A stretch of 63,599 nt of DNA, counting the filler, from Choristocarpus tenellus KU-1152 (Eukaryota > Protista > Phaeophyceae): NCBI GenBank assembly GCA_964200185.2. It is 12 parts of 12 records of this genome, joined end to end, with 100 filler letters (N's around TTAATTAATTAA, not from the genome) between each part and the next. Parts side by side here need not be neighbours in the genome. Positions count along the whole stretch, not along the records: positions 31,073 to 42,001 come from CAXNAD020002620.1; 11 more parts are not named here. One strand, given 5' to 3'. Below the pieces are notes generated by a model that did not search any database, was not told where the DNA came from, and worked only from the letters and a program-made list of their open reading frames with translations. The position numbers and the translations under genes were made by a program. Below are positions 1 to 63,599 of this stretch, piece after piece; position 1 is the stretch's first letter, and the number at the start of each line of letters is the position of its first letter.

Positions 1-679
1 TAACGCTTGGGGGACCCCCTCTTTTTCCTTGGATGTGGTTGTTGGGCGAAATTTTTTTTTTTTGGTCCCCCCCCCCCCCCCCCCCAGCAGGGGGATTGAC
101 TCTTGTCCTGCTGCTGCTGTTGCTGCTGCTGTTGCTGCTGCGTGATTTGTTTTGGTTCTTTCTTCAGGTCAAGATTGGACTCCGAGAGGGATCTGGATCT
201 TACGATCTGGCCAAGAACGTTGGTTTCTCTGAGGAGTCCGGAACCCTCGGGGAGATGTGAGTGAGGCCTTGAATTGAAAGCATGGCACTGAAAAATTTTG
301 CGGTCTGTAGGTAATCTTGTGACAATGTTGCTCTCCTATTAGAACATGGGTCGATTAGAACTGTGTATTCTTTACGGTATACTGATTGGTGATTCACGGG
401 CTGTGGAACGAGCCGATTGTAGTTGGTGCAGGCTTGGCATAGAATATCTGGTGTATGACTGGGTGTTGAGGTGTCCATCAAGAATTGCAAATCTCGGTTC
501 AGGTTTGAGTAATTTTTTTGTTCCTTGCATACACACCCCTTTCCCCCACCTCCCCGCGGTGCATGTGTTGGTTTCTGTTTGTCGTTTTGTGGGGAAAAGG
601 TATTCGACCATCGAGGAGAGTGACCTTGTGATTCTACTCATTGCGGATGCTGCACAGGCGGCCAATTACGAGAAAATAT

Positions 680-1420
680 TCTCCAAGATGAAAAAGGTGA
701 TAGTCGGAGACGAGTGGGGGGGGGGGGGGGGAGGGAAAGCTGAAAACTACTGCTGTACGGACAAGAGATGTGTAAATTTTTGTGAAGGTATGTGTAAGGA
801 GATTATTTGTATTTGAAGGCTGCCAATTGTGTTGGTTATTGCCTCTTTGAAATCTGCTCAGGAGAACTCCCAGTCAGTACCTCTAAATGTGCCTTTTTTA
901 AAAGTTGAATATAAATGAATTAATAGCGCATTATATTTTAGTGTATATATCAAATGGAAAATGTCTCGAACTCTAGACCTAGATGGTGGGTTCTCAGTTC
1001 TGTTGCTTTTCTGAATCTTGCAGATTCGTTCACATCCATTTTTTTTATTTGGAGTTCAAATTAAAGGGTTCGGGTTATCAAAGAAAATAAGCTGTGCAAA
1101 ATGTTCACAGTGCAAAAATTTTGATCAGTGTATTTTGGGATAATGTGTCATCTTTGGTTCCAAAAAAACAAAAAGTATAGATCATCTTCAGGGAAGTGAA
1201 AGAAAAAAAGTAGAAGAAGCGATATACCCCATGGTCGGTGGAACAGTATGGCTAACTAACTAACTAACTTACTAACTAACTTCGGAAGATTCCAATTACG
1301 GTATGAAGTGTTGGACATATACCATCAATGATATATATTTGCATATCGGAAATTATAGCCAACCATAGTTATCTCAAGGATCATGTATTCAAGCTTGTGT
1401 CCCTGGACAATCCCATCTCT
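680..1420 (-). pseudogene. Possible highly decayed APE-type LINE endonuclease remnant
   Basis: Manual minus-strand reading gives SLNT*SLR*LWLAIISDMQIYIIDGIC near 1310-1400 (like the APE N-terminal strand) and LVSDYHLF near 690-713 (like the SDH motif). Many stops and frameshifts; motif resemblance only. Confidence 0.25.
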
Positions 1421-2198
1421 ACAGTCATAGGGATTAGAGATTGGACTAGGGTTAGGGTTGGGATATTTTGGCGTGATAGTAAGAAGAGGTGAGGTTCACA
1501 CATGGACTTCTGTTATTATTTTGTTGTTGATATTGTTCTTATTCTTACTATTGTTGGTTAGGTAGGAGGACAGTAGTGCTGTCTTGGCTGGAGAGCAGAG
1601 TGCTCTGATTGTTTTCGACCTCTATGTAGTCTTGAATGGGTTTTTTGGGGTATCTCCTGGAGCGATCGATTGGGATGGATGCTTTTACCCAGTGTAGTTC
1701 TAGTTCATATTCCCTGAACCCTAAACCTAACCCGAATTCATGACCGAACCCCTTGTAGACAATCATCAAAATCATTCCTTTGTTGTATCGTAGCCTTAGC
1801 CCTAACCCTATCCCTAATAAATTCAGGGATAAAAAATCAAACTCAAGCCCACCCTGAAGCCTAACCCTAACCTCCTATCCCTAACCCTAATTCTCAAGAA
1901 CATATTGTTTATGATAGAAAACCAAGTTAATCGAATCCCAGCCCCAGCCCCAGCTCCATCTCTTTCCTACAGATTTACTAAGACTTTCTTTTTTCTCTCC
2001 AAAACGCCATGCCAGGTGTATGCCCGTTCAACTTTCCTGCGATGATCCCTTTGTGGATGTTCCCCCTTGCCATCACCTCTGGGAACTCCTTTGTCCTCAA
2101 GCCATCAGAGAGGGATCCCGGTGCGGCAATGCTCCTGGCCGATATGGCATATCAGGCCGGCCTACCCCCAGGCAAGTGAACCATTTCTTTTCTGTCGT

Positions 2199-2262
2199 TG
2201 TAGTAATAGTGGTAGTGGTAGTAGCAGTAGTAGTAGTGGTAGTGGTAGTGGTAGTGGTAGTG

Positions 2263-2293
<31 letters not shown>

Positions 2294-2346
2294 GGGTAGT
2301 AGTAGTAGTAGCAGTAGTAGTGGTAGTGGTAGTAGTAGTAGTAGTA
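2199..2346. repeat. (GTA/GTG)n microsatellite
   Basis: Directly visible. It explains the poly-V, poly-S and poly-T ORFs at 2020-2463. Confidence 0.95.
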
Positions 2347-3350
2347 TCGCTGCTGTTGTATTTTTTAAAAATTACTACTATCGTGATCAATATTGATGAG
2401 GTCGGAGTAACCCCTGATAAGCGTGATATCAATTGCTGTTTGTGTTTTATTTTTGATCCTTGACTGTTCTGAGTGTGGATTAGCAGTAGAGTTGAGTGCC
2501 TTGATTAGCGAAGGTGTAAGTTCAATATGGCAATACAACCACGGTGAAAATAACAGCAGCATTTTATTATTCCATGCGATCATCCAATGATACCAAACCA
2601 CAACAAGTAGCTTCGCACAACCTTATTGGTCCATGGTTCGTCAAGTGTTTTTTTATTCTTAGGCTGTCAGTAGTGACCAGGCGTGGACAGTGAGGCAATG
2701 TTACGATAACGGATCTCTTACCAATCTTTCAACTGCCCATGTGTTCTGCCCAGTGCATGTGTCTAGTCATGTCCTCTACTATGCTTTTTGTAGTTGAAAG
2801 TTTTTTCATGCCCCTAGTGATTTTGTTGTACATCAAGTTTCAGTTTGGTCTTTGAATTTATCAACCTAATTATTGCGCTGGTTAACTTGTTGCTGTGATA
2901 GGTGTATTAAATGTGATCCATGGGAGTAAGGCGGCTGTAGACTTCATTTGTGATGCCCCTGAGGTAGAGGCTATCTCCTTCGTAGGTGGAAATAAGGTGC
3001 GTGGAGAGGGAGTCAGGGTTGGGGTAAAGTTTAGGGCAGTTTTGTTCTGGGTTAGAGCTAGTAATAAGTAGTCCAAGTAGTTCGTTGGTTTGGCATGATA
3101 TATCCTTGTTGGAGAGTCCAATTATGGTGTACCTCAACAGAGTAAAGTACTGCACTGGGAAAAACACAGTAGTACAATCTGTACAGCCTGTACACAAGAC
3201 AATATGGTTACCTTTGAAGTTCCAGGTGTACTTGGAACTGGTACTGAGGTCATGCCAAGACTATTGGAACAGAAATAGGTTTAGGGGATGTGTGCACCAA
3301 TGAGATGACTTGTGTGTTGCACTGAGCTTAGCTCAAAACATCTGGGGGGG

Positions 3351-3450
3351 NNNNNNNNNNNNNNNNNNNNNNNNNNNNNNNNNNNNNNNNNNNNTTAATT
3401 AATTAANNNNNNNNNNNNNNNNNNNNNNNNNNNNNNNNNNNNNNNNNNNN
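3351..3450. other. Artificial contig linker (44N-TTAATTAATTAA-44N)
   Basis: The identical 100-bp structure recurs at 8496-8595, 14243-14342, 17119-17218, 20924-21023, 24088-24187, 28229-28328, 30973-31072, 42002-42101, 50281-50380 and 60783-60882. It carries stops in all six frames. Confidence 0.98.
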
Positions 3451-3518
3451 CATGGGAAGCCAAGCCCCACAAATGGACAAACAGGGAAAAAATCGTACCC
3501 TCTAAGATAGTTTCACTC
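3451..3518 (+). mobile_element. MITE family A (Sola2-like), right end truncated by contig start
   Basis: Matches the 3' end of 5446-5702 and ends ...GATAGTTTCACTC. It interrupts Copia RNase H right after KTKH. Confidence 0.85.
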
Positions 3519-5251
3519 TGTGCTTAGTTTTTCCATCAGATACTGCCTTCAGAGCAATCTTAGTTGCACCATCATTATCCTCAAACGTTGACACAGAATA
3601 ATCCTTACAACGTGGTTGCATGAACATGTATACCTGCTTGAGGAACATAACCTCTTTCCCCAACTCACACAGTGCAATATACTCGGCCTCAGCAGTAGAT
3701 AGTGTAACCGTTTTCTGCTTCCTAGACGATCAACCAACACATCCTCCCCCAAACATCACTACACCACCAGAGATACACAGTCTATTGTCCTTGCAGTTTG
3801 CATAATCAGCATCTCTATAGCCATTAACTTATCCCTCGATCCATTCCCATACAATCCAAATTCTCCAAAGGCAATGCCATGCTCTTTAGTACCTTAACAG
3901 ATACCCATTTACTCTCTTACCATTCAACCAATCAGACCAGCTTGGATTCTCCACACAAGACACATTTGGTCAAGTCATTATAGCAGCCCCTTGTATGCCA
4001 CCAACCATTGACCTGTAGCCATCCGGAACAGGCCCCTCATGTTCCACCCTCTTGTCATGGACGGTAGCTTGTAAGTCAAGCCAATACCATGTCTTTCAGT
4101 CAGCTCTCCAATGTAAGAGCTCTGGTTCACCACAAGTGTCCCAGTTTTCCTGTTCCTCCTGATCCTGCATCCCATGAATTTGGTCACCTCACCCAGACTC
4201 ACCACCGGGAACTTCTTATTAAGTCCCTCAAAGACACTCACAGCATAGCCAACCCCTGATTCCTCTGCTCTCAGCATGTCATCAGCATGAACCAATCATG
4301 ATCATCACAGCCTCACTATCCACAATCAATCTGAACAAACATGGATCTGCCTTAGATTGTTCAAATCCCAGCTCAAGCAAAGCTTCCACCAGCAGAAAAT
4401 TCCAGTTCCGAGATGCCTGGACTATCCCATACAGTGACTTCTTCAGCAATCCCACTGTTCCATCAAACTTCGCCTTCCCTTGTGGTAGTTCCACATACAG
4501 TGTTTCCTCCAATTCAGCCTGTGTGAAGGCCTTCTTTCCATCATTATGGATCAACACATAATTCAACTTCGCCACTAATGCAAGTAACACGCAAAAAGTA
4601 GCATGGGTAGGTGTCGGTGATATGACTCAAACTAATTCTTCCCCTTCCTCTGTTGAAATCAATTAACAACCAACCTGGCCTTGTACCATTCCACTTCTCC
4701 AATAGCATCCACTTTCCTGGTAAACACTATCTTAGTCCCAAGTACCTTGTGTGGTCATCAGTGGGGCAAGGTACTTGAATCCAAACTCCCCTGCTGCCTA
4801 AATCATCTGCTTCCTCATCAATAGCTCCTTTCCACAAGGGCCACTTCTCTGATTCCATCACCGCTTGCGATGTCTTAGGTTCTGGTGGGAGGAGCCTGTC
4901 TTTCCCACCATCAAGCAGACCAACCAGTCCCTGCTCATACAGTGATGCACACTCTGATGGTTCACCAGGTTCAGGTGGGGGGTCGTGGTTATGGCCCGAG
5001 AGTCTCAGCAACAACCTCCCACCACTCCCCTGCTGTGACATAGACGGATCCACAACCCCCATTCCTGTATTCAATACCCCATCAGATCCCACCATATATC
5101 TCCATCTACCTCCCGTTCATGTCCTAACACCTCAGGACTTGATACAGATCCCACAGTGCCATCTCCACCTGCGTCCTTGAGACCTCCATCACTCGAGGCT
5201 TCCTCCACTTCTTCAAACAGGAGACTCCCTCCCAAGTCCAAATCAGGCTCC

Positions 5252-6053
5252 TTGTTGTGGCGATGATGATGGGGAAGGATACACAACGCATGAGAGAAAT
5301 TTCCTTTCATGTGCCGCTATGGGGGGCTGGAAAGATGTACTACTCTCAGAAAATCACATCAGGGTGAGTTGTGATTTTCTTTATGAATCAAGATGACAAG
5401 AAGTGAAGTCAAGAAATCGAGCATGGTCATGGCAGCTCTAGTGATGAGTCAAAGTATCTTAGAGGGTAGAGACACATCCATTTGGGGGTAAAAATCCAAT
5501 GTTGCGATTTTCATGTAATTTTGGGTATCGTGTTTGCTAGGAAGTGTCAATATCCTTGTTCCGGACACCTTTTCATAATGTATGCATTTTACCTACTCCT
5601 AAACATTTCGGAGTAGGTAAATGTCATTAAAAAAAAGGTGGGAAGCCAAGCCCCAAATGGACAAACAGAGCAAAACTTGTACCCTCCAAGATATTTTCAC
5701 TCTGATGGGCTTAGATGGATTTGTGAAACAAGTTGCCGATAATCATGATAGTCCTTCCTAATCTTTTCAAGCTTTAAGGAATCATTTCACTAGAAGTGGA
5801 ATCACAGAGAGGGCGATCATGATTATCGGCATCTTGTTTCACAAATCCATTTGAGCCCATCACTAGAGCTGCCATGGCCATGCTCGATTTCTCAACTTCA
5901 CGTTCTGACCATCTTGATTCATCAAAAAAATCACAACTCAACCTGATGTGATTTTCTGAGAGTAGTACATCTTTCCAGCCTCCCATAGCGGCACACAAAA
6001 GGAAATTTCTCTCAAACGTTGCATATCCTTCCCCATCATCGTCGCCACAACAA
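5252..6053. mobile_element. Foldback element with ~240-bp inverted arms, lying within Copia pol
   Basis: 5252-5754 (minus the MITE) is the reverse complement of 5811-6053, with a ~56-bp spacer. No clear TSD. Confidence 0.8.
5446..5702 (+). mobile_element. MITE family A (Sola2-like), full copy, 257 bp
   Basis: Imperfect TIRs GAGTCAAAGTATCTTAGAGGGTA / TACCCTCCAAGATATTTTCACTC. 4-bp TSD TGAT at 5442-5445 and 5703-5706. The empty site is preserved in the other foldback arm. Confidence 0.92.
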
Positions 6054-9000
6054 AACTTTGAACTTGGATGGCAATGGTATCAATTGTGGCATTCTCTGTC
6101 CAGCTGGTGTCATCTGTTTTACGGTTCTGCTTACTGCCTCTTCATCCTCATCCTCAGACTCAACCACCCCTCCACCATCTTCAACTGTTCTTGCAGGTGT
6201 CGTTTCTCAATACTCCGCTCTTCTCGAAGTACGTTTGCTGTAACTGACGGCCGCCTTGATCATGATTCCCCCTCAAATCAATTTACGCTAGCCTTGAAAA
6301 CTTAGCGCACTTCAATAAGCAATGCTAGCTAGCATGTAAAGAAGCTGTTGTTTCCAAGACTTGTGAAAGTAAATGACTTCATTAATTCCTTATTGTGTAG
6401 AACAGGTTGTACATGAAGTAAGGAAGGTGAAAGTAGGAGTGAACATCCAAGCCCAAAGGGGGGGNNNNNNNNNNAGGCGGTGGGGGGGGGGGGGGCGGGG
6501 GGGGGAGGGGTGTGGGGGGTCCTTGTCACCAAATCATTCATATTCTAATAACTCACCACTCATTCTGTGTTATTTGCTACAACATTCCTTTTCTAGGAAT
6601 CTTCTTCTTCTACTGTAATAACCCGGATAGTATTCTCATGGTCATTCAACAGACACATTCCTATCAATTGTCCTGTTATCAAACAATAGTCCAACAACTG
6701 ATTATTTCTCCTACAGAATCCTCTTTCACACAGGAATAAAAAGCATGTTCTTGACAGATGGTCCTACCAAGGACTCTAACAATGTATGCTGAAACTCTAT
6801 CGAGCTACTCGATAATAGAGACAAAAGAAGTCAATATTGACTAATCAGGGCAACTCTCTGCTCCGCATGGTGCACTGTACCACACAGAAGTCAAACATCT
6901 TCACATGTCCTCTTGATGTCCTCCTGGAAAGTGAGAAAAACCTTTCCTATAATATAAAATAGATAACCTCACACATATTGCAATAGGTTGCATCCAACAT
7001 GGCATGATGAATTGTGGTGCCACGTCTATATGGGACAACACCTCTCTACCCTCAGCTGTGTAAGCAGTACGAATTACATCTACTTTAGCAAAAAATGATT
7101 AAAAAATATATATCGTCCTACAGTGAATGCATCATAATAATCTTGACATTGGAATTAACACAAATTTTGCACTGACAAAGAACTTCTCCAACACTGCCTG
7201 GATCCTAAATCCGTTGTTCTGAAATGGCACTCGCTCCTTTCAGGACAGTCGTTCGAGTACGATTTGAACAGAAGGGCTCTGAAAAGGAAATTTCGATGGC
7301 AATGGTGACAAAAAAAGGAACCCTTTTTTAAAACTCTTCACTCCAATACCCTCAAAACACAACCTTAATACTAAAAAAAAACTTTAACCCCATTCAAACA
7401 CGGTCTGACTCGGCGAAACATCCAACAATAATAAAAACCTGCAGCAGGGTATTGTCTTGTCTACAAAAGGAAAATCTTGAGGATCTTGATTGTGTTTAGT
7501 AGTGGGAAGAGAGAAAGCAACACACCACTCCAGTAGCACATGACTGCACCAAGCTAGATATTGCATACATAAAGAGAGGAACGTTTAGATAACTGAAATG
7601 GCGATTTTGACATGAGGAGCAAACACAAAATAGGTCACACTTTAGCACCAATGATACGAGGGTGATGTCCTCACCAGGGAGAATACGACATCCATGCGGG
7701 TGTGCCACTTTTCCTTCTCTTCATTGTTGACGTTGGGAGCAATTTCCATGAGACCCATGCTGATGGCATCGATCTGTGGATATTGGTTATCAAATTTATC
7801 AATATGAAGGGCTGTCTCTCCATCTTAGATTGGCTCACATGTTGTTTCTCCTCAAATCACAACCATGCTATTTTGAGCACAAGACAGCTAAATACGGCCC
7901 AATACAGCGCTCATGTCCAGAATGAAGGAACATAAAAAAATATTGACAAATTAATGGACAAATGGCATAACAACGACACCGATAAATAGCCTTACTTCGA
8001 GACTGATGTGGACATAATCTGTAAGTTCAGCAGAGGACAAGGCACATACGCACACGTAAAAGTTGTGAACACTAATATTGACATTGATAAGTGGTTTTTC
8101 CTCACCATTAGGTCAGCAGTATCTGCCCCCCTTTCAAACCTCCTCCAGCAACTTAGAATCGACTCATTTACATCATCACTGAAGCCGTCAAAAGCCTGTA
8201 GTTACCCGACATGTTGACATGTTGACATGTTGGCAGTGCAAACAGGTGCATATTTAGCACAACGAGAAATTATATTGCAGACACAAGCACAGATACTTCA
8301 GTTCAGTCTATTATATGGCTACGAAGCCATTGGTCAACCATGCTATGGGATGCCACACCATCCAAGCACAGGTCAAGGACTGAATGTAACTACAAAATGG
8401 ATTAAACCAAACAGTGGGTGCCCCCCCCCCCCCACTCTCCCTCCCTCCCCTGAGTGAGCTACACCTCTGTGGCAATAAATAACTTGACAGACGCCNNNNN
8501 NNNNNNNNNNNNNNNNNNNNNNNNNNNNNNNNNNNNNNNTTAATTAATTAANNNNNNNNNNNNNNNNNNNNNNNNNNNNNNNNNNNNNNNNNNNNCCCCC
8601 CAGATACTTTAAGTCGGAATGCCTGGCCCTTCAGAGGCTCTGGCAGTTACACCAGGTAGCAAGTACAGAGTAGACGCTATGAGGGTTTCTCCTCACAAGC
8701 ACCAGTATTCATGCAAGCAAACCTGGAATTGCCACAATCCGTTGTCGTAGATAGTTGCATGCTAGACGAAAGTACCTGCTGGAAAGTATGCTTTGCTGGA
8801 CTTGATGTTGCTCCCCCCTATCTACACATTTACTGTACCTCCAAGCACAAAAGAACTGGAAGCTCACTTGGAAAAGGAGACCTCTCTGAGGAAGATTGCT
8901 CAGGAGGAATGCCACCGGTGGAGCCTGTCCGAAAGTCGAAGGTCAAGGTCCACTATGTGATTGACAACTTTTTAATGGGTGGGACTCCAACTGCCCCTGG

Positions 9001-11050
9001 AGGAAGAAGAGAAGAAGAGTTGACATAGAGGTGGAAGAACATGTTCAACAATACGTACGAGAATTATAAGAAAATTTGAAGAATAAAGAGGAAATCACTG
9101 CACAAGAGATGATGGAGTTGAGGGGGTGGGTAATTGTTGCAGGGCAATGCATCCCACTGCCCCAATGCGGCAGTCCATTAATTTGTGGAAACGTTTCTCC
9201 TTGTGCATGGCTCGTGTAGGTGGAGAACGTGTAGGAAAATTTTATGCCGAGCACATTTTCCTGGTGCAAGTACGTCGCTCTTGAATTAGCCTTTGTATGC
9301 TGTTCTTCTCTCTCCAGCTGTTCAATAAAAAAAAATCCTTTGCGGCAGATAGACCAAAGTAACCATATTTCTGACTCCTAACACCCCCCGCATTTCCCAT
9401 ACACTGTTGTACCTGAATCGATGTTGGTGACAGCTTGGCCAAGCTTGCAGAGAGCAAGAGGGCATTGTCCTCACTTCACTCTTGCCTCAATGATTCCCTC
9501 ACACATACAACCAAGATGCTTCCAACTGACCGGAGACCTGCCTGTGATACTTGTGGAATAGTCAGGGAGCCTATCGCTCAAAAGAAAAATGACTGCAACA
9601 GGTGGCCAGCAGAACCACAACCAACGGAGGTACAGAGTACCTGGGGTCACCAACTGCGTGCTGGGTCCACTGAAACCAGGGAGTCAAGGCCCTTGCCTCC
9701 TCCACCCCCACTCTCAATAGATCATTTTGGTAAGAACTATGATAGGGGGTCGGAGAAAGGAAAGGCTCCAAAGACAGGGAAGCGGCAGGGACTGGTGGGA
9801 TATAGCCCACACTCAGATATTCCTGTTCCACTTTCCACACGTACAGCAGTTAGTCCAGCATGCGGGAACAGAGGTAGGAACTTCGCAACCATACCTTGTA
9901 GGCAATGTTCATCACCATCACAGGGCAGCACCAACCCTTTTATGAGGCCTGAAACACACCCTTGTGGAGCCCGTCCTCGTCCCAGACCAGCACCTTTGGA
10001 TGCCCAAGATATTCTGTGCATTAGTTGCAGAGACCAACCCAGCCTCAATTGTGTTCTTGATGTCTTATCCTCTGACCGTACCTTTGATGATTGTGTCCAG
10101 TCTCCTCTGATGGCAGCTGAACATGGGCCAATTGATCACAAGAATGACAGTCCTTTCTCAATAGGTAGCTTGAGTAGTGTACCACTATGCCTTCCATAGC
10201 ATGGAAAGTGCATCCTGCCAATTTTGAAATGGGTTTTGGTAGCTGTGTTAGTTGCTGACCTTGTACTACTGTTACATCAGTATGGTCTACCTAGAGCATA
10301 GACCAGAGATCAGCTATTAATTAAACAATTTGTCTTCTGAAGGACGATGTTGCTTGGAGGAAGCTGTGATTGTAAATTTGCATATAGTGACAGTTCTAGA
10401 ATTTGCTCAAGATGTAACAAGGAGGAAAGATCCCACGGGAAGTATGAAGGAAGCAGTCTATGAATTGTATTTACTCATACATCTCTCTTCTACTACAGAA
10501 AGGATGCCATAACCTTGAGAAAAACGTGCTGCGAGGGGCCTAGTTCTTGCAACAGCATTAATGAAGCAATGTATGGTGTTGACCGTACACAGAGTGTAAG
10601 AAATGTTTAAAAACACAAACTATCACTGTCCAAGCAGAGAAGACATACCTTCGACCTGTCATAAACTGGTTAGGTACGCCTCTTACAACAAGCCATATAA
10701 CCTCACTGTGCACACACATCTGTGTTTAAATATATTACGTATGGAGAATGGATGAGTAAGCAATCTTGTTCACTCATAATTTGTCAAATCCCCCAAACTA
10801 TGGTCTTAGTGCATTCAAGTCTGACCACAGACCCACAAGGTTCCCAGTAGCACTGCCCAGCATCCTCAGAAGTAGTATGGGTGTGACAAGGGACAGACAG
10901 TCAGCTCACAATTCTGTCGAAGGTAGATGCTTAGGCACAACGACTGCGAGGCGATTGATTACGTCACTTCAAAAGGTGTAGGAAACCTATTACTATTGTT
11001 CAGACTACCGCAACACTGACAACATACTGAAACCAAAGTAGTAGTATTCT

Positions 11051-11532
11051 ATTATTATGCCCTCTGACATTTTGCAGATGTGTCAGGGGGAAACAAATGA
11101 AAACTATATATATGTCAGTATAATAAGCCCTAGAGAAATAAAATATCATTAATGTGAAAAATACTATAAAACACTGTAAATAAATGTGAAAAACACTAAT
11201 TTGTTACTTCACCACTATCAATATTGTACTACTGCCTTCCTGTGCTTCCAATCTACCTACTCCTGCGGCCCGGGGGAGGAGCTACGGAGGCCTCCCTAGA
11301 ATCCAATAAACCCCTCTGTGCCCACCTCCCTGGTGACTCTAGCTTAAAATGCATGACACGTCTAGATAGTGCCACTTACTTGCGTATTCACCGAGACAAT
11401 TTGGCGTAGACGGAATTTGACTACTCCTTTTCTACTAAATCCTCCAGTTCCTCTTCCCTCCACGATGTGAGTAGCCAGCTCATCCAGGAAGCATTCCGCT
11501 TGCTTGCCGAGGCGCCCAAAACTTTCCACCGT
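11051..11532 (-). mobile_element. 5'-truncated 3' end of an RLE-type (CRE-like) non-LTR retrotransposon
   Basis: TVESFGRLGKQAECFLDELA resembles the C-terminal part of a restriction-like endonuclease domain. The 3' UTR ends in a CTGACA..TGTCAG hairpin plus a CATAATAAT tail. Homologous to 22969-23350 and 48460-48800. Confidence 0.75.
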
Positions 11533-12159
11533 GTTAGAAATTAAACAAAAATAGTTTATCCAACGAAGCAATAACGTAAGTTTGAAAATACGACCAATAT
11601 ATTGAAGGTTAGACTTAGGGTTAGGGTTAGTATTGCTACATATTCCGTAGTATATTGAAGGGATGTTTGCATTCACAATCGAAAGTCGTCCCTCAAAACC
11701 TTAGCTATTACGTTCCGGTGTGTCTTATGTTAAAGGGGATTAATCACCCCAGTGTACCTCCAGACACTCCTAAAAACGACGGATATTGGTGGTGGGATGG
11801 TTGTGTCTCCTCGACTTGGTGAGAAGTGATGTCAGGGACCCTGACACGTTCGTCAGATATCCTGATTGTAGAGAGTTGAGAGTTCAACCAATCTTTGCAT
11901 CAGAGGGTCAGTCGCAGTGTTGAGGTTTAAACAATGAACATCAATTCCTCCTCCAAAATTTTCCTTCTCCCATCCTTTCTTGAGCCCTTGCAAGCCAAGG
12001 TGAAATTCTCACGACTGGGTAGATTCACTTGAACTAGGTCTACGTCATGTGACAACTCCCATGAGATTTGTCAGGCGGACTTCCCATCCTCAAGCCCAGC
12101 TTACCCGTATCCGGAGCCTGTATGCTACCCACGTTGAAATACGAATAACATAACCAAAA

Positions 12160-14242
12160 ATGAACCGCTTCTGCGCAGGTATCGTGCTCTGCCTTGTATC
12201 CTGTCCAAATCATGACATCGTATCAGCACTCCTCCCAGTCAGCACTCTCTCCACGGTGGCAAGACGACCACAGTCACAGGATGCTTTGGGATTCGCGCGG
12301 GGTTCATTTCCTACCTTGACGCGAATGAAAGCGAGGCGAAAAAATTCTCGCTCAATGGCCCTCAGGATGGCTGACGATCGAGAAGAGGCCATCAAAGCCA
12401 AGATTGCCAAACTCAGAGGGGCCGCTTCGAAGGGCGATTCCTATGAGCAGATTATGGGTGAGGGCAAGGCGATGACGGAGAAGATGAAAAAGAACGAGGA
12501 GACGTTCAAGACTGTGGAGGAGAGAGAGGCTCAGGTGAGTCGAAGGGCCCGGTCGATTTTCATGAACGGAGAGCATACATGTACTGAGTATGGTTGAATC
12601 CCAATTGAAGCAAAAAACAGATATCACAGGGCATGCGAAGAATACTTAAAGCCTTTTATGGCTATCATTCCATTAATTTTACCTCGGCAGTGAGAAATGA
12701 TATTGTCAGCATTGTGCATCTCTCTACCCACACCTTGTCTTTGTCACGCCTCTACCTTGTCACACCGGACTGTAGAAAGACTTGCGGGATAAGGTGGTTG
12801 TGAGAGGAAAGAGAGAGGATGCTGTGAGTGAACTAGAGGAGGGTCGAAGGACGGTGGTGCGCGATGAGGACGATCCTGAGTTTGAGGTCAACACCTTGGA
12901 TGGCCTTACGAAGTCAGACGAGGAGAGCTACAACCGCCTCATGGAAACTGCTGTGGATGTTTCAGTGAGTTGGCAGTCCCAAATAAAGATATTGGTCTGA
13001 CAGGCCCACAAGCAACAATTATGCACCAAGAACATAATGTTGTGATGTATTTCAATGTGGCACAGCAATTGGTATTAAGTCTGATGTGATTACAAGGCGT
13101 AAGTCTTCCGGCTGTAGTTATCTTATTGTAACCCTAACCCTACTATTTACATATATTTTTATGCCTGAAATGTTTAGTGTATGAGTGTGAAGTGCTGTAT
13201 TTATTGTACTGCATTGTGTTCATAAATGATGTAACAAGATACATAAAGAACAGCAAAAAGCACTCTCTGTAACCCTAACCTTAACCCTAACCCTAATGGA
13301 AAGTCATTGATAACTCGGTCCTTAGATCCGACAGGACTTTCAAACTGGGTTTGATAACTTGATGGCTTGATAAATTGATAGCTTGATAACGTGATAAATT
13401 TTTACTTTTAGACTGCAGGATCATTTTTGGGGCCCTCTACTGCATTATCTCTTGTGTGACTTCTTTTCATTTTTTTCTTTTTTGTTCCAACAGGAAATTT
13501 CTTCTGGAGGAGCGGGGCCTAATAAGTTTGATGGGGGTTTCTCAAACACGATGAGTAGTGCAGAGGCGTTCTTGTCTAGAACATCTACTTTTGACAAGTT
13601 GCAGGACCTAAAACGCTCCAAGGAGGCTAAGGAGGAGGAGGACGAAGGAGCTAAGGAGGAAGGAGCTGAGGAGGGAAAGGTCCCGCTGCAGCAGGTTTGG
13701 TACTATTAATTTATATTAGGGTTAGAGTTATTGCTGTTGTCACTGATTAATACTAGGGTTAGGGTTACTGCTGTTACAACTATTGATTTATATTAGGGTT
13801 AGGGTTAGTGCTGGTAGCACTATTGGTCAATACTAGGGTTAGGGTTAGGGTTATGTGTTGTTATCAATGAGAGAGGAGAGAGGCTAGTTGGTGAGGATGT
13901 GTCTGTTGCTTTGCATTTTCTCTTCATGATATTTTTTTTGTCTCTATCCCAAACCCAGATTTTTTTTAATTTTTCCCCTAACCCAAAAACTCACTCCCCA
14001 CCTCCCTCTCCATAATATGTGATTCATGCACTGAATCAGGACTCGAACGCCTCCAATGGTGAAGATGAAATGAGGCGGACGGGCAGTGTTGGGGGCCGGT
14101 GGGATGGTCCTCCTCCCTCAGATGACGTTGGTACCCACAAGCCTGCCGTGGGGTCATGGGGTGTGTTTGAGAGACCTAAGGACATCAGCAAGGCTTTTGG
14201 GGGGGGAGGGACCCGAGGCAGCGGCGTGTTGATCCAGAGGAG
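12160..14242 (+). CDS. Plastid-targeted conserved uncharacterised protein (multi-exon, 3' truncated)
   Basis: Exons 12160-12534, 12776-12964, 13494-13694 and 14040-contig end, all phase-0 GT-AG joins. Signal peptide plus an S/R-rich transit-like N-terminus. Motif HKPAVGSWGVFERPKDISKAFGGG. Confidence 0.8.
13700..13852. repeat. Intronic ~40-bp minisatellite built around TAGGGTTAGGGTT
   Basis: About four degenerate units, each ending TAGGGTTAGGGTT or a close variant. Confidence 0.75.
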
Positions 14243-17200
14243 NNNNNNNNNNNNNNNNNNNNNNNNNNNNNNNNNNNNNNNNNNNNTTAATTAATTAANN
14301 NNNNNNNNNNNNNNNNNNNNNNNNNNNNNNNNNNNNNNNNNNTAAATGCTCTTTTCCTGTTTTTGGGCCAAATGTACCCCTTGGGGTAGGCCCCCCCCCC
14401 CCTCCCAGATACTTTGGGTCTGATTGGTATAGTTAGTGGATATGTGAAAAATCGCCGCATTGGTTTAAGAGTGGATCCGCGGAAATTGGGCACAATTGGT
14501 TCGGCGGAGAGTGGATGTGTGGATTGGACGCATATATATAGTTGGGTTGATATGAACGTGGTGGTGTGAAGTTGGTGTGGTAAGAAGGTGTTGGTTTGTC
14601 GGTGTTGTAGTAACAAGATGGTGATGTGACGTCAGTTGATGGGGAATGGAGAAGTGGATATGAGGTCAAGAGTGGGTTATTAATTTATCTAAATTTCGTG
14701 AGCAAACAACAAATGGTATATTGTGTGTGTTATCTTATTATGCACACTGACATGTATTTGCAGATATTATGCGCTAGGGAAAGGTCAAAGACCAAAACAA
14801 TCGAGGCTCAACGGGCTAGTGATTTCTCATGTCGGTAAAAGTAACTTTGATTTTGGAAAATCAGTTGTACGGCACAGTAAGGACTACCATTAACCTTTTG
14901 TGCGCTACAGTCTTTTTGGAAAAGATACAGCAACTCCAGATCTTATTGTGCACGCTGACATTTTGCAGATGTGTCAGGAGGAAAACCATACCGCAAGTGA
15001 CCTTTGTACAAAAGTTGGTGGAATGTCCTCCAATCCAAGTTGATCACACCAGATTAAATCTTGAAATTTCTCGATTTCTATAATTAGTAATGAAAGTGTG
15101 AATGTGTGTTGTGTATGGTGCATCATGGGGGGGTGAGAAGCATGGTGTCTTGTTCAGCCTACAATATACACAGAGAGCAGATGTTTTGAGAGTGATAATC
15201 GAAAATCTCCCTATGAAAGATTAGAAAAAGCATGTTCGGCTTTTGACGAATTTGTGTCACTATGTAGCAAGGGGAGGATGTCGCAGTAAACTACAACTAC
15301 TGTGATCTTGAGAGTGCTGCTACAAGCATACAACATCAAGTCACAGTTACATACACAGTCTCGTAGTACAGTCAGTAGGACAAAAAACAAAAATATAACG
15401 AACGATGAGAGAGATAGCCACTGTTTTGTCATCTGATTCAATGCAGCCATCAGCGGTTAGGAGTGCCCTAAAATTACCTGTTCTTTTCAAACTAGTGTCA
15501 GAGATTCCTCAAACCGCCCTGAGTCCTGGTCCTCTTTATCAGGGAAAGATATGCTCACCTAGTCCTGCAAAAATTCCTACAGCTCTGATTTGACCCATCC
15601 AAAAAACAATCTTATCAAACCTAGCTGTGGGTTGGCCTTGTTGTTACAGGTACCTTGTACGATGAAAAACCCTGACTGCGCTTGAAAAAAAAAAGCATGG
15701 AGGGGGTAATTGACCCAGAATGTGCTGTGTTTCTACATGCTCTCTGGTGCGGCCCATGCCTTAGATGCTTCATTGTCTATCAGTTACGAGCTCCCTATTA
15801 GCTACCATAAGATCAAAGTTACACCCAGACCCCATATAGGTCCACACATGCACGTACTTCTTAGCAAGAAGATGTGCATTTACTTGTACCACAGTAAAAT
15901 AAATTAAATCCGAGGCTTGATTTATATAGTTTATGTACGCAAGACAGTCCATCATCATCATCATCATCATCATAATCTACCATCTGGTGTGGTGGCGGCA
16001 TGAATCATTTGATACTCAGGGAAACCTCGCTACAGACAGCTACGGCAACAGCCACAGAGCCACACCTGTGGCCCTTGCTAATGGGTATACACGACTGGCG
16101 GGGGCGGGGGTGGGTGGGTGGGAAGTTCTCGTTGCGCACAACAAGTGCAACACAAAGGATATTGGATATTGCTGCAAGAATTAATAAAAAAGATTCAAGG
16201 TAGTAAGAGAGGTGCGAGGCAAATAATCCATCATTAATTTGTTTGACCAAATAGGTATCTACTTATAAATCCACCACCCTTGCACACGACTTACTTTGTT
16301 CAAGAAGAGGTGTATGCACAGAACCGAAAGACGCCGTCTACCTCTAGAAAACCAAACGATAATAGCTACACAAACAAAAAATAATCAGCAGGATGCTATT
16401 GTTGTCTACATAACCCCTGCACCTCCACAAACATGGCTGTCCCTTCTCAACGCCCACTCTTCCGGGAACAAGAAAAAAGGTACACCTTCCAAAGTATATA
16501 AAACGAGAAAAGTGACAACAACAACAACAACAACAACAACCCAAAAAAAAGCAGCAGCAGCATTTCACCCATCGCTTCCTCCTTGCAACTCGACTCGACT
16601 CTCTAACGGGAAAGCGCATACACAAATAAAACAACAAACACGCCTCCGCAGATAAGACTCGCAACACTTCCCGACACACCTGTGAGACAAAAACACAAAA
16701 AACACAAAAACGACGTAAGTCCTCAAACACCTTTCGCTGTCGCCACCCATCCCTAGACCCCCCCCTACCCTAGACCCAGTATGAAAGGCCAGCGAACACA
16801 ACGTACCCAAGCACCAAGGCCGCAAACTTCATGTTCTTCAACCTCGAATCGTGGATGAGCTCCCGAGGTAGAATCTGAATTAAATTTCGGACCGTGGCAG
16901 CAGCAGCAGCAGCACGTGAAAAGGGAGCGAGAGAAAAAAATAAGAAAAGAGAGGGGGGGTGGCTTCTGAATGGAAGGAAGGCATGGGAGGTGTGTGCTCT
17001 AGAGGGGGTTGCCGAATACTCTATAAGGTAAGTCGAACCTCGACCCATCTGTATCGCAAGAAGCAAAGAAGAGTAAACTTCGGGGAAAATTATTCAAGGC
17101 GAGTTGGTGGTGAAGGAGNNNNNNNNNNNNNNNNNNNNNNNNNNNNNNNNNNNNNNNNNNNNTTAATTAATTAANNNNNNNNNNNNNNNNNNNNNNNNNN

Positions 17201-17290
17201 NNNNNNNNNNNNNNNNNNCCCCCTGGTTAAGACCCCCATCCTAACAAAACATGCAACATAAGTAACAACAAACCACAACCCAAAACATAC

Positions 17291-17401
17291 CTCCAACCAA
17301 AGGATTTGAGTGCTGGCATGGACAACGATGACAGCTTCAGTGGAGTCATACGGAGCATCTGGGGTATTGACGCGAGTAACACTGCGTAGAGGGACCTTCA
17401 A
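17291..17401 (-). CDS. Internal exon of an unidentified multi-exon gene
   Basis: Acceptor ctctctcag|, 37 codons (LKVPLRSVTRVNTPDAPYDSTEAVIVVHASTQILWLE), donor |gtatgt. Other candidate exons near 17570-17735 and 19057-19175 are unresolved. Confidence 0.4.
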
Positions 17402-20400
17402 CTGAGAGAGGAGGGCATGCACACTATACCTCACATAATATATTCCCAGAAAGGTTAAAGATAGCCTCAACAGAATATGCTACAACATTTTGTGGTATCC
17501 CTTGACGAGTGAGTATAAAATCAACATGAAGTAGAGACCTTGTTGAATCAAACAAACGTAAATGCTCGTGCTTGCAGGCAGGCATGGACTAGAAGAGAAA
17601 GGGGTAGGACATATTTTTCGAACTTGTTATTAGCTGCTGCAGCTGGTAGTTCCTGTTCCCTTGCAAAGATGAGACAGGAGGAAGTGAGCCCTGAGTAACA
17701 GCCAGTAGCATGCGCTGGAAGCGGGCAAAAGAGGCCTTCAAAAAGGGATGGTATGTGGCAATCAACTAGTCGAGAGCACCCATCACATACAATGTCGTTC
17801 TAGTGCAACAAACCATCACCATGCTGCTCCACCTCCCTGTTACTCTAACGTTATACAATCATACCACAGTTGCTCTACAATATGCGCATACTTCAGGTGC
17901 TGAAAAAAAATAAAGATAAAGATAATGAGCAACAGTGCTCATCTTATTGACTCAGTGCAACAAAAAGATCGCACTCTGTTGGTAGCACTAATGATACTAC
18001 TGATTCATTCATTCATGATACCTGTAGTAGCAAGGGGCCCTATACGGAGCACAAGCCCCCCCCCCTCCCTCCCCTTTCCCTCATCCGTCTTCGGAACCAC
18101 AACAGATACAAAGTAGTAAAGAGCACTGTGTACTACGTAGCACTACATCATGTTTTGTACAATACATTAGCCCCAACCCAGATCAGGCTTCAACCTTGGG
18201 GCCAAGGACCACCCAGCACAACCGCCTCATGCACAGCAATGCCAGTATGCTGCACAGGGTATACCCCCCCCCCCCCCCCCTCCTCCTACAAAGAAAAGAC
18301 CTGCTTGAGGGTTGGAATCCATCATCCTAGAGTGCAGAGTCCCTTCCTTACTATAGTACCCTTGCAAGGTTGGTGAGACTTCATCTAGAGTCACTAAAAA
18401 AAACGACGGAGTGGAAAGAGGCCGTACCACTGATGAAGCAGATCATTTAGGGTTGGAGGGGCCAAGAAGGAAAGTCCCCCCCTTCACCCTTCGAGTGCTG
18501 TGTACACCTGGCTGGGGCTTGATCACATCGCCCCAAAACACGCAACGCACATCAACCGCCATAGAGTGTATTCTCCTCATTAAGGTTTTGGTCAGTGGGT
18601 ACACTCTTTATGTCTCTCCACCATGTCTGTGCATGAAACAAGAGAGTAGTTTGATTCATCCACAATCAGACAGCGAATACGCTAATCCTTGTCCCCTTCA
18701 AAAAGAAAAAAGAAAAAAAAAGATCGCACTCTGGACCAAATGTTTCCCTTGGTGCAATAACAACCTTACATACATACATACATACATATATAATGCATGC
18801 ATGCACATGTGGTGGGGGAGTTAAAAATGCAATATCAGGTTGGTGGACACAAAAAATGAACAGTTCGATGCATGTGGGCACAAAGAATTCCATCAAGACT
18901 CCAGGGATCACAACACTGAAATTTGGGGGATGAGTATCTCCTCCCTCAGAACAACGCACTCGAGCAAATATATTTCATCGTACCACTCAGCCCCCTCCGT
19001 AACAGGACCATCAACAAGGTGACATGGATTGCGCACCAACCCACCCTGTATATTCACCTGGTCTCCACACCGTCCAAGACCGCTCCCGAAGAGGAGACAC
19101 ACATCCAACGACATGCCCAAGGTCCTCCTCCACCGTGGGTTCTAAGTGCATTGTTCATATTTGTCCGTGTCACCAATCTGTTCTAACTATTCAATCTGCT
19201 TGCCTTGTGAACGTGGGAACATGTAGCAGGCATGCGATAATATAGAAGCAAAAGCAACAACTACACACTACTTCCAACAACAGCGTGCAGATGACAGGCA
19301 AGAAACACTCGAAATTAATATGCACTCGATTCTGTAACGAGGGAGCCAGAGCAGATTCAACTTTACACAGCACAACAGACGGCAAGAAACAAGAAGAGGT
19401 CGTCTTTGGTGCAATCCCTGTACCACCCTCTCTTCTCCACTGCCTTCAAAGACAAGAAAAAAAAAAATCATAAAAAAACAAAACAAAACACTTCGACTTA
19501 CCTATACATCTACCCACAGCCAAAACATAAAATTCACAGCCCCATCCACAAATGCAACATCAAAACCCACAGTATTTCCCACTGCACAACATACCAACAA
19601 ACACATAACACACCACAACAAACACGGCATTGCTTTCGCCAAGGCAAGTAGTCTTTGATTCCAGGATGCAGCACACGCCCAAGAATGCATGCCGTCAACA
19701 TGCAGGTTAACAGGCCTTGCCTGTCTGTCTGCCTGCCTGCCTGCAAGACGTGGTGAATATCGACCACATTCAACCAGAACATTCAACACCCTGGAGCAAA
19801 CATCCCTTTCCCTGTTTTAGACTCTTGCTACCACACACGGCAAACCAACCCATGTTCATTGAAGCACAAAGCCACTGCAGCAACAACATCCATCGAGTCC
19901 TTCATGCTCATCATGCAACATCATCACAGACACAATCGCTCGGCTACAGGAAACGCCTTCTACACAGCGGTCAAAACTGTGTGCATACCACCCATCTTGT
20001 GCACAGTCCATTACCATCCTGGACACACTAAAAAACATCGCCTCTCCAAGTCACAGTAGGCGGCAGTTGGTGCAGGCTTTTGGGGGAGATGCCCTCTACA
20101 TAAAACACCACGGCAACCGAACAATTCCTCTAAAACTACCACCTAATGCTCATGCAAGCTATCAAGGACAGCAATAAATACCACTCCTTTTGGCGATTGG
20201 CACAGTGATTGATAGCTAAATTAAAGTGCAAAGCAGTGTCCATATCAAGCATAGAACCTACCACTCCCTTGTGAATCAAACCACATACACTAGCCACCAG
20301 CAACCAGGCCCTCAAACCAAGCAAAAACACCATAGAGGAGATCTAGGGGTGTTGGGATCGCAGAGATGACTTCGAGAGAGAGCCAGGGTATCAGGTTTCA

Positions 20401-22968
20401 CAGACACCTCGCTAGGTGCACAAAACCCGCAATTGCAATCGAGGAGAGGATACCCCCACCCCAGGGTATCTTTACAATCCTCATGAGCCACAAGACATAC
20501 CAGAAAAATAAGCATAAAACCAAACACAGATACTATACACAGCAAGAGATGTCTACACTCTAGCCAACTGCAGTTCCACTACAACAGACACTTACCACAC
20601 ATGCACACCTTCACAATTCATTGACTATCAATGATGTTGCGGTGACTACTCACACCTTCCAACCAAGCAACCAAGAACATACAAAACACACCAACAGTAA
20701 CAAAGCAAAAAAAAAGAATGTACCCTCTCAGCTGACTGGGCAACATGGCATCCCTAAAAGGCCATCCCCCCCCCCTTGTGCTCCCTCTCCCCGAGTTCCA
20801 CAAGATTCTAGATTTAGCTCAAATTACAGCAGCACCACAAAAGGATTGAGGGGGGGGGGGGGGGGGGGGAAAAAAAAAAAAATTAAAAATAAAAAAAAGA
20901 CCAGCCCCCCCCCCAATTTTTCTNNNNNNNNNNNNNNNNNNNNNNNNNNNNNNNNNNNNNNNNNNNNTTAATTAATTAANNNNNNNNNNNNNNNNNNNNN
21001 NNNNNNNNNNNNNNNNNNNNNNNATCCCGAGAAGGAACTTGGTGGGAGGGGGTGGAGAGCTGGGAGCTGGAGGGGGCTCAGGGGGCTCAGGTGCGTTGCC
21101 TACCCCGTCTCGTGTAAGTAGACTTCGGGGGCCTTCGTCAACACCGCTGAAGGCGGTGTCAAAGAAGCCAGGGGTCACTGCCTCACATGATATCAGTGGC
21201 AATGGTGGCAATGAACTGGGAGGGGCAGGCTATGAGGGCTCAGTGGAAGGAGGGAGGGAGGGTGGTGCAGGAGTAAGGCCGAGCTTGCTCCGCAGACCTA
21301 CACCAAAGTTAGCGAGGAAAATTCCTCGTGCAAACATTTGATTGGTTGATTGCAAATACAGGGACAATTGTGCATTGCGGGCTTCTTTGAGTTCACAACA
21401 GTAGTAACGCTAGCCCATTGTCGATTTTAATTGGGGGTCTTTGTATCTAAGTAAGTTGGGGAAATCTTTGTTGTGAGGATTGATATAGTGCTCGTGGGTA
21501 CATGTATTGAATAATTTCTACATTATTGTAACACAACTGTTGTTCGTATGTATCTTGGGGGTATGAAGAGTGTATGGTGTATGGTGTATTGGTGTTCCAA
21601 GTGCTTTGCATTGATTGGTAGGCTTTAATTGAAGAGGGCAATAATAAACGATGTGGATTGCTGTGATGAAATCGTTTTTGGACTGCATTCCTTCGAAGTG
21701 AGAGGTTAAGTCCACTGTGTTTGTGGGTGATATGTGACTGTTTGGCCAAGACGTAAGACACACTGCACCAGCACTACATACAACACTTAGAAACACAGTG
21801 TTACAAGCAAGCATTAAAGAGGTAAAAGGGTAAACTGGCAACACTTGGTTGTGGTGAGCGGCTCATGACAACAGCATGATGCGACCATTCGTTGCATACC
21901 TTACAAATCGTCTAGGCAGTAAAGTCCATTGTGGTAGGTGGACTGATATTATGTGTATTCTGATACCAATAAAAAAAATCAAATTGCGGGATGAAAATCG
22001 CTTTGCCCAGAACATAAATACCCCCTCTCTTTCTTCGTGATTCTTTGCTGATGCAAGCTAGATATGCAGAGAGGTCATTTTTTTTTCTACAAGAGAGAGA
22101 GAGAAGAGTTCAGGTAAAAGTCAAAGAATGTTCTTGATGGAAATTGACCCAAAATGCGACGACAGGTGATCGTGTTCTTTCAGTGTGGGCTTTGAGTTCT
22201 TGGTGGAAACAGAACAGTCAAACCGAAGAAGGGCTCAACAAAATAGGAAAGTATACATTGCTCATTTCAAGCTGGTGGATTGTGGGTGGTAAAAGCAGAA
22301 AGGTAGTGGTGACTTTGCTGGGAAGGTTTTGAGCATTTGACTTGATCTCAACAGGGAAGATCACCACCTGGTTTCTTATCATCAGGCAAGCAAAACCTAG
22401 ACTGCAGCATATTGTCCAAGTGAACTAATGCACCCAGATATGCGCAATATCAAAGCAGGTGTATTAGTAGCCCTCCAAATTAACCACACTCAAGAAGAGA
22501 GTGAACAGTAGCCCTGAATTGCCACAATAAATACTGGATTCGGACTCCAATCTGTCTTGGGCACATTGCTTCATTTCACAAACCCTCCTCACTGTACAGA
22601 GTTTGTCTCTCCTACCCTACCTCCCCCCCCCCATCTCTATCTCTCTCGTTTATTCTCATCTATGTATCTTTGTATTTATAGTATTTTGCGTCGTCTCAAC
22701 CATGGTGATACTGTTTTCCCTCCAACTACCTTTCAGACACAGGTTTTGGAACCCCTCAAGAGTAATGTGAAGGTCAGAAAGATGATAAGAGCAACTGTAA
22801 TAAATGTGGGTCATAGCAGCGTACACATTACTTTGCAGTGAAAAACCTCTACAGTAAAGGAGACATTGTTGAATTGTTAGTTTTCAAGTAGTACATTTTT
22901 TTTTAGAAACATGTCTTAGCATTAACGACAACTCTTCTATTTACAGCAGTAGTCCTTGTAATATTTTT

Positions 22969-23350
22969 ATTATTATGCCCTCTTGACATTTTGCAGATGT
23001 GCCAGGGGAAAAACCAATCAAAACCCATTCAAATGTCAGAACAAACTCTGCAAAAGTAACCGTCGTAAATGTGAAAGACATTTTTCTATCATCTATTTAC
23101 GATTTTACTAACAGCTATGCTACACCACTGCCCTTCTGTGCCTCCGACCTAGCTCAGTCCTGCCACCCCAGGGTGAGGAACTAGGGAAGCATCCCAAGAA
23201 TCTAACAAACACCTCCTCGCCCATTTCCCTGGTGTCTCCAGCCTAAAACGCATGACACGTCTAGATAGAGCTACTTGTGTTGTGACAGATACTATCTGTT
23301 GTAGACGGGATTTGACGGCCCCTTTCCTACTGAAGCCTCCTGCCCCTCTA
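22969..23350 (-). mobile_element. RLE-type non-LTR 3' end, second copy
   Basis: Aligns with the 11051 copy: same hairpin and tail, and a GGFSRKGAVKSRLQQIVSVTTQVALSRRVMRF peptide. Confidence 0.75.
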
Positions 23351-24187
23351 CTTGTACTATAGCTCTGTTTTTTCCCTGACAGGTCCGCAAAATGTCAGAG
23401 GGCAAGGGCTGTTCACGAACCAGATCTATTCAAACAATACTGAATACAATATAGATACAATGTGATACCAGTTACACACAGTAGTAAGTGGTGGGGAAAA
23501 GTTCATCATAGTGGAATAAATAAACCCTGTGTTGAATAACTCACATTCACATAGGGCACTTTGTGGGTTGGTTTATTCACAGCACAATGACCCACCATCC
23601 ATGTGGTGGATCTCAGGTAGGAGTGTGAAAATAATAGCAAAACGTGATAGGGATGACGTTTCGTGAGCCACCAGGTACAACAAGAGAAAGTGTGGTAACA
23701 ATGTCAAACAGAGGACCGTTTACATTATTGAGGAAAGGATCGTAACGCACTCACAACAACACTGCACATCTCACCGTGCTCCCCATTATTACAAAGAAAT
23801 GCATGCACAACTGAGATTGGAAAATGCTACCCAACATTAACCATGAAGGCCTGCAGGTCACCACAGTTATCATCAGGAAATGACACCATTGCACCGACAA
23901 ACATACGCGAAAAAAATACGTTTGTATAGATGATCCCGGGATCCCGTGTGATCGTTCATCATCCATGATTGTAACGAACATGAAGGATGCAAAGAAGGCT
24001 GTTTCCAATTTACAGTAACCAAAACGTCAAAAAACAGCCCTAACCCTCTACGTATTTGAAGTATAATATCTTACCGAATCGGACATANNNNNNNNNNNNN
24101 NNNNNNNNNNNNNNNNNNNNNNNNNNNNNNNTTAATTAATTAANNNNNNNNNNNNNNNNNNNNNNNNNNNNNNNNNNNNNNNNNNNN

Positions 24188-24516
24188 ATGTGAGTTGAAC
24201 TTGCCTTCGTGGCACCTAGATGTGGAGCAGGCATTTGTTCAATCTGCCTTGGATGAGGAGGTGTACATGTACCTCCCCGACAGGGATGTGGAGATCTTTC
24301 TTATACCACCGTACGTGTTCACAGATCCCTATATGGGTTAAAGCAAGCCTCTAGGACTTGGAATACCAAGCTGGTTTCCACCCTTAAGCGCAATGGTTTT
24401 GACTAGTGTCTGATTGACCCGTGTGTATTTAGATTCAGGAAAGGTGGTGTTATCAAGATGATGCTTGCGGTCCATGTGGATGATACGATGGTTTTGGCGT
24501 CTTGTGATGATTGCAC
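24188..24516 (+). mobile_element. Copia RT fragment
   Basis: WHLDVEQAFVQSALDEEVYM, SLYGLKQASRTW, DPCVF, LAVHVDD. One internal stop and a frameshift. Confidence 0.9.
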
Positions 24517-26275
24517 TATGACGGACAAGGAGGATGAGGAGGAAGAACGTCCATTATTTCGCGGGTTTTGCATCCCCCAAGACCGATCCGCTTACATGGC
24601 GAGCTCGTGGGGGGTTATGCTGGAGAGAGAGGAAGATCTGAGAGATGTCAGAGCCAAATTATCTTAGAGGGTAGAGTCGCGTCCATTTGTGGTTGAAAAT
24701 CCAATGTTGCGATTTTGATGTAATTTTGGGCATCGTGATTGTTAGGAAGTGTCAATATCCATGTTCTGGACACAACTTTTCATAACGTATACATTTTGCC
24801 TACTCTGAAACATTTTGGAGTATCAAAATGTCATAAAATAACCCATGAGAAGCCAAGCCCCAAATGGACAAAAGGGCAAAACTCGTACCCTCTAAGATAA
24901 TTTCACTCGTCACTTCATGGGAGGCGCTGAAGTTCAGGAGGCGGTACCGAGTCTCATTTGTCTTCTTTGAAGATTTTGTGAAGGAGATACACAAAGGCAG
25001 GGGTGGCTTGGTTGTCGAACTGCAGATGCCACCTGACGCCCTGGCATACCCGTGAAGCTGAAGGTGAGCATACCCGTCAGTAGAGTTTGTCTGTGAAAGG
25101 GCTACCTCGATAGGGTCCATAGATTCAACCGTCCTTTGATCTGACAGTACTGGATGTGACTTGCCGCCTGCAGTTGCTATCAGTTCTCCAAATCCTCGCC
25201 AGGGGAAACTGTTTTGATTATATCGAGAAACTTCCCGGTATATCTGAGAGCATAGCACAAACCACATTTCACCGCTTCTGTGAGTGTTTTGCGCGTGATA
25301 TGTACTCGAGTTGGATTTATCTACCAGAGGGTGAAGATTTCAGGGAGGTCATGCGCACGTATGGAACTTGGGGGGTTCCTGGTGCTGTGGGCTCCACTGA
25401 TGTTATACATGTGCGGTGGGAGAGGGAACCCATTAGTGATGCCCCGTATTACATCAGTAAGAAGGGTTACGTGACGGTCGCCTATGAAGTGACCGGTGAC
25501 CATGCTGGATATGCACGGGGAGTGACTGCTGGGTTTCCTGGAGCCAAAAATGATGAGAAAATCATTCGATATGATGGTGCTATCCAGAAACTTAGGAATG
25601 ACCCCACATACAGACAGCTGGAGTACAATGTCAAGGACCCCGTCGGGAACTGTTGCACCGAGAAAGGGGCCTATGTCCTTGTCGATGGGGTCCACCACAG
25701 GTGACAGGAAAAACGTGACTGTACGGCCATGCTTATGTCAGGGTTAGCTCCTGTGAAAATGAGTGCTCATCTAACTAGAAGTCAACATTCCTTTGCCCAA
25801 CTCGATCTTTGCATTTGCAGTGGAGGTGCACAATATGCCTCCTGAGGGCATCTATCACACAGGCACAGGCAAGGTGGAGCGAACGAGTGGAGAGTGTATG
25901 CAAGGATGTCAAGTGCTTTTTTGGCAGAGTCAAGGGCCGCTTCAGAATCCACAAGCTGCCACTACTACATTCGGAAAGAGGATAGATAACATATTCTTCA
26001 CTTGCTGCATATTGCAAAATATGCTTCATTCATATGATGCCTTGGAGAGTTGGAGGGCAACACTGATTGGACAGGGGATGCTGGTTAGCATGATGCCTTC
26101 TACAGTGACCCCTTGCACTCATTTCACACGGATGGGCATGCCAAGGGGCCAAGGGGGAGGGGGATCTGAAGAATATGTGGAGAGGGAGATGGAATTTGAT
26201 GAGCATAAGAATAGGTTCATAGCACACTACAAGTACAAGGGAAGAAAACGGAGATGTTGTTTGGATGAGGTCCTG
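24517..26275 (+). mobile_element. PIF/Harbinger DDE transposase (decayed, MITE-interrupted, with intron)
   Basis: FRRRYRVSF, GVPGAVGSTDVIHVRWE, FPGAKNDEKI, YVLVDG, then WSERVESVCKDVKCFFGRVKGRFRI and IFFTCCILQNML. Putative intron at 25701-25820. Confidence 0.88.
24651..24908 (+). mobile_element. MITE family A, full copy
   Basis: GAGCC...CACTC termini and TSD GTCA (24647-24650, 24909-24912). Removing it restores EDLRDV-TSWEALKFRRRYR. Confidence 0.92.
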
Positions 26276-26563
26276 ATGATGGGATATTGCTTGTTAAACA
26301 GTGCTTTGCATTTTGCGCCATTGACACTTTATGTGATAGTGAACGGTACAATTAGTATTTTACTTTTGTAAAGTACATACAAGAAGAGGTAGGAAGACTT
26401 AATACAGGACAAATGTGGAGAGTGATTGAGAGTCAACAGTAAAAAGGAAGAATTAATTGCCACTGGTTGTTGACAATGTAATTAGGTAGAGATTGTCCTC
26501 ATCGACAAGAGCAGCTCACTTCGCTGTAAAAGACTACTGAGCACTACACTGACAGCTGTGTTG

Positions 26564-28228
26564 TTACAACTGATTCTCCAAGTCTATCCCCCCACTACTG
26601 CTGCCTTTCCCCAAAGTCCGCAAGTCAACCCCCCCTTGGCCACCGTTTGTCCCCAAAGCCCCCATGTCAACCTCCTCTTCGCCACTATCCGGCTCCAAAT
26701 CGCCTGAGCCCCCCTTCACCACTGTCCCACCACTCCCCAACATCACCCCAGCACGACCGAAATATTCTCGTCCAGCCTCACTGCCACCAGCTGCTCATAC
26801 CGTTTCCTACATAACTCTGCCCGAACAGTATCGCCACTCTTTTCAAAAGTCCGCCAAGCTTGCTTAGCAGTCTTGAGCATTCCGTCAAAGTTGCGCCTAT
26901 TTTCCCTTGCAGTAGCCTTTTCTTCCATCGTTTTCTTCCTATCTTCCGTATCGGTAGCCTTTCTGCCATGATGTCTACGTGTCTCCTCATGTCGCTAGCG
27001 ACATCATCCATTGTGGACATGAGGGGAATAATAATGTGGTCGTCCATCTTACTTTTTTTCCTTAACTCTGCTTTCAACTTCAAGTCCTCCTCAGCAGCCC
27101 TTTATAACTGCTGTCGGCTCCTCGATCCTGGGTTGCTGCTAGCCTGAACCTCCTCATTGCCTCCACACCCTCCATTGAAGAGGACTCCACTGACCCCCCA
27201 TCTTTGCTGAAGTCACAGGATGTGGACCCTTCTCGTGGGGGTCCCTCACTCATACTCATGTCAAAGTCTTGGAGCACATCATTAGACGGGGGTCCATACA
27301 CTGCAAACAGGAGAAGATATGGAGGGACCCAACCATCTGGCATTTTTTTTGGAGGGGAGGGAATAGGGGCAACCTGGGGCAAAGGTCTCCCATCTGATCC
27401 AGAAGAGGGTAGTTCGTCGCTGCATCTTTCTGGGGTGGTGCTGGCAGGACTGGAAGTGGGACCTCCTGAATCAGACCCCACCACTTTAGCCTCAGTCGCC
27501 GCTGGAGATTCGCCTTCGTCCTCCCCCCCTCCAACAAGGTCGATGGTACTCCCAGTATTCCTCGATTTCTCCTGTTCCTCCCACAACAGGTCGCACAGCT
27601 ACTGCAGGCAATCCGTCTCCTGATCCCCAGACTGCAACTTTCCTCCGGGAACTAGATTGGGAAGCAAGAAAAATGTTGTGTGTGCGTATGTTAAGATACT
27701 CGCCATTGAGCGTTGTGATTATGGATTTCAGGTGTGTGTAACCTACGAAAGTGAACGGCAATACAGCAGGAGCTCAGACAACATCTAACGTCATACTCAC
27801 ATCAGCCAGAGAGGGACGTACACGTTGGTGACACTCTTCTGCGTCTTAGTCCACCTGGACCATATCGAAGTGTTCACACTTTGGAATGTCTTCGGAATGG
27901 TCTTCTTCCCGCTTCCCAACGTTGTCTGCTCCAACACTTCCATCGTAAGAGTCGGGGGGGTCAAGAATCGCGGGACCGCCACTTACATGTATGCTTGCGT
28001 TGCCAAGGCATGTCTCGAATTCCGTGAAACTGTGCTTCGGCATTCCTTCACAGACCTCGCCGCATAGGCGATGGGAACCGCTTGGTACGACTTCAAATGA
28101 GCAGCCATCATCTTTAACAAACGCTACTCTCGTGGGATCGAATCTCGCCGAGGTCACATCCGTCAAGAGGCTAAATACGCCGCCAGGATACGCATCTGTC
28201 AAAAGGCTAAACACGCCGCCAGGATACA
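26564..28228 (-). pseudogene. Probable Harbinger accessory (Myb/SANT-like) gene, convergent with the transposase, frameshifted
   Basis: A chain of minus-strand ORF pieces (IWSRWTKTQKSVTNVYVPLW; KKMPDGWVPPYLLLFAVYGP; charged helical C-terminus). Harbingers typically encode a second DNA-binding protein. The domain call is inference. Confidence 0.55.
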
Positions 28229-29175
28229 NNNNNNNNNNNNNNNNNNNNNNNNNNNNNNNNNNNNNNNNNNNNTTAATTAATTAANNNNNNNNNNNNNNNN
28301 NNNNNNNNNNNNNNNNNNNNNNNNNNNNCCCCCCCCCTCCCAGATAGTTTGACCCCCTACTCTCTCAAATCTTGTGATGTGCTCACCTTGAAGTTGCCAC
28401 ATTGATCTTGTTCTGGTGTTTCTTGGGGTCTAGGGACAGATGCTAGGATGGTACAGGTGGTGTACAATCTGCTGCGCTTGCTATGTGGAGTTGTACAAAA
28501 CAAGAAGGAACTAGATTTCCATGAAGAAATGAATACCAGCGTTGATGGAGTTCAAACCTGCAAAATTCATGCAGGGAGCAGCCTCCTTAACCACTTATCC
28601 ACAAAGAGTGTGCTCTCTTCTCCATGCACATTTGATGAATGAGGGATGCTCAGATTGACTAGAACTGGTGTGACACTGAAGATATTATTCTCCCTCTTTC
28701 CCGTAGGACCTGATGATGATGTGTGACGACACTGCTAATAACATGCTATTTTAAGTATTGATTGTTAGTGCAAGGTTGGTTCACTACCTGAGACTATCTT
28801 GGTTGACCCTTGGTTGATAAACCATATTCTTTCTCTTTCTCTATTTCTTTCTCTATTTCTTTCTCTCTTTCTTTCTCCATTTTTCTTCACATATATTCAC
28901 ATCTTTTTCTTTTGATAAACAAACACAACAGTATTGTGTTGCTCAAGCAATGTGTGTTACCTTCTTGTCTGACTACACTTCTACCATTAATAATTGGGAC
29001 TCCTCAATAATCAGAAGAAAAATACTTCCTCCGTTTGGAATTAAATGCAACATAAAACGTATGCAGCTATGATAAAACAGCAAGGGTTTTTAACAAATGC
29101 TCATATTTGATGGGGGTGTATTGTGCAGACATCAAGAGGTTGCCCACCAAAGTCTCAAGCAAATGGGGCAGCCTA

Positions 29176-30150
29176 CATTATACCTGTCTATGATTCTGCT
29201 CTCGAAGCCCTCCAAACTCCATTCCAGCATGGAATTTAGCGATATCCACTGGGGCATTCGAGGGGAGATTTCCCGCCTTCTCAGCCTTTTCCTTGCTAAG
29301 ATGGGGAACTTTGAAGACCTTCTCATAGTGAAAGTATCACAGAGGGTATAAGTTTTGCCCTGTTAGTTCGTTTGGGGCTTGTATTCCCAAGGGTTTTTAA
29401 TGACATTTTTCCTACTCCAAAATGTTTCGGGTGGGTAAAATGTGTATGTTACGAAAAGGTGCGTCTAGAGCAAGGATATTGACATCTCCCAAAAAACACA
29501 ATATCCGAAATTTCATGAAAATTGCAACATTGGATTTGGTCCCCAAACGGACGCGTCTCTACTCTCTAAGATAATTTGACTCTCATCCTTGGACTTCAGC
29601 ACTTCACAAATAATTCCGAAAGAGACTCTGCCAAGCCCACTCTAGTGTCTCCTGGGGGTACACATCGAACGCTTCCATATTTTGATCGCTCCAGCTCCTT
29701 TGTGTCAGTCACCCCCCCTGTCTTCCTTCAGGTGTTGGATGGAATAGAAGTATCCCAGGTTGTTGACGTTGAGGTCAGGTAAGTTGACTGGCTGGGTCCC
29801 TATGAGAATGTCGTCCCCCGTCGCCTCTCAGTTGCCTCCATGATCCCCTCCTTGATGTGTGTGGCCTTACTCCGCATGCCCTGCTACACAAAGATGGTGT
29901 GTCCTTTCGGTTTAGGCATGCAGGCCTTGAATACCGGGATGATAACATCCTGGATCATGAGCTTCCTATACTTCTCCCCATCCACTGTGGCTGGCACAAG
30001 CACCTTGGTGCCCTTGGGGCGGTGTTTGCTGGAGTGCTGAACAGCCTTAATGCACCCGATTGGTCAGATCCTGATTATCCCATTGAACCACACCTCATTG
30101 GAGAGCTTCCTAGGGTGAGACACAGCTACAAGGAACATCACCGTCATAAT
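29176..30150 (-). mobile_element. Decayed mariner (DD39D-like) transposase
   Basis: VMFLVAVSHPR, WFNGIIRI*PI, SSKHRPKGT, YRKLMIQDVIIP, QPVNLPDLNVNNLGYFYSIQHL. After the MITE it continues FKVPHLSKEKAEKAGNLP. Confidence 0.88.
29327..29582 (-). mobile_element. MITE family A, inverted copy
   Basis: Reverse complement of 5446-5702. TSD TCAT (29323-29326, 29583-29586); one terminal G is missing. Confidence 0.88.
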
Positions 30151-31072
30151 GTAAAGCTAGTACCCTTAATACACGTCCCCTGTAACTTCCTGCCTTGCAA
30201 TTTCAGCATGCTATCAATCAGTGTTCTAGCCTTCGTTTCTTTCCAATTTTCATTTCTACGGCCATTTCATTGAGGGACTTCAAGAATTTCCCCTCACCGA
30301 AGAGAAGGCACAGTGTTGGTGAGGGAAAGGATTTGGGGTTAAGATGGTTACAGTATCACAAGAAGAAACCTTTCGGCGTATCTCTTGCTTAATGCCCAGT
30401 CGTTAACACCTCAAAAACGTAACTGCCTGAACTTACTCAGTTTTGTTATGGATGAGATATTATTGGTTGTATAATGTACTCTTGTTAAGTATGATCATAA
30501 TTAGATCATGAGCACAAAACAATGGTGTGACGCGCAATTATTACACACTCCTTGGTACTCTTACAGTGGATGAGCCGCAGGAAGTTTGGCATACAGTATG
30601 GTGGGGAGATTGACTACTTGCAAAGGCTAGGACAACAACTACAGTCAAGTACCCTATTTCAACAGGCAGGCATCAAAATAGTCACAAGGAACCTGATGAG
30701 AGATGTCATGCAAAAACGAAAGTGGAACACCAGAGTGTCCTCTTGCAGTCTCTCATTACACAGCTTTCAGCGCTACCCTCGCCACACCATTCCTCCAGTC
30801 ATAGCTTGCAGCAGGCAAGTCAGTTGTGACATCGTGCATGCCACAGTGGATGCGGATAAACCCCTCACCATCATCAGTCCTCCGGTTATTTGTGTTGAAA
30901 CACTAGTAAACCCCTGAGCTACCGAGCAAAGAGTCAGCCTGACTCTTGCTGACCCTTTGCTCGGTAGCTCAGNNNNNNNNNNNNNNNNNNNNNNNNNNNN
31001 NNNNNNNNNNNNNNNNTTAATTAATTAANNNNNNNNNNNNNNNNNNNNNNNNNNNNNNNNNNNNNNNNNNNN

Positions 31073-31143
31073 ATCCCAGTCAATTTTGGGTCAAGTCCAT
31101 CCTCAATGAAAAGCTCCATCCTCAATTATTGAAATCGGCTGTT
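31073..31143 (+). mobile_element. MITE family B right end, nested in a family A copy (31144-31192)
   Basis: Near-identical to 33949-34019 and ends CGGCTGTT. It is followed by AAAT-GGACAAAC...TTTCACTC, the family A right end. Confidence 0.85.
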
Positions 31144-31192
31144 AAATGGACAAACAGGGCAAAACTCTTACCCTCTTAAGATACTTTCACTC

Positions 31193-32800
31193 TTTGTTAG
31201 CTCCATCAATATTCCAGTAATTGATGCTGAAGTATTAGCCAAGGCCCAACATGATCAGTTTGGGGCATATTTTCAATATCTGGCAGACCCGAGTAATGCA
31301 ACATTACCCAATAAGGAAACGGCCTACACCATGTCATATTTTTTCACTTACGAGCGAGAGAATAAACTTCTACAATACCGATCTTACCAACCTGGTCATC
31401 TTCGAAAAAATGGAGAAGTTCGTGATCAGTTAGTAGCCCCAACAGAAGTCCAGGGTTTAATTTTACATGCCCTACATGACCATAAAGTTGCAGGCCATCT
31501 CGCTTTCAAGCACACGTTTGACCGCGTTAGAGATTGATTTTGGTGGTGGCCGACCTTACATAAAGATGTTAGGAAGTGGTGTGAAACTTGCCAGTCGTGT
31601 CAAAGACGGAAGACCTCTCACACTCCTACTCCACAACCTACTGGACATATACCTGTTACACGTCCATTTCAACGACTTGCTATTGACCTAGTTGAGTGCA
31701 GGACCACGTCAGACGGTGCAAGATATGTGTTATCCACGGTAGACCATCTTACAAGATTCGCAATCTTGGTTGGTGTTGCAAATAAACAAGAAAAAACCGT
31801 GGCTAAGACTCTGGTCAATCGCATTTTTTCCAACTTTGGTTCTCCTGAATCACTCTACTCTAACCAAGACAGATAATTTGAGAAGAAAATCCTGGCTGAG
31901 TTACGTAATGTGTACGGATATCATAAAACCAAGACGGTGGCATGATATGTATCGACCTCAAGGCAATAATAGTATATGTGAACGAATTCATTCCATGATG
32001 CATGGTATGTAGGACATGTATTCAAATATGGACCAATCTGACTGGGCCTCAATATTGACCTTTTTACAGCCAGCACACAATACAGCCTATAGTAACACTG
32101 TTCACGAAAATCCTTTTTTTTTCTCATGTTTTGAAGGCGCCCAATTTTATGAATTAATCTTATTTTGGGGGTCCCTGAGGCTACCCCCATAACCGTACAA
32201 GAATGCAGTATGAGAACATGGGAAAATTTTCAGCTAGCTTACGAATTAGCCGGGCGCAATATTGGTGAGATGACTCTAAGGAACAAATAAATCTAAGAAC
32301 GTGAACCATAAACTCCCACTATATGAACCCGGAGATAAATTGTGCCTTTACAGACCACATATTTCAGCTGATGCATCGAACCCCAAGTTATTGTCCCCAT
32401 GGAGAGGACTTTATGAAGTGAAGGCACATGTAACACCCGTTGTTTATCGTGTAAAACGCTTGGAAGACCAATGTGAAGTGACAGTTCATGTGGTCAGACT
32501 TAAACCCTGTAAGGAAGGAACAGCCACTGAACTTGACATAGATGCCCTTAATTCACTAGTCTTAGGGCAGGTAATACCCGAACGAAAACTTGATTAGGGG
32601 TCGAAGACACAGCCAACTATTGGGTCGTACAATGTAGAGAGCATTGTTGACCATGAGCGAGGTGTAGGAAGAAAGACCACTCGCCTTCAAGGATATTCAC
32701 TGGCAGTGATGTATGGCGCAAACCCGCTGAAACATCTGAATGTGCAGAGATGATCGCAACCTATAGGGAAGAGAACCAGTTGGACCTCCCTAGTGTAAGC
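31193..32800 (+). mobile_element. Decayed Ty3/Gypsy integrase with C-terminal chromodomain
   Basis: HHCC zinc finger (HDHKVAGH...CETCQSC), PFQRLAIDLV, VDHLTRF, FGSPESLYSN, YRPQGN..CER, a GPY/F-like LSPWRGLYEV and chromodomain-like YNVESIVDH. Stops and frameshifts. Confidence 0.92.
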
Positions 32801-33832
32801 CCCACTGACCAAGCGAATTGTCATAAAGAAAGACACCTGCCACTACAACAGCTGGCGAAATTGAACTACCGCCAACCGGATGTCCACCTAATAGCAACCA
32901 AGCCTCCTTTAATACTTGTGATATCCCTCCTTGTGTACCAGAAAGTGTGATTAATGCCTCTATACTAGTGGGTTGCCGGGCTGGTGAATTGCCACCAGAG
33001 TACACAGATAGGGAAGTATTTCTTTTTCACTACCAAGATGGCTGAAGCAACACCGATAAATTCTTAAAGACCATACCATGGCTCAGTCTGGGTGGTATTT
33101 CGAGCTTATCTATGAGATGACTTGGGGCTCGTCGGGTAGAAAGCTCTTATCGGGAGACACAAACACAGGTTGTTCCCGTCTGTGAGAAGCATGCATACTA
33201 TTCAAAATATTATTACAAGATGTATAAAATGAAATTTTATTTCACACAAAACAAACAAATGCGCATACAACAAATATTTACAGTCCAACTTTCTGGTTGC
33301 CCAAGCACCTTGGAGTTAAGTTGTTGTACAAGAGGTGATAGTAAGAAGATATGATGAGTTTTCCAATCACGCTTGACACCATCCCTACACAACACTCCCC
33401 ATAGATGACTTGATGTACCAAAGCTGGGGTGATAATGAGCTTCATCCACTCACACATAGGAGACAGGCAGGTCCATGCCATTTTTCTCACTGCGCTTTCC
33501 ACCCGTTAGCGCAGATTTTCTCTTGGACTAGAATGCGACCTACGTCTGATCACCACTAGTGCTCCACCTTTTCATTTTTTCTTTCCTCTGAGTTGATTCA
33601 ACAAGGGTTTTTTTATTTTCCTCCCAAAGACCTGTGGAACTTGGTCCCGGCCTCTGAGGTGGGAGAGTCCAGTCTGGAGATTGTGATTGCCCCCTTTTGT
33701 AGAGAACTTTGGCGACTTGACGCCTCCACAGGTTGTAAATTTCCTTAAAAGAGAGGTCAAACTCTACTACTACTGTCTAGTTCATCTCTATCTGGGAACA
33801 ATCTTGCGGTGATGTTCTATTCAATCATATTT

Positions 33833-34019
33833 AACAGCCGATTTCAAAAATTGAGGATGGAGCTTTTCATTGAGGATGACTGGGATAAAGTGACGATATG
33901 TATTTTTTGTAAATGTAAAAATACAAAATATATATATATCGACACTTTATCCCAGTCAATTTTGGGTCAAGCCCATCCTCAATGAAAAGCTCCATCCTCA
34001 ATTTTTGAAATCGGCTGTT
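33833..34019. mobile_element. MITE family B (Sola1-like), full copy, 187 bp
   Basis: TIRs of over 40 bp, AACAGCCGATTTCAAAAATTGAGGATGGAGCTTTTCATTGAGGATG. 4-bp TSD ATTT (33829-33832, 34020-34023). Confidence 0.88.
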
Positions 34020-34267
34020 ATTTCTAGGAAAAAAATCGACCACCAAAAAACAAAATGGCGACAGAACGGACAATTACCCTATCGCTCATTTTTTGTTGTC
34101 ATCGATTTTCTTCCTATTATTAAGATTGAAGTGCTCTTTTGAACAAGATTGCTCCCTCATCAGAGATGGCTATACCTAGATAGGACTTTACAACTATTGA
34201 TTGGATTGGGTTCTTGGACAAACTAAACTTCAGGTACAGTCATACACCACTTACTTCTAATGTTGGA

Positions 34268-35209
34268 ATGAGTTCATCCATGGCTACGAACAACTGTTTT
34301 GACGAGGAGAAAGTATCAAAAGACAATGTGTTCCAAGTGGTAGTGACAGGGGGATCCAAGGGCATTGGTCGTGCCTGTGTGGATGCGTTCGCTCGGCGCG
34401 GTCATCGTGTCCTGTTTACGTTTTGCTCAGATGCAGATGCCGCGTCTTCTCTCGAGTGTTCCTATGAGTCGGGGTTAGTTCAAGGATGCCAACTGGATCA
34501 AGGAGACTTCAACAGTGTGCGTTTATTCGCGTCACATGTGGAGGAGTGGCGAGGGGGTAAAACTGTTGCAGTTCTGATCAATAACGCTGCCCTCGGAGTT
34601 GCCACAGTAAGCCAATACGAGGGAAATTCAGGGAATGGGCGCGATGCCACTAGTGAACAGGATGAGGATTGGCGGAGGGCGGAGGAGGACATGGCGCTCA
34701 TGAGAGTGAACGCGCTGGGACCAGTATGGGTGACTGAGTCGTTGCTCTCGATGATGACTCCAACAATCAGCGATGATACAAGTTCTGGATTCCTGGCAAA
34801 ACCTGGGCGATCTACTGTCCTATTCATAGGATCTGTTGGAGGCGGTTCACAGGCTGTTTTCCCAGGATTCCGCGTAGCGGATGCCATGAGCAAAGCGGCT
34901 CTTGCATATGCCTCAAAGCACTTCGCGGCCCGGAACATTCACCGTGAGTGTGTCAATTTTCTCTCCCTTTGCCCTGGGGCGACCTTGACAGACATGTTTC
35001 GAGCAAGCACTTTGAGCAAACTTGCGATGCCGGAGCTATTGGTTGACACGCTTCCACAGGGTAGCCTCCTACAACCCGAGGAGATTGCAGAGGCAGTTTG
35101 GTGGTTATGCACGTGTCCAGCCGCCAGAATCTTCCATGGTGGCATCTTGGATGCTTCAGCAGGTCTTGCCGTCAGGCCCGGGTTACTGACGGAGTTTAAT
35201 GGTTCGTAA
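34268..35209 (+). CDS. Intronless short-chain dehydrogenase/reductase (313 aa) with atypical DxxxK active site
   Basis: TGGSKGIG, LINNAALG, VNALGP, IGSVGG, DAMSK at the YxxxK position, CPGATLTDMF, PEEIAEAV. First ATG at 34268, TAA at 35207-35209. Confidence 0.93.
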   Translation: MSSSMATNNCFDEEKVSKDNVFQVVVTGGSKGIGRACVDAFARRGHRVLFTFCSDADAASSLECSYESGLVQGCQLDQGDFNSVRLFASHVEEWRGGKTVAVLINNAALGVATVSQYEGNSGNGRDATSEQDEDWRRAEEDMALMRVNALGPVWVTESLLSMMTPTISDDTSSGFLAKPGRSTVLFIGSVGGGSQAVFPGFRVADAMSKAALAYASKHFAARNIHRECVNFLSLCPGATLTDMFRASTLSKLAMPELLVDTLPQGSLLQPEEIAEAVWWLCTCPAARIFHGGILDASAGLAVRPGLLTEFNGS

Positions 35210-36841
35210 GGTATCAGATACACTGAGATTCCTTATTGCATCAGATTTTTTTTTGTGGTTTTGAGTGCAGCGTACCTGGTGCGTGATTCATGCGCTTAAT
35301 GTAGCCTATCGTTAGAGGTGGCCCTCGACTCAGTCTGATATCAACTATTGCTTCGGGTTTGGAGGGAAAGATTAGCCCTCTCATACACCATGGTGGGAGG
35401 GTGTGTGCAGCGAAACTGGATTTGGTTTCAAGGTGGTAATATGCCTTCATGCTGTGTAGCTGAGGAGGGATTGGGTGAATTGTGTAATGGGATAACTATG
35501 CATGTAGATGAACCTCCTGTTTCTAACTTTTTAACTCCTAAAGTTTTGGAGCTGGAATAGACAGGTACTATACAAATTTATAGAAATAGAGGCTCTGTCC
35601 CTATTTCGACCATGTTGAACCTTGCTCTTTATCTTCATACCTTGTCATGAGAAGCTTGTCTGCACACTGTGTATGCCCCATACAAACACACTGCGTACAA
35701 CAATCATTTGTTTAATACCAATCTGTAGGAGAAAATCTACTTTGAAGGAACAGAGACACCATCTCTTGTAGGTGTGTGATCAAAAGGTGTATCTGTTACA
35801 AATTGCTGAGACTTTTTAGAGTAGATATGCAGTTGAAGTAACTGGGGGTCAGCCACAATATATGGGGCTAAACGTTCGCAGAGATGAAACCACTCAAACC
35901 CGTAGAGAATCCATTACAGAGCAGTGAATACAGGTGATATACTCTCGAGAAACAAGTTGTTGAGTGCTGGGGAGGATGGTAGAAATTGTGGAGAGATTCA
36001 GGATATATTTATGTTCATCGGATGCCAATGCCAACATAATCTGGGGTGTAACATGTCGTATCGAACAGATTCTGCCCTCAGAACCTCAGGGGAAAAAAGG
36101 TTGCTGACATCACATCAAGTCAGGAAGCATGAGGTACAAGGTAGATAGGTACATAAGCAGGTTGTACTGAGTGGAACCATGTACGAGGAGGGTCAGTCTT
36201 GGCCCCTTGTGAAGCTTGTGCAACATACACCATGCTTGAAAAAGAGGTAGCCCTGCTGATGAGGGGGCAGCAGCAGAATAGAAGAATACCCGTGATTTAG
36301 GTGAAAGCAGCCCCACAATACTCAAAACCACATATACCACAAAGCAGTCATAGGGGTCGGTCCATATATCTCAAAGTCACCCCCCTCTTGAATGGTATCA
36401 CTTATTTCTACACAGTACCATTACCCTTCATTGTGATTTGAAAGATGGCCCATCAACCTGTGGATTACCTGATTCAGGTTTGTTCTTGGTTCAAATAGTA
36501 TCAGTATATGTCGTGTGTTTGTGACTTAGCATTTAGGGGAAGGTTGTTCTGTACCCAATAATTTGACCCCTGCCGAAACAGCTCCAGACTCCCCCACTTT
36601 TCATCCTTCCCTGATGAAGGAGGTTATAAAGTGATCTGAACCTTCCTCAATGCCAAAATCAACGATACTTACCGTCTGGGAGCTGGAAGATACCTAAAAA
36701 CACAACAGACCCTATCAAGTGATTCACCCATATAGAGTATATCACAACAAAATGCGTTGCGTGTCTGTTCGTGTGTGTGTGTGTGTGTGAAAAATAAACG
36801 TGAAATAGATGAATGACATTACTACTCAAAGTAGAAATCGT

Positions 36842-39800
36842 TTAAACGTTCCTGCTCTTCAGTGTTCTGAACAAAGCCAACCAGGGTTCAATGTCGAACA
36901 CATTAGCCTTGCGGAGCTTCTTCTGAAGAACAGAGGCTGGGATCAGGCGCAGCAATTGTTCACGCACCCAAACTCCTGCTCTGCTTGTGAGCTGTCCCAG
37001 TTTCATCTGCTTCCGGGAGTCACCGTGAATCCTTGTGGTGTGGGCACGCCTCGCCCTCTGTCAGAGCCCCACGACAGATATGAAAAGAGGTGTTGAGAGT
37101 CAGGTGTATGTGACACTACATAAATAGCACATCCTAAAGACAAAGTAGAAGGATGCATTATCTAACTACAGAAAAAAAACCTCAGGGCTACTCTATTCGC
37201 GCAATTCATTTAAACTGCCTCTAGTATACACATACATCTCCAGGAAAGATCAAATAACTGTGGCGATATCCTAATGTTTACGAAGTGAAGTTGCCGGGTC
37301 AGGCTCGAAAGACTTTTGGTAGCAATAACAAGAGACTTGATGCATTTGTGATGAGTGACCTTGGCTCCCTTCCCATATGGGAGCAGCCACGACTAGCATC
37401 CCAAAGGGAGCATCCTGAGGTCTCCAAAAGAATTGTATTAGACACCTGATGTTGGTTCTGGTAGAGGAACTTCGCTTTGCAGGAAAAAACGATAAAACCC
37501 AAGGGCCAGCTGCTTCTAGTTATAAGGAGTAACATCGTTCTGAACACTCTGTTACTACTCCAGAGTACCACTGTTGAGTGCGAAAACAACACCAGCATCA
37601 ACTTGGTATTGTCAGTGCACATATACTCTGGATTATTATATACAAGTATACCCAAAGGCATAAGAGATGGGAAGCGCGATTTTCTTTTGGTTAAGGCTGT
37701 GACACATCTAATTCAACACACAGGCACTGTTCAAAGAAAACATCTCAACCCCTAACCGAGCTAGTGGAATACGTTTCTCTATATAAATAATTTGTGTCGG
37801 ATGTGGTGATACTTCCTAGCGGCCAAACATGTTTGAAGAGACAAAACTTTTGGTCCTCTGAAGGTTGGGCAAACTCAGGGCGTGGGTGGTGCATTTAAGA
37901 CACGGTATGCAAAATGGTATACGTACTACAATTGATTTGAAAAAGGGACAAACTTGGAGTCTTTTCATCCTTCCATTCTTCTTTACCTCGTAACAGTAAA
38001 ACGCCTCCACTTGGCCGTCAGGTTCGTTCCAGTACTTCTTCAACAACACGGCCAGCACAAAGGCATCCTCAATTGCCATGCATGCTCCCTGGCCATTGTT
38101 TGGAGTCACAGCATGGCATGCATCACCCAATAGGGTCACATGGCTGGAGCTCCACCTGTGTCATGGTGTACGGTGGAACGAATCGCGTAAGAGGGTGCTG
38201 TACATGTAGTACACTTAGGCGAAATACATGGACGCAGGATAAACATCTCTCACTGACCACTGCGCTCCTCACCCGCATCCAATCCCAAGTACTATAAACT
38301 CTTTTCTCACCTCTGCAGGGTTCCCCTCTCACCTGGGTAGCGGATCGCAGTCCTGGATGCAATGGACGTACTTGCCCGCGGCCTCTGAAACCGAGGCAAA
38401 CGTTTTCAAGGGCTCAGGCCACCTGGCCTGTGGCGGAAGCGACGGCGGAACCTTCTCACCCGGGGGATCGTCCAGTTGCTTCACGAACCAGTATCCAGTC
38501 TCGAGGGCACCGTCCAGGTACCCCCATGAGAAGCGAATGCGGTTGCCGTAAACAATGCTCATCGACTCGGGCTGGCGGCGCTCCTCCGCCTTAAACAGCT
38601 CACGTAGTGTATCAGAGCCCGCACTCCCCTCTCGCAGGTCTAAAACGCCACGATAACAGGTCTCACCGCCATCCCGGGCCCTTCTTGCTGACGAACACCC
38701 AGTAACAGCCTCCCTGCAGACGGAGCGAATGCCATCCGCTCCAACAAGGACACGGCAAGACAGATTTGGGGCATCGGCAACGGATGCAGTCGCGGAATTT
38801 TTCCCTGGTGCTAACTCCTCCACACCCGACACAGAGGATCCGTAGGAGATCGTTCCGTCACGGAGGAGGGCCGTCAAAGGTGCCATCACTGCTTGTCTTC
38901 CCACTAGCCGGAACGGCTCGCCCTCTCCTTCCACGACAGTCTCCATGTCCACACACTTGAGGACCTCAAGGCCTCCTGCCTCATTGGTGGTCTTGCTCAT
39001 GTAGACGGTTCGAACCGGGTACGTCTTCCGGTCCCAGAAGTCAGAGGGAGTACCATCCACCTCGCACCCAACACCCAGCTCCTTGAGGATCTTTGCCGCT
39101 GATGGCCACAGAGCCAGATCTGCCCCAGTTTCACTATTGCCAGCTGACGACCTCTCGAGGATCTAGGGCAAGGGTTAGGGTATCAAGCGAGGGCGTTGGG
39201 GGGAATCAGGAGCGCTACAACCAAGGCAAGTATCTGGGGGGGGGGGAAGGTGGCAGTTGTCCATTTGGGGCCCATTTTTACATGTTGCGATTTCTGGGTG
39301 ATTTGGTTGCATGCTTCAGATGGATAAGGTATCTGCACTTCTCCTGGTCAGGACCCATATGGACACCCCGGTGTAGAACTCTCCCCCCCACCAAATACTT
39401 TGACCCAATACCAGTGCTATAATTCCAGGAGTGTTGCGTAAAATGTGAGTCCAAGTCAAAAGTAATATCCGAGGTCACTGCAATGTGACTATCTGAACCG
39501 TGCGTGCAGTTTCACAACTTTATTTTATTTTGGTTTATTTATTTTTATTTATTTTATGGTTTGTGAATATCGATAGCTCTATGTTTCCGGTTCGGAGGCA
39601 CTGCCGGAATTAAGAAGTAATCACATCATCCGTGCACCCATCAACACGATATATTCCCATCATTACTGTCTGCAGAAACCTGCACCCCATATCCTATTTC
39701 TCAGTGACTGACCTCCCTGTGAAACTGTTGCTGAGCATACGTACCTTAAAAGGGATGTCGAGCTCTTGCAAACAGGCCCCAAGGACCAGCCCTCCAATGC

Positions 39801-41637
39801 CACCTCCGACCACGACAATTCCACTTGACCTGTCGCCATTCTCCTGTCCTGCTCTCATAGTTTCTGGCGACTTTTGTGGGGTCTTGGGTTTGCCCCGAAT
39901 CAACATGCTCCACAAGAACGGGTAGATTGCAAGGCAGCGCACATGGAGGGATCTAGAGAACACCACTGCATAGAGAGCAGTAAGTGGGGACGACTGCTGG
40001 GTAGCAAGGAGAGATACCTCTCTGATAAGGTACTCGGCAAACACCATGAGGACCACACAGGGCGCATGCTTCAAACACTGAACAATGAGTGGACTCAGGT
40101 TGTAGGGGCGGGTCTGGCCCCTTGAGGGATTGAAAGCCAAAGTGATGGACAAAGCCCAAGGAGAAGATAGGAGAATGGCCAGTAGTGTTGAAAAGCGGCA
40201 GGTGCCTACTGCCCAAAGGCACACCGCTGACAGATAGGCTAGGATGTACCCAAGCCCAAGTAGCCTGCTCAGGGGAAAGGGCACAGTTGATTGGTGATCT
40301 CGAATGCTCACATCAGCAGGCTACAACACCTTCCTGTTTCTATCCATACTTGAACGTGTGACTATCATGAAAAAAATGAGGCAAGAAAACATAGAGTGAA
40401 AACCTGAGTAGGCTCCCACCTGCAGCTGGACTCTTCGCCCAGAAGCACTGGCAAGGTGTTCTTACCACCCAGCCAGTCCGGCCGTCGGTCAACCATGTTA
40501 AGGGCCATGAAGAGGCTGAACTTTAGGAAGGTTGAGGGCAAAACCAGAGCAGCCAAATCTCTATGGAGGATGACCGCTGGCATCGCAAAGTCTTGGGACT
40601 GCACCATTGCCGCAAATTGTGGAAGAAAAAAATTCATCACGATTGGAGCTGCTATCTCACCAAGGCCACGGTGGTTGAATTTGAAAGGTGGGCAGCTGTA
40701 CTGATAGGCAAAGAAAATCATGAGGCTGCCGAGAGGCCAACAGTGAGAGGGTAAGGCAAATAGAAGGACAAAAATAGCTCCGCCAAGGCATGTGTTCCCC
40801 AGATACAAGCACTCCTTCAATGTGATATCTCCTGTCACCAGCACTTTCGACCCTCCTGTCATTTTACTCGAGTGAATATTGAGTTGATCTGATGGAAAGT
40901 CATAGTACTCCCCTGAACAAAAAGAATGATCACATTTGCAGTCAAATTTGGTTAAAGGGACATCGAAGCTGGTATGATTGTTGTTTGCTTTTGCAAATAT
41001 TGAGACTTCCCTTCACAAATAATGTCTTGGACTCAAGTACTCAGAGGGAAACGTGCGGATGACATACACCCTTGTACATAACCATCTCCACCTTTGTGAA
41101 CCTAACCACGTTTAGTCATCGGAGAAATGCTTTTTTCTATGCTGTCTTTGATAACATGGTTAAGAACAAACACAAACCACCTTTCCTTTCTTCACGTGCA
41201 GTCTGACAGTGTTCCCAACTATGCTTCGTATCCCTAAGGCAGCATCATTGATGCAATGAAGTGATGCGTTCAAACCAAAGTGTTGTACGACTGATTCATT
41301 AACAGACCTGCAACTGAGGTTGGGGGTGGGGAGGATACGCAAATGAAATTCATGTCTTATATGCCGACTGTAGACTTCGTAACGGGTCAGGGCTAAGATG
41401 GTCGAGGGGCGACATTTGCTATAACGTCTCACCAAGCAAGTGAGCGACAAGTTGACATAAGAAGACAAAGGCCCATCCCTCTAAAAAGCCGATGGCGTCA
41501 AACGACGATCCACTGTCTAGGGCAACAGTTGCACCAGCTGCATAAGTGACAGCGGAAAACACTGCCATCTTGAGCCGGGCAAGCCTCAGTATCATCTCAA
41601 TGCGCTGCCACACTCCATTCCTCTTTGCTCCAGTCAT
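36842..41637 (-). CDS. UbiA/MenA-like prenyltransferase fused to FAD-dependent monooxygenase (810 aa, 6 exons)
   Basis: Exons 41637-41433, 40912-40420, 40264-39745, 39162-38333, 38155-37987 and 37057-36842. All are GT-AG and phase-consistent (2433 nt, ending TAA). UbiA motifs GEYYDFPSD..TGGS, YSCPPFKFNHRGLGE, NMVDRRPD..GKNTLPV. Monooxygenase motifs GGGIGG, GADGIRS, LLGDACHAVTPNNGQGACMAIEDA. Confidence 0.92.
39226..39402. mobile_element. MITE-like family C with CAA(A)GTATCTGG-polyG termini (intron 3 of the fusion gene)
   Basis: CAAGTATCTGGGGG... / ...CCCCACCAAATACTTTG. Related ends at 3335-3350, 8596-8610, 14390-14416 and 28329-28352. No clean TSD. Confidence 0.55.
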
Positions 41638-42101
41638 CCTGAGCTGCTAAGAACACACCAGAAAAGCTTCAGGGAAAGGTATGTGTCTCCTCATGACCAT
41701 TCCAACCTAAACCTAAAACCTTGACATCAACCATGGTATGAAATGAAAATGTGAAAATATTCGGTAATTTCTCCTACTTAATTAGGTTTTTCCGCAACAC
41801 ATCCAAAAATGTGAGAGGGATAATAAATAGTACATAAAAAATGGGTTGTGGTTAGTAGGTTGTATTGTTGTTACGTAGTGAAGGCTAAAACTATCTTCAA
41901 TCGTAATGTTGAATGAGTGGTTAGAAGGAATACACCCACTACGAGGGCTCCTTTGATCCTCGTAGTTATAACCTCAACACCTTTGGGATGGAAAGTTTTG
42001 GNNNNNNNNNNNNNNNNNNNNNNNNNNNNNNNNNNNNNNNNNNNNTTAATTAATTAANNNNNNNNNNNNNNNNNNNNNNNNNNNNNNNNNNNNNNNNNNN
42101 N

Positions 42102-43299
42102 TGCTAACTCCCATACCACCATTGTCGGCCCCAATCCCAGTTCCCCCACTCCCCCCACAGTGAATGGGGATGTGGGTCGTGACAGTTACCTTGTCAGAAG
42201 ATGCTGCAGCCTGGGCATCAAGGTGGTCAAAGACTCGCACTACCCCCTCTAGGACAGCCTCCTTGCAGCCTTTACCAGCAAGCAACAGCAGTTGATAAGT
42301 CAGTGGGGGGAGGTCATGCAGGTCAGTCCTCCCACGCAAGTGACGCAATACACGTGCCACGGCAGACGAGAGCTGCCGCTCACCCAGGTCCACATCTCGC
42401 AAGACTTGGCATATGCCGATGGAGCACGGTCCAGGCCACCGGGCCCGGCACAGTCTAGTGATGACTATTTCCTTGTACTCCACCCCTGACAGCCCATGGA
42501 AGCGCAAAGGGATCGATGGGTTGGTAGGGAGCTCCACCACACGTGAGACCAAGCTGAGTAACTTCGGTAGAAGCTCCAAAGAGACAAGGAAACCTGCTGC
42601 CGCCTCTTCATCCATACCACTAGTACTGCCCTCTTTCCTACCACCGACACCACTGTCAATGTCAACGGCCCCAACTTTCCTTGACGGCAACACTAGACGT
42701 ACAAGAATAGCCTCTGTCAAGGAAGGGATCCGCTCAGGGCAGATGTCGTCCAGACCTGCCAGCACTATTCCTAAGAGGTCGCGAGCAGGCCTGTCCACCA
42801 CGAAGCAATTTTGCATGGCCTACTCCAGATATTTCAAGGGGTTTGGAAGCGTTCGTCGAGCAAGGATTTCGGTAAGGTACTGGTAGGCCATGGTATGAGG
42901 AAAAAGAAGAAAGGTCATGGACAAGAGAGAAGTGAATCAAAAAATATAACTCACTCTTATGGCCTGATCAGTTACGTCTGCTTTCCTCTCATTTCCAAGA
43001 GGTGAAACACGAGGGGATGCCCTCATCACCGCCCGCACAAAGTCCACATATGCTCCCTTGGCAGCGAGCTCCAAGCAGATCCTATCAGAGAAGAGCTCGG
43101 TGGTACACAAAGAATCCAACTCCCGCACCAAGGAAGCTGCCTCAGGATCTGTGTGTAAGCCACTACCCGTAAGATTAAGGTTCTGACTGAGCAAGACTCC
43201 AGAAGAAAGGATCGCATGCTTCCCGGTCTCTCCAAATGCAAGCCTATGAGCAAGTTGGAGGACCTTGGGGTCATTAGATGTTGGAGTGGTCAGTGCCAT
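42102..43299 (-). CDS. FANCI: Fanconi anemia group I protein, N-terminal part (3' truncated; in-frame TAG at 42820-42822)
   Basis: Exon 1 is 43299-42955; exon 2 runs from 42879 (or 42819) to about 42190. LELLPKLL, SGVEYKEIVITRLCRARW and DLPPLTYQLLLLAGKGCKEAVLEGVVRVF match the FANCI solenoid-1 pattern from memory. Confidence 0.85.
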
Positions 43300-43665
43300 T
43301 TTAGCACCTCCGCAAACCGTCGGTAGCACCTACCACACTCTCTCTATATTGGTAGACACCCAAGATCATAAGCTTTTCAGCCATGTAGTGGTGGGTTCTG
43401 TTGGTTTGGATTAACCTTGTAATAATGTGCCTGATCTTGCAAATTGGTCAAATTTAAATTTTGATTTATATAGCCTTCGAAGTATATAGCAAAAGTAAAC
43501 TAGTCTTCTTTACATCTACTTAAATCAAGGTACAGGAAAGGAGTTCTTTCAACTTTCACAACTTTCGTCGCTGTTAAGGCACAGGTGCTTGTGATCACTC
43601 ATTGTTAGTATTGTCTGCGTTTATATGGCCCCGATATTTTGACACGAGTTTCGAACACTCGTGAC
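43300..43665. promoter_or_regulatory. Putative bidirectional promoter
   Basis: 366 bp of AT-rich sequence between the divergent ATGs at 43299(-) and 43666(+). Confidence 0.5.
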
Positions 43666-46600
43666 ATGTCAGAGATATCATTGCCCCCTTGTTCACACGA
43701 GTTGGAAAGTGGGTCCCGAGACCCTGTCGCTCCGTGGGATACTGTCGATGAGCCCATCACGGCGGATGAGAAAGGAGGGATGACCTCCCAAGAAACGTTA
43801 ACAGTTTTATCTGACTTGGAGAAGCTAGGTCTGGCGATTCGATTTGGTAAAACCCGCTTGTGCGCCGCTCTCACTCACGGTCACAGCTTTGAAACGTCTA
43901 TCTTCCGCCTGCCCGCCAAGTGCTCAGCGTGCTCCGAGGTAGTCTGGGGACCCTTTAACCGGGGATGTACGTGCCTGACTTGCGGTCTGATTTCGCATAG
44001 GAGCTGTGCAGGAAAAGCGACCATGCCTCCTTGCCCCACCAAGGACCAATTCTTGGACTTTTGCCGCATGGAGCTCAGAATGTCAAATAAAACTCTCGCT
44101 GCCACAGAAAAAGATGGAGAAGAATGGTCAACGGTGGAAAGTGGGGGTGGCCATGAAGAATCTCGTTCTAAAAGAACCAGTTGTGAGGATCAAGTCCAGT
44201 CACTGTCACAGTCACAGTCAGGAGATCCCTTGAAACCGTCCTCTCAAAAAGGGGGTCTAGGTTCATCATTCTGCTGGGTACCGTTCAGCGTTGATCGCCG
44301 AGCCTCCTTCAAATCCTCAAGTCACCCCACTGCAACTAATGCAACCGCTGATGCCATCGTTCCGGCCTCGTCCGTCACTGAGCCATATAGTGCCACAGTG
44401 TCAGGAATACAACCCCTATCTCCAGTCGTGTCCCACGAGACGGACTCCTCGAAGTGCGCAAATGGACAGTCTAATACTTCCAACAAATCTGGGCTGCGAA
44501 GCTTCTCGAGCTTAAGCGTGGCTGGCGGTTTCATGGGGGCCATGATTGGGGGACCCTGTGGAGCAATGTTTGGACTTAAGCTAGGAGTTGTCTTTGCGGC
44601 AGGTAAGATGAGTGCTGAGTCCTTGTGGCAACGAATCGAGAAGGAGAGGCGAGAGGCCAGCGCTCAGGAGATTGGCGTGGTAGCAGCATCCAATGGAGGT
44701 AGAGGCGAAGCTGCTGCCTCTGTGGGACCAAGGTCATGCGACATTTGGGCACAAATTGCAATGGAAATAGAGGCAGGATCGACGTGGTACGTATGAAAGG
44801 GGCCATTCAACAAACTAAAATATACAAGTAGAACAAGCAGAGGACAAAATTTCAATACCATCTCTTGCCATTTCCCCTTCTTTGTGTTATTAGAGACCTA
44901 GACCCTTTCACACTGCACTCTGGGTCCCACCTTATTGCCTGTAGAGAAATGGGAGTACCATGCTCCATGTTATGTTTTTATTTAAATGTAGTGTAGATGG
45001 CAATTGTCCTTTGTTTTGAGACTACAACCCCCTACTTCGTTCCTCTCTGCCCCTCTCTTGTGCTGCAGTGTGTGTGATCTATTGCTGCACACATATTACC
45101 CTACACATAGCGCCCTCCAATTCTCGGCCTCACTTCATGCCCTTGTCAAGGTAGTTGTCAGGATATAGTCCAAGGAGTTGGTTTCTATGCATTGAGATCT
45201 GGCAGGGTGGGCAGTCAAGCAATCATGTACCATCACGTCAGCACCCTCTCCCATAAATGCACATCGTAGTGGTCTGTGCCTCGATGAGATATTCGCCAGA
45301 GTGAGTATGCCCTGTGACCAAATGATGCAGCAAAAAGGCAACAAGCTGTAATAACCCTCTGTTCCTGCAAATATCGCTCTATTCTTTCGAGATAATGCTA
45401 TGACATCGCAGTACAAAATTGACACTTGTATTCCCCTGCTTTTTTCTCTTTCATGTTGTTTTTTTCTACGCTCTTGTTTGTAAAAAAAAAAAAAGGAACC
45501 TTGATGAAGAAGAGCGGCAACGCCTGGAGCTCGGGGAATGTGACGTCCAAGAGGTGGCAGGGTTTGTGGTGGGGAAGATGCTCGAAGATGAAAACTCTGG
45601 TCCGCACCGGCTCCATTTGACCCTTCTTGCAACATTTCGCTCACGACACCCTCGTGCCGACACCTCTCCCGGAAGTTCTGACCAAATGGAAGTGGCGGAG
45701 GACATTGTCTATGTTGGCAGCAGCGTTGATACTGAGATGGTGACGGTGTACAAGCCACTGTGGGCAGGTGGGGGGGAAAGCGAATGTGACGTTGGCGATG
45801 GCGGCTGTGGAGACAGTGACTACGAAGGCAGTTTCAGCGATGGTTGCAGTGTCGGCAGGAATCATGCAGATGAGGGTGTTGGGGGGGTGGGGCAATTTGC
45901 GGCACTGGAAAAGGGTTTCAGTTTCGTGAGTGAGAGCGAGTGCATGAGCGGGGAGGGGGCCGGGTACAGGGGCAAGGAGAGTCCAAGCATGGCGGAGGAG
46001 GGCAGCAAGGAAAGTGCTTTGGGGCAAGCGGAGACAGCTGTTCTGGATTTGGAAGGCTGGGCTTTGGGTGATAGCAACCAACCAATGGGGCATGGGAATG
46101 GCGGAGGAGAGATGAATGCCAGGGATGATCCCCAAGGCAGCCGGAGGGAGAGGTGGGTGAAGCTCGATGAGGTGTCCTGCACAGGTGGTGAAACGGCAGT
46201 TGGTGGAATAGATACGGACCCAGTAGGTGCGACGGACTTGGGGATGGGCTCATGCTCTAGTGTTTGGCTATTGCCTGGAGAGTATCTAGAGGGTGGGGAT
46301 AGGATTTTGGGGGAAGCGGAAGGCTGGGGCAGAGTTTATGAGGGTGCAGCCGAAGGAGGGAGAGGTGCTATACCTGAGTTGGAACTGGGGGAGTCCTTAT
46401 GTAGACACGTGGGAGCCAAAGTTGATGCAAGTGTAGACACTACAGATGCAACAGCAGCAGCATCAGAATCTTCTTGTGGGACGGGAGCAGGAGAGGTGGC
46501 TGGGAAAGGCAATGTAGCAGGTTGCTGTGCACAAGAGCCTCAAGAATTGGAGGCAGGGAGAAGAGTTGGGGCAGAGGAAGGAAGTACTGCAGTTGTGTGG

Positions 46601-47824
46601 GTGGAGAAAGTCTTGTCCAAAAGAAGTAAAGGCGTGGGACAGGAAGGGGTGGGGGTGACCACCAAATTGTCGAAAATGTCGATCACCACCTCAACAGCAG
46701 CAGCAGATTGTGATTGCCCAACGCGGGACGGGCTATCAAGCAGTTTGGTGACTTTGACGCTTCATCAAGGGGATGGGGAAATGGAGAGCAATCATCGCTG
46801 TGGGGGTGAGAGAGACAGTCCTCACTGTGGCAACATTGGTGGCACTGTCGGCCCTGGTAGTAGTAGTGGTAGCCATCACAGCGCCACTGCGCCTTTATCC
46901 CCTATCCCACCACCCCAGCCACCACCACTTTCCCTACCTTTGACCCCTCCGGATCCACTCCGTGATGTACATGGCTACCTTCGTGAACTAACTCGTGCAG
47001 TATTGGCTGCCTGCCCAAGCTTTTTGACCTCTTCGGAAGAGGCAACCCTGCAGGCTGTCAATGCAGTGGACAGGCGAGTTTTTGCCGAGTGCTACGATGC
47101 TGTGTTCAACCACGTAGCGGCCCAGCAGCGTGCCCAGGACAAATCCCTCTCTACGAGGCTGCGCCGGGAGGCCACAACACGACGGGCTACAGGGCTGCAG
47201 CCCTTCTCGGAGTTGTGCTGCCCTCAAGCATTGGTTTCACTCCGAGCTATGGGCCGTGCGCAGACGTCTTTCGACAAGCTGGGCTGCCTGGTGAGGGCAG
47301 TAGAAGATATGATCCAGGAGCTCCCGGGGGGCCCTGAGGCCGTGACTGCGGACGATCTCCTGTGGTCGCTCTGTGTGCACCTGGCAGCTGGCCCTGTAGC
47401 GCTACCGCATGCTGAGGTGGCCTTCATTGAGCAATTTGTCCGAGATGAGTACTGGCTCTTGGGGAGGGAGGGGTATGTGCTTACATCGGTCGAGGCGGCT
47501 ATGCACATCCTCCACGATCCAGCGATATCGAGAGAGGTGTTTGAGGACCCCGGTCCTGGCAGGGAAGTGAGCTGGAACGGCAGAAGTAGCGAGGTTGGTA
47601 TTATTAGAGACATTGGTCGTGCCGCTGAATCGACATCTGCAGCTGCTGCACAAGACAAGCAAGAAGATGTAGAGGGGGAAGGGGGGTTGGAAGGGAGTGG
47701 AGTGGTAATCGGAACTGTAGGGGATCGGAGTAGAAGCAGCAGCGCATCTTTGTGTGTCTCCTTGGATGTTGTGGATAGTGATGATGATGCTGTTGTTGTT
47801 GTGGGAGAGGAGGAAGGTTGCTGA
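43666..47824 (+). CDS. C1 (PKC-type zinc finger) + glycine zipper + VPS9 (Rab5-family GEF) protein, ~1149 aa
   Basis: Exon 1 is 43666-44786 (HSF..CSAC..CTCLTC..HRSC..C; GGFMGAMIGGPCG). A phase-2 join leads to 45496-47824 with VPS9 motifs DKLGCL, ADDLL and GREGYVLT. Extra introns are not excluded. Confidence 0.8.
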
Positions 47825-48459
47825 CAAGAGTTGCAGTTTCTTCTGCTGTTATGTATTGGGGAGGGGGGGTGTTTTCATATACGATTGTGGTGTTTTGTGC
47901 TGGTGTTGCTTTGGAGGGCCCGGGAAGGATACTGTGACCTGACCACAGTGTCATACAGTGCAGTGCTGGTTGTGGGCACAGGAGCTATAGAACACAGCAA
48001 GGCTTGATGTGTGGGAGGGGAGGGATGGGGTGCCGTTTGGAGGTGTGGAAGTAGGGCCACTGGTCTGTGGATTTTCAGGGACAGGGGGCTTGGAATGCTG
48101 CCTGTAGCATTTTTTTTCTGTATATATGCCAGGGCAACTAGAACGGCTGTACAGTCTTTATACTTTTCTTTCTTAAATACCAGGGTTTTTTTATCCTTTT
48201 CACTGGCTCTTTTACAATATGTGCATATTATTAGTTATGATAATAATACTGGCTGCGGGAGGTAGTCAACTTTTTTTTTTTAAGAACACTGTTTTTAGAA
48301 TTCCCTTTCTTTTACCCTCCCCACTGCAAACTCTTTGAATTGAAACGAATAGCATATTTCCCTCTTGCTTCCTCCTGCTACGAAACTACACAGCCAGTGA
48401 GCGCTATGATTACCAGGGGGGTTCCCACTTTTTGAGTGTCTTGTTGTACCATTGCCTAC

Positions 48460-48855
48460 AGTTGTCGTAAATGTGAAAGAGATTTTTCTATCATCGATTT
48501 ACTGTTTTACCACCAGCTATGCTGCACCACTCCCCTCCTATGCCCCCAACCTAGCTTAGCCCTACACCCCAGGGTGAGGAGCTAGGGAAGCAACCCAAGA
48601 ATCTGACAGACCCCTCCTTGCCCATCTTCCTGGTGTCTCCTGCTTAAACTGCACGACATATCTTGGTAGAGCCACTTGTGTTGTGACGGACTCTATCCGT
48701 TGTAAACGGGACTTGACAGCTCCTTTCCTCCTGTATCCTCCCGGTTCTCTCCCCCCCATCGCAAAACTCAACTCATCCAGAAAACTCTACTAGCTAACCG
48801 AGCCATCACCCCCCAAAAAACTACATTATTATGCCCTCTTGACATTTTGCAGATA
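48460..48855 (-). mobile_element. RLE-type non-LTR 3' fragment plus a further hairpin-tail copy
   Basis: FLDELSFA..RKGAVKSRLQRIESVTTQVALPR, homologous to the 11051 and 22969 copies. ATTATTATGCCCTCTTGACATTTTGCAGAT at about 48826-48855. Confidence 0.72.
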
Positions 48856-50217
48856 TCTGACTTGAGGTCCTCGCTGCAACAGGCTCATGCAGTATAAACT
48901 ATTTACTGGCGCCAACAATTAGTGCTGCTACTACCTACTGTGTAAGTACCAGGAACCAAAGCTTGCGTGGATTGTTCCGCACTTACTATGATGCGTTACA
49001 ACAGTGTGTGCTACTCATGACAAAAAACAAGATGAGCCACGGAGCACAAGGCTGCAGTGAGAACGGCCAACAGCACTGCGCCACTGATCGATGCCTGGCG
49101 TCACAGAGGGAGACAGGAGAGTGGTCCATTCATTGAGACTTGTATGTTGCTGTCTATACTGCTGCCTGACTGTAATTTTTGGCCGTGTGTGACTGCCTGC
49201 TGCCTCTGCTTGATGTTGGAAAGAAGAAAGGTAAATAGGTGATATTAATAAATTAAAAATAGCAGGACAAGACTGTCGCAGGTGCCATAAGGCGACAGAA
49301 GTTACTGCTCAAAATATGCAGGCGCCACTATTGTTGTGTTTTTGCTTTACCTGTACGTAGTAGTTGCACTCGGAGTGTGATTTTACGCCCTGGGGTATCT
49401 GATTTTTTTGGTAATTTAATACTCCAACTATACAACAGCTGTTACTAATACTGTATAGGAAGGGATCAGACCCCTTAGTTTTTTTTTGTACAAATGTTAC
49501 AATACAGCACGCAGCAAATATCCTCAAGCTGAAGGACAAGTAAGAACGGCAGCAAACACCCTTAGTTGAGATCAGTAGACAGGGTATGGCTACTGCTAAC
49601 AGGTAGGCATCATCCCTTACACCGTGGAGGATAGGAAAAACAATTTCGACCGGATTTTCCTCTTGGATATGCTACATGCTATTCTGGAGTGCTCCCCGAC
49701 GCAGTCGTTGCGCCCTACCGGAAAAAGGAACTCCTACTTGCGGGGGTCCAGGCCGACTGTCACCTATTCAGGTGTCTTCATCGAACCCTATTGCTGCTGC
49801 TGCAAGATAGGCCCGTGAGTGCAATCACTACAAGAAGGGAGGGTAAATTTGGCTCTCGTACTTTCGCCTCAATTGTGGATAGCTTCGAGTGAGTGTCTAG
49901 CAGCACTCAACAATAGGTAGGAGAGGAATTTTGGATAGAGGTAGCAACTCACGAGGTGGGTAATTAGTGGAGTAGGAGATAACTAACAGAGAGTTGTACA
50001 GAAAGACCTTTGCTGGAAGTAACACAGATTCTGTCGTTTTGTTTGTCGTTTGTGTTCTCTCGTCGCGTGCTACTTCTTTCTCTTCAGCCTTCACCAGGAC
50101 ATATCCACAAGAAATGTTAGTGAACACGATATAGCAAGAACACTCCCATAGAATTCAAAATGGGTGTTGTACTATTAGATACATGCATTACGTAATCAGG
50201 GGGGTAGAGACGATTAT

Positions 50218-50280
50218 ATTATTATGCCCTCTGACATTTTGCAGATGTGTCAGGGTAAAACCAATGAAAACTATATACAT
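50218..50280 (-). mobile_element. RLE-type non-LTR terminal hairpin/tail copy (truncated by contig end)
   Basis: Nearly identical to 11051-11112. Other short copies at about 14943-14989 and 23367-23404 (inverted). Confidence 0.75.
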
Positions 50281-51433
50281 NNNNNNNNNNNNNNNNNNNN
50301 NNNNNNNNNNNNNNNNNNNNNNNNTTAATTAATTAANNNNNNNNNNNNNNNNNNNNNNNNNNNNNNNNNNNNNNNNNNNNGAGTGGCACAGGGCGCAGGG
50401 GGGGTGAAGTTTCAGCCGGAAGTGCACCTTGTGAAACGCTCCACGGGAGAGGTAAGGTTGATGGCACTACTGACATCTCTACTGACATATCTTTTTCCTG
50501 TGCTATGCGTGGGAGTGTAAGTAAAATAGGTGTTGTTACAGTTGTTGGTTCTTTTTTGTTTCTTTTGTGACTCTAAGGTGGCGTTGGTGCACATGTTACC
50601 CTGGAGGATGTGAACCAATCAGGGTGATTGTTTTTGGTTGACGGTTATGATTGGCTGTTTTTGAGTCTAATGATAGCTTTTGCTTCTATCACCTGGTCCC
50701 CCTCGTCCCCAATAGAGTATGTTTGAATGTGTCTCCCCATCAAGGCAGCAAAGCACAGAATTGCTTGCAGAAAGAACGTTAGTGTTACTTGCATTTGTAG
50801 TTTCAATATCTAAGATTGTCGAAGTAGCCATGGCACTTGTTTTAAGAGAAGAGAATGAGAATTTTGAATATACCCCTGGGTACCTCTCATGCAAGAGATT
50901 ACCATTGTTTATCTCATTCAAATCATACCAGTACCTCTATGATTACCACAGAGGTACCACCCACGGTTTACTTTATTGGGGATAGCACAATAGTCATGCT
51001 GGACTCCAAAGAATGTGTACAACATGGAACACATTCCTTCTCCATGCTGTTCCCCTGCAGGAGGTTTGATTTGTAAGGTCACTGACATGACATAAAACAA
51101 TCCACAAGACCAGTCTTTTTGAGCTCGTTGAGGCAGAGAGACACCTAGCATAAGAGATGGTATTGGCCAATGATAGTAAGCTTCAAATTTTGGCATTACC
51201 TGTTGAACATCTCTTACAGGGTTAGGATTAACATCCCTACAACAGTCTTTTACAATCTGTCAATGACTACATCTTAAGCTGTCACCTCACATAACAATGT
51301 CACAAAGCCTAGCCCACAAGAGAGGAGGAAAGTGATGGATGATAAAGTGAATGAATATCTCACTCACTCACCCACTGCTAGGTGTTTTGTGCAGACAGGA
51401 TCCCCATTCATGACTGGGAAACATCATTGGCAG

Positions 51434-54400
51434 GCGACTTGCTCCTTCGGTCAACTTGTTGGTCCGTATCGGCATACAGGCAGGACACCCTTGACTCCCC
51501 TGTGGATGTTCAACAACACAGCTGTGGGGGTGAGGGGTTAAAGAGAGACTGGTCCATGTTTGGACATTTTGAAGTGTTGTTTGTGTTTGTTGTAGTATCA
51601 TGTGGCTTTAGTTGAGGTAACTACTGTCCTGAGCGGTTGTGTTTCAGGAAAAACGCCCTCTGTAATATACTAAAACTCTCTGCAATCTTCAATTTAAAAA
51701 AGTTGGGGTGCGCTATTGATAGTGAGTGCGTGTGGTGAGTGATGACATGAGCACTTTGTCTGGTTTGAGTATGCAGAGATTGAAGGATATTGACATTTTT
51801 TTATTATTTTCACTTGGATGCAAGGAGTGTAGGGCTGGAAGAAAGAAGGACATTTGATTAATTATATTGTTTTGTTTTCCTCTTGCTACACAGTACACTA
51901 TCATTCATCAAATATCATTTTTTTGGTACAATTTGTTTTTGTTCGTCATGTAATTTTTGTCCTATCATTGGCACAAAAGACCGGAAGCAGTTTGAAGCAC
52001 ATTTTTATTATTCTTATTATTCTTATCATTTTTACTCTTTTATTTTTACTTGCGGGTGGAGGAGGAAACCAACCAACACTATTGGATAGAAATAGGTGTG
52101 ATGACTCATCTGAACAGGGACAACTCCTTGCATGGTGTCTAATAAAAGATATTATTATTTGATTAATAATGATATTACTAGTAATACTACAAGGCAGTGT
52201 GCTTTGTCTGATGCAGGAGTAGGACAATATACCTCCCATCCCACACCTGCACCTTGTGCCTTCTGTCTCCTCCACACCCCTATCCCTACTGTACCCTACA
52301 TGAAACCTTGTGTGGTGTACCTTGTCTTGGCGTGGGATAATCAGGAGGAAAAATAAGAGGACTGCCACCAGCAACTTTTATCCTTGGGAAGGGAGACCTC
52401 ATTGTGGCAAGGGTTAGGGATGTGGATGATAAGGTGAGGAGGTGTTTATACTGCATGTAGTACACTGTATGTAGTACAGCTTTTCATAGCTGTTTCTGGG
52501 GTTGACTTGCACAGCAGTAGTGAATTGACTCAAACATGGTGTTGTGGAAGTAGAGAGGGGTTGCCCTTATGCTTTGGGTGTGTTGATGACCCTCAGCACA
52601 TAGCACATACATGGATCGAGTCATACCACTGATAGTAGTTGGTTTTGCTCTGTAGCCTATGATTTTGTGTGTTCAATTAATTCAAAGATGGAATCATAGG
52701 ATGGAAGTTACTCCAAGTCTGTGACATTGGTATGGTCGGATGTATTATGTTTTTATGAGTGAAATGAAGAGGACTGCTTTGTAACCGTTGGTAGTGTTTA
52801 ACCTTGCCAGAGACTTAGAGGGACTAGATACATAGTGCTGTACATCAAAACAATCAAATGAAGGAGATGTGCATGTTAATAGTATCTTTTTGAAGTGGTG
52901 ATTGATGGGAATTGGCTAGTGTTTTATTAAAAGGCAAAAGAAATATACACATGTCAGGGTTAGGGCTACAGGGATTGGTTGTTTCTTGTGTATTAAGAAT
53001 AATATCATAGAATAGTATTCCTTTTGTGTGTTTGCTATAGTGCCATTTTGTTTCTTGTGTATTAAGAATAATATAACAGAACAGTATTCCTTTTTGTGTG
53101 TTCAGTATAGTGCCATTTTGTTTCTTGTGTAATAAGAATAATATAACAGAATAGTATTCCTTTTTGTGTGTTCAGTATAGTGCCATTTTGTTTCTTGTGT
53201 AATAAGAATAATATAACAGAACAGTATTCCTTTTTTGTGTGTTCAATGTAGTGCCATTTTGTTTCGTGTGTAATAAGAATAATATAACAGAACAGTATTC
53301 CTTTTTTGTGTGTTCAATATAGTGCCATTTCGAGGGGCTTGCCTTGAGGGAGAAGTATTGAGAAAGTCGATTATCCTTGACGTGAAATTTTTGTAGGTGA
53401 AATTTCCCTTGAGATGTAGATTATGAACGTTTCAAGTGTCTTTTTTGTCTGCATTGGCAAACATTTGGTACTTGTCTATTAGTAGACTATTGGTATACTA
53501 AAGTACCTTTGATCGTCGCTTCTGTAGGATGAGAGCATAAATGACAATAAATGCTCAAATGGACTCAAGGGTGGAGGGGGATCATGTGCAGTATTGATAT
53601 CAATCCACTAGGTGTCTTGATTAGTTACTTTGTTTTTTTTATATGTATATTTTGTTGTTGTAATGAGTACATACATGCCTGTACTTCAATGCAGATCATT
53701 GCACTACTATTGTTGATTGCTTTTCACTACCTAGGTGTCCTGGGCACTCAAGCGAGGGGATTTTCATGGGGCAGTCATCACAACCATAGCCAACCGACAT
53801 CTACTGAGGCGTTACCATTTCCAGGTGTGATTAATGTGATTAGTGTGATTGCCATGGTGCAACAGCAATAGTATGTATCACACTATTAGTTCTAGTTAGT
53901 AGTAGTGTGTGATTTTAATGATAATACTAATGTGTCAGCCTTGTCTCCAAGAGTGGACTACAGGGTGACTGACATTTTGGCTTGTTTTCATTACAATTGC
54001 TGCACCATCTACACTTCTTATACCCTAAGGGGTGTGTCTGAAGCTTCCATTTCAATTTTGCATGTGGCCTAGGGTACACAACAATGTGAGTTTCAAAACA
54101 TACCGCCTGACACAATGTTGTACACCTGTATATCAAAACATATCGCCTGACACAATGTTGTACACCTGTATATCAAAACATATCGCCTGTCACAATGTTG
54201 TACACCATTAACGTGTCATTCTGATCAGATTCATGTGAGATACAGATGCCAATCTTTTTGAAAGTAATTTTACAATATTGGTATTGGTGAGGTCACTGGA
54301 AGGTCGTTCTCAACCTAACCATGGCTTTGCACGAGTTTGGATTCTATATATTTTTTCCACTATGGTAGAGTTTAGGGGTTAGGGTTATTGGTTGAAAGAT

Positions 54401-57400
54401 CTTATTTGTGCCAAACAATGCTGCTCTTAGATCAATTAGATCAGTTTGGTGATTATTGTTTTTTGTTCTTTGGTGTGAGTGGAATAATTATTAGTAGAAT
54501 TTGACATGATATTGGACAATAATTATGAAGGCGCTGGCTGATGGAGTGGCCTGAGTCTTGTGTTGTGGGTGATGATTTGCCTAACAAGTACACACTGGTA
54601 AAAATGGTGTTAAGAAGTTTTCAGTATGAATGGTATGGGCAAGCACTGATGTAAATATCTCTGTATCATAGTGGATATTACATTAGTTTATCAATATATC
54701 GTATGAGGAACCGACCAACCCCTAGCTACAGTTAAACCACAAACAATTTCTCCATCATCTCCATCGAACTATCCTCCACCTTAAACCCATTAACCACCAT
54801 AGTTTCATCAGAAAACCCTAACCCCCTCCTACAGTACAGTAAGTTAGACTCACTCACAGCCAAATATGTACCATTTGTACTAGTGTGTAGTTAGTGCTCA
54901 TATCATTCACATTAAAAAAACAAAAACAATATTACCTATCCCGCCCCTGAGTAGAAATTACACAAATTACCTAGCAGTCAACCCCTAACCCCCATTTACA
55001 ATGAAGGACCTGGTCAGCAAGTATCTGGAGGATCTGATGATTAAGGGGGACTACTCTCGGGCTGCATCAGAGTGTCCAGTCCTCCTTGAAGATGATACTA
55101 CCGTGTGGGAGAGGTGGATATACAGCTTTGCACAGAGGCGAAGGCTGGCAGACATGGCCCCCTTTGTTCCAACCTCCAATCCACAGCTTCCTGGTCCGGT
55201 TTACGAGTTGATCCTGGAGCACCTGTTACTAAATCAGCCTCCCCTATTTCTAGAAACCCTCCGCAGGTGTGTGTGTCTGTGTTGTGTGTCTGTGTATGTG
55301 TATGTTCATGGATAAAGGTGATACCACAGTGTTGTGGGGTGAAGTGGATGAGGTTGGTGCTGAATTGTCTGTCTTGGTGTAAAGGGCAAGGGAGGGAGGG
55401 TTTCCGGGTGCATGAAAGGTTCAGACCGATCAGTAGGTAAAGCATGGGAAGGGTTAGGGTTGGGTTTGTTGTGGAAGGGAGGGGACGGGAGGGGAGGGGG
55501 CGTAAGTCACTGCCTTGGGTATTTGAGAACACACGCTTTTGATTACTTGATAGTGAATTGTTGGGTAACTGAGAGGGGGACTTTTCGATGTTTGCTGTTG
55601 TGAGTTTTCATCGTTTTCAAAGTGTAACATGTTAACTCTTTTTTTTTTTTGGGGGGGGGGGTTAATGGATGTAGCAAAATACATGTGAACTGATGCATGC
55701 CACCTACGGTGACATTTATGAAATTGGATGGTCATGTGCTTGGACAGGCCAGGAGAGTCATAAGAGGGATAAGATTCATAATGATGCTGCGTTTGTTTGT
55801 GCACCTCTCATGAAAAGTTAAGTCGCACTGCAGATGATGTGTGCAGACTGTAGGAAGGTTGGATCTAAGCTATTAAGGTTGCAAAGATGTTTGGTGGATA
55901 ACGTTCTAAGCCCTCTCTTTGCCATGTATGATGTATGTTAGTGAGGGTCAACGTGAGTGCAAATCTCTGTTGATTTATGTTTCCCCTATCTTATGACATT
56001 ACTTTATACATTGACTTTCACCTCTCACTTCACAACAGGGAGACTGACTGTTCTAATATCCCTAACCCTACCCTACATATTTTCTCCTCCATAATAATCT
56101 AATAATAATAATAATAATCTCTTGAGGTGTGGGACAAAAAGGCAAGTGTCTTTGTAATTGTGACATCCGTGCCCTCCACTGTTTTGTTTTACAGCACCTG
56201 TCCATTGTCCAATGAAATTGTCCAATGATGTACAGCAACATTTCAATGCTAGTGAGACAGACCACATCGTACCCTTCACCTCATGTGTGTTGCACCCTGT
56301 GTGTGACCTTGGGTCTTATTTTTTGTTTCAAGGTGGGGACATCCAAGGGGGCACCATGGGGGACAGCTGGGGCGTTCTGGGAGCCGCAAGATTGTTTCTG
56401 TTGAGGGGAGTGGGAATGGGGCAGGGGACAACCCTGAGAAGGAGCCAGAGCAGCAGCAGGTGTGTGGGTGGCTATATTCCTGTTCCCTGTGATGGTGAAA
56501 TTTTGTCTTTTGGGACTTGAGGCTGATGAAGATCGGGTTGTGAGAGACGTGTCTTTATTGTTTCATGTTTCTGTTCAGGTGTTGTATTGGTTATTAGAAT
56601 ATTGTGGGGGAGGACTCATTTTCCCTTTGAGGTTCATACCTTTCCAACCAGCTTTTATTTTAAGCCTAGAGTAGGTTGGTTGTACAGGTTGAGATTCATG
56701 TCATAGACTACACGAGTAGAAAGTGTCGCACTATCACTTTACCCTCTCAACACACAGCATAATATAAATCTACCAAAACATGAATATCATGTGTTTGTTA
56801 TAAAAGCGTATTGTACGAAACAAAATAACATTGTTATCACAGTGGGTTAATGCCAGTCGTACTAACAACAGTGATGACATTTTCTCAAAGTGGTATGCAC
56901 TTATGCTATGTTATGTTATGTTATGTTACGTACTCTCCTCTACAAAGATGTCCAGTCCAAACCCGTTGACCCACTCACTGTTGAATATTCAAGACTATTC
57001 CTCTAGACAAAAATCCATTCCACACTACACCCTCACCACCTTGTAACCCCGACCCCAACCTGCCCTGCCAAGAACGCTGTTGAATCTACCAGAATGTTAA
57101 CAGTTGATGCCCTTCCCATGACCTCATCTGTTTTTAATCAACTCTTTTGGGGCTGTGGGTTCCATTGCATGCAGGATCTGTACAGTCTTTCTATGATAAT
57201 GTCACGCATTGAGGCCTCTTTGGTTCGAAGGCCTGACCCTGTTGTCATGGAGGCTCAGGTGAACTGCTCGATAAAAATCATGACTGTGAACTCTTTGAAA
57301 CATATTTATTACTTTGAAATAAAGTATAATGTTAATAATTGCTGCAGTGTGACCATGCATATATATATATACAATACAACACAATGTTGTCCTCCTTATT

Positions 57401-60400
57401 ACCTTACCTTGTGTCCTTTGTCTCTTGAGTGTATGTCCTTTGTTCCTTCTTGATTATGACCCTCCTTGGTTAAGTTGGTTAGAGTGCTTTTCTGCCTTGA
57501 TTTCACTGAGCCATTTTGTGGTGAGACATATTATTTTGCTTAGGTATGATTGGTGATTGGTTGTTTAATAGCCGCAGTAGTGGGTCACATGACCAAATCC
57601 ACTTACTACTCATCCAAGACAAGATTCCTCACAACCCAAGACAATCATTTGGGAAAGGAGATTTCAAGATGTATGTAGTGAGCACATGATGTATTTACTT
57701 TGTATGATTAAGAAGAGTGTTGGTGTCTATATATGTATTGTGTGATGCTGTTGGTGAAAATGTCTATATATGTACACCTGCAGGCAGAGGCGTTTGTGAT
57801 GGACAGGCAGTTCACACGTGCCATAAAGGTGTACCTTACTTTGGCAGACCAGGGTGATGCAAATACAGACAGGCGGGGGGCGGGGGTGGAGACAACACCG
57901 CGTCAGGGGCAGGACTTGGAACGACTACCTGTAGATAGGGATCAAAAGGATAGCCGTGGGGGAGGAAGAGTTTTGCTAGGGCAGGGGAAGGCGGTAGATA
58001 GTGGGGTTGCATCGAAAGGGCGCTATGGGCATGTGTTTCAGTTGATTGAGCAACATTCTCTCTTTGGGGCTGTGCAGGTGAGGAATGAGTTCTTTGTGCG
58101 GTACTGCTTGTACATATGTACATACTGTATTATTATTATTTTTGTTATTGTTAATATTATAGTCATAATAGTCAAAATATGTACTGAGGGGGGGGGGGTT
58201 ACATTCATGTGGTTCTTGGATTTTCCAGGGCTTTTCACCAGGCCAGCAAATTTAGAATGTCCTATCCACCAGCCAAACCTGTTCCGCAATTACTAACATT
58301 TAGAATGTCCTGGTCCATGTTCACTAGGTAAATTGAAGCAGTTTATGCACATGTCTGGGTCGGTCCCATAATTTTTTTAACATATCCTGGTCCATGTCCA
58401 CTAGGTATTAAACTGGTATATGCCCATGTCCAAACTGATCCCATAATTTTTATAACGTGTCCTGATCCATGTCCATAGGGTATTGTACTTGTTTTTGTCC
58501 ACCGACGGACCAGTACAACTTTTTTCTTTTGTGTCCTTGTGTGTTGGGACTATGTCCACCCATCACTTTAATTTTTTTTAATCTTTTTTATTTTTTTTTA
58601 TTTTTTTCTCACATGTCTGGAACATGTTCGCTACTTGTTTTTTTACACAAGTTCATGGCATTTACACACACACAGATCGCAAATCACCTTTGGACACTCA
58701 ACAATACACTTGTATTAAATTTGCAATTTTAACTTTCTAATTAAAACAATATGAAATAATATAGAAATATCACTAAATGTATATACTTTATTTAGTACTT
58801 CAATTGAAATTTAGAATTTAGGATGGAATATTCAAGAAGAGTTGTAAAATATAAAACAGGAGGCATGGGCATGTCGTGGCCAACCCAAGTGTTAAAAAAA
58901 AAATGACCTTACCAACAGTAGATAAAGTGTGACCCAAGTCCATGGCCGAGTCAAGTCAAGTCCATGCCCATTGACCGTTTCAACATGGCCGGACCACGGA
59001 TTGGCCCACGGTCATATGGCCAACAATGGACATGCTAAATGCCTGGCCCAGTGAAAAGCCCTGGGATCTTTGAGTAATTTGTAGTTTTGTATCTTTGAGT
59101 AGTTTAAAAAACATCGAAACATGGCATTCATAATAATATTGCTCTTGTTTCTTTGGGGGCAAGTGGTAAGAGAAATGTTTTATGAACAGATAGTAGAGGG
59201 TTAGATAGTAGAGGGTTGTTCTAACCATCGTGCCATTGTACTGTTACTTCCTGGAGGATTACAATAAGAAGTACTCTGGGTGGAGGTGCATTCTACCAAC
59301 TCCTGTGATGTTGTAGAGATGCTGGGACTCAAACGACAGTTTCTGTATTGACCATTAGACATTAGACATACTAACCCACCATCATCCCTAGCACCCTGGC
59401 AGGCTACCAACCCTGTGTTATTGGTGCTCTCTCTTGAAACTGGGCCAAGCTGTCATTTGAAATTTGTTTAGCTGTTACAATTGAGAAGTGTTGATTATTA
59501 TTATTACAATTATCATCGTCATTAATATCACAGGCATGCTTTATAACTTGAACAAAGTAAGACCATCGTCCACCTAGCCTCCTAACCACATTGAGGAGTG
59601 TGAGCTATCTCCAGTGAAAGTAGAAGATTGTCATATTGAGTATTTTATTGTATGCAATATTTTGCTGTATACTTGTGTTTGTTAATAATGACAAAAGAGG
59701 TTTCGATGGAATTGCGTCCATTAGGGTCCCTGCTACAAAAGTGTCCCAAGTTGCTGGAGATGAGATGTTAATCTTATCTGATCTATGCTCATCATAATAC
59801 AAAAATTGGAAAAAAAAAAAAATCTTTGAGAAATTTAGCAATGTCACTGAGGAAACAGCAGTAATGCTTTGACCTGAATGTATAGTGCCACTAGGGCTGC
59901 ATAGGTTGGGCTTTTCTCATGTTGGCTAAAAGGCACAGACCTAAGTCATTTCTGATATGCATATGGTCAGGTGTAGAAAATCTTGCACAATTTGCCTAGT
60001 GGTGGTAACCTCCGCCTCTCCTATTCTTGATGTTTACGGGATGATGTTGAATGTTGGGGTTTATCACAACTAGTTTTTGTATGCCCTGTGCGGCATTATT
60101 TCCACTCATAATGCACTTTTGTTTTCATTTGTTGCATTCTTACTTTCCTATTTGTCAAGTTTGGAAGTTGGGTCTGTTAATGAATACGTGGCAAGTGTCT
60201 GTCAAGTTCGCATTGAGTTGTAACCTAACCTGTTTCTTGCTGCTTGAGTAGTTTTTTGTTTTTGTTTTTTTTGTTTTTTGATGTGGTCCACACGCTGCAA
60301 TTTTTTGGGGAATATTGATTTGCAGCTTTGTCCTTGGAAAGTTCTACGATGTTGATAGATTCGTGCTCATGAGGGGTAACTATTCCTATTCCAGAATCAG

Positions 60401-60697
60401 GAGTAAGTATCATTCCCCCCTCCTCAATACAGGCACCTGAGTGCAAACCTCTCCCCCCACTCAAAACACACCCACATTGATTCCACCCATCAGGACCAAG
60501 TCTTCCAATTAATCCACTTAGACCGGACTCTGGCAGGAGATCTGTTAGTAAAGCATGCAAATAAGCTCACACTGCAAGTTGTGGTGCCCCAGTTGAGGCA
60601 CAGAAGAGACCTGCAACACTGGTACCTGTGCCTGGTGTTTGATAGACGACCAGAATTGTACAACTCACAGGAATATGCCAGTTTCCACATACTACAG
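51434..60697 (+). CDS. VPS41: Vacuolar protein sorting 41 (HOPS subunit), partial multi-exon
   Basis: Exons: 52345-52433 (DLIVARVRDVDDK), 53735-53824 (VSWALKRGDFHGAV), 55007-~55266 (WERWIYSF..FVPTSNPQLPGPVYELIL), ~56333-56459, ~57175-57258, 57784-58077 (HVFQLIEQHSLF), 60494-60697 (VVPQL..LQHWYL). The exon at 51434 is tentative. Confidence 0.88.
52979..53330. repeat. ~70-bp tandem repeat x5 (VPS41 intron)
   Basis: Unit TTGTTTCTTGTGTA(T/A)TAAGAATAATATAACAGAACAGTATTCC...GTGCCATTT starts at about 52979, 53048, 53118, 53188 and 53259. Confidence 0.92.
54093..54206. repeat. 40-bp tandem repeat x~3
   Basis: TCAAAACATATCGCCTGACACAATGTTGTACACCTGTATA at 54093, 54133 and 54173. Confidence 0.92.
58226..59063. 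mobile_element. Non-autonomous hAT-like element (838 bp) in VPS41 intron
   Basis: TIR CAGGGCTTTTCAC / GTGAAAAGCCCTG. Degenerate 8-bp TSD GGATTTTC / GGATCTTT. Subterminal GTCCATG(T/C)CC repeats. Confidence 0.78.
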
Positions 60698-61227
60698 GTG
60701 AGAAGTTGGGAGGGGGGGGGGGGGGGGGGGGGTTTTTTTTGTTTTGGTGTTTTTGAAGCGCCCGGTGCGCCGGTTCTCTCTTNNNNNNNNNNNNNNNNNN
60801 NNNNNNNNNNNNNNNNNNNNNNNNNNTTAATTAATTAANNNNNNNNNNNNNNNNNNNNNNNNNNNNNNNNNNNNNNNNNNNNAAAACAAAAAAAAAGAGG
60901 AAGAAGGAAGGAAAGAAGAGGGGGAGAGGGAGGGGGGGGGGGGGGGAGGGGGAGAGGAGGGGGGGAAGGGATGTGGGAATAACCTTTTTCACAGAGAGTA
61001 CACACACTAACAGACATTTCCTCATCCCTCATTTGGTCTTGCTTACACACACACACACACACACACACAGATACACACTCTACTTCCTCACACTACATCT
61101 CAAAGGAGAAGGAAGAACAGGAGTAGCATATGTGCCCTAACCACAACTACAATAATAATAATAATAAAAACATTAATAATTTATTTATCTTACATATTAA
61201 AAAAATATATATATATATATAATTCAC

Positions 61228-61402
61228 CTTTCACACCCTGCTGGTTGTACTCGGCGTGTCCCCACCCATAACACTGCCCGTCCCTGGTAACACACATGGA
61301 GTGGTTTGAACCAGCGCCAACACTCACAATTCCACCTCCCACCCCTCTCAACCCCTCGAGGAGGGTAGGAGACAGACGCTCCACCTTGTTTCCAAGGCCA
61401 AG
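61228..61402 (-). CDS. Exon encoding an RCC1 repeat
   Basis: cag|LGLGNKVERLSPTLLEGL..IVSVGAGSNHSMCVTRDGQCYGWGHAEYNQQG..|gtgaat. Confidence 0.85.
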
Positions 61403-61573
61403 CTGTGACATAAAGGGGAGGTAGTGGGGCTCAGCGCAGGGAGGGATGACAGATTTGTGATTCAAATGAGCGGGGAGGATTTGTGCCATGTCCTTGGCCA
61501 ATGGGAAAGATTCAAATTGGTCCTTGGCCAATGGGGGCGGGGGGCGGGCGGGGGCCAGGGGCCAGTTGAAGTA

Positions 61574-61660
61574 ATTGTTTGAATTGTTTGAATTGTTTGA
61601 ATTGTTTGAATTGTTTGAATTTTTTGAATTTTTTGAATTTTTTGAATTGTTTGAATTGTC
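61574..61660. repeat. 9-bp (TTGTTTGAA)n repeat
   Basis: Directly visible. A (CAATA)n run also occurs at about 62937-62983. Confidence 0.9.
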
Positions 61661-62193
61661 CGAAGCAAGCACTACACAAAAAAAAAGAAAAGTATCATCA
61701 CTGTGTGAGGTCGTGACACAACCAAAACACACATACCGTACATACATAAGTACATACATATATATACATAAATACATACATATATATACATAAATACATG
61801 CAGGCACACGCACGCACGCACCCGCACGCACCCGCACCCGCACACCTCCCCTTTATTTTTTTTTGACGATGGAACGATTCAGCAAGTGAAAAAAAAATAC
61901 AAATAAAACTCTCGATGTCGTTCAGTAAAAAATACAAATAAAACTGCGGCGGTAGCACCACACCTTAGCTCTGGAGCACATTTATTTTTATTTATTTTTG
62001 GGGGGGGGAGGTCCTGCATACACGCCGGTCTTCGCAGTTTCGTGCATTTAAATCATATAAATAATAATAATATTTAAATAATATCCAAAACTATTTATTT
62101 GTAGCATAAACAAATAATAAACAAGATATAACTAATGAAGATCAAGGAGCAACCATGATGTTTTACTTTACTTGAAATCCACGAACATGATTA

Positions 62194-62249
62194 CTAACCC
62201 TAACCCTAACCCTAACCCTAACCCTAACCCTAACCCTAACCCTAACCCT
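62194..62249. repeat. Interstitial telomere-type repeat (CCCTAA)~9
   Basis: Perfect TAACCC array internal to the contig. Confidence 0.92.
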
Positions 62250-63599
62250 TATACAACCTTGACTCCTGTCAAATTATTAGACGGGTAAAAAGATCATTTT
62301 CAACGATAGTACTAATTCTGTTATGATCGCATCGCTCTCTCGCTCTCTCTCTCTCCAAAAAATAAAAAAGCAACAACTCGTCGTTTGTTTGCTTCAAGAA
62401 TCATCAAGAATCAACAACCCGGAAGTACATAGGTACCTTTTTCGTAAAAAAAAAACTCCGGTGCAGACAGACCTCGCGCTGTTTAAAAAAAAAAAGGACT
62501 TCATCCATCACAACCAACACACCGAAAGTGGAGGGGAGAGGGGAACAAAGTCCCACCAGTACAAACGCCTTCCATATTCAACAACTGACCAACGCCAGAG
62601 CCCGTCACCAGTGGGGTCCTCTGCTGGCTTGTCGTCCCTGACCCCCCCCCCGGCCACAACAAGCCTCTCAAGGTTTGGGAAAACTTCTCAAGCTCCATGT
62701 ACGGTTGCATTGCGCGTACATCATCATCAGGTGGGAATCGATTTGATTCAAATATATTTTTTTAATATTTTTTTTTATACTTGAAACTATCAACGCATAC
62801 ACTCTCCTTAATCAAAATATTGAGGTATCACCCTGATGATATCACCCCTGAACCAGGAAAAAAAAAGAAGAGAGAGAATCTCGTAGATTTCGTTTTCGAT
62901 CACCCTGACTCTTGCTTGCTTCAACCTAATCTCTTATAATACAATACAATACAATACAATACAATACAATACAATACAATACAAAAAAGTGTGGAGGGAC
63001 AAAGGACAGACGCCTCACCGCGTGGGCTGCTGCTCACCTAAAAAATAAAATAAAAACTCGTGCGTTCCGCTCTTCCTCTCTGCTCGCCACGTACACACCG
63101 CCGCCCTGCACGCATGCATTTTTTTTTCCCCCTTTTCCCTCTCGGTTTCTAATGGAGCGCTTCTATTTTAAAAAATATATAATTTTTTTTTAATTGTATA
63201 TATATATACATAATACATAAATTGAGCTGAATCTTCAATTAAAAACATAAAGCTCGAAGTTCACTCTCATAGTTGATGAAAAGGTATACCTTGCCATTGG
63301 AGAATGAAGGCATTAGATGTGGCGGCACTTCATCATGGCATTAAATCACCTCATGTCCTTGTAGTCAGTGGTAGGCATAAGATTACTGTATCGTATACCA
63401 TATTGCCATCATACCCCGAGCAAAACTGGACACAGTAATCTGTATTCACTAACTGGTCAAAACAATTGTAAATTTGATTGGTTTTATAAAATATATAATA
63501 ATAGTGGGTTCCTTGCAATCTCCCCCCCCACCCCCCACCCCCCACCCCTCCCCCTCCCCCAATACATGTATATAAAATTTTAAAAGTCTACGCAGGGAC

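Follow-up and report, generated by a model that had tools for sequence, protein, structure and literature searches.

A UbiA prenyltransferase-flavin monooxygenase fusion gene in the brown alga Choristocarpus tenellus and its probable pathway partners

Analysis of a 63,599-nucleotide stretch of DNA from Choristocarpus tenellus KU-1152 (the window, filler between its joined parts included) confirms, at the level of sequence, that a single protein joining a UbiA-superfamily prenyltransferase to a flavin monooxygenase is real. The coding span occupies 36842..41637 on the minus strand and is divided into six exons, with GT..AG introns throughout and no internal stops (read from the sequence and checked by script). 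The 811-residue product is a 100% match to the deposited C. tenellus protein CAM9385567.1 (P0001). With slightly better than even confidence, we read it as one polytopic membrane enzyme that would prenylate a ring and then carry out a flavin-dependent oxygenation, within a small conserved pathway that also involves a short-chain dehydrogenase (SDR) and an EboF orthologue.

All six exons lie on the minus strand. Exon 1 (41433..41637) opens the reading frame with the start codon and encodes an N-terminal amphipathic helix followed by UbiA TM1 and TM2, as placed by the structural model. The ATG is preceded at 12 nt (four codons) by an in-frame stop, leaving no space for a targeting peptide. Exon 2 (40420..40912) contains the UbiA core with both Asp-rich motifs and a family-specific TGGSK motif, as seen from Pfam, NCBIfam and invariant residues. 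Exon 3 (39745..40267, within a single ORF at 39694-40311) corresponds to residues 233-407. Exon 4 (38333..39162) covers the middle part of a class A monooxygenase with its 'DG' motif, GADG (profiles and script check). Exon 5 (37987..38155; Pfam, NCBIfam) carries the GD motif GDACHAVTPNNGQG (from 38127), the FAD/substrate-site loop. Exon 6 (36842..37057), assigned by identity to CAM9385567.1, encodes the C-terminal helices of the monooxygenase and the TAA stop, and its C-terminal tail is kept in all homologues. The earlier note had described a clean six-exon ORF of 810 residues. The exon count and the open frame stand, and the length depends on a NAGNAG tandem acceptor at exon 3 (40269-40265): the deposited form has 811 residues, and use of the second AG (exon start 40264) gives an open 810-residue frame that differs by one Ser.

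The possibility that two adjacent genes were joined by an annotation or assembly error was considered, as database entries with only one half do exist (P0028, P0048, P0067, P0086, P0087, P0112). Many of these are on short contigs or flagged as partial, as truncated gene models would give. Exon 3 encodes TM7-TM9 together with a further helix segment (TM10), the basic linker and the GGGIGG motif; because this one uninterrupted exon holds the last UbiA helices, the linker and the FAD motif, the fusion is not a gene-model artefact, in agreement with the earlier claim that the junction sits inside a single exon. Nor is there a stop between the domains: the frame is open, and the Plasmodiophora orthologue is a single intronless fused ORF of 766 residues. 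About 30 full-length homologues, drawn from independent assemblies, keep the linker helices and motifs through the junction region, and in an exhaustive phmmer search with the junction-exon ORF, full-length fusions align through the junction. A 2870-nt transcript-like Logan contig holds an uninterrupted 871-residue fusion ORF. A Tribonema gayanum Trinity isoform (P0070) has the UbiA part and a monooxygenase fragment in the same ORF; a longer isoform (P0199) ends inside the linker. An artefact is thereby rendered extremely improbable.

Both domains were found in one protein, as anticipated: on CAM9385567.1, UbiA (PF01040) scores 66.4 bits against a Pfam cut-off of 34.2, and FAD_binding_3 (PF01494) scores 50.7 bits against 22. 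Exon 2 alone gives 53.4 bits (2.9e-14) for UbiA and exon 5 alone 1.8e-6 for FAD_binding_3. These matches are far above chance. The two Asp-rich motifs that had been noted are located in exon 2, as GEYYDFPSD (residues 69-77, 40912-40887) and NMVDRRPD (residues 207-214, 40499-40476), and are predicted to occupy the cytosolic loops after TM2 and TM6, as for the Mg/diphosphate motifs of UbiA enzymes. The first is non-canonical (GE for ND), yet this variant is kept family-wide. Across 31 homologues, D73, D77, N207, D210 and D214 are invariant or almost so, and TGG87-89 and K219 are among the invariant residues. The domain model (pLDDT 88) shows the nine-TM UbiA fold, with Foldseek matches to DGGGP synthase, AfUbiA, ApUbiA and UBIAD1 (7bpu/6m31, 4tq3, 4od4, 8djk; E 2e-6 to 1e-4, TM by target 0.69-0.75). 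The top PDB profile match of this half is UBIAD1, and its top NCBIfam matches are DHNA polyprenyltransferase models; the best of these, NF004749, reaches 72.7 bits against a cut-off of 277. With exon 2 by itself the TIGR00751 menA model (cut-off 102.15) gives only 17.5 bits, and it is missing among the matches of the whole half. A BLASTP comparison with Maribacter EboC (L052 4307-5203) yields a best E of 6.2. Judged by these profiles, the N-terminal half is MenA/UBIAD1-like, yet it reaches none of the MenA model cut-offs and has no relationship to EboC.

The C-terminal half contains the three fingerprints of class A monooxygenases that the earlier note had listed: GGGIGG (residues 387-392, 39807-39790), GADG (residues 548-551, 38742-38731) and GDACH (residues 694-698, 38127-38113). 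G387/G389/G392, D550-G551 and G694-D695 are invariant in the 31 homologues. The two-domain PHBH-type fold is evident from Foldseek, with TrlE (8rqh, E 1e-18, TM by target 0.86), HpxO (0.81-0.83) and 3-hydroxybenzoate 6-hydroxylase (3HB6H, 0.77-0.81) among the matches. NicC, 4-hydroxybenzoate 1-hydroxylase, vanillate 1-hydroxylase, salicylate hydroxylase and VibMO1 are also matched. Together with PF01494 above threshold, this places the half among the class A monooxygenases, closest to phenol and decarboxylative ring hydroxylases. Ubiquinone-type hydroxylases fit poorly: in the test against the UbiH/UbiF/COQ6 models TIGR01988/TIGR01989, the exons score 17.9 and 17.7 bits where the cut-off is 224.65, and 11.5-16.4 bits for COQ6, where it is 489.3. 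A zeaxanthin epoxidase is likewise rejected, as CAM9385567.1 has no FHA (PF00498) match and the N-terminal extension is absent; the zeaxanthin epoxidases matched are 25-28% identical to the fusion and carry PF00498. It is very unlikely that the flavin domain is a non-oxygenase, either an NAD(P)H-dependent quinone or prenyl-chain reductase (as AbsH3 and the geranylgeranyl reductases) or a non-catalytic scaffold. AbsH3, a FAD-dependent reductase of the same fold, is among the matches, and bacterial fusions of a MenA-like protein with a flavodoxin-like quinone reductase exist (P0076, P0078-P0082), making prenyltransferase plus redox partner a recurrent theme; against this, the GxGxxG, DG and GD fingerprints are family-invariant and almost all close structural relatives are true oxygenases.

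AlphaFold returned a confident two-domain model of the entire fusion (pLDDT 89.2, pTM 0.89). The predicted cytosolic loops contain 22 Lys+Arg against 2 in the opposite loops, which would put the Asp-rich loops and the monooxygenase on one side of the membrane. No targeting extension, and no plastid or mitochondrial presequence, is found at the N-terminus in the homologue alignment or the model. Both halves look catalytically intact, and the invariance of catalytic residues among the 31 homologues indicates that both are under selection. Substrate channelling between the predicted active sites, as the earlier note proposed, is an inference that the model and topology back only indirectly.

About 45 homologues were found in which both halves keep their catalytic motifs. 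Their hosts are brown algae, Phaeothamnion, Tribonema, a red alga, Plasmodiophora, an amoebozoan and two zoosporic fungi, and so include non-photosynthetic parasites and amoebae. The family is rare and patchy, with 20 matches among 1.84 billion representatives in the exhaustive phmmer search. C. tenellus is indeed a brown alga, but the suggested connection with brown-algal meroditerpenoids is weak, because the fusion is found beyond brown algae and photosynthetic organisms. The architecture had been called unrecognised. Databases have held it since the Ectocarpus genome under the automatic name 'Flavoprotein Monooxygenase', UniProt has it for Planoprotostelium and Plasmodiophora, and JGI automatic names read '1,4-dihydroxy-2-naphthoate octaprenyltransferase / 2-polyprenyl-6-methoxyphenol hydroxylase-like'; literature searches found no published description, and the architecture appears uncharacterised in that respect.

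The best functional clue, overlooked in the first reading, is the gene neighbourhood. An intronless SDR gene (34214..35209, plus strand, first ATG 34265; Pfam adh_short 4.5e-18) lies tail-to-tail with the Choristocarpus fusion. It encodes an atypical, Tyr-less SDR orthologous to that adjacent to the Ectocarpus fusion (46% identity, E 2e-110), and in the fungus Hyaloraphidium an orthologue lies 4.7 kb from the fusion (35% identity, E 2e-48). Proximity to the fusion in Choristocarpus, Ectocarpus and Hyaloraphidium makes the SDR a probable pathway partner. In Ectocarpus, Plasmodiophora and a metagenomic eukaryote (L011), the fusion adjoins a PF01663 gene whose product shares 42-48% identity with the EboF proteins of genuine eboABCDEF operons. 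EboF belongs to the alkaline-phosphatase family and acts in the bacterial thallusin (ebo) pathway, and eukaryotic eboF has been reported for the same lineages (PMC5133447). A full ebo/thallusin gene set (co-localised eboB, eboC, eboE and eboF) was rejected, as the EboF orthologue is the only member present at these three loci. No EboF or SDR linkage occurs within 10 kb in Planoprotostelium, Paraphysoderma, Tribonema or Chrysoparadoxa. The present contig piece has no PF01663 gene and ends 3.1 kb beyond the SDR, which is why the SDR is the sole partner in this window. Linkage of the SDR and EboF genes to the fusion is newly reported here.

The distribution and neighbourhood bear on whether the fusion is a primary quinone enzyme, in which a MenA/ABC4-type DHNA prenyltransferase or a COQ2-like protein would be joined to the ring hydroxylase acting next in a pathway like that of phylloquinone, menaquinone or ubiquinone. 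The DHNA polyprenyltransferase profiles, the UBIAD1 match and the JGI names all point in that direction. However, the scores fall far short (for MenA 72.7 bits where 277 is required, for the UbiH/COQ6 model 17.9 where 224.65 is required), the spread is rare and patchy and includes non-photosynthetic parasites and amoebae, no plastid or mitochondrial presequence is present, and the linked genes are EboF-like and an odd SDR rather than quinone-pathway genes. We regard such a role as unlikely.

We propose that residues 1 to ~325, which carry the UbiA-superfamily, MenA/UBIAD1-like intramembrane prenyltransferase, would most likely take the prenyl chain of a prenyl diphosphate and attach it to a ring-shaped acceptor, with both Asp-rich motifs binding Mg-diphosphate. 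The tenth helix segment (residues 329-356) and the basic linker would return the chain to the cytosolic face, judging by the charge distribution. There, the class A FAD/NAD(P)H monooxygenase (residues 383-811), docked on the prenyltransferase, would oxygenate the lipid-anchored product as it leaves. Most likely it would hydroxylate the ring, possibly in an ipso/decarboxylative manner, and so yield a prenylated compound of the quinol type. The linked SDR and EboF orthologue would probably act on the non-terpenoid ring, either preparing or finishing it. The end product would be a specialised prenylated metabolite and not a bulk respiratory or photosynthetic quinone, since the fusion is patchy and rare, far under the MenA and UbiH/COQ6 cut-offs and free of a targeting extension. 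Prenylation followed by flavin-dependent oxygenation, as the earlier note proposed, is upheld as the most economical reading of a real fusion with two seemingly intact halves.

Epoxidation by the flavin domain of a double bond in the new prenyl chain, priming cyclisation in the manner of meroterpenoid pathways or zeaxanthin epoxidase, is a lesser but appreciable possibility. In fungal and bacterial meroterpenoid pathways, a prenyltransferase is followed by an FMO epoxidase and a Pyr4-type cyclase, and zeaxanthin epoxidase epoxidises a carotenoid ring. The nearest stand-alone relative of the UbiA half, Saccharothrix P0072 (30% identity, E 4e-20), adjoins a Pyr4-family terpene cyclase and a FAD monooxygenase; genes for a sugar-phosphate cyclase, an SDR and others are also close by. 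The nearest long relatives include zeaxanthin epoxidases, and the structural matches include the indole and olefin epoxidases CtdE, PhqK and FqzB. FMOs also typically epoxidise the prenyl group before cyclisation (PMC13307353). Yet the Saccharothrix FMO is unrelated to that of the fusion apart from the GD motif, the ZEP-type FHA domain is missing, and the top sequence and structure matches are ring hydroxylases. No Pyr4-like cyclase was called within 10 kb of the fusion in nine eukaryotic neighbourhoods or in this piece of the window, a scope that allows for a cyclase elsewhere in the genome. The full meroterpenoid cassette (UbiA prenyltransferase, FMO epoxidase, Pyr4-type cyclase) was rejected for these loci, the cyclase being present only beside bacterial P0072. 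Sequence alone is compatible with either ring hydroxylation or prenyl epoxidation and cannot separate them.

More speculatively, and as a minority view, the fusion, the EboF orthologue and the Tyr-less SDR may form an ancient eukaryotic pathway, kept here and there among lineages, with a mechanism related to that of bacterial thallusin/saccharoquinoline biosynthesis: a phosphorylated cyclitol- or sugar-derived ring would be dephosphorylated, aromatised, prenylated and oxygenated. The product could be an endogenous signalling or protective prenylated metabolite in brown algae and other zoospore-forming eukaryotes. If true, this would account for eboF being kept without the rest of the operon. 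The linkage to the fusion is the first genomic context for eukaryotic eboF genes, whose function was left open in 2016; the bacterial ebo genes now connect them with thallusin, a seaweed morphogen. A concrete, testable hypothesis follows, namely that several protists, like brown algae, use a partly homologous route to a prenylated, oxygenated small molecule of their own. Genetics is available in Ectocarpus, and the Plasmodiophora gene is intron-free. A natural single-chain enzyme would also be a model for how a soluble-type monooxygenase receives its substrate from an intramembrane prenyltransferase, and could serve as an engineering part.

The fusion can be compared with several known systems. 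The MenA/UBIAD1 branch of the UbiA superfamily, comprising 1,4-dihydroxy-2-naphthoate or menadiol prenyltransferases, shares the nine-helix fold (TM by target 0.75 to UBIAD1 8djk and DGGGPS), the best NCBIfam and PDB-profile matches and the second motif, N-x-x-D-x-x-x-D-x-x-x-G-K-x-T-L, which we take to be the same as in MenA-type enzymes. In contrast to this branch, the fusion scores far below every MenA equivalog cut-off, has GExxDxxxD in place of NDxxDxxxD, and possesses an invariant family-specific TGGS(K/R)VL motif, one further helix segment on the C-terminal side and a monooxygenase joined covalently on the same chain. The salicylate hydroxylase, NicC, HpxO, 3HB6H and TrlE group shares the GxGxxG, DG and GD fingerprints and the fold (TM by target 0.79-0.86; sequence E 1e-12 to 7e-19). 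Several of its members perform ipso (decarboxylative) hydroxylation of phenolic acids, and one of them, 3HB6H, is described in its PDB title as using a bound lipid. Identity to the fusion is only 20-26%, and the fusion differs in its insertions (residues 440-480 and 640-660, for example) and in the tethering of the monooxygenase to a membrane enzyme.

The bacterial ebo/thallusin pathway likewise combines EboF with a UbiA-family prenyltransferase, as do the three eukaryotic lineages in which an EboF orthologue adjoins the fusion. Its product is the meroterpenoid thallusin, a prenylated (farnesylated, cyclised) hydroxyquinoline-derived signal (bioRxiv 10.64898/2026.05.21.724671). However, the UbiA half of the fusion is a protein other than EboC, to which BLASTP finds no similarity. 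At the eukaryotic loci EboA, B, D and E are unseen, and they are reported absent (PMC5133447); the bacterial operon has neither FMO nor SDR, unlike the fusion loci. VibP1 is a UbiA-type 4-hydroxybenzoate prenyltransferase of vibralactone-producing fungi (PMC10257657). In both COQ2 followed by COQ6 and VibP1 with VibO/VibMO1, the order of reactions is the domain order of the fusion, and the nearest solved relatives of its C-terminal half include VibMO1 (8gsm). Quinone and meroterpenoid biosynthesis both centre on prenylation with a subsequent flavin-dependent oxygenation, and further pairs of a UbiA prenyltransferase with a FAD monooxygenase are XimB/XimD, AuaA/AuaG and Pyr6/Pyr5. The halves of the fusion are not orthologous to any of these pairs, and no single-chain prenyltransferase-FMO was found among the described systems. 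There, the two steps reside on separate polypeptides, whereas the fusion carries both on one chain.

The analysis covered the piece at 31073-42001, and either single exons or the database protein P0001 (CAM9385567.1, deposited as an 'unnamed protein product' of Choristocarpus tenellus) were used as queries. A row of open frames is seen on the minus strand over the fusion gene. When searched exon by exon, Pfam and NCBIfam placed a UbiA prenyltransferase first (40368-40862, E 2.9e-14), followed by a class A FAD monooxygenase (FMO). Sequence reading and a script yielded six exons on the minus strand (41637-41433, 40912-40420, 40267-39745, 39162-38333, 38155-37987 and 37057-36842), with GT-AG introns throughout. 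The concatenated exons were translated and compared with P0001, the spliced product of 811 aa being a 100% match. The six-exon fused open reading frame put forward in the earlier note is thus borne out by the strand reading, the script and the identity to the deposited protein. Exon 3 codes for residues 233-407, in which the final helices of UbiA are followed by a linker and the GGGIGG motif, and the UbiA/FMO junction therefore lies within one exon, as had been proposed; the motifs named there were likewise all recovered by script. The length of 810 aa given previously does correspond to an open frame, reached via the second AG of a NAGNAG acceptor (40264), and differs from the 811 aa of the deposited model. 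This tandem acceptor (gAGcAG, 40265-40269, minus strand) is located at the start of exon 3: use of the first AG adds a Ser, as in the deposited model, use of the second does not, and both frames are open. A (CA)n microsatellite is found at approximately 36776-36795 (minus strand), some 50 bases 3' of the stop codon in the presumed 3' UTR.

An exhaustive phmmer search of 1.84 billion representatives with the junction exon matched only 20 proteins, several of which are 749-890 aa in length with an alignment running through the junction. A word-indexed search with P0001 identified approximately 45 family members containing both Pfam domains. These include brown algae (Ectocarpus, annotated 'Flavoprotein Monooxygenase', Scytosiphon, Hapterophycus and Nemacystus), other ochrophytes (Phaeothamnion, Chrysoparadoxa and Tribonema), a Hildenbrandia-like red alga, Plasmodiophora brassicae, the amoebozoan Planoprotostelium and the fungi Paraphysoderma and Hyaloraphidium. 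The Plasmodiophora fusion (PBRA_006090) is a single intronless ORF, an unbroken 871-aa fusion ORF is present on a 2870-nt transcript-like contig (L001, Logan), and a Trinity isoform from Tribonema gayanum (P0070) contains the UbiA part and an FMO fragment in one ORF. Across 31 aligned members, the catalytic residues of each half do not vary, and neither do family-specific features including TGGS(K/R)VL and H300. The fusion is genuine and conserved: one chain carries a UbiA-type prenyltransferase and a class A monooxygenase, each with its catalytic site intact. Among eukaryotes it is rare, with a patchy distribution. In the ESM Atlas, no large cluster with the fused architecture was found, only stand-alone FMOs with scores <0.9.

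A quick maximum likelihood tree resolves three groups: the PX-clade ochrophytes, the fungi with Amoebozoa, and Plasmodiophora with the red alga and 17 other sequences. Choristocarpus is placed as sister to the remaining brown algae, in agreement with the species tree, which argues that the gene is old and vertically inherited within this lineage. Two members of the third group (L010 12730-13578; L011, a metagenomic eukaryotic contig, 14637-15440 and 12643-13089) share an NSRP1_N neighbour. One of these loci is also adjoined by a B-box/CCT (CONSTANS-like) gene, which hints at a green-lineage origin for this clade.

For the N-terminal half, DHNA polyprenyltransferase models rank highest in NCBIfam, but the score of 72.7 bits falls well short of the cut-off (277), and phmmer searches of the PDB gave no match at E values up to 1. 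A family profile of this half did pick up the PDB structures of UBIAD1 and DGGGP synthase, with E values of only ~1e-3. The UbiA domain model (pLDDT 88) superposes on DGGGPS, AfUbiA, ApUbiA and UBIAD1 over approximately 300 residues, which identifies residues 325-383 as extra to the nine helices of the canonical fold. Ten membrane segments are found in the fusion by hydropathy and charge counts. Lys and Arg residues number 22 across the N-terminus, loops 2-3, 4-5, 6-7 and 8-9 and the linker after TM10, compared with 2 in the loops facing the other way; the positive-inside rule therefore puts the Asp-rich loops together with the flavin domain on the cytosolic side. The extra segment, at residues 329-356 in the conserved 'RC.P.YP' region, is predicted to return the chain to that side. 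No plastid or mitochondrial import extension is present at the N-terminus, the first helix starting at residue 8. AlphaFold modelled the full-length protein with confidence (pLDDT 89.2, pTM 0.89), implying that the UbiA and FMO domains would be packed in a defined way, and we infer a substrate tunnel between them.

Separately, six probably bacterial proteins from metagenomes and genomes (P0076 and P0078-P0082, ~506 aa) join a MenA-like UbiA to flavodoxin-like NAD(P)H quinone reductase domains (PF02525/PF03358), and constitute a second, distinct type of prenyltransferase-redox fusion.

The C-terminal half is a standard class A monooxygenase, with a bacterial relative in Sandaracinaceae (P0141) whose gene neighbourhood offered no clue to function. 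Assignment as a UbiH/COQ6 member was rejected on the basis of NCBIfam models, and assignment as a zeaxanthin epoxidase was rejected as the FHA domain is missing. The closest solved relatives are TrlE, NicC, HpxO, salicylate hydroxylase, 3-hydroxybenzoate 6-hydroxylase, 4-hydroxybenzoate 1-hydroxylase, vanillate 1-hydroxylase, PhzS and VibMO1. According to the PDB molecule names, many of these hydroxylate phenolic acids, several with loss of CO2. The fusion would prenylate a ring acceptor within the membrane, and the flavin domain would then oxygenate the prenylated product at the cytosolic face. The nearest relatives favour ring hydroxylation, possibly decarboxylative, as the flavin-domain reaction over the main rival, epoxidation of the prenyl chain.

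Among stand-alone bacterial proteins, the closest relative to the UbiA half comes from Saccharothrix violaceirubra (P0072). It is encoded in a cluster (L002 4060-13141) with a DHQ-synthase-like sugar-phosphate cyclase, a cupin, a Zn-ADH, an SDR, a glyoxalase, a Pyr4-family terpene cyclase and an FAD monooxygenase. The combination of sugar-phosphate cyclase, SDR, Pyr4-type cyclase and FMO points to a prenylated sugar- or cyclitol-derived ring, and the locus resembles a bacterial meroterpenoid cluster that has yet to be characterised. The FMO of this cluster was rejected as the ancestor of the C-terminal half, similarity being confined to the GD motif.

The Choristocarpus fusion gene lies tail-to-tail with an intronless SDR gene (34214-35209, plus strand). 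An orthologue occupies the same position in Ectocarpus (L005 18893-20242, minus strand; 46% identity, E 2e-110), and another is located 4.7 kb from the Hyaloraphidium fusion (L008 17422-18639, plus strand; 35% identity, E 2e-48). These SDRs have large lineage-specific insertions and contain the TGxxxGxG cofactor motif. The YxxxK site reads D-A-M-S-K in both brown algae and D-L-M-S-K in Hyaloraphidium, and the enzyme thus appears to lack the catalytic Tyr. In Ectocarpus, the next gene belongs to the PF01663 phosphodiesterase family. A PF01663 orthologue is immediately upstream of the fusion in Plasmodiophora (55-60% identity by tblastx), and another is found in the same place on the metagenomic eukaryotic contig. 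Proteins from Bacteroidota, Planctomycetota and Verrucomicrobiota share 42-48% identity with the Plasmodiophora PF01663 ORF; in a Maribacter genome, the gene for this protein comes at the end of a canonical eboA-F operon. Judged by sequence, the PF01663 neighbour is an EboF orthologue. Across supergroups, an atypical SDR and an EboF orthologue recur in linkage with the fusion; neither linkage was found within 10 kb of the fusion in Planoprotostelium, Paraphysoderma, Tribonema or Chrysoparadoxa. In Choristocarpus, 31073-34200 contains no PF01663 gene, the piece ending before any EboF gene could appear, and no Pyr4-like cyclase; all that was found there is the remnant of a retroelement integrase, together with short ORFs. 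A 98-aa ORF in this region (32301-32597, plus strand) has weak matches to retrotransposon integrase C-terminal and Tf2-1 SH3 domains (PF22938, PF24626), and probably represents the degraded remains of a Ty3/gypsy-type element in the interval from the SDR to the end of the contig.

At the Hyaloraphidium locus, the divergent neighbour of the fusion is a cytochrome P450, with an NTF2/SnoaL-like gene and two riboflavin-synthesis genes (Lum_binding, DHBP_synthase) further along (L008 7564-9481, minus strand, and 18734-21743). These may belong to a larger cluster or be a coincidence.

The earlier note did not recognise the architecture, but it is not new to public databases, where it has automatic names, and JGI labels both halves. 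A full-text literature search found no paper describing or characterising a UbiA-FMO fusion. The SDR and EboF neighbours, which would prepare or finish the ring, are the main new clue to function, and we infer that the product is a specialised metabolite rather than a bulk quinone. Eukaryotic eboF homologues were reported by Yurchenko et al. 2016 (section 3.5) in Phaeophyceae, Phaeothamnion, Vaucheria, P. brassicae and red algae, in eukaryotes without other ebo genes, and their function was left open (PMC5133447). That paper makes no mention of a UbiA-FMO neighbour, and linkage between the fusion and eukaryotic eboF appears not to have been noted before. A 2026 preprint ties the ebo genes to thallusin, with EboC farnesylating a hydroxyquinoline made from a cyclitol and aspartate (10.64898/2026.05.21.724671). 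Sequence comparison with EboC rejects the UbiA half as an EboC, and the eukaryotic set is therefore analogous, not homologous, to the bacterial ebo system at the prenylation step.
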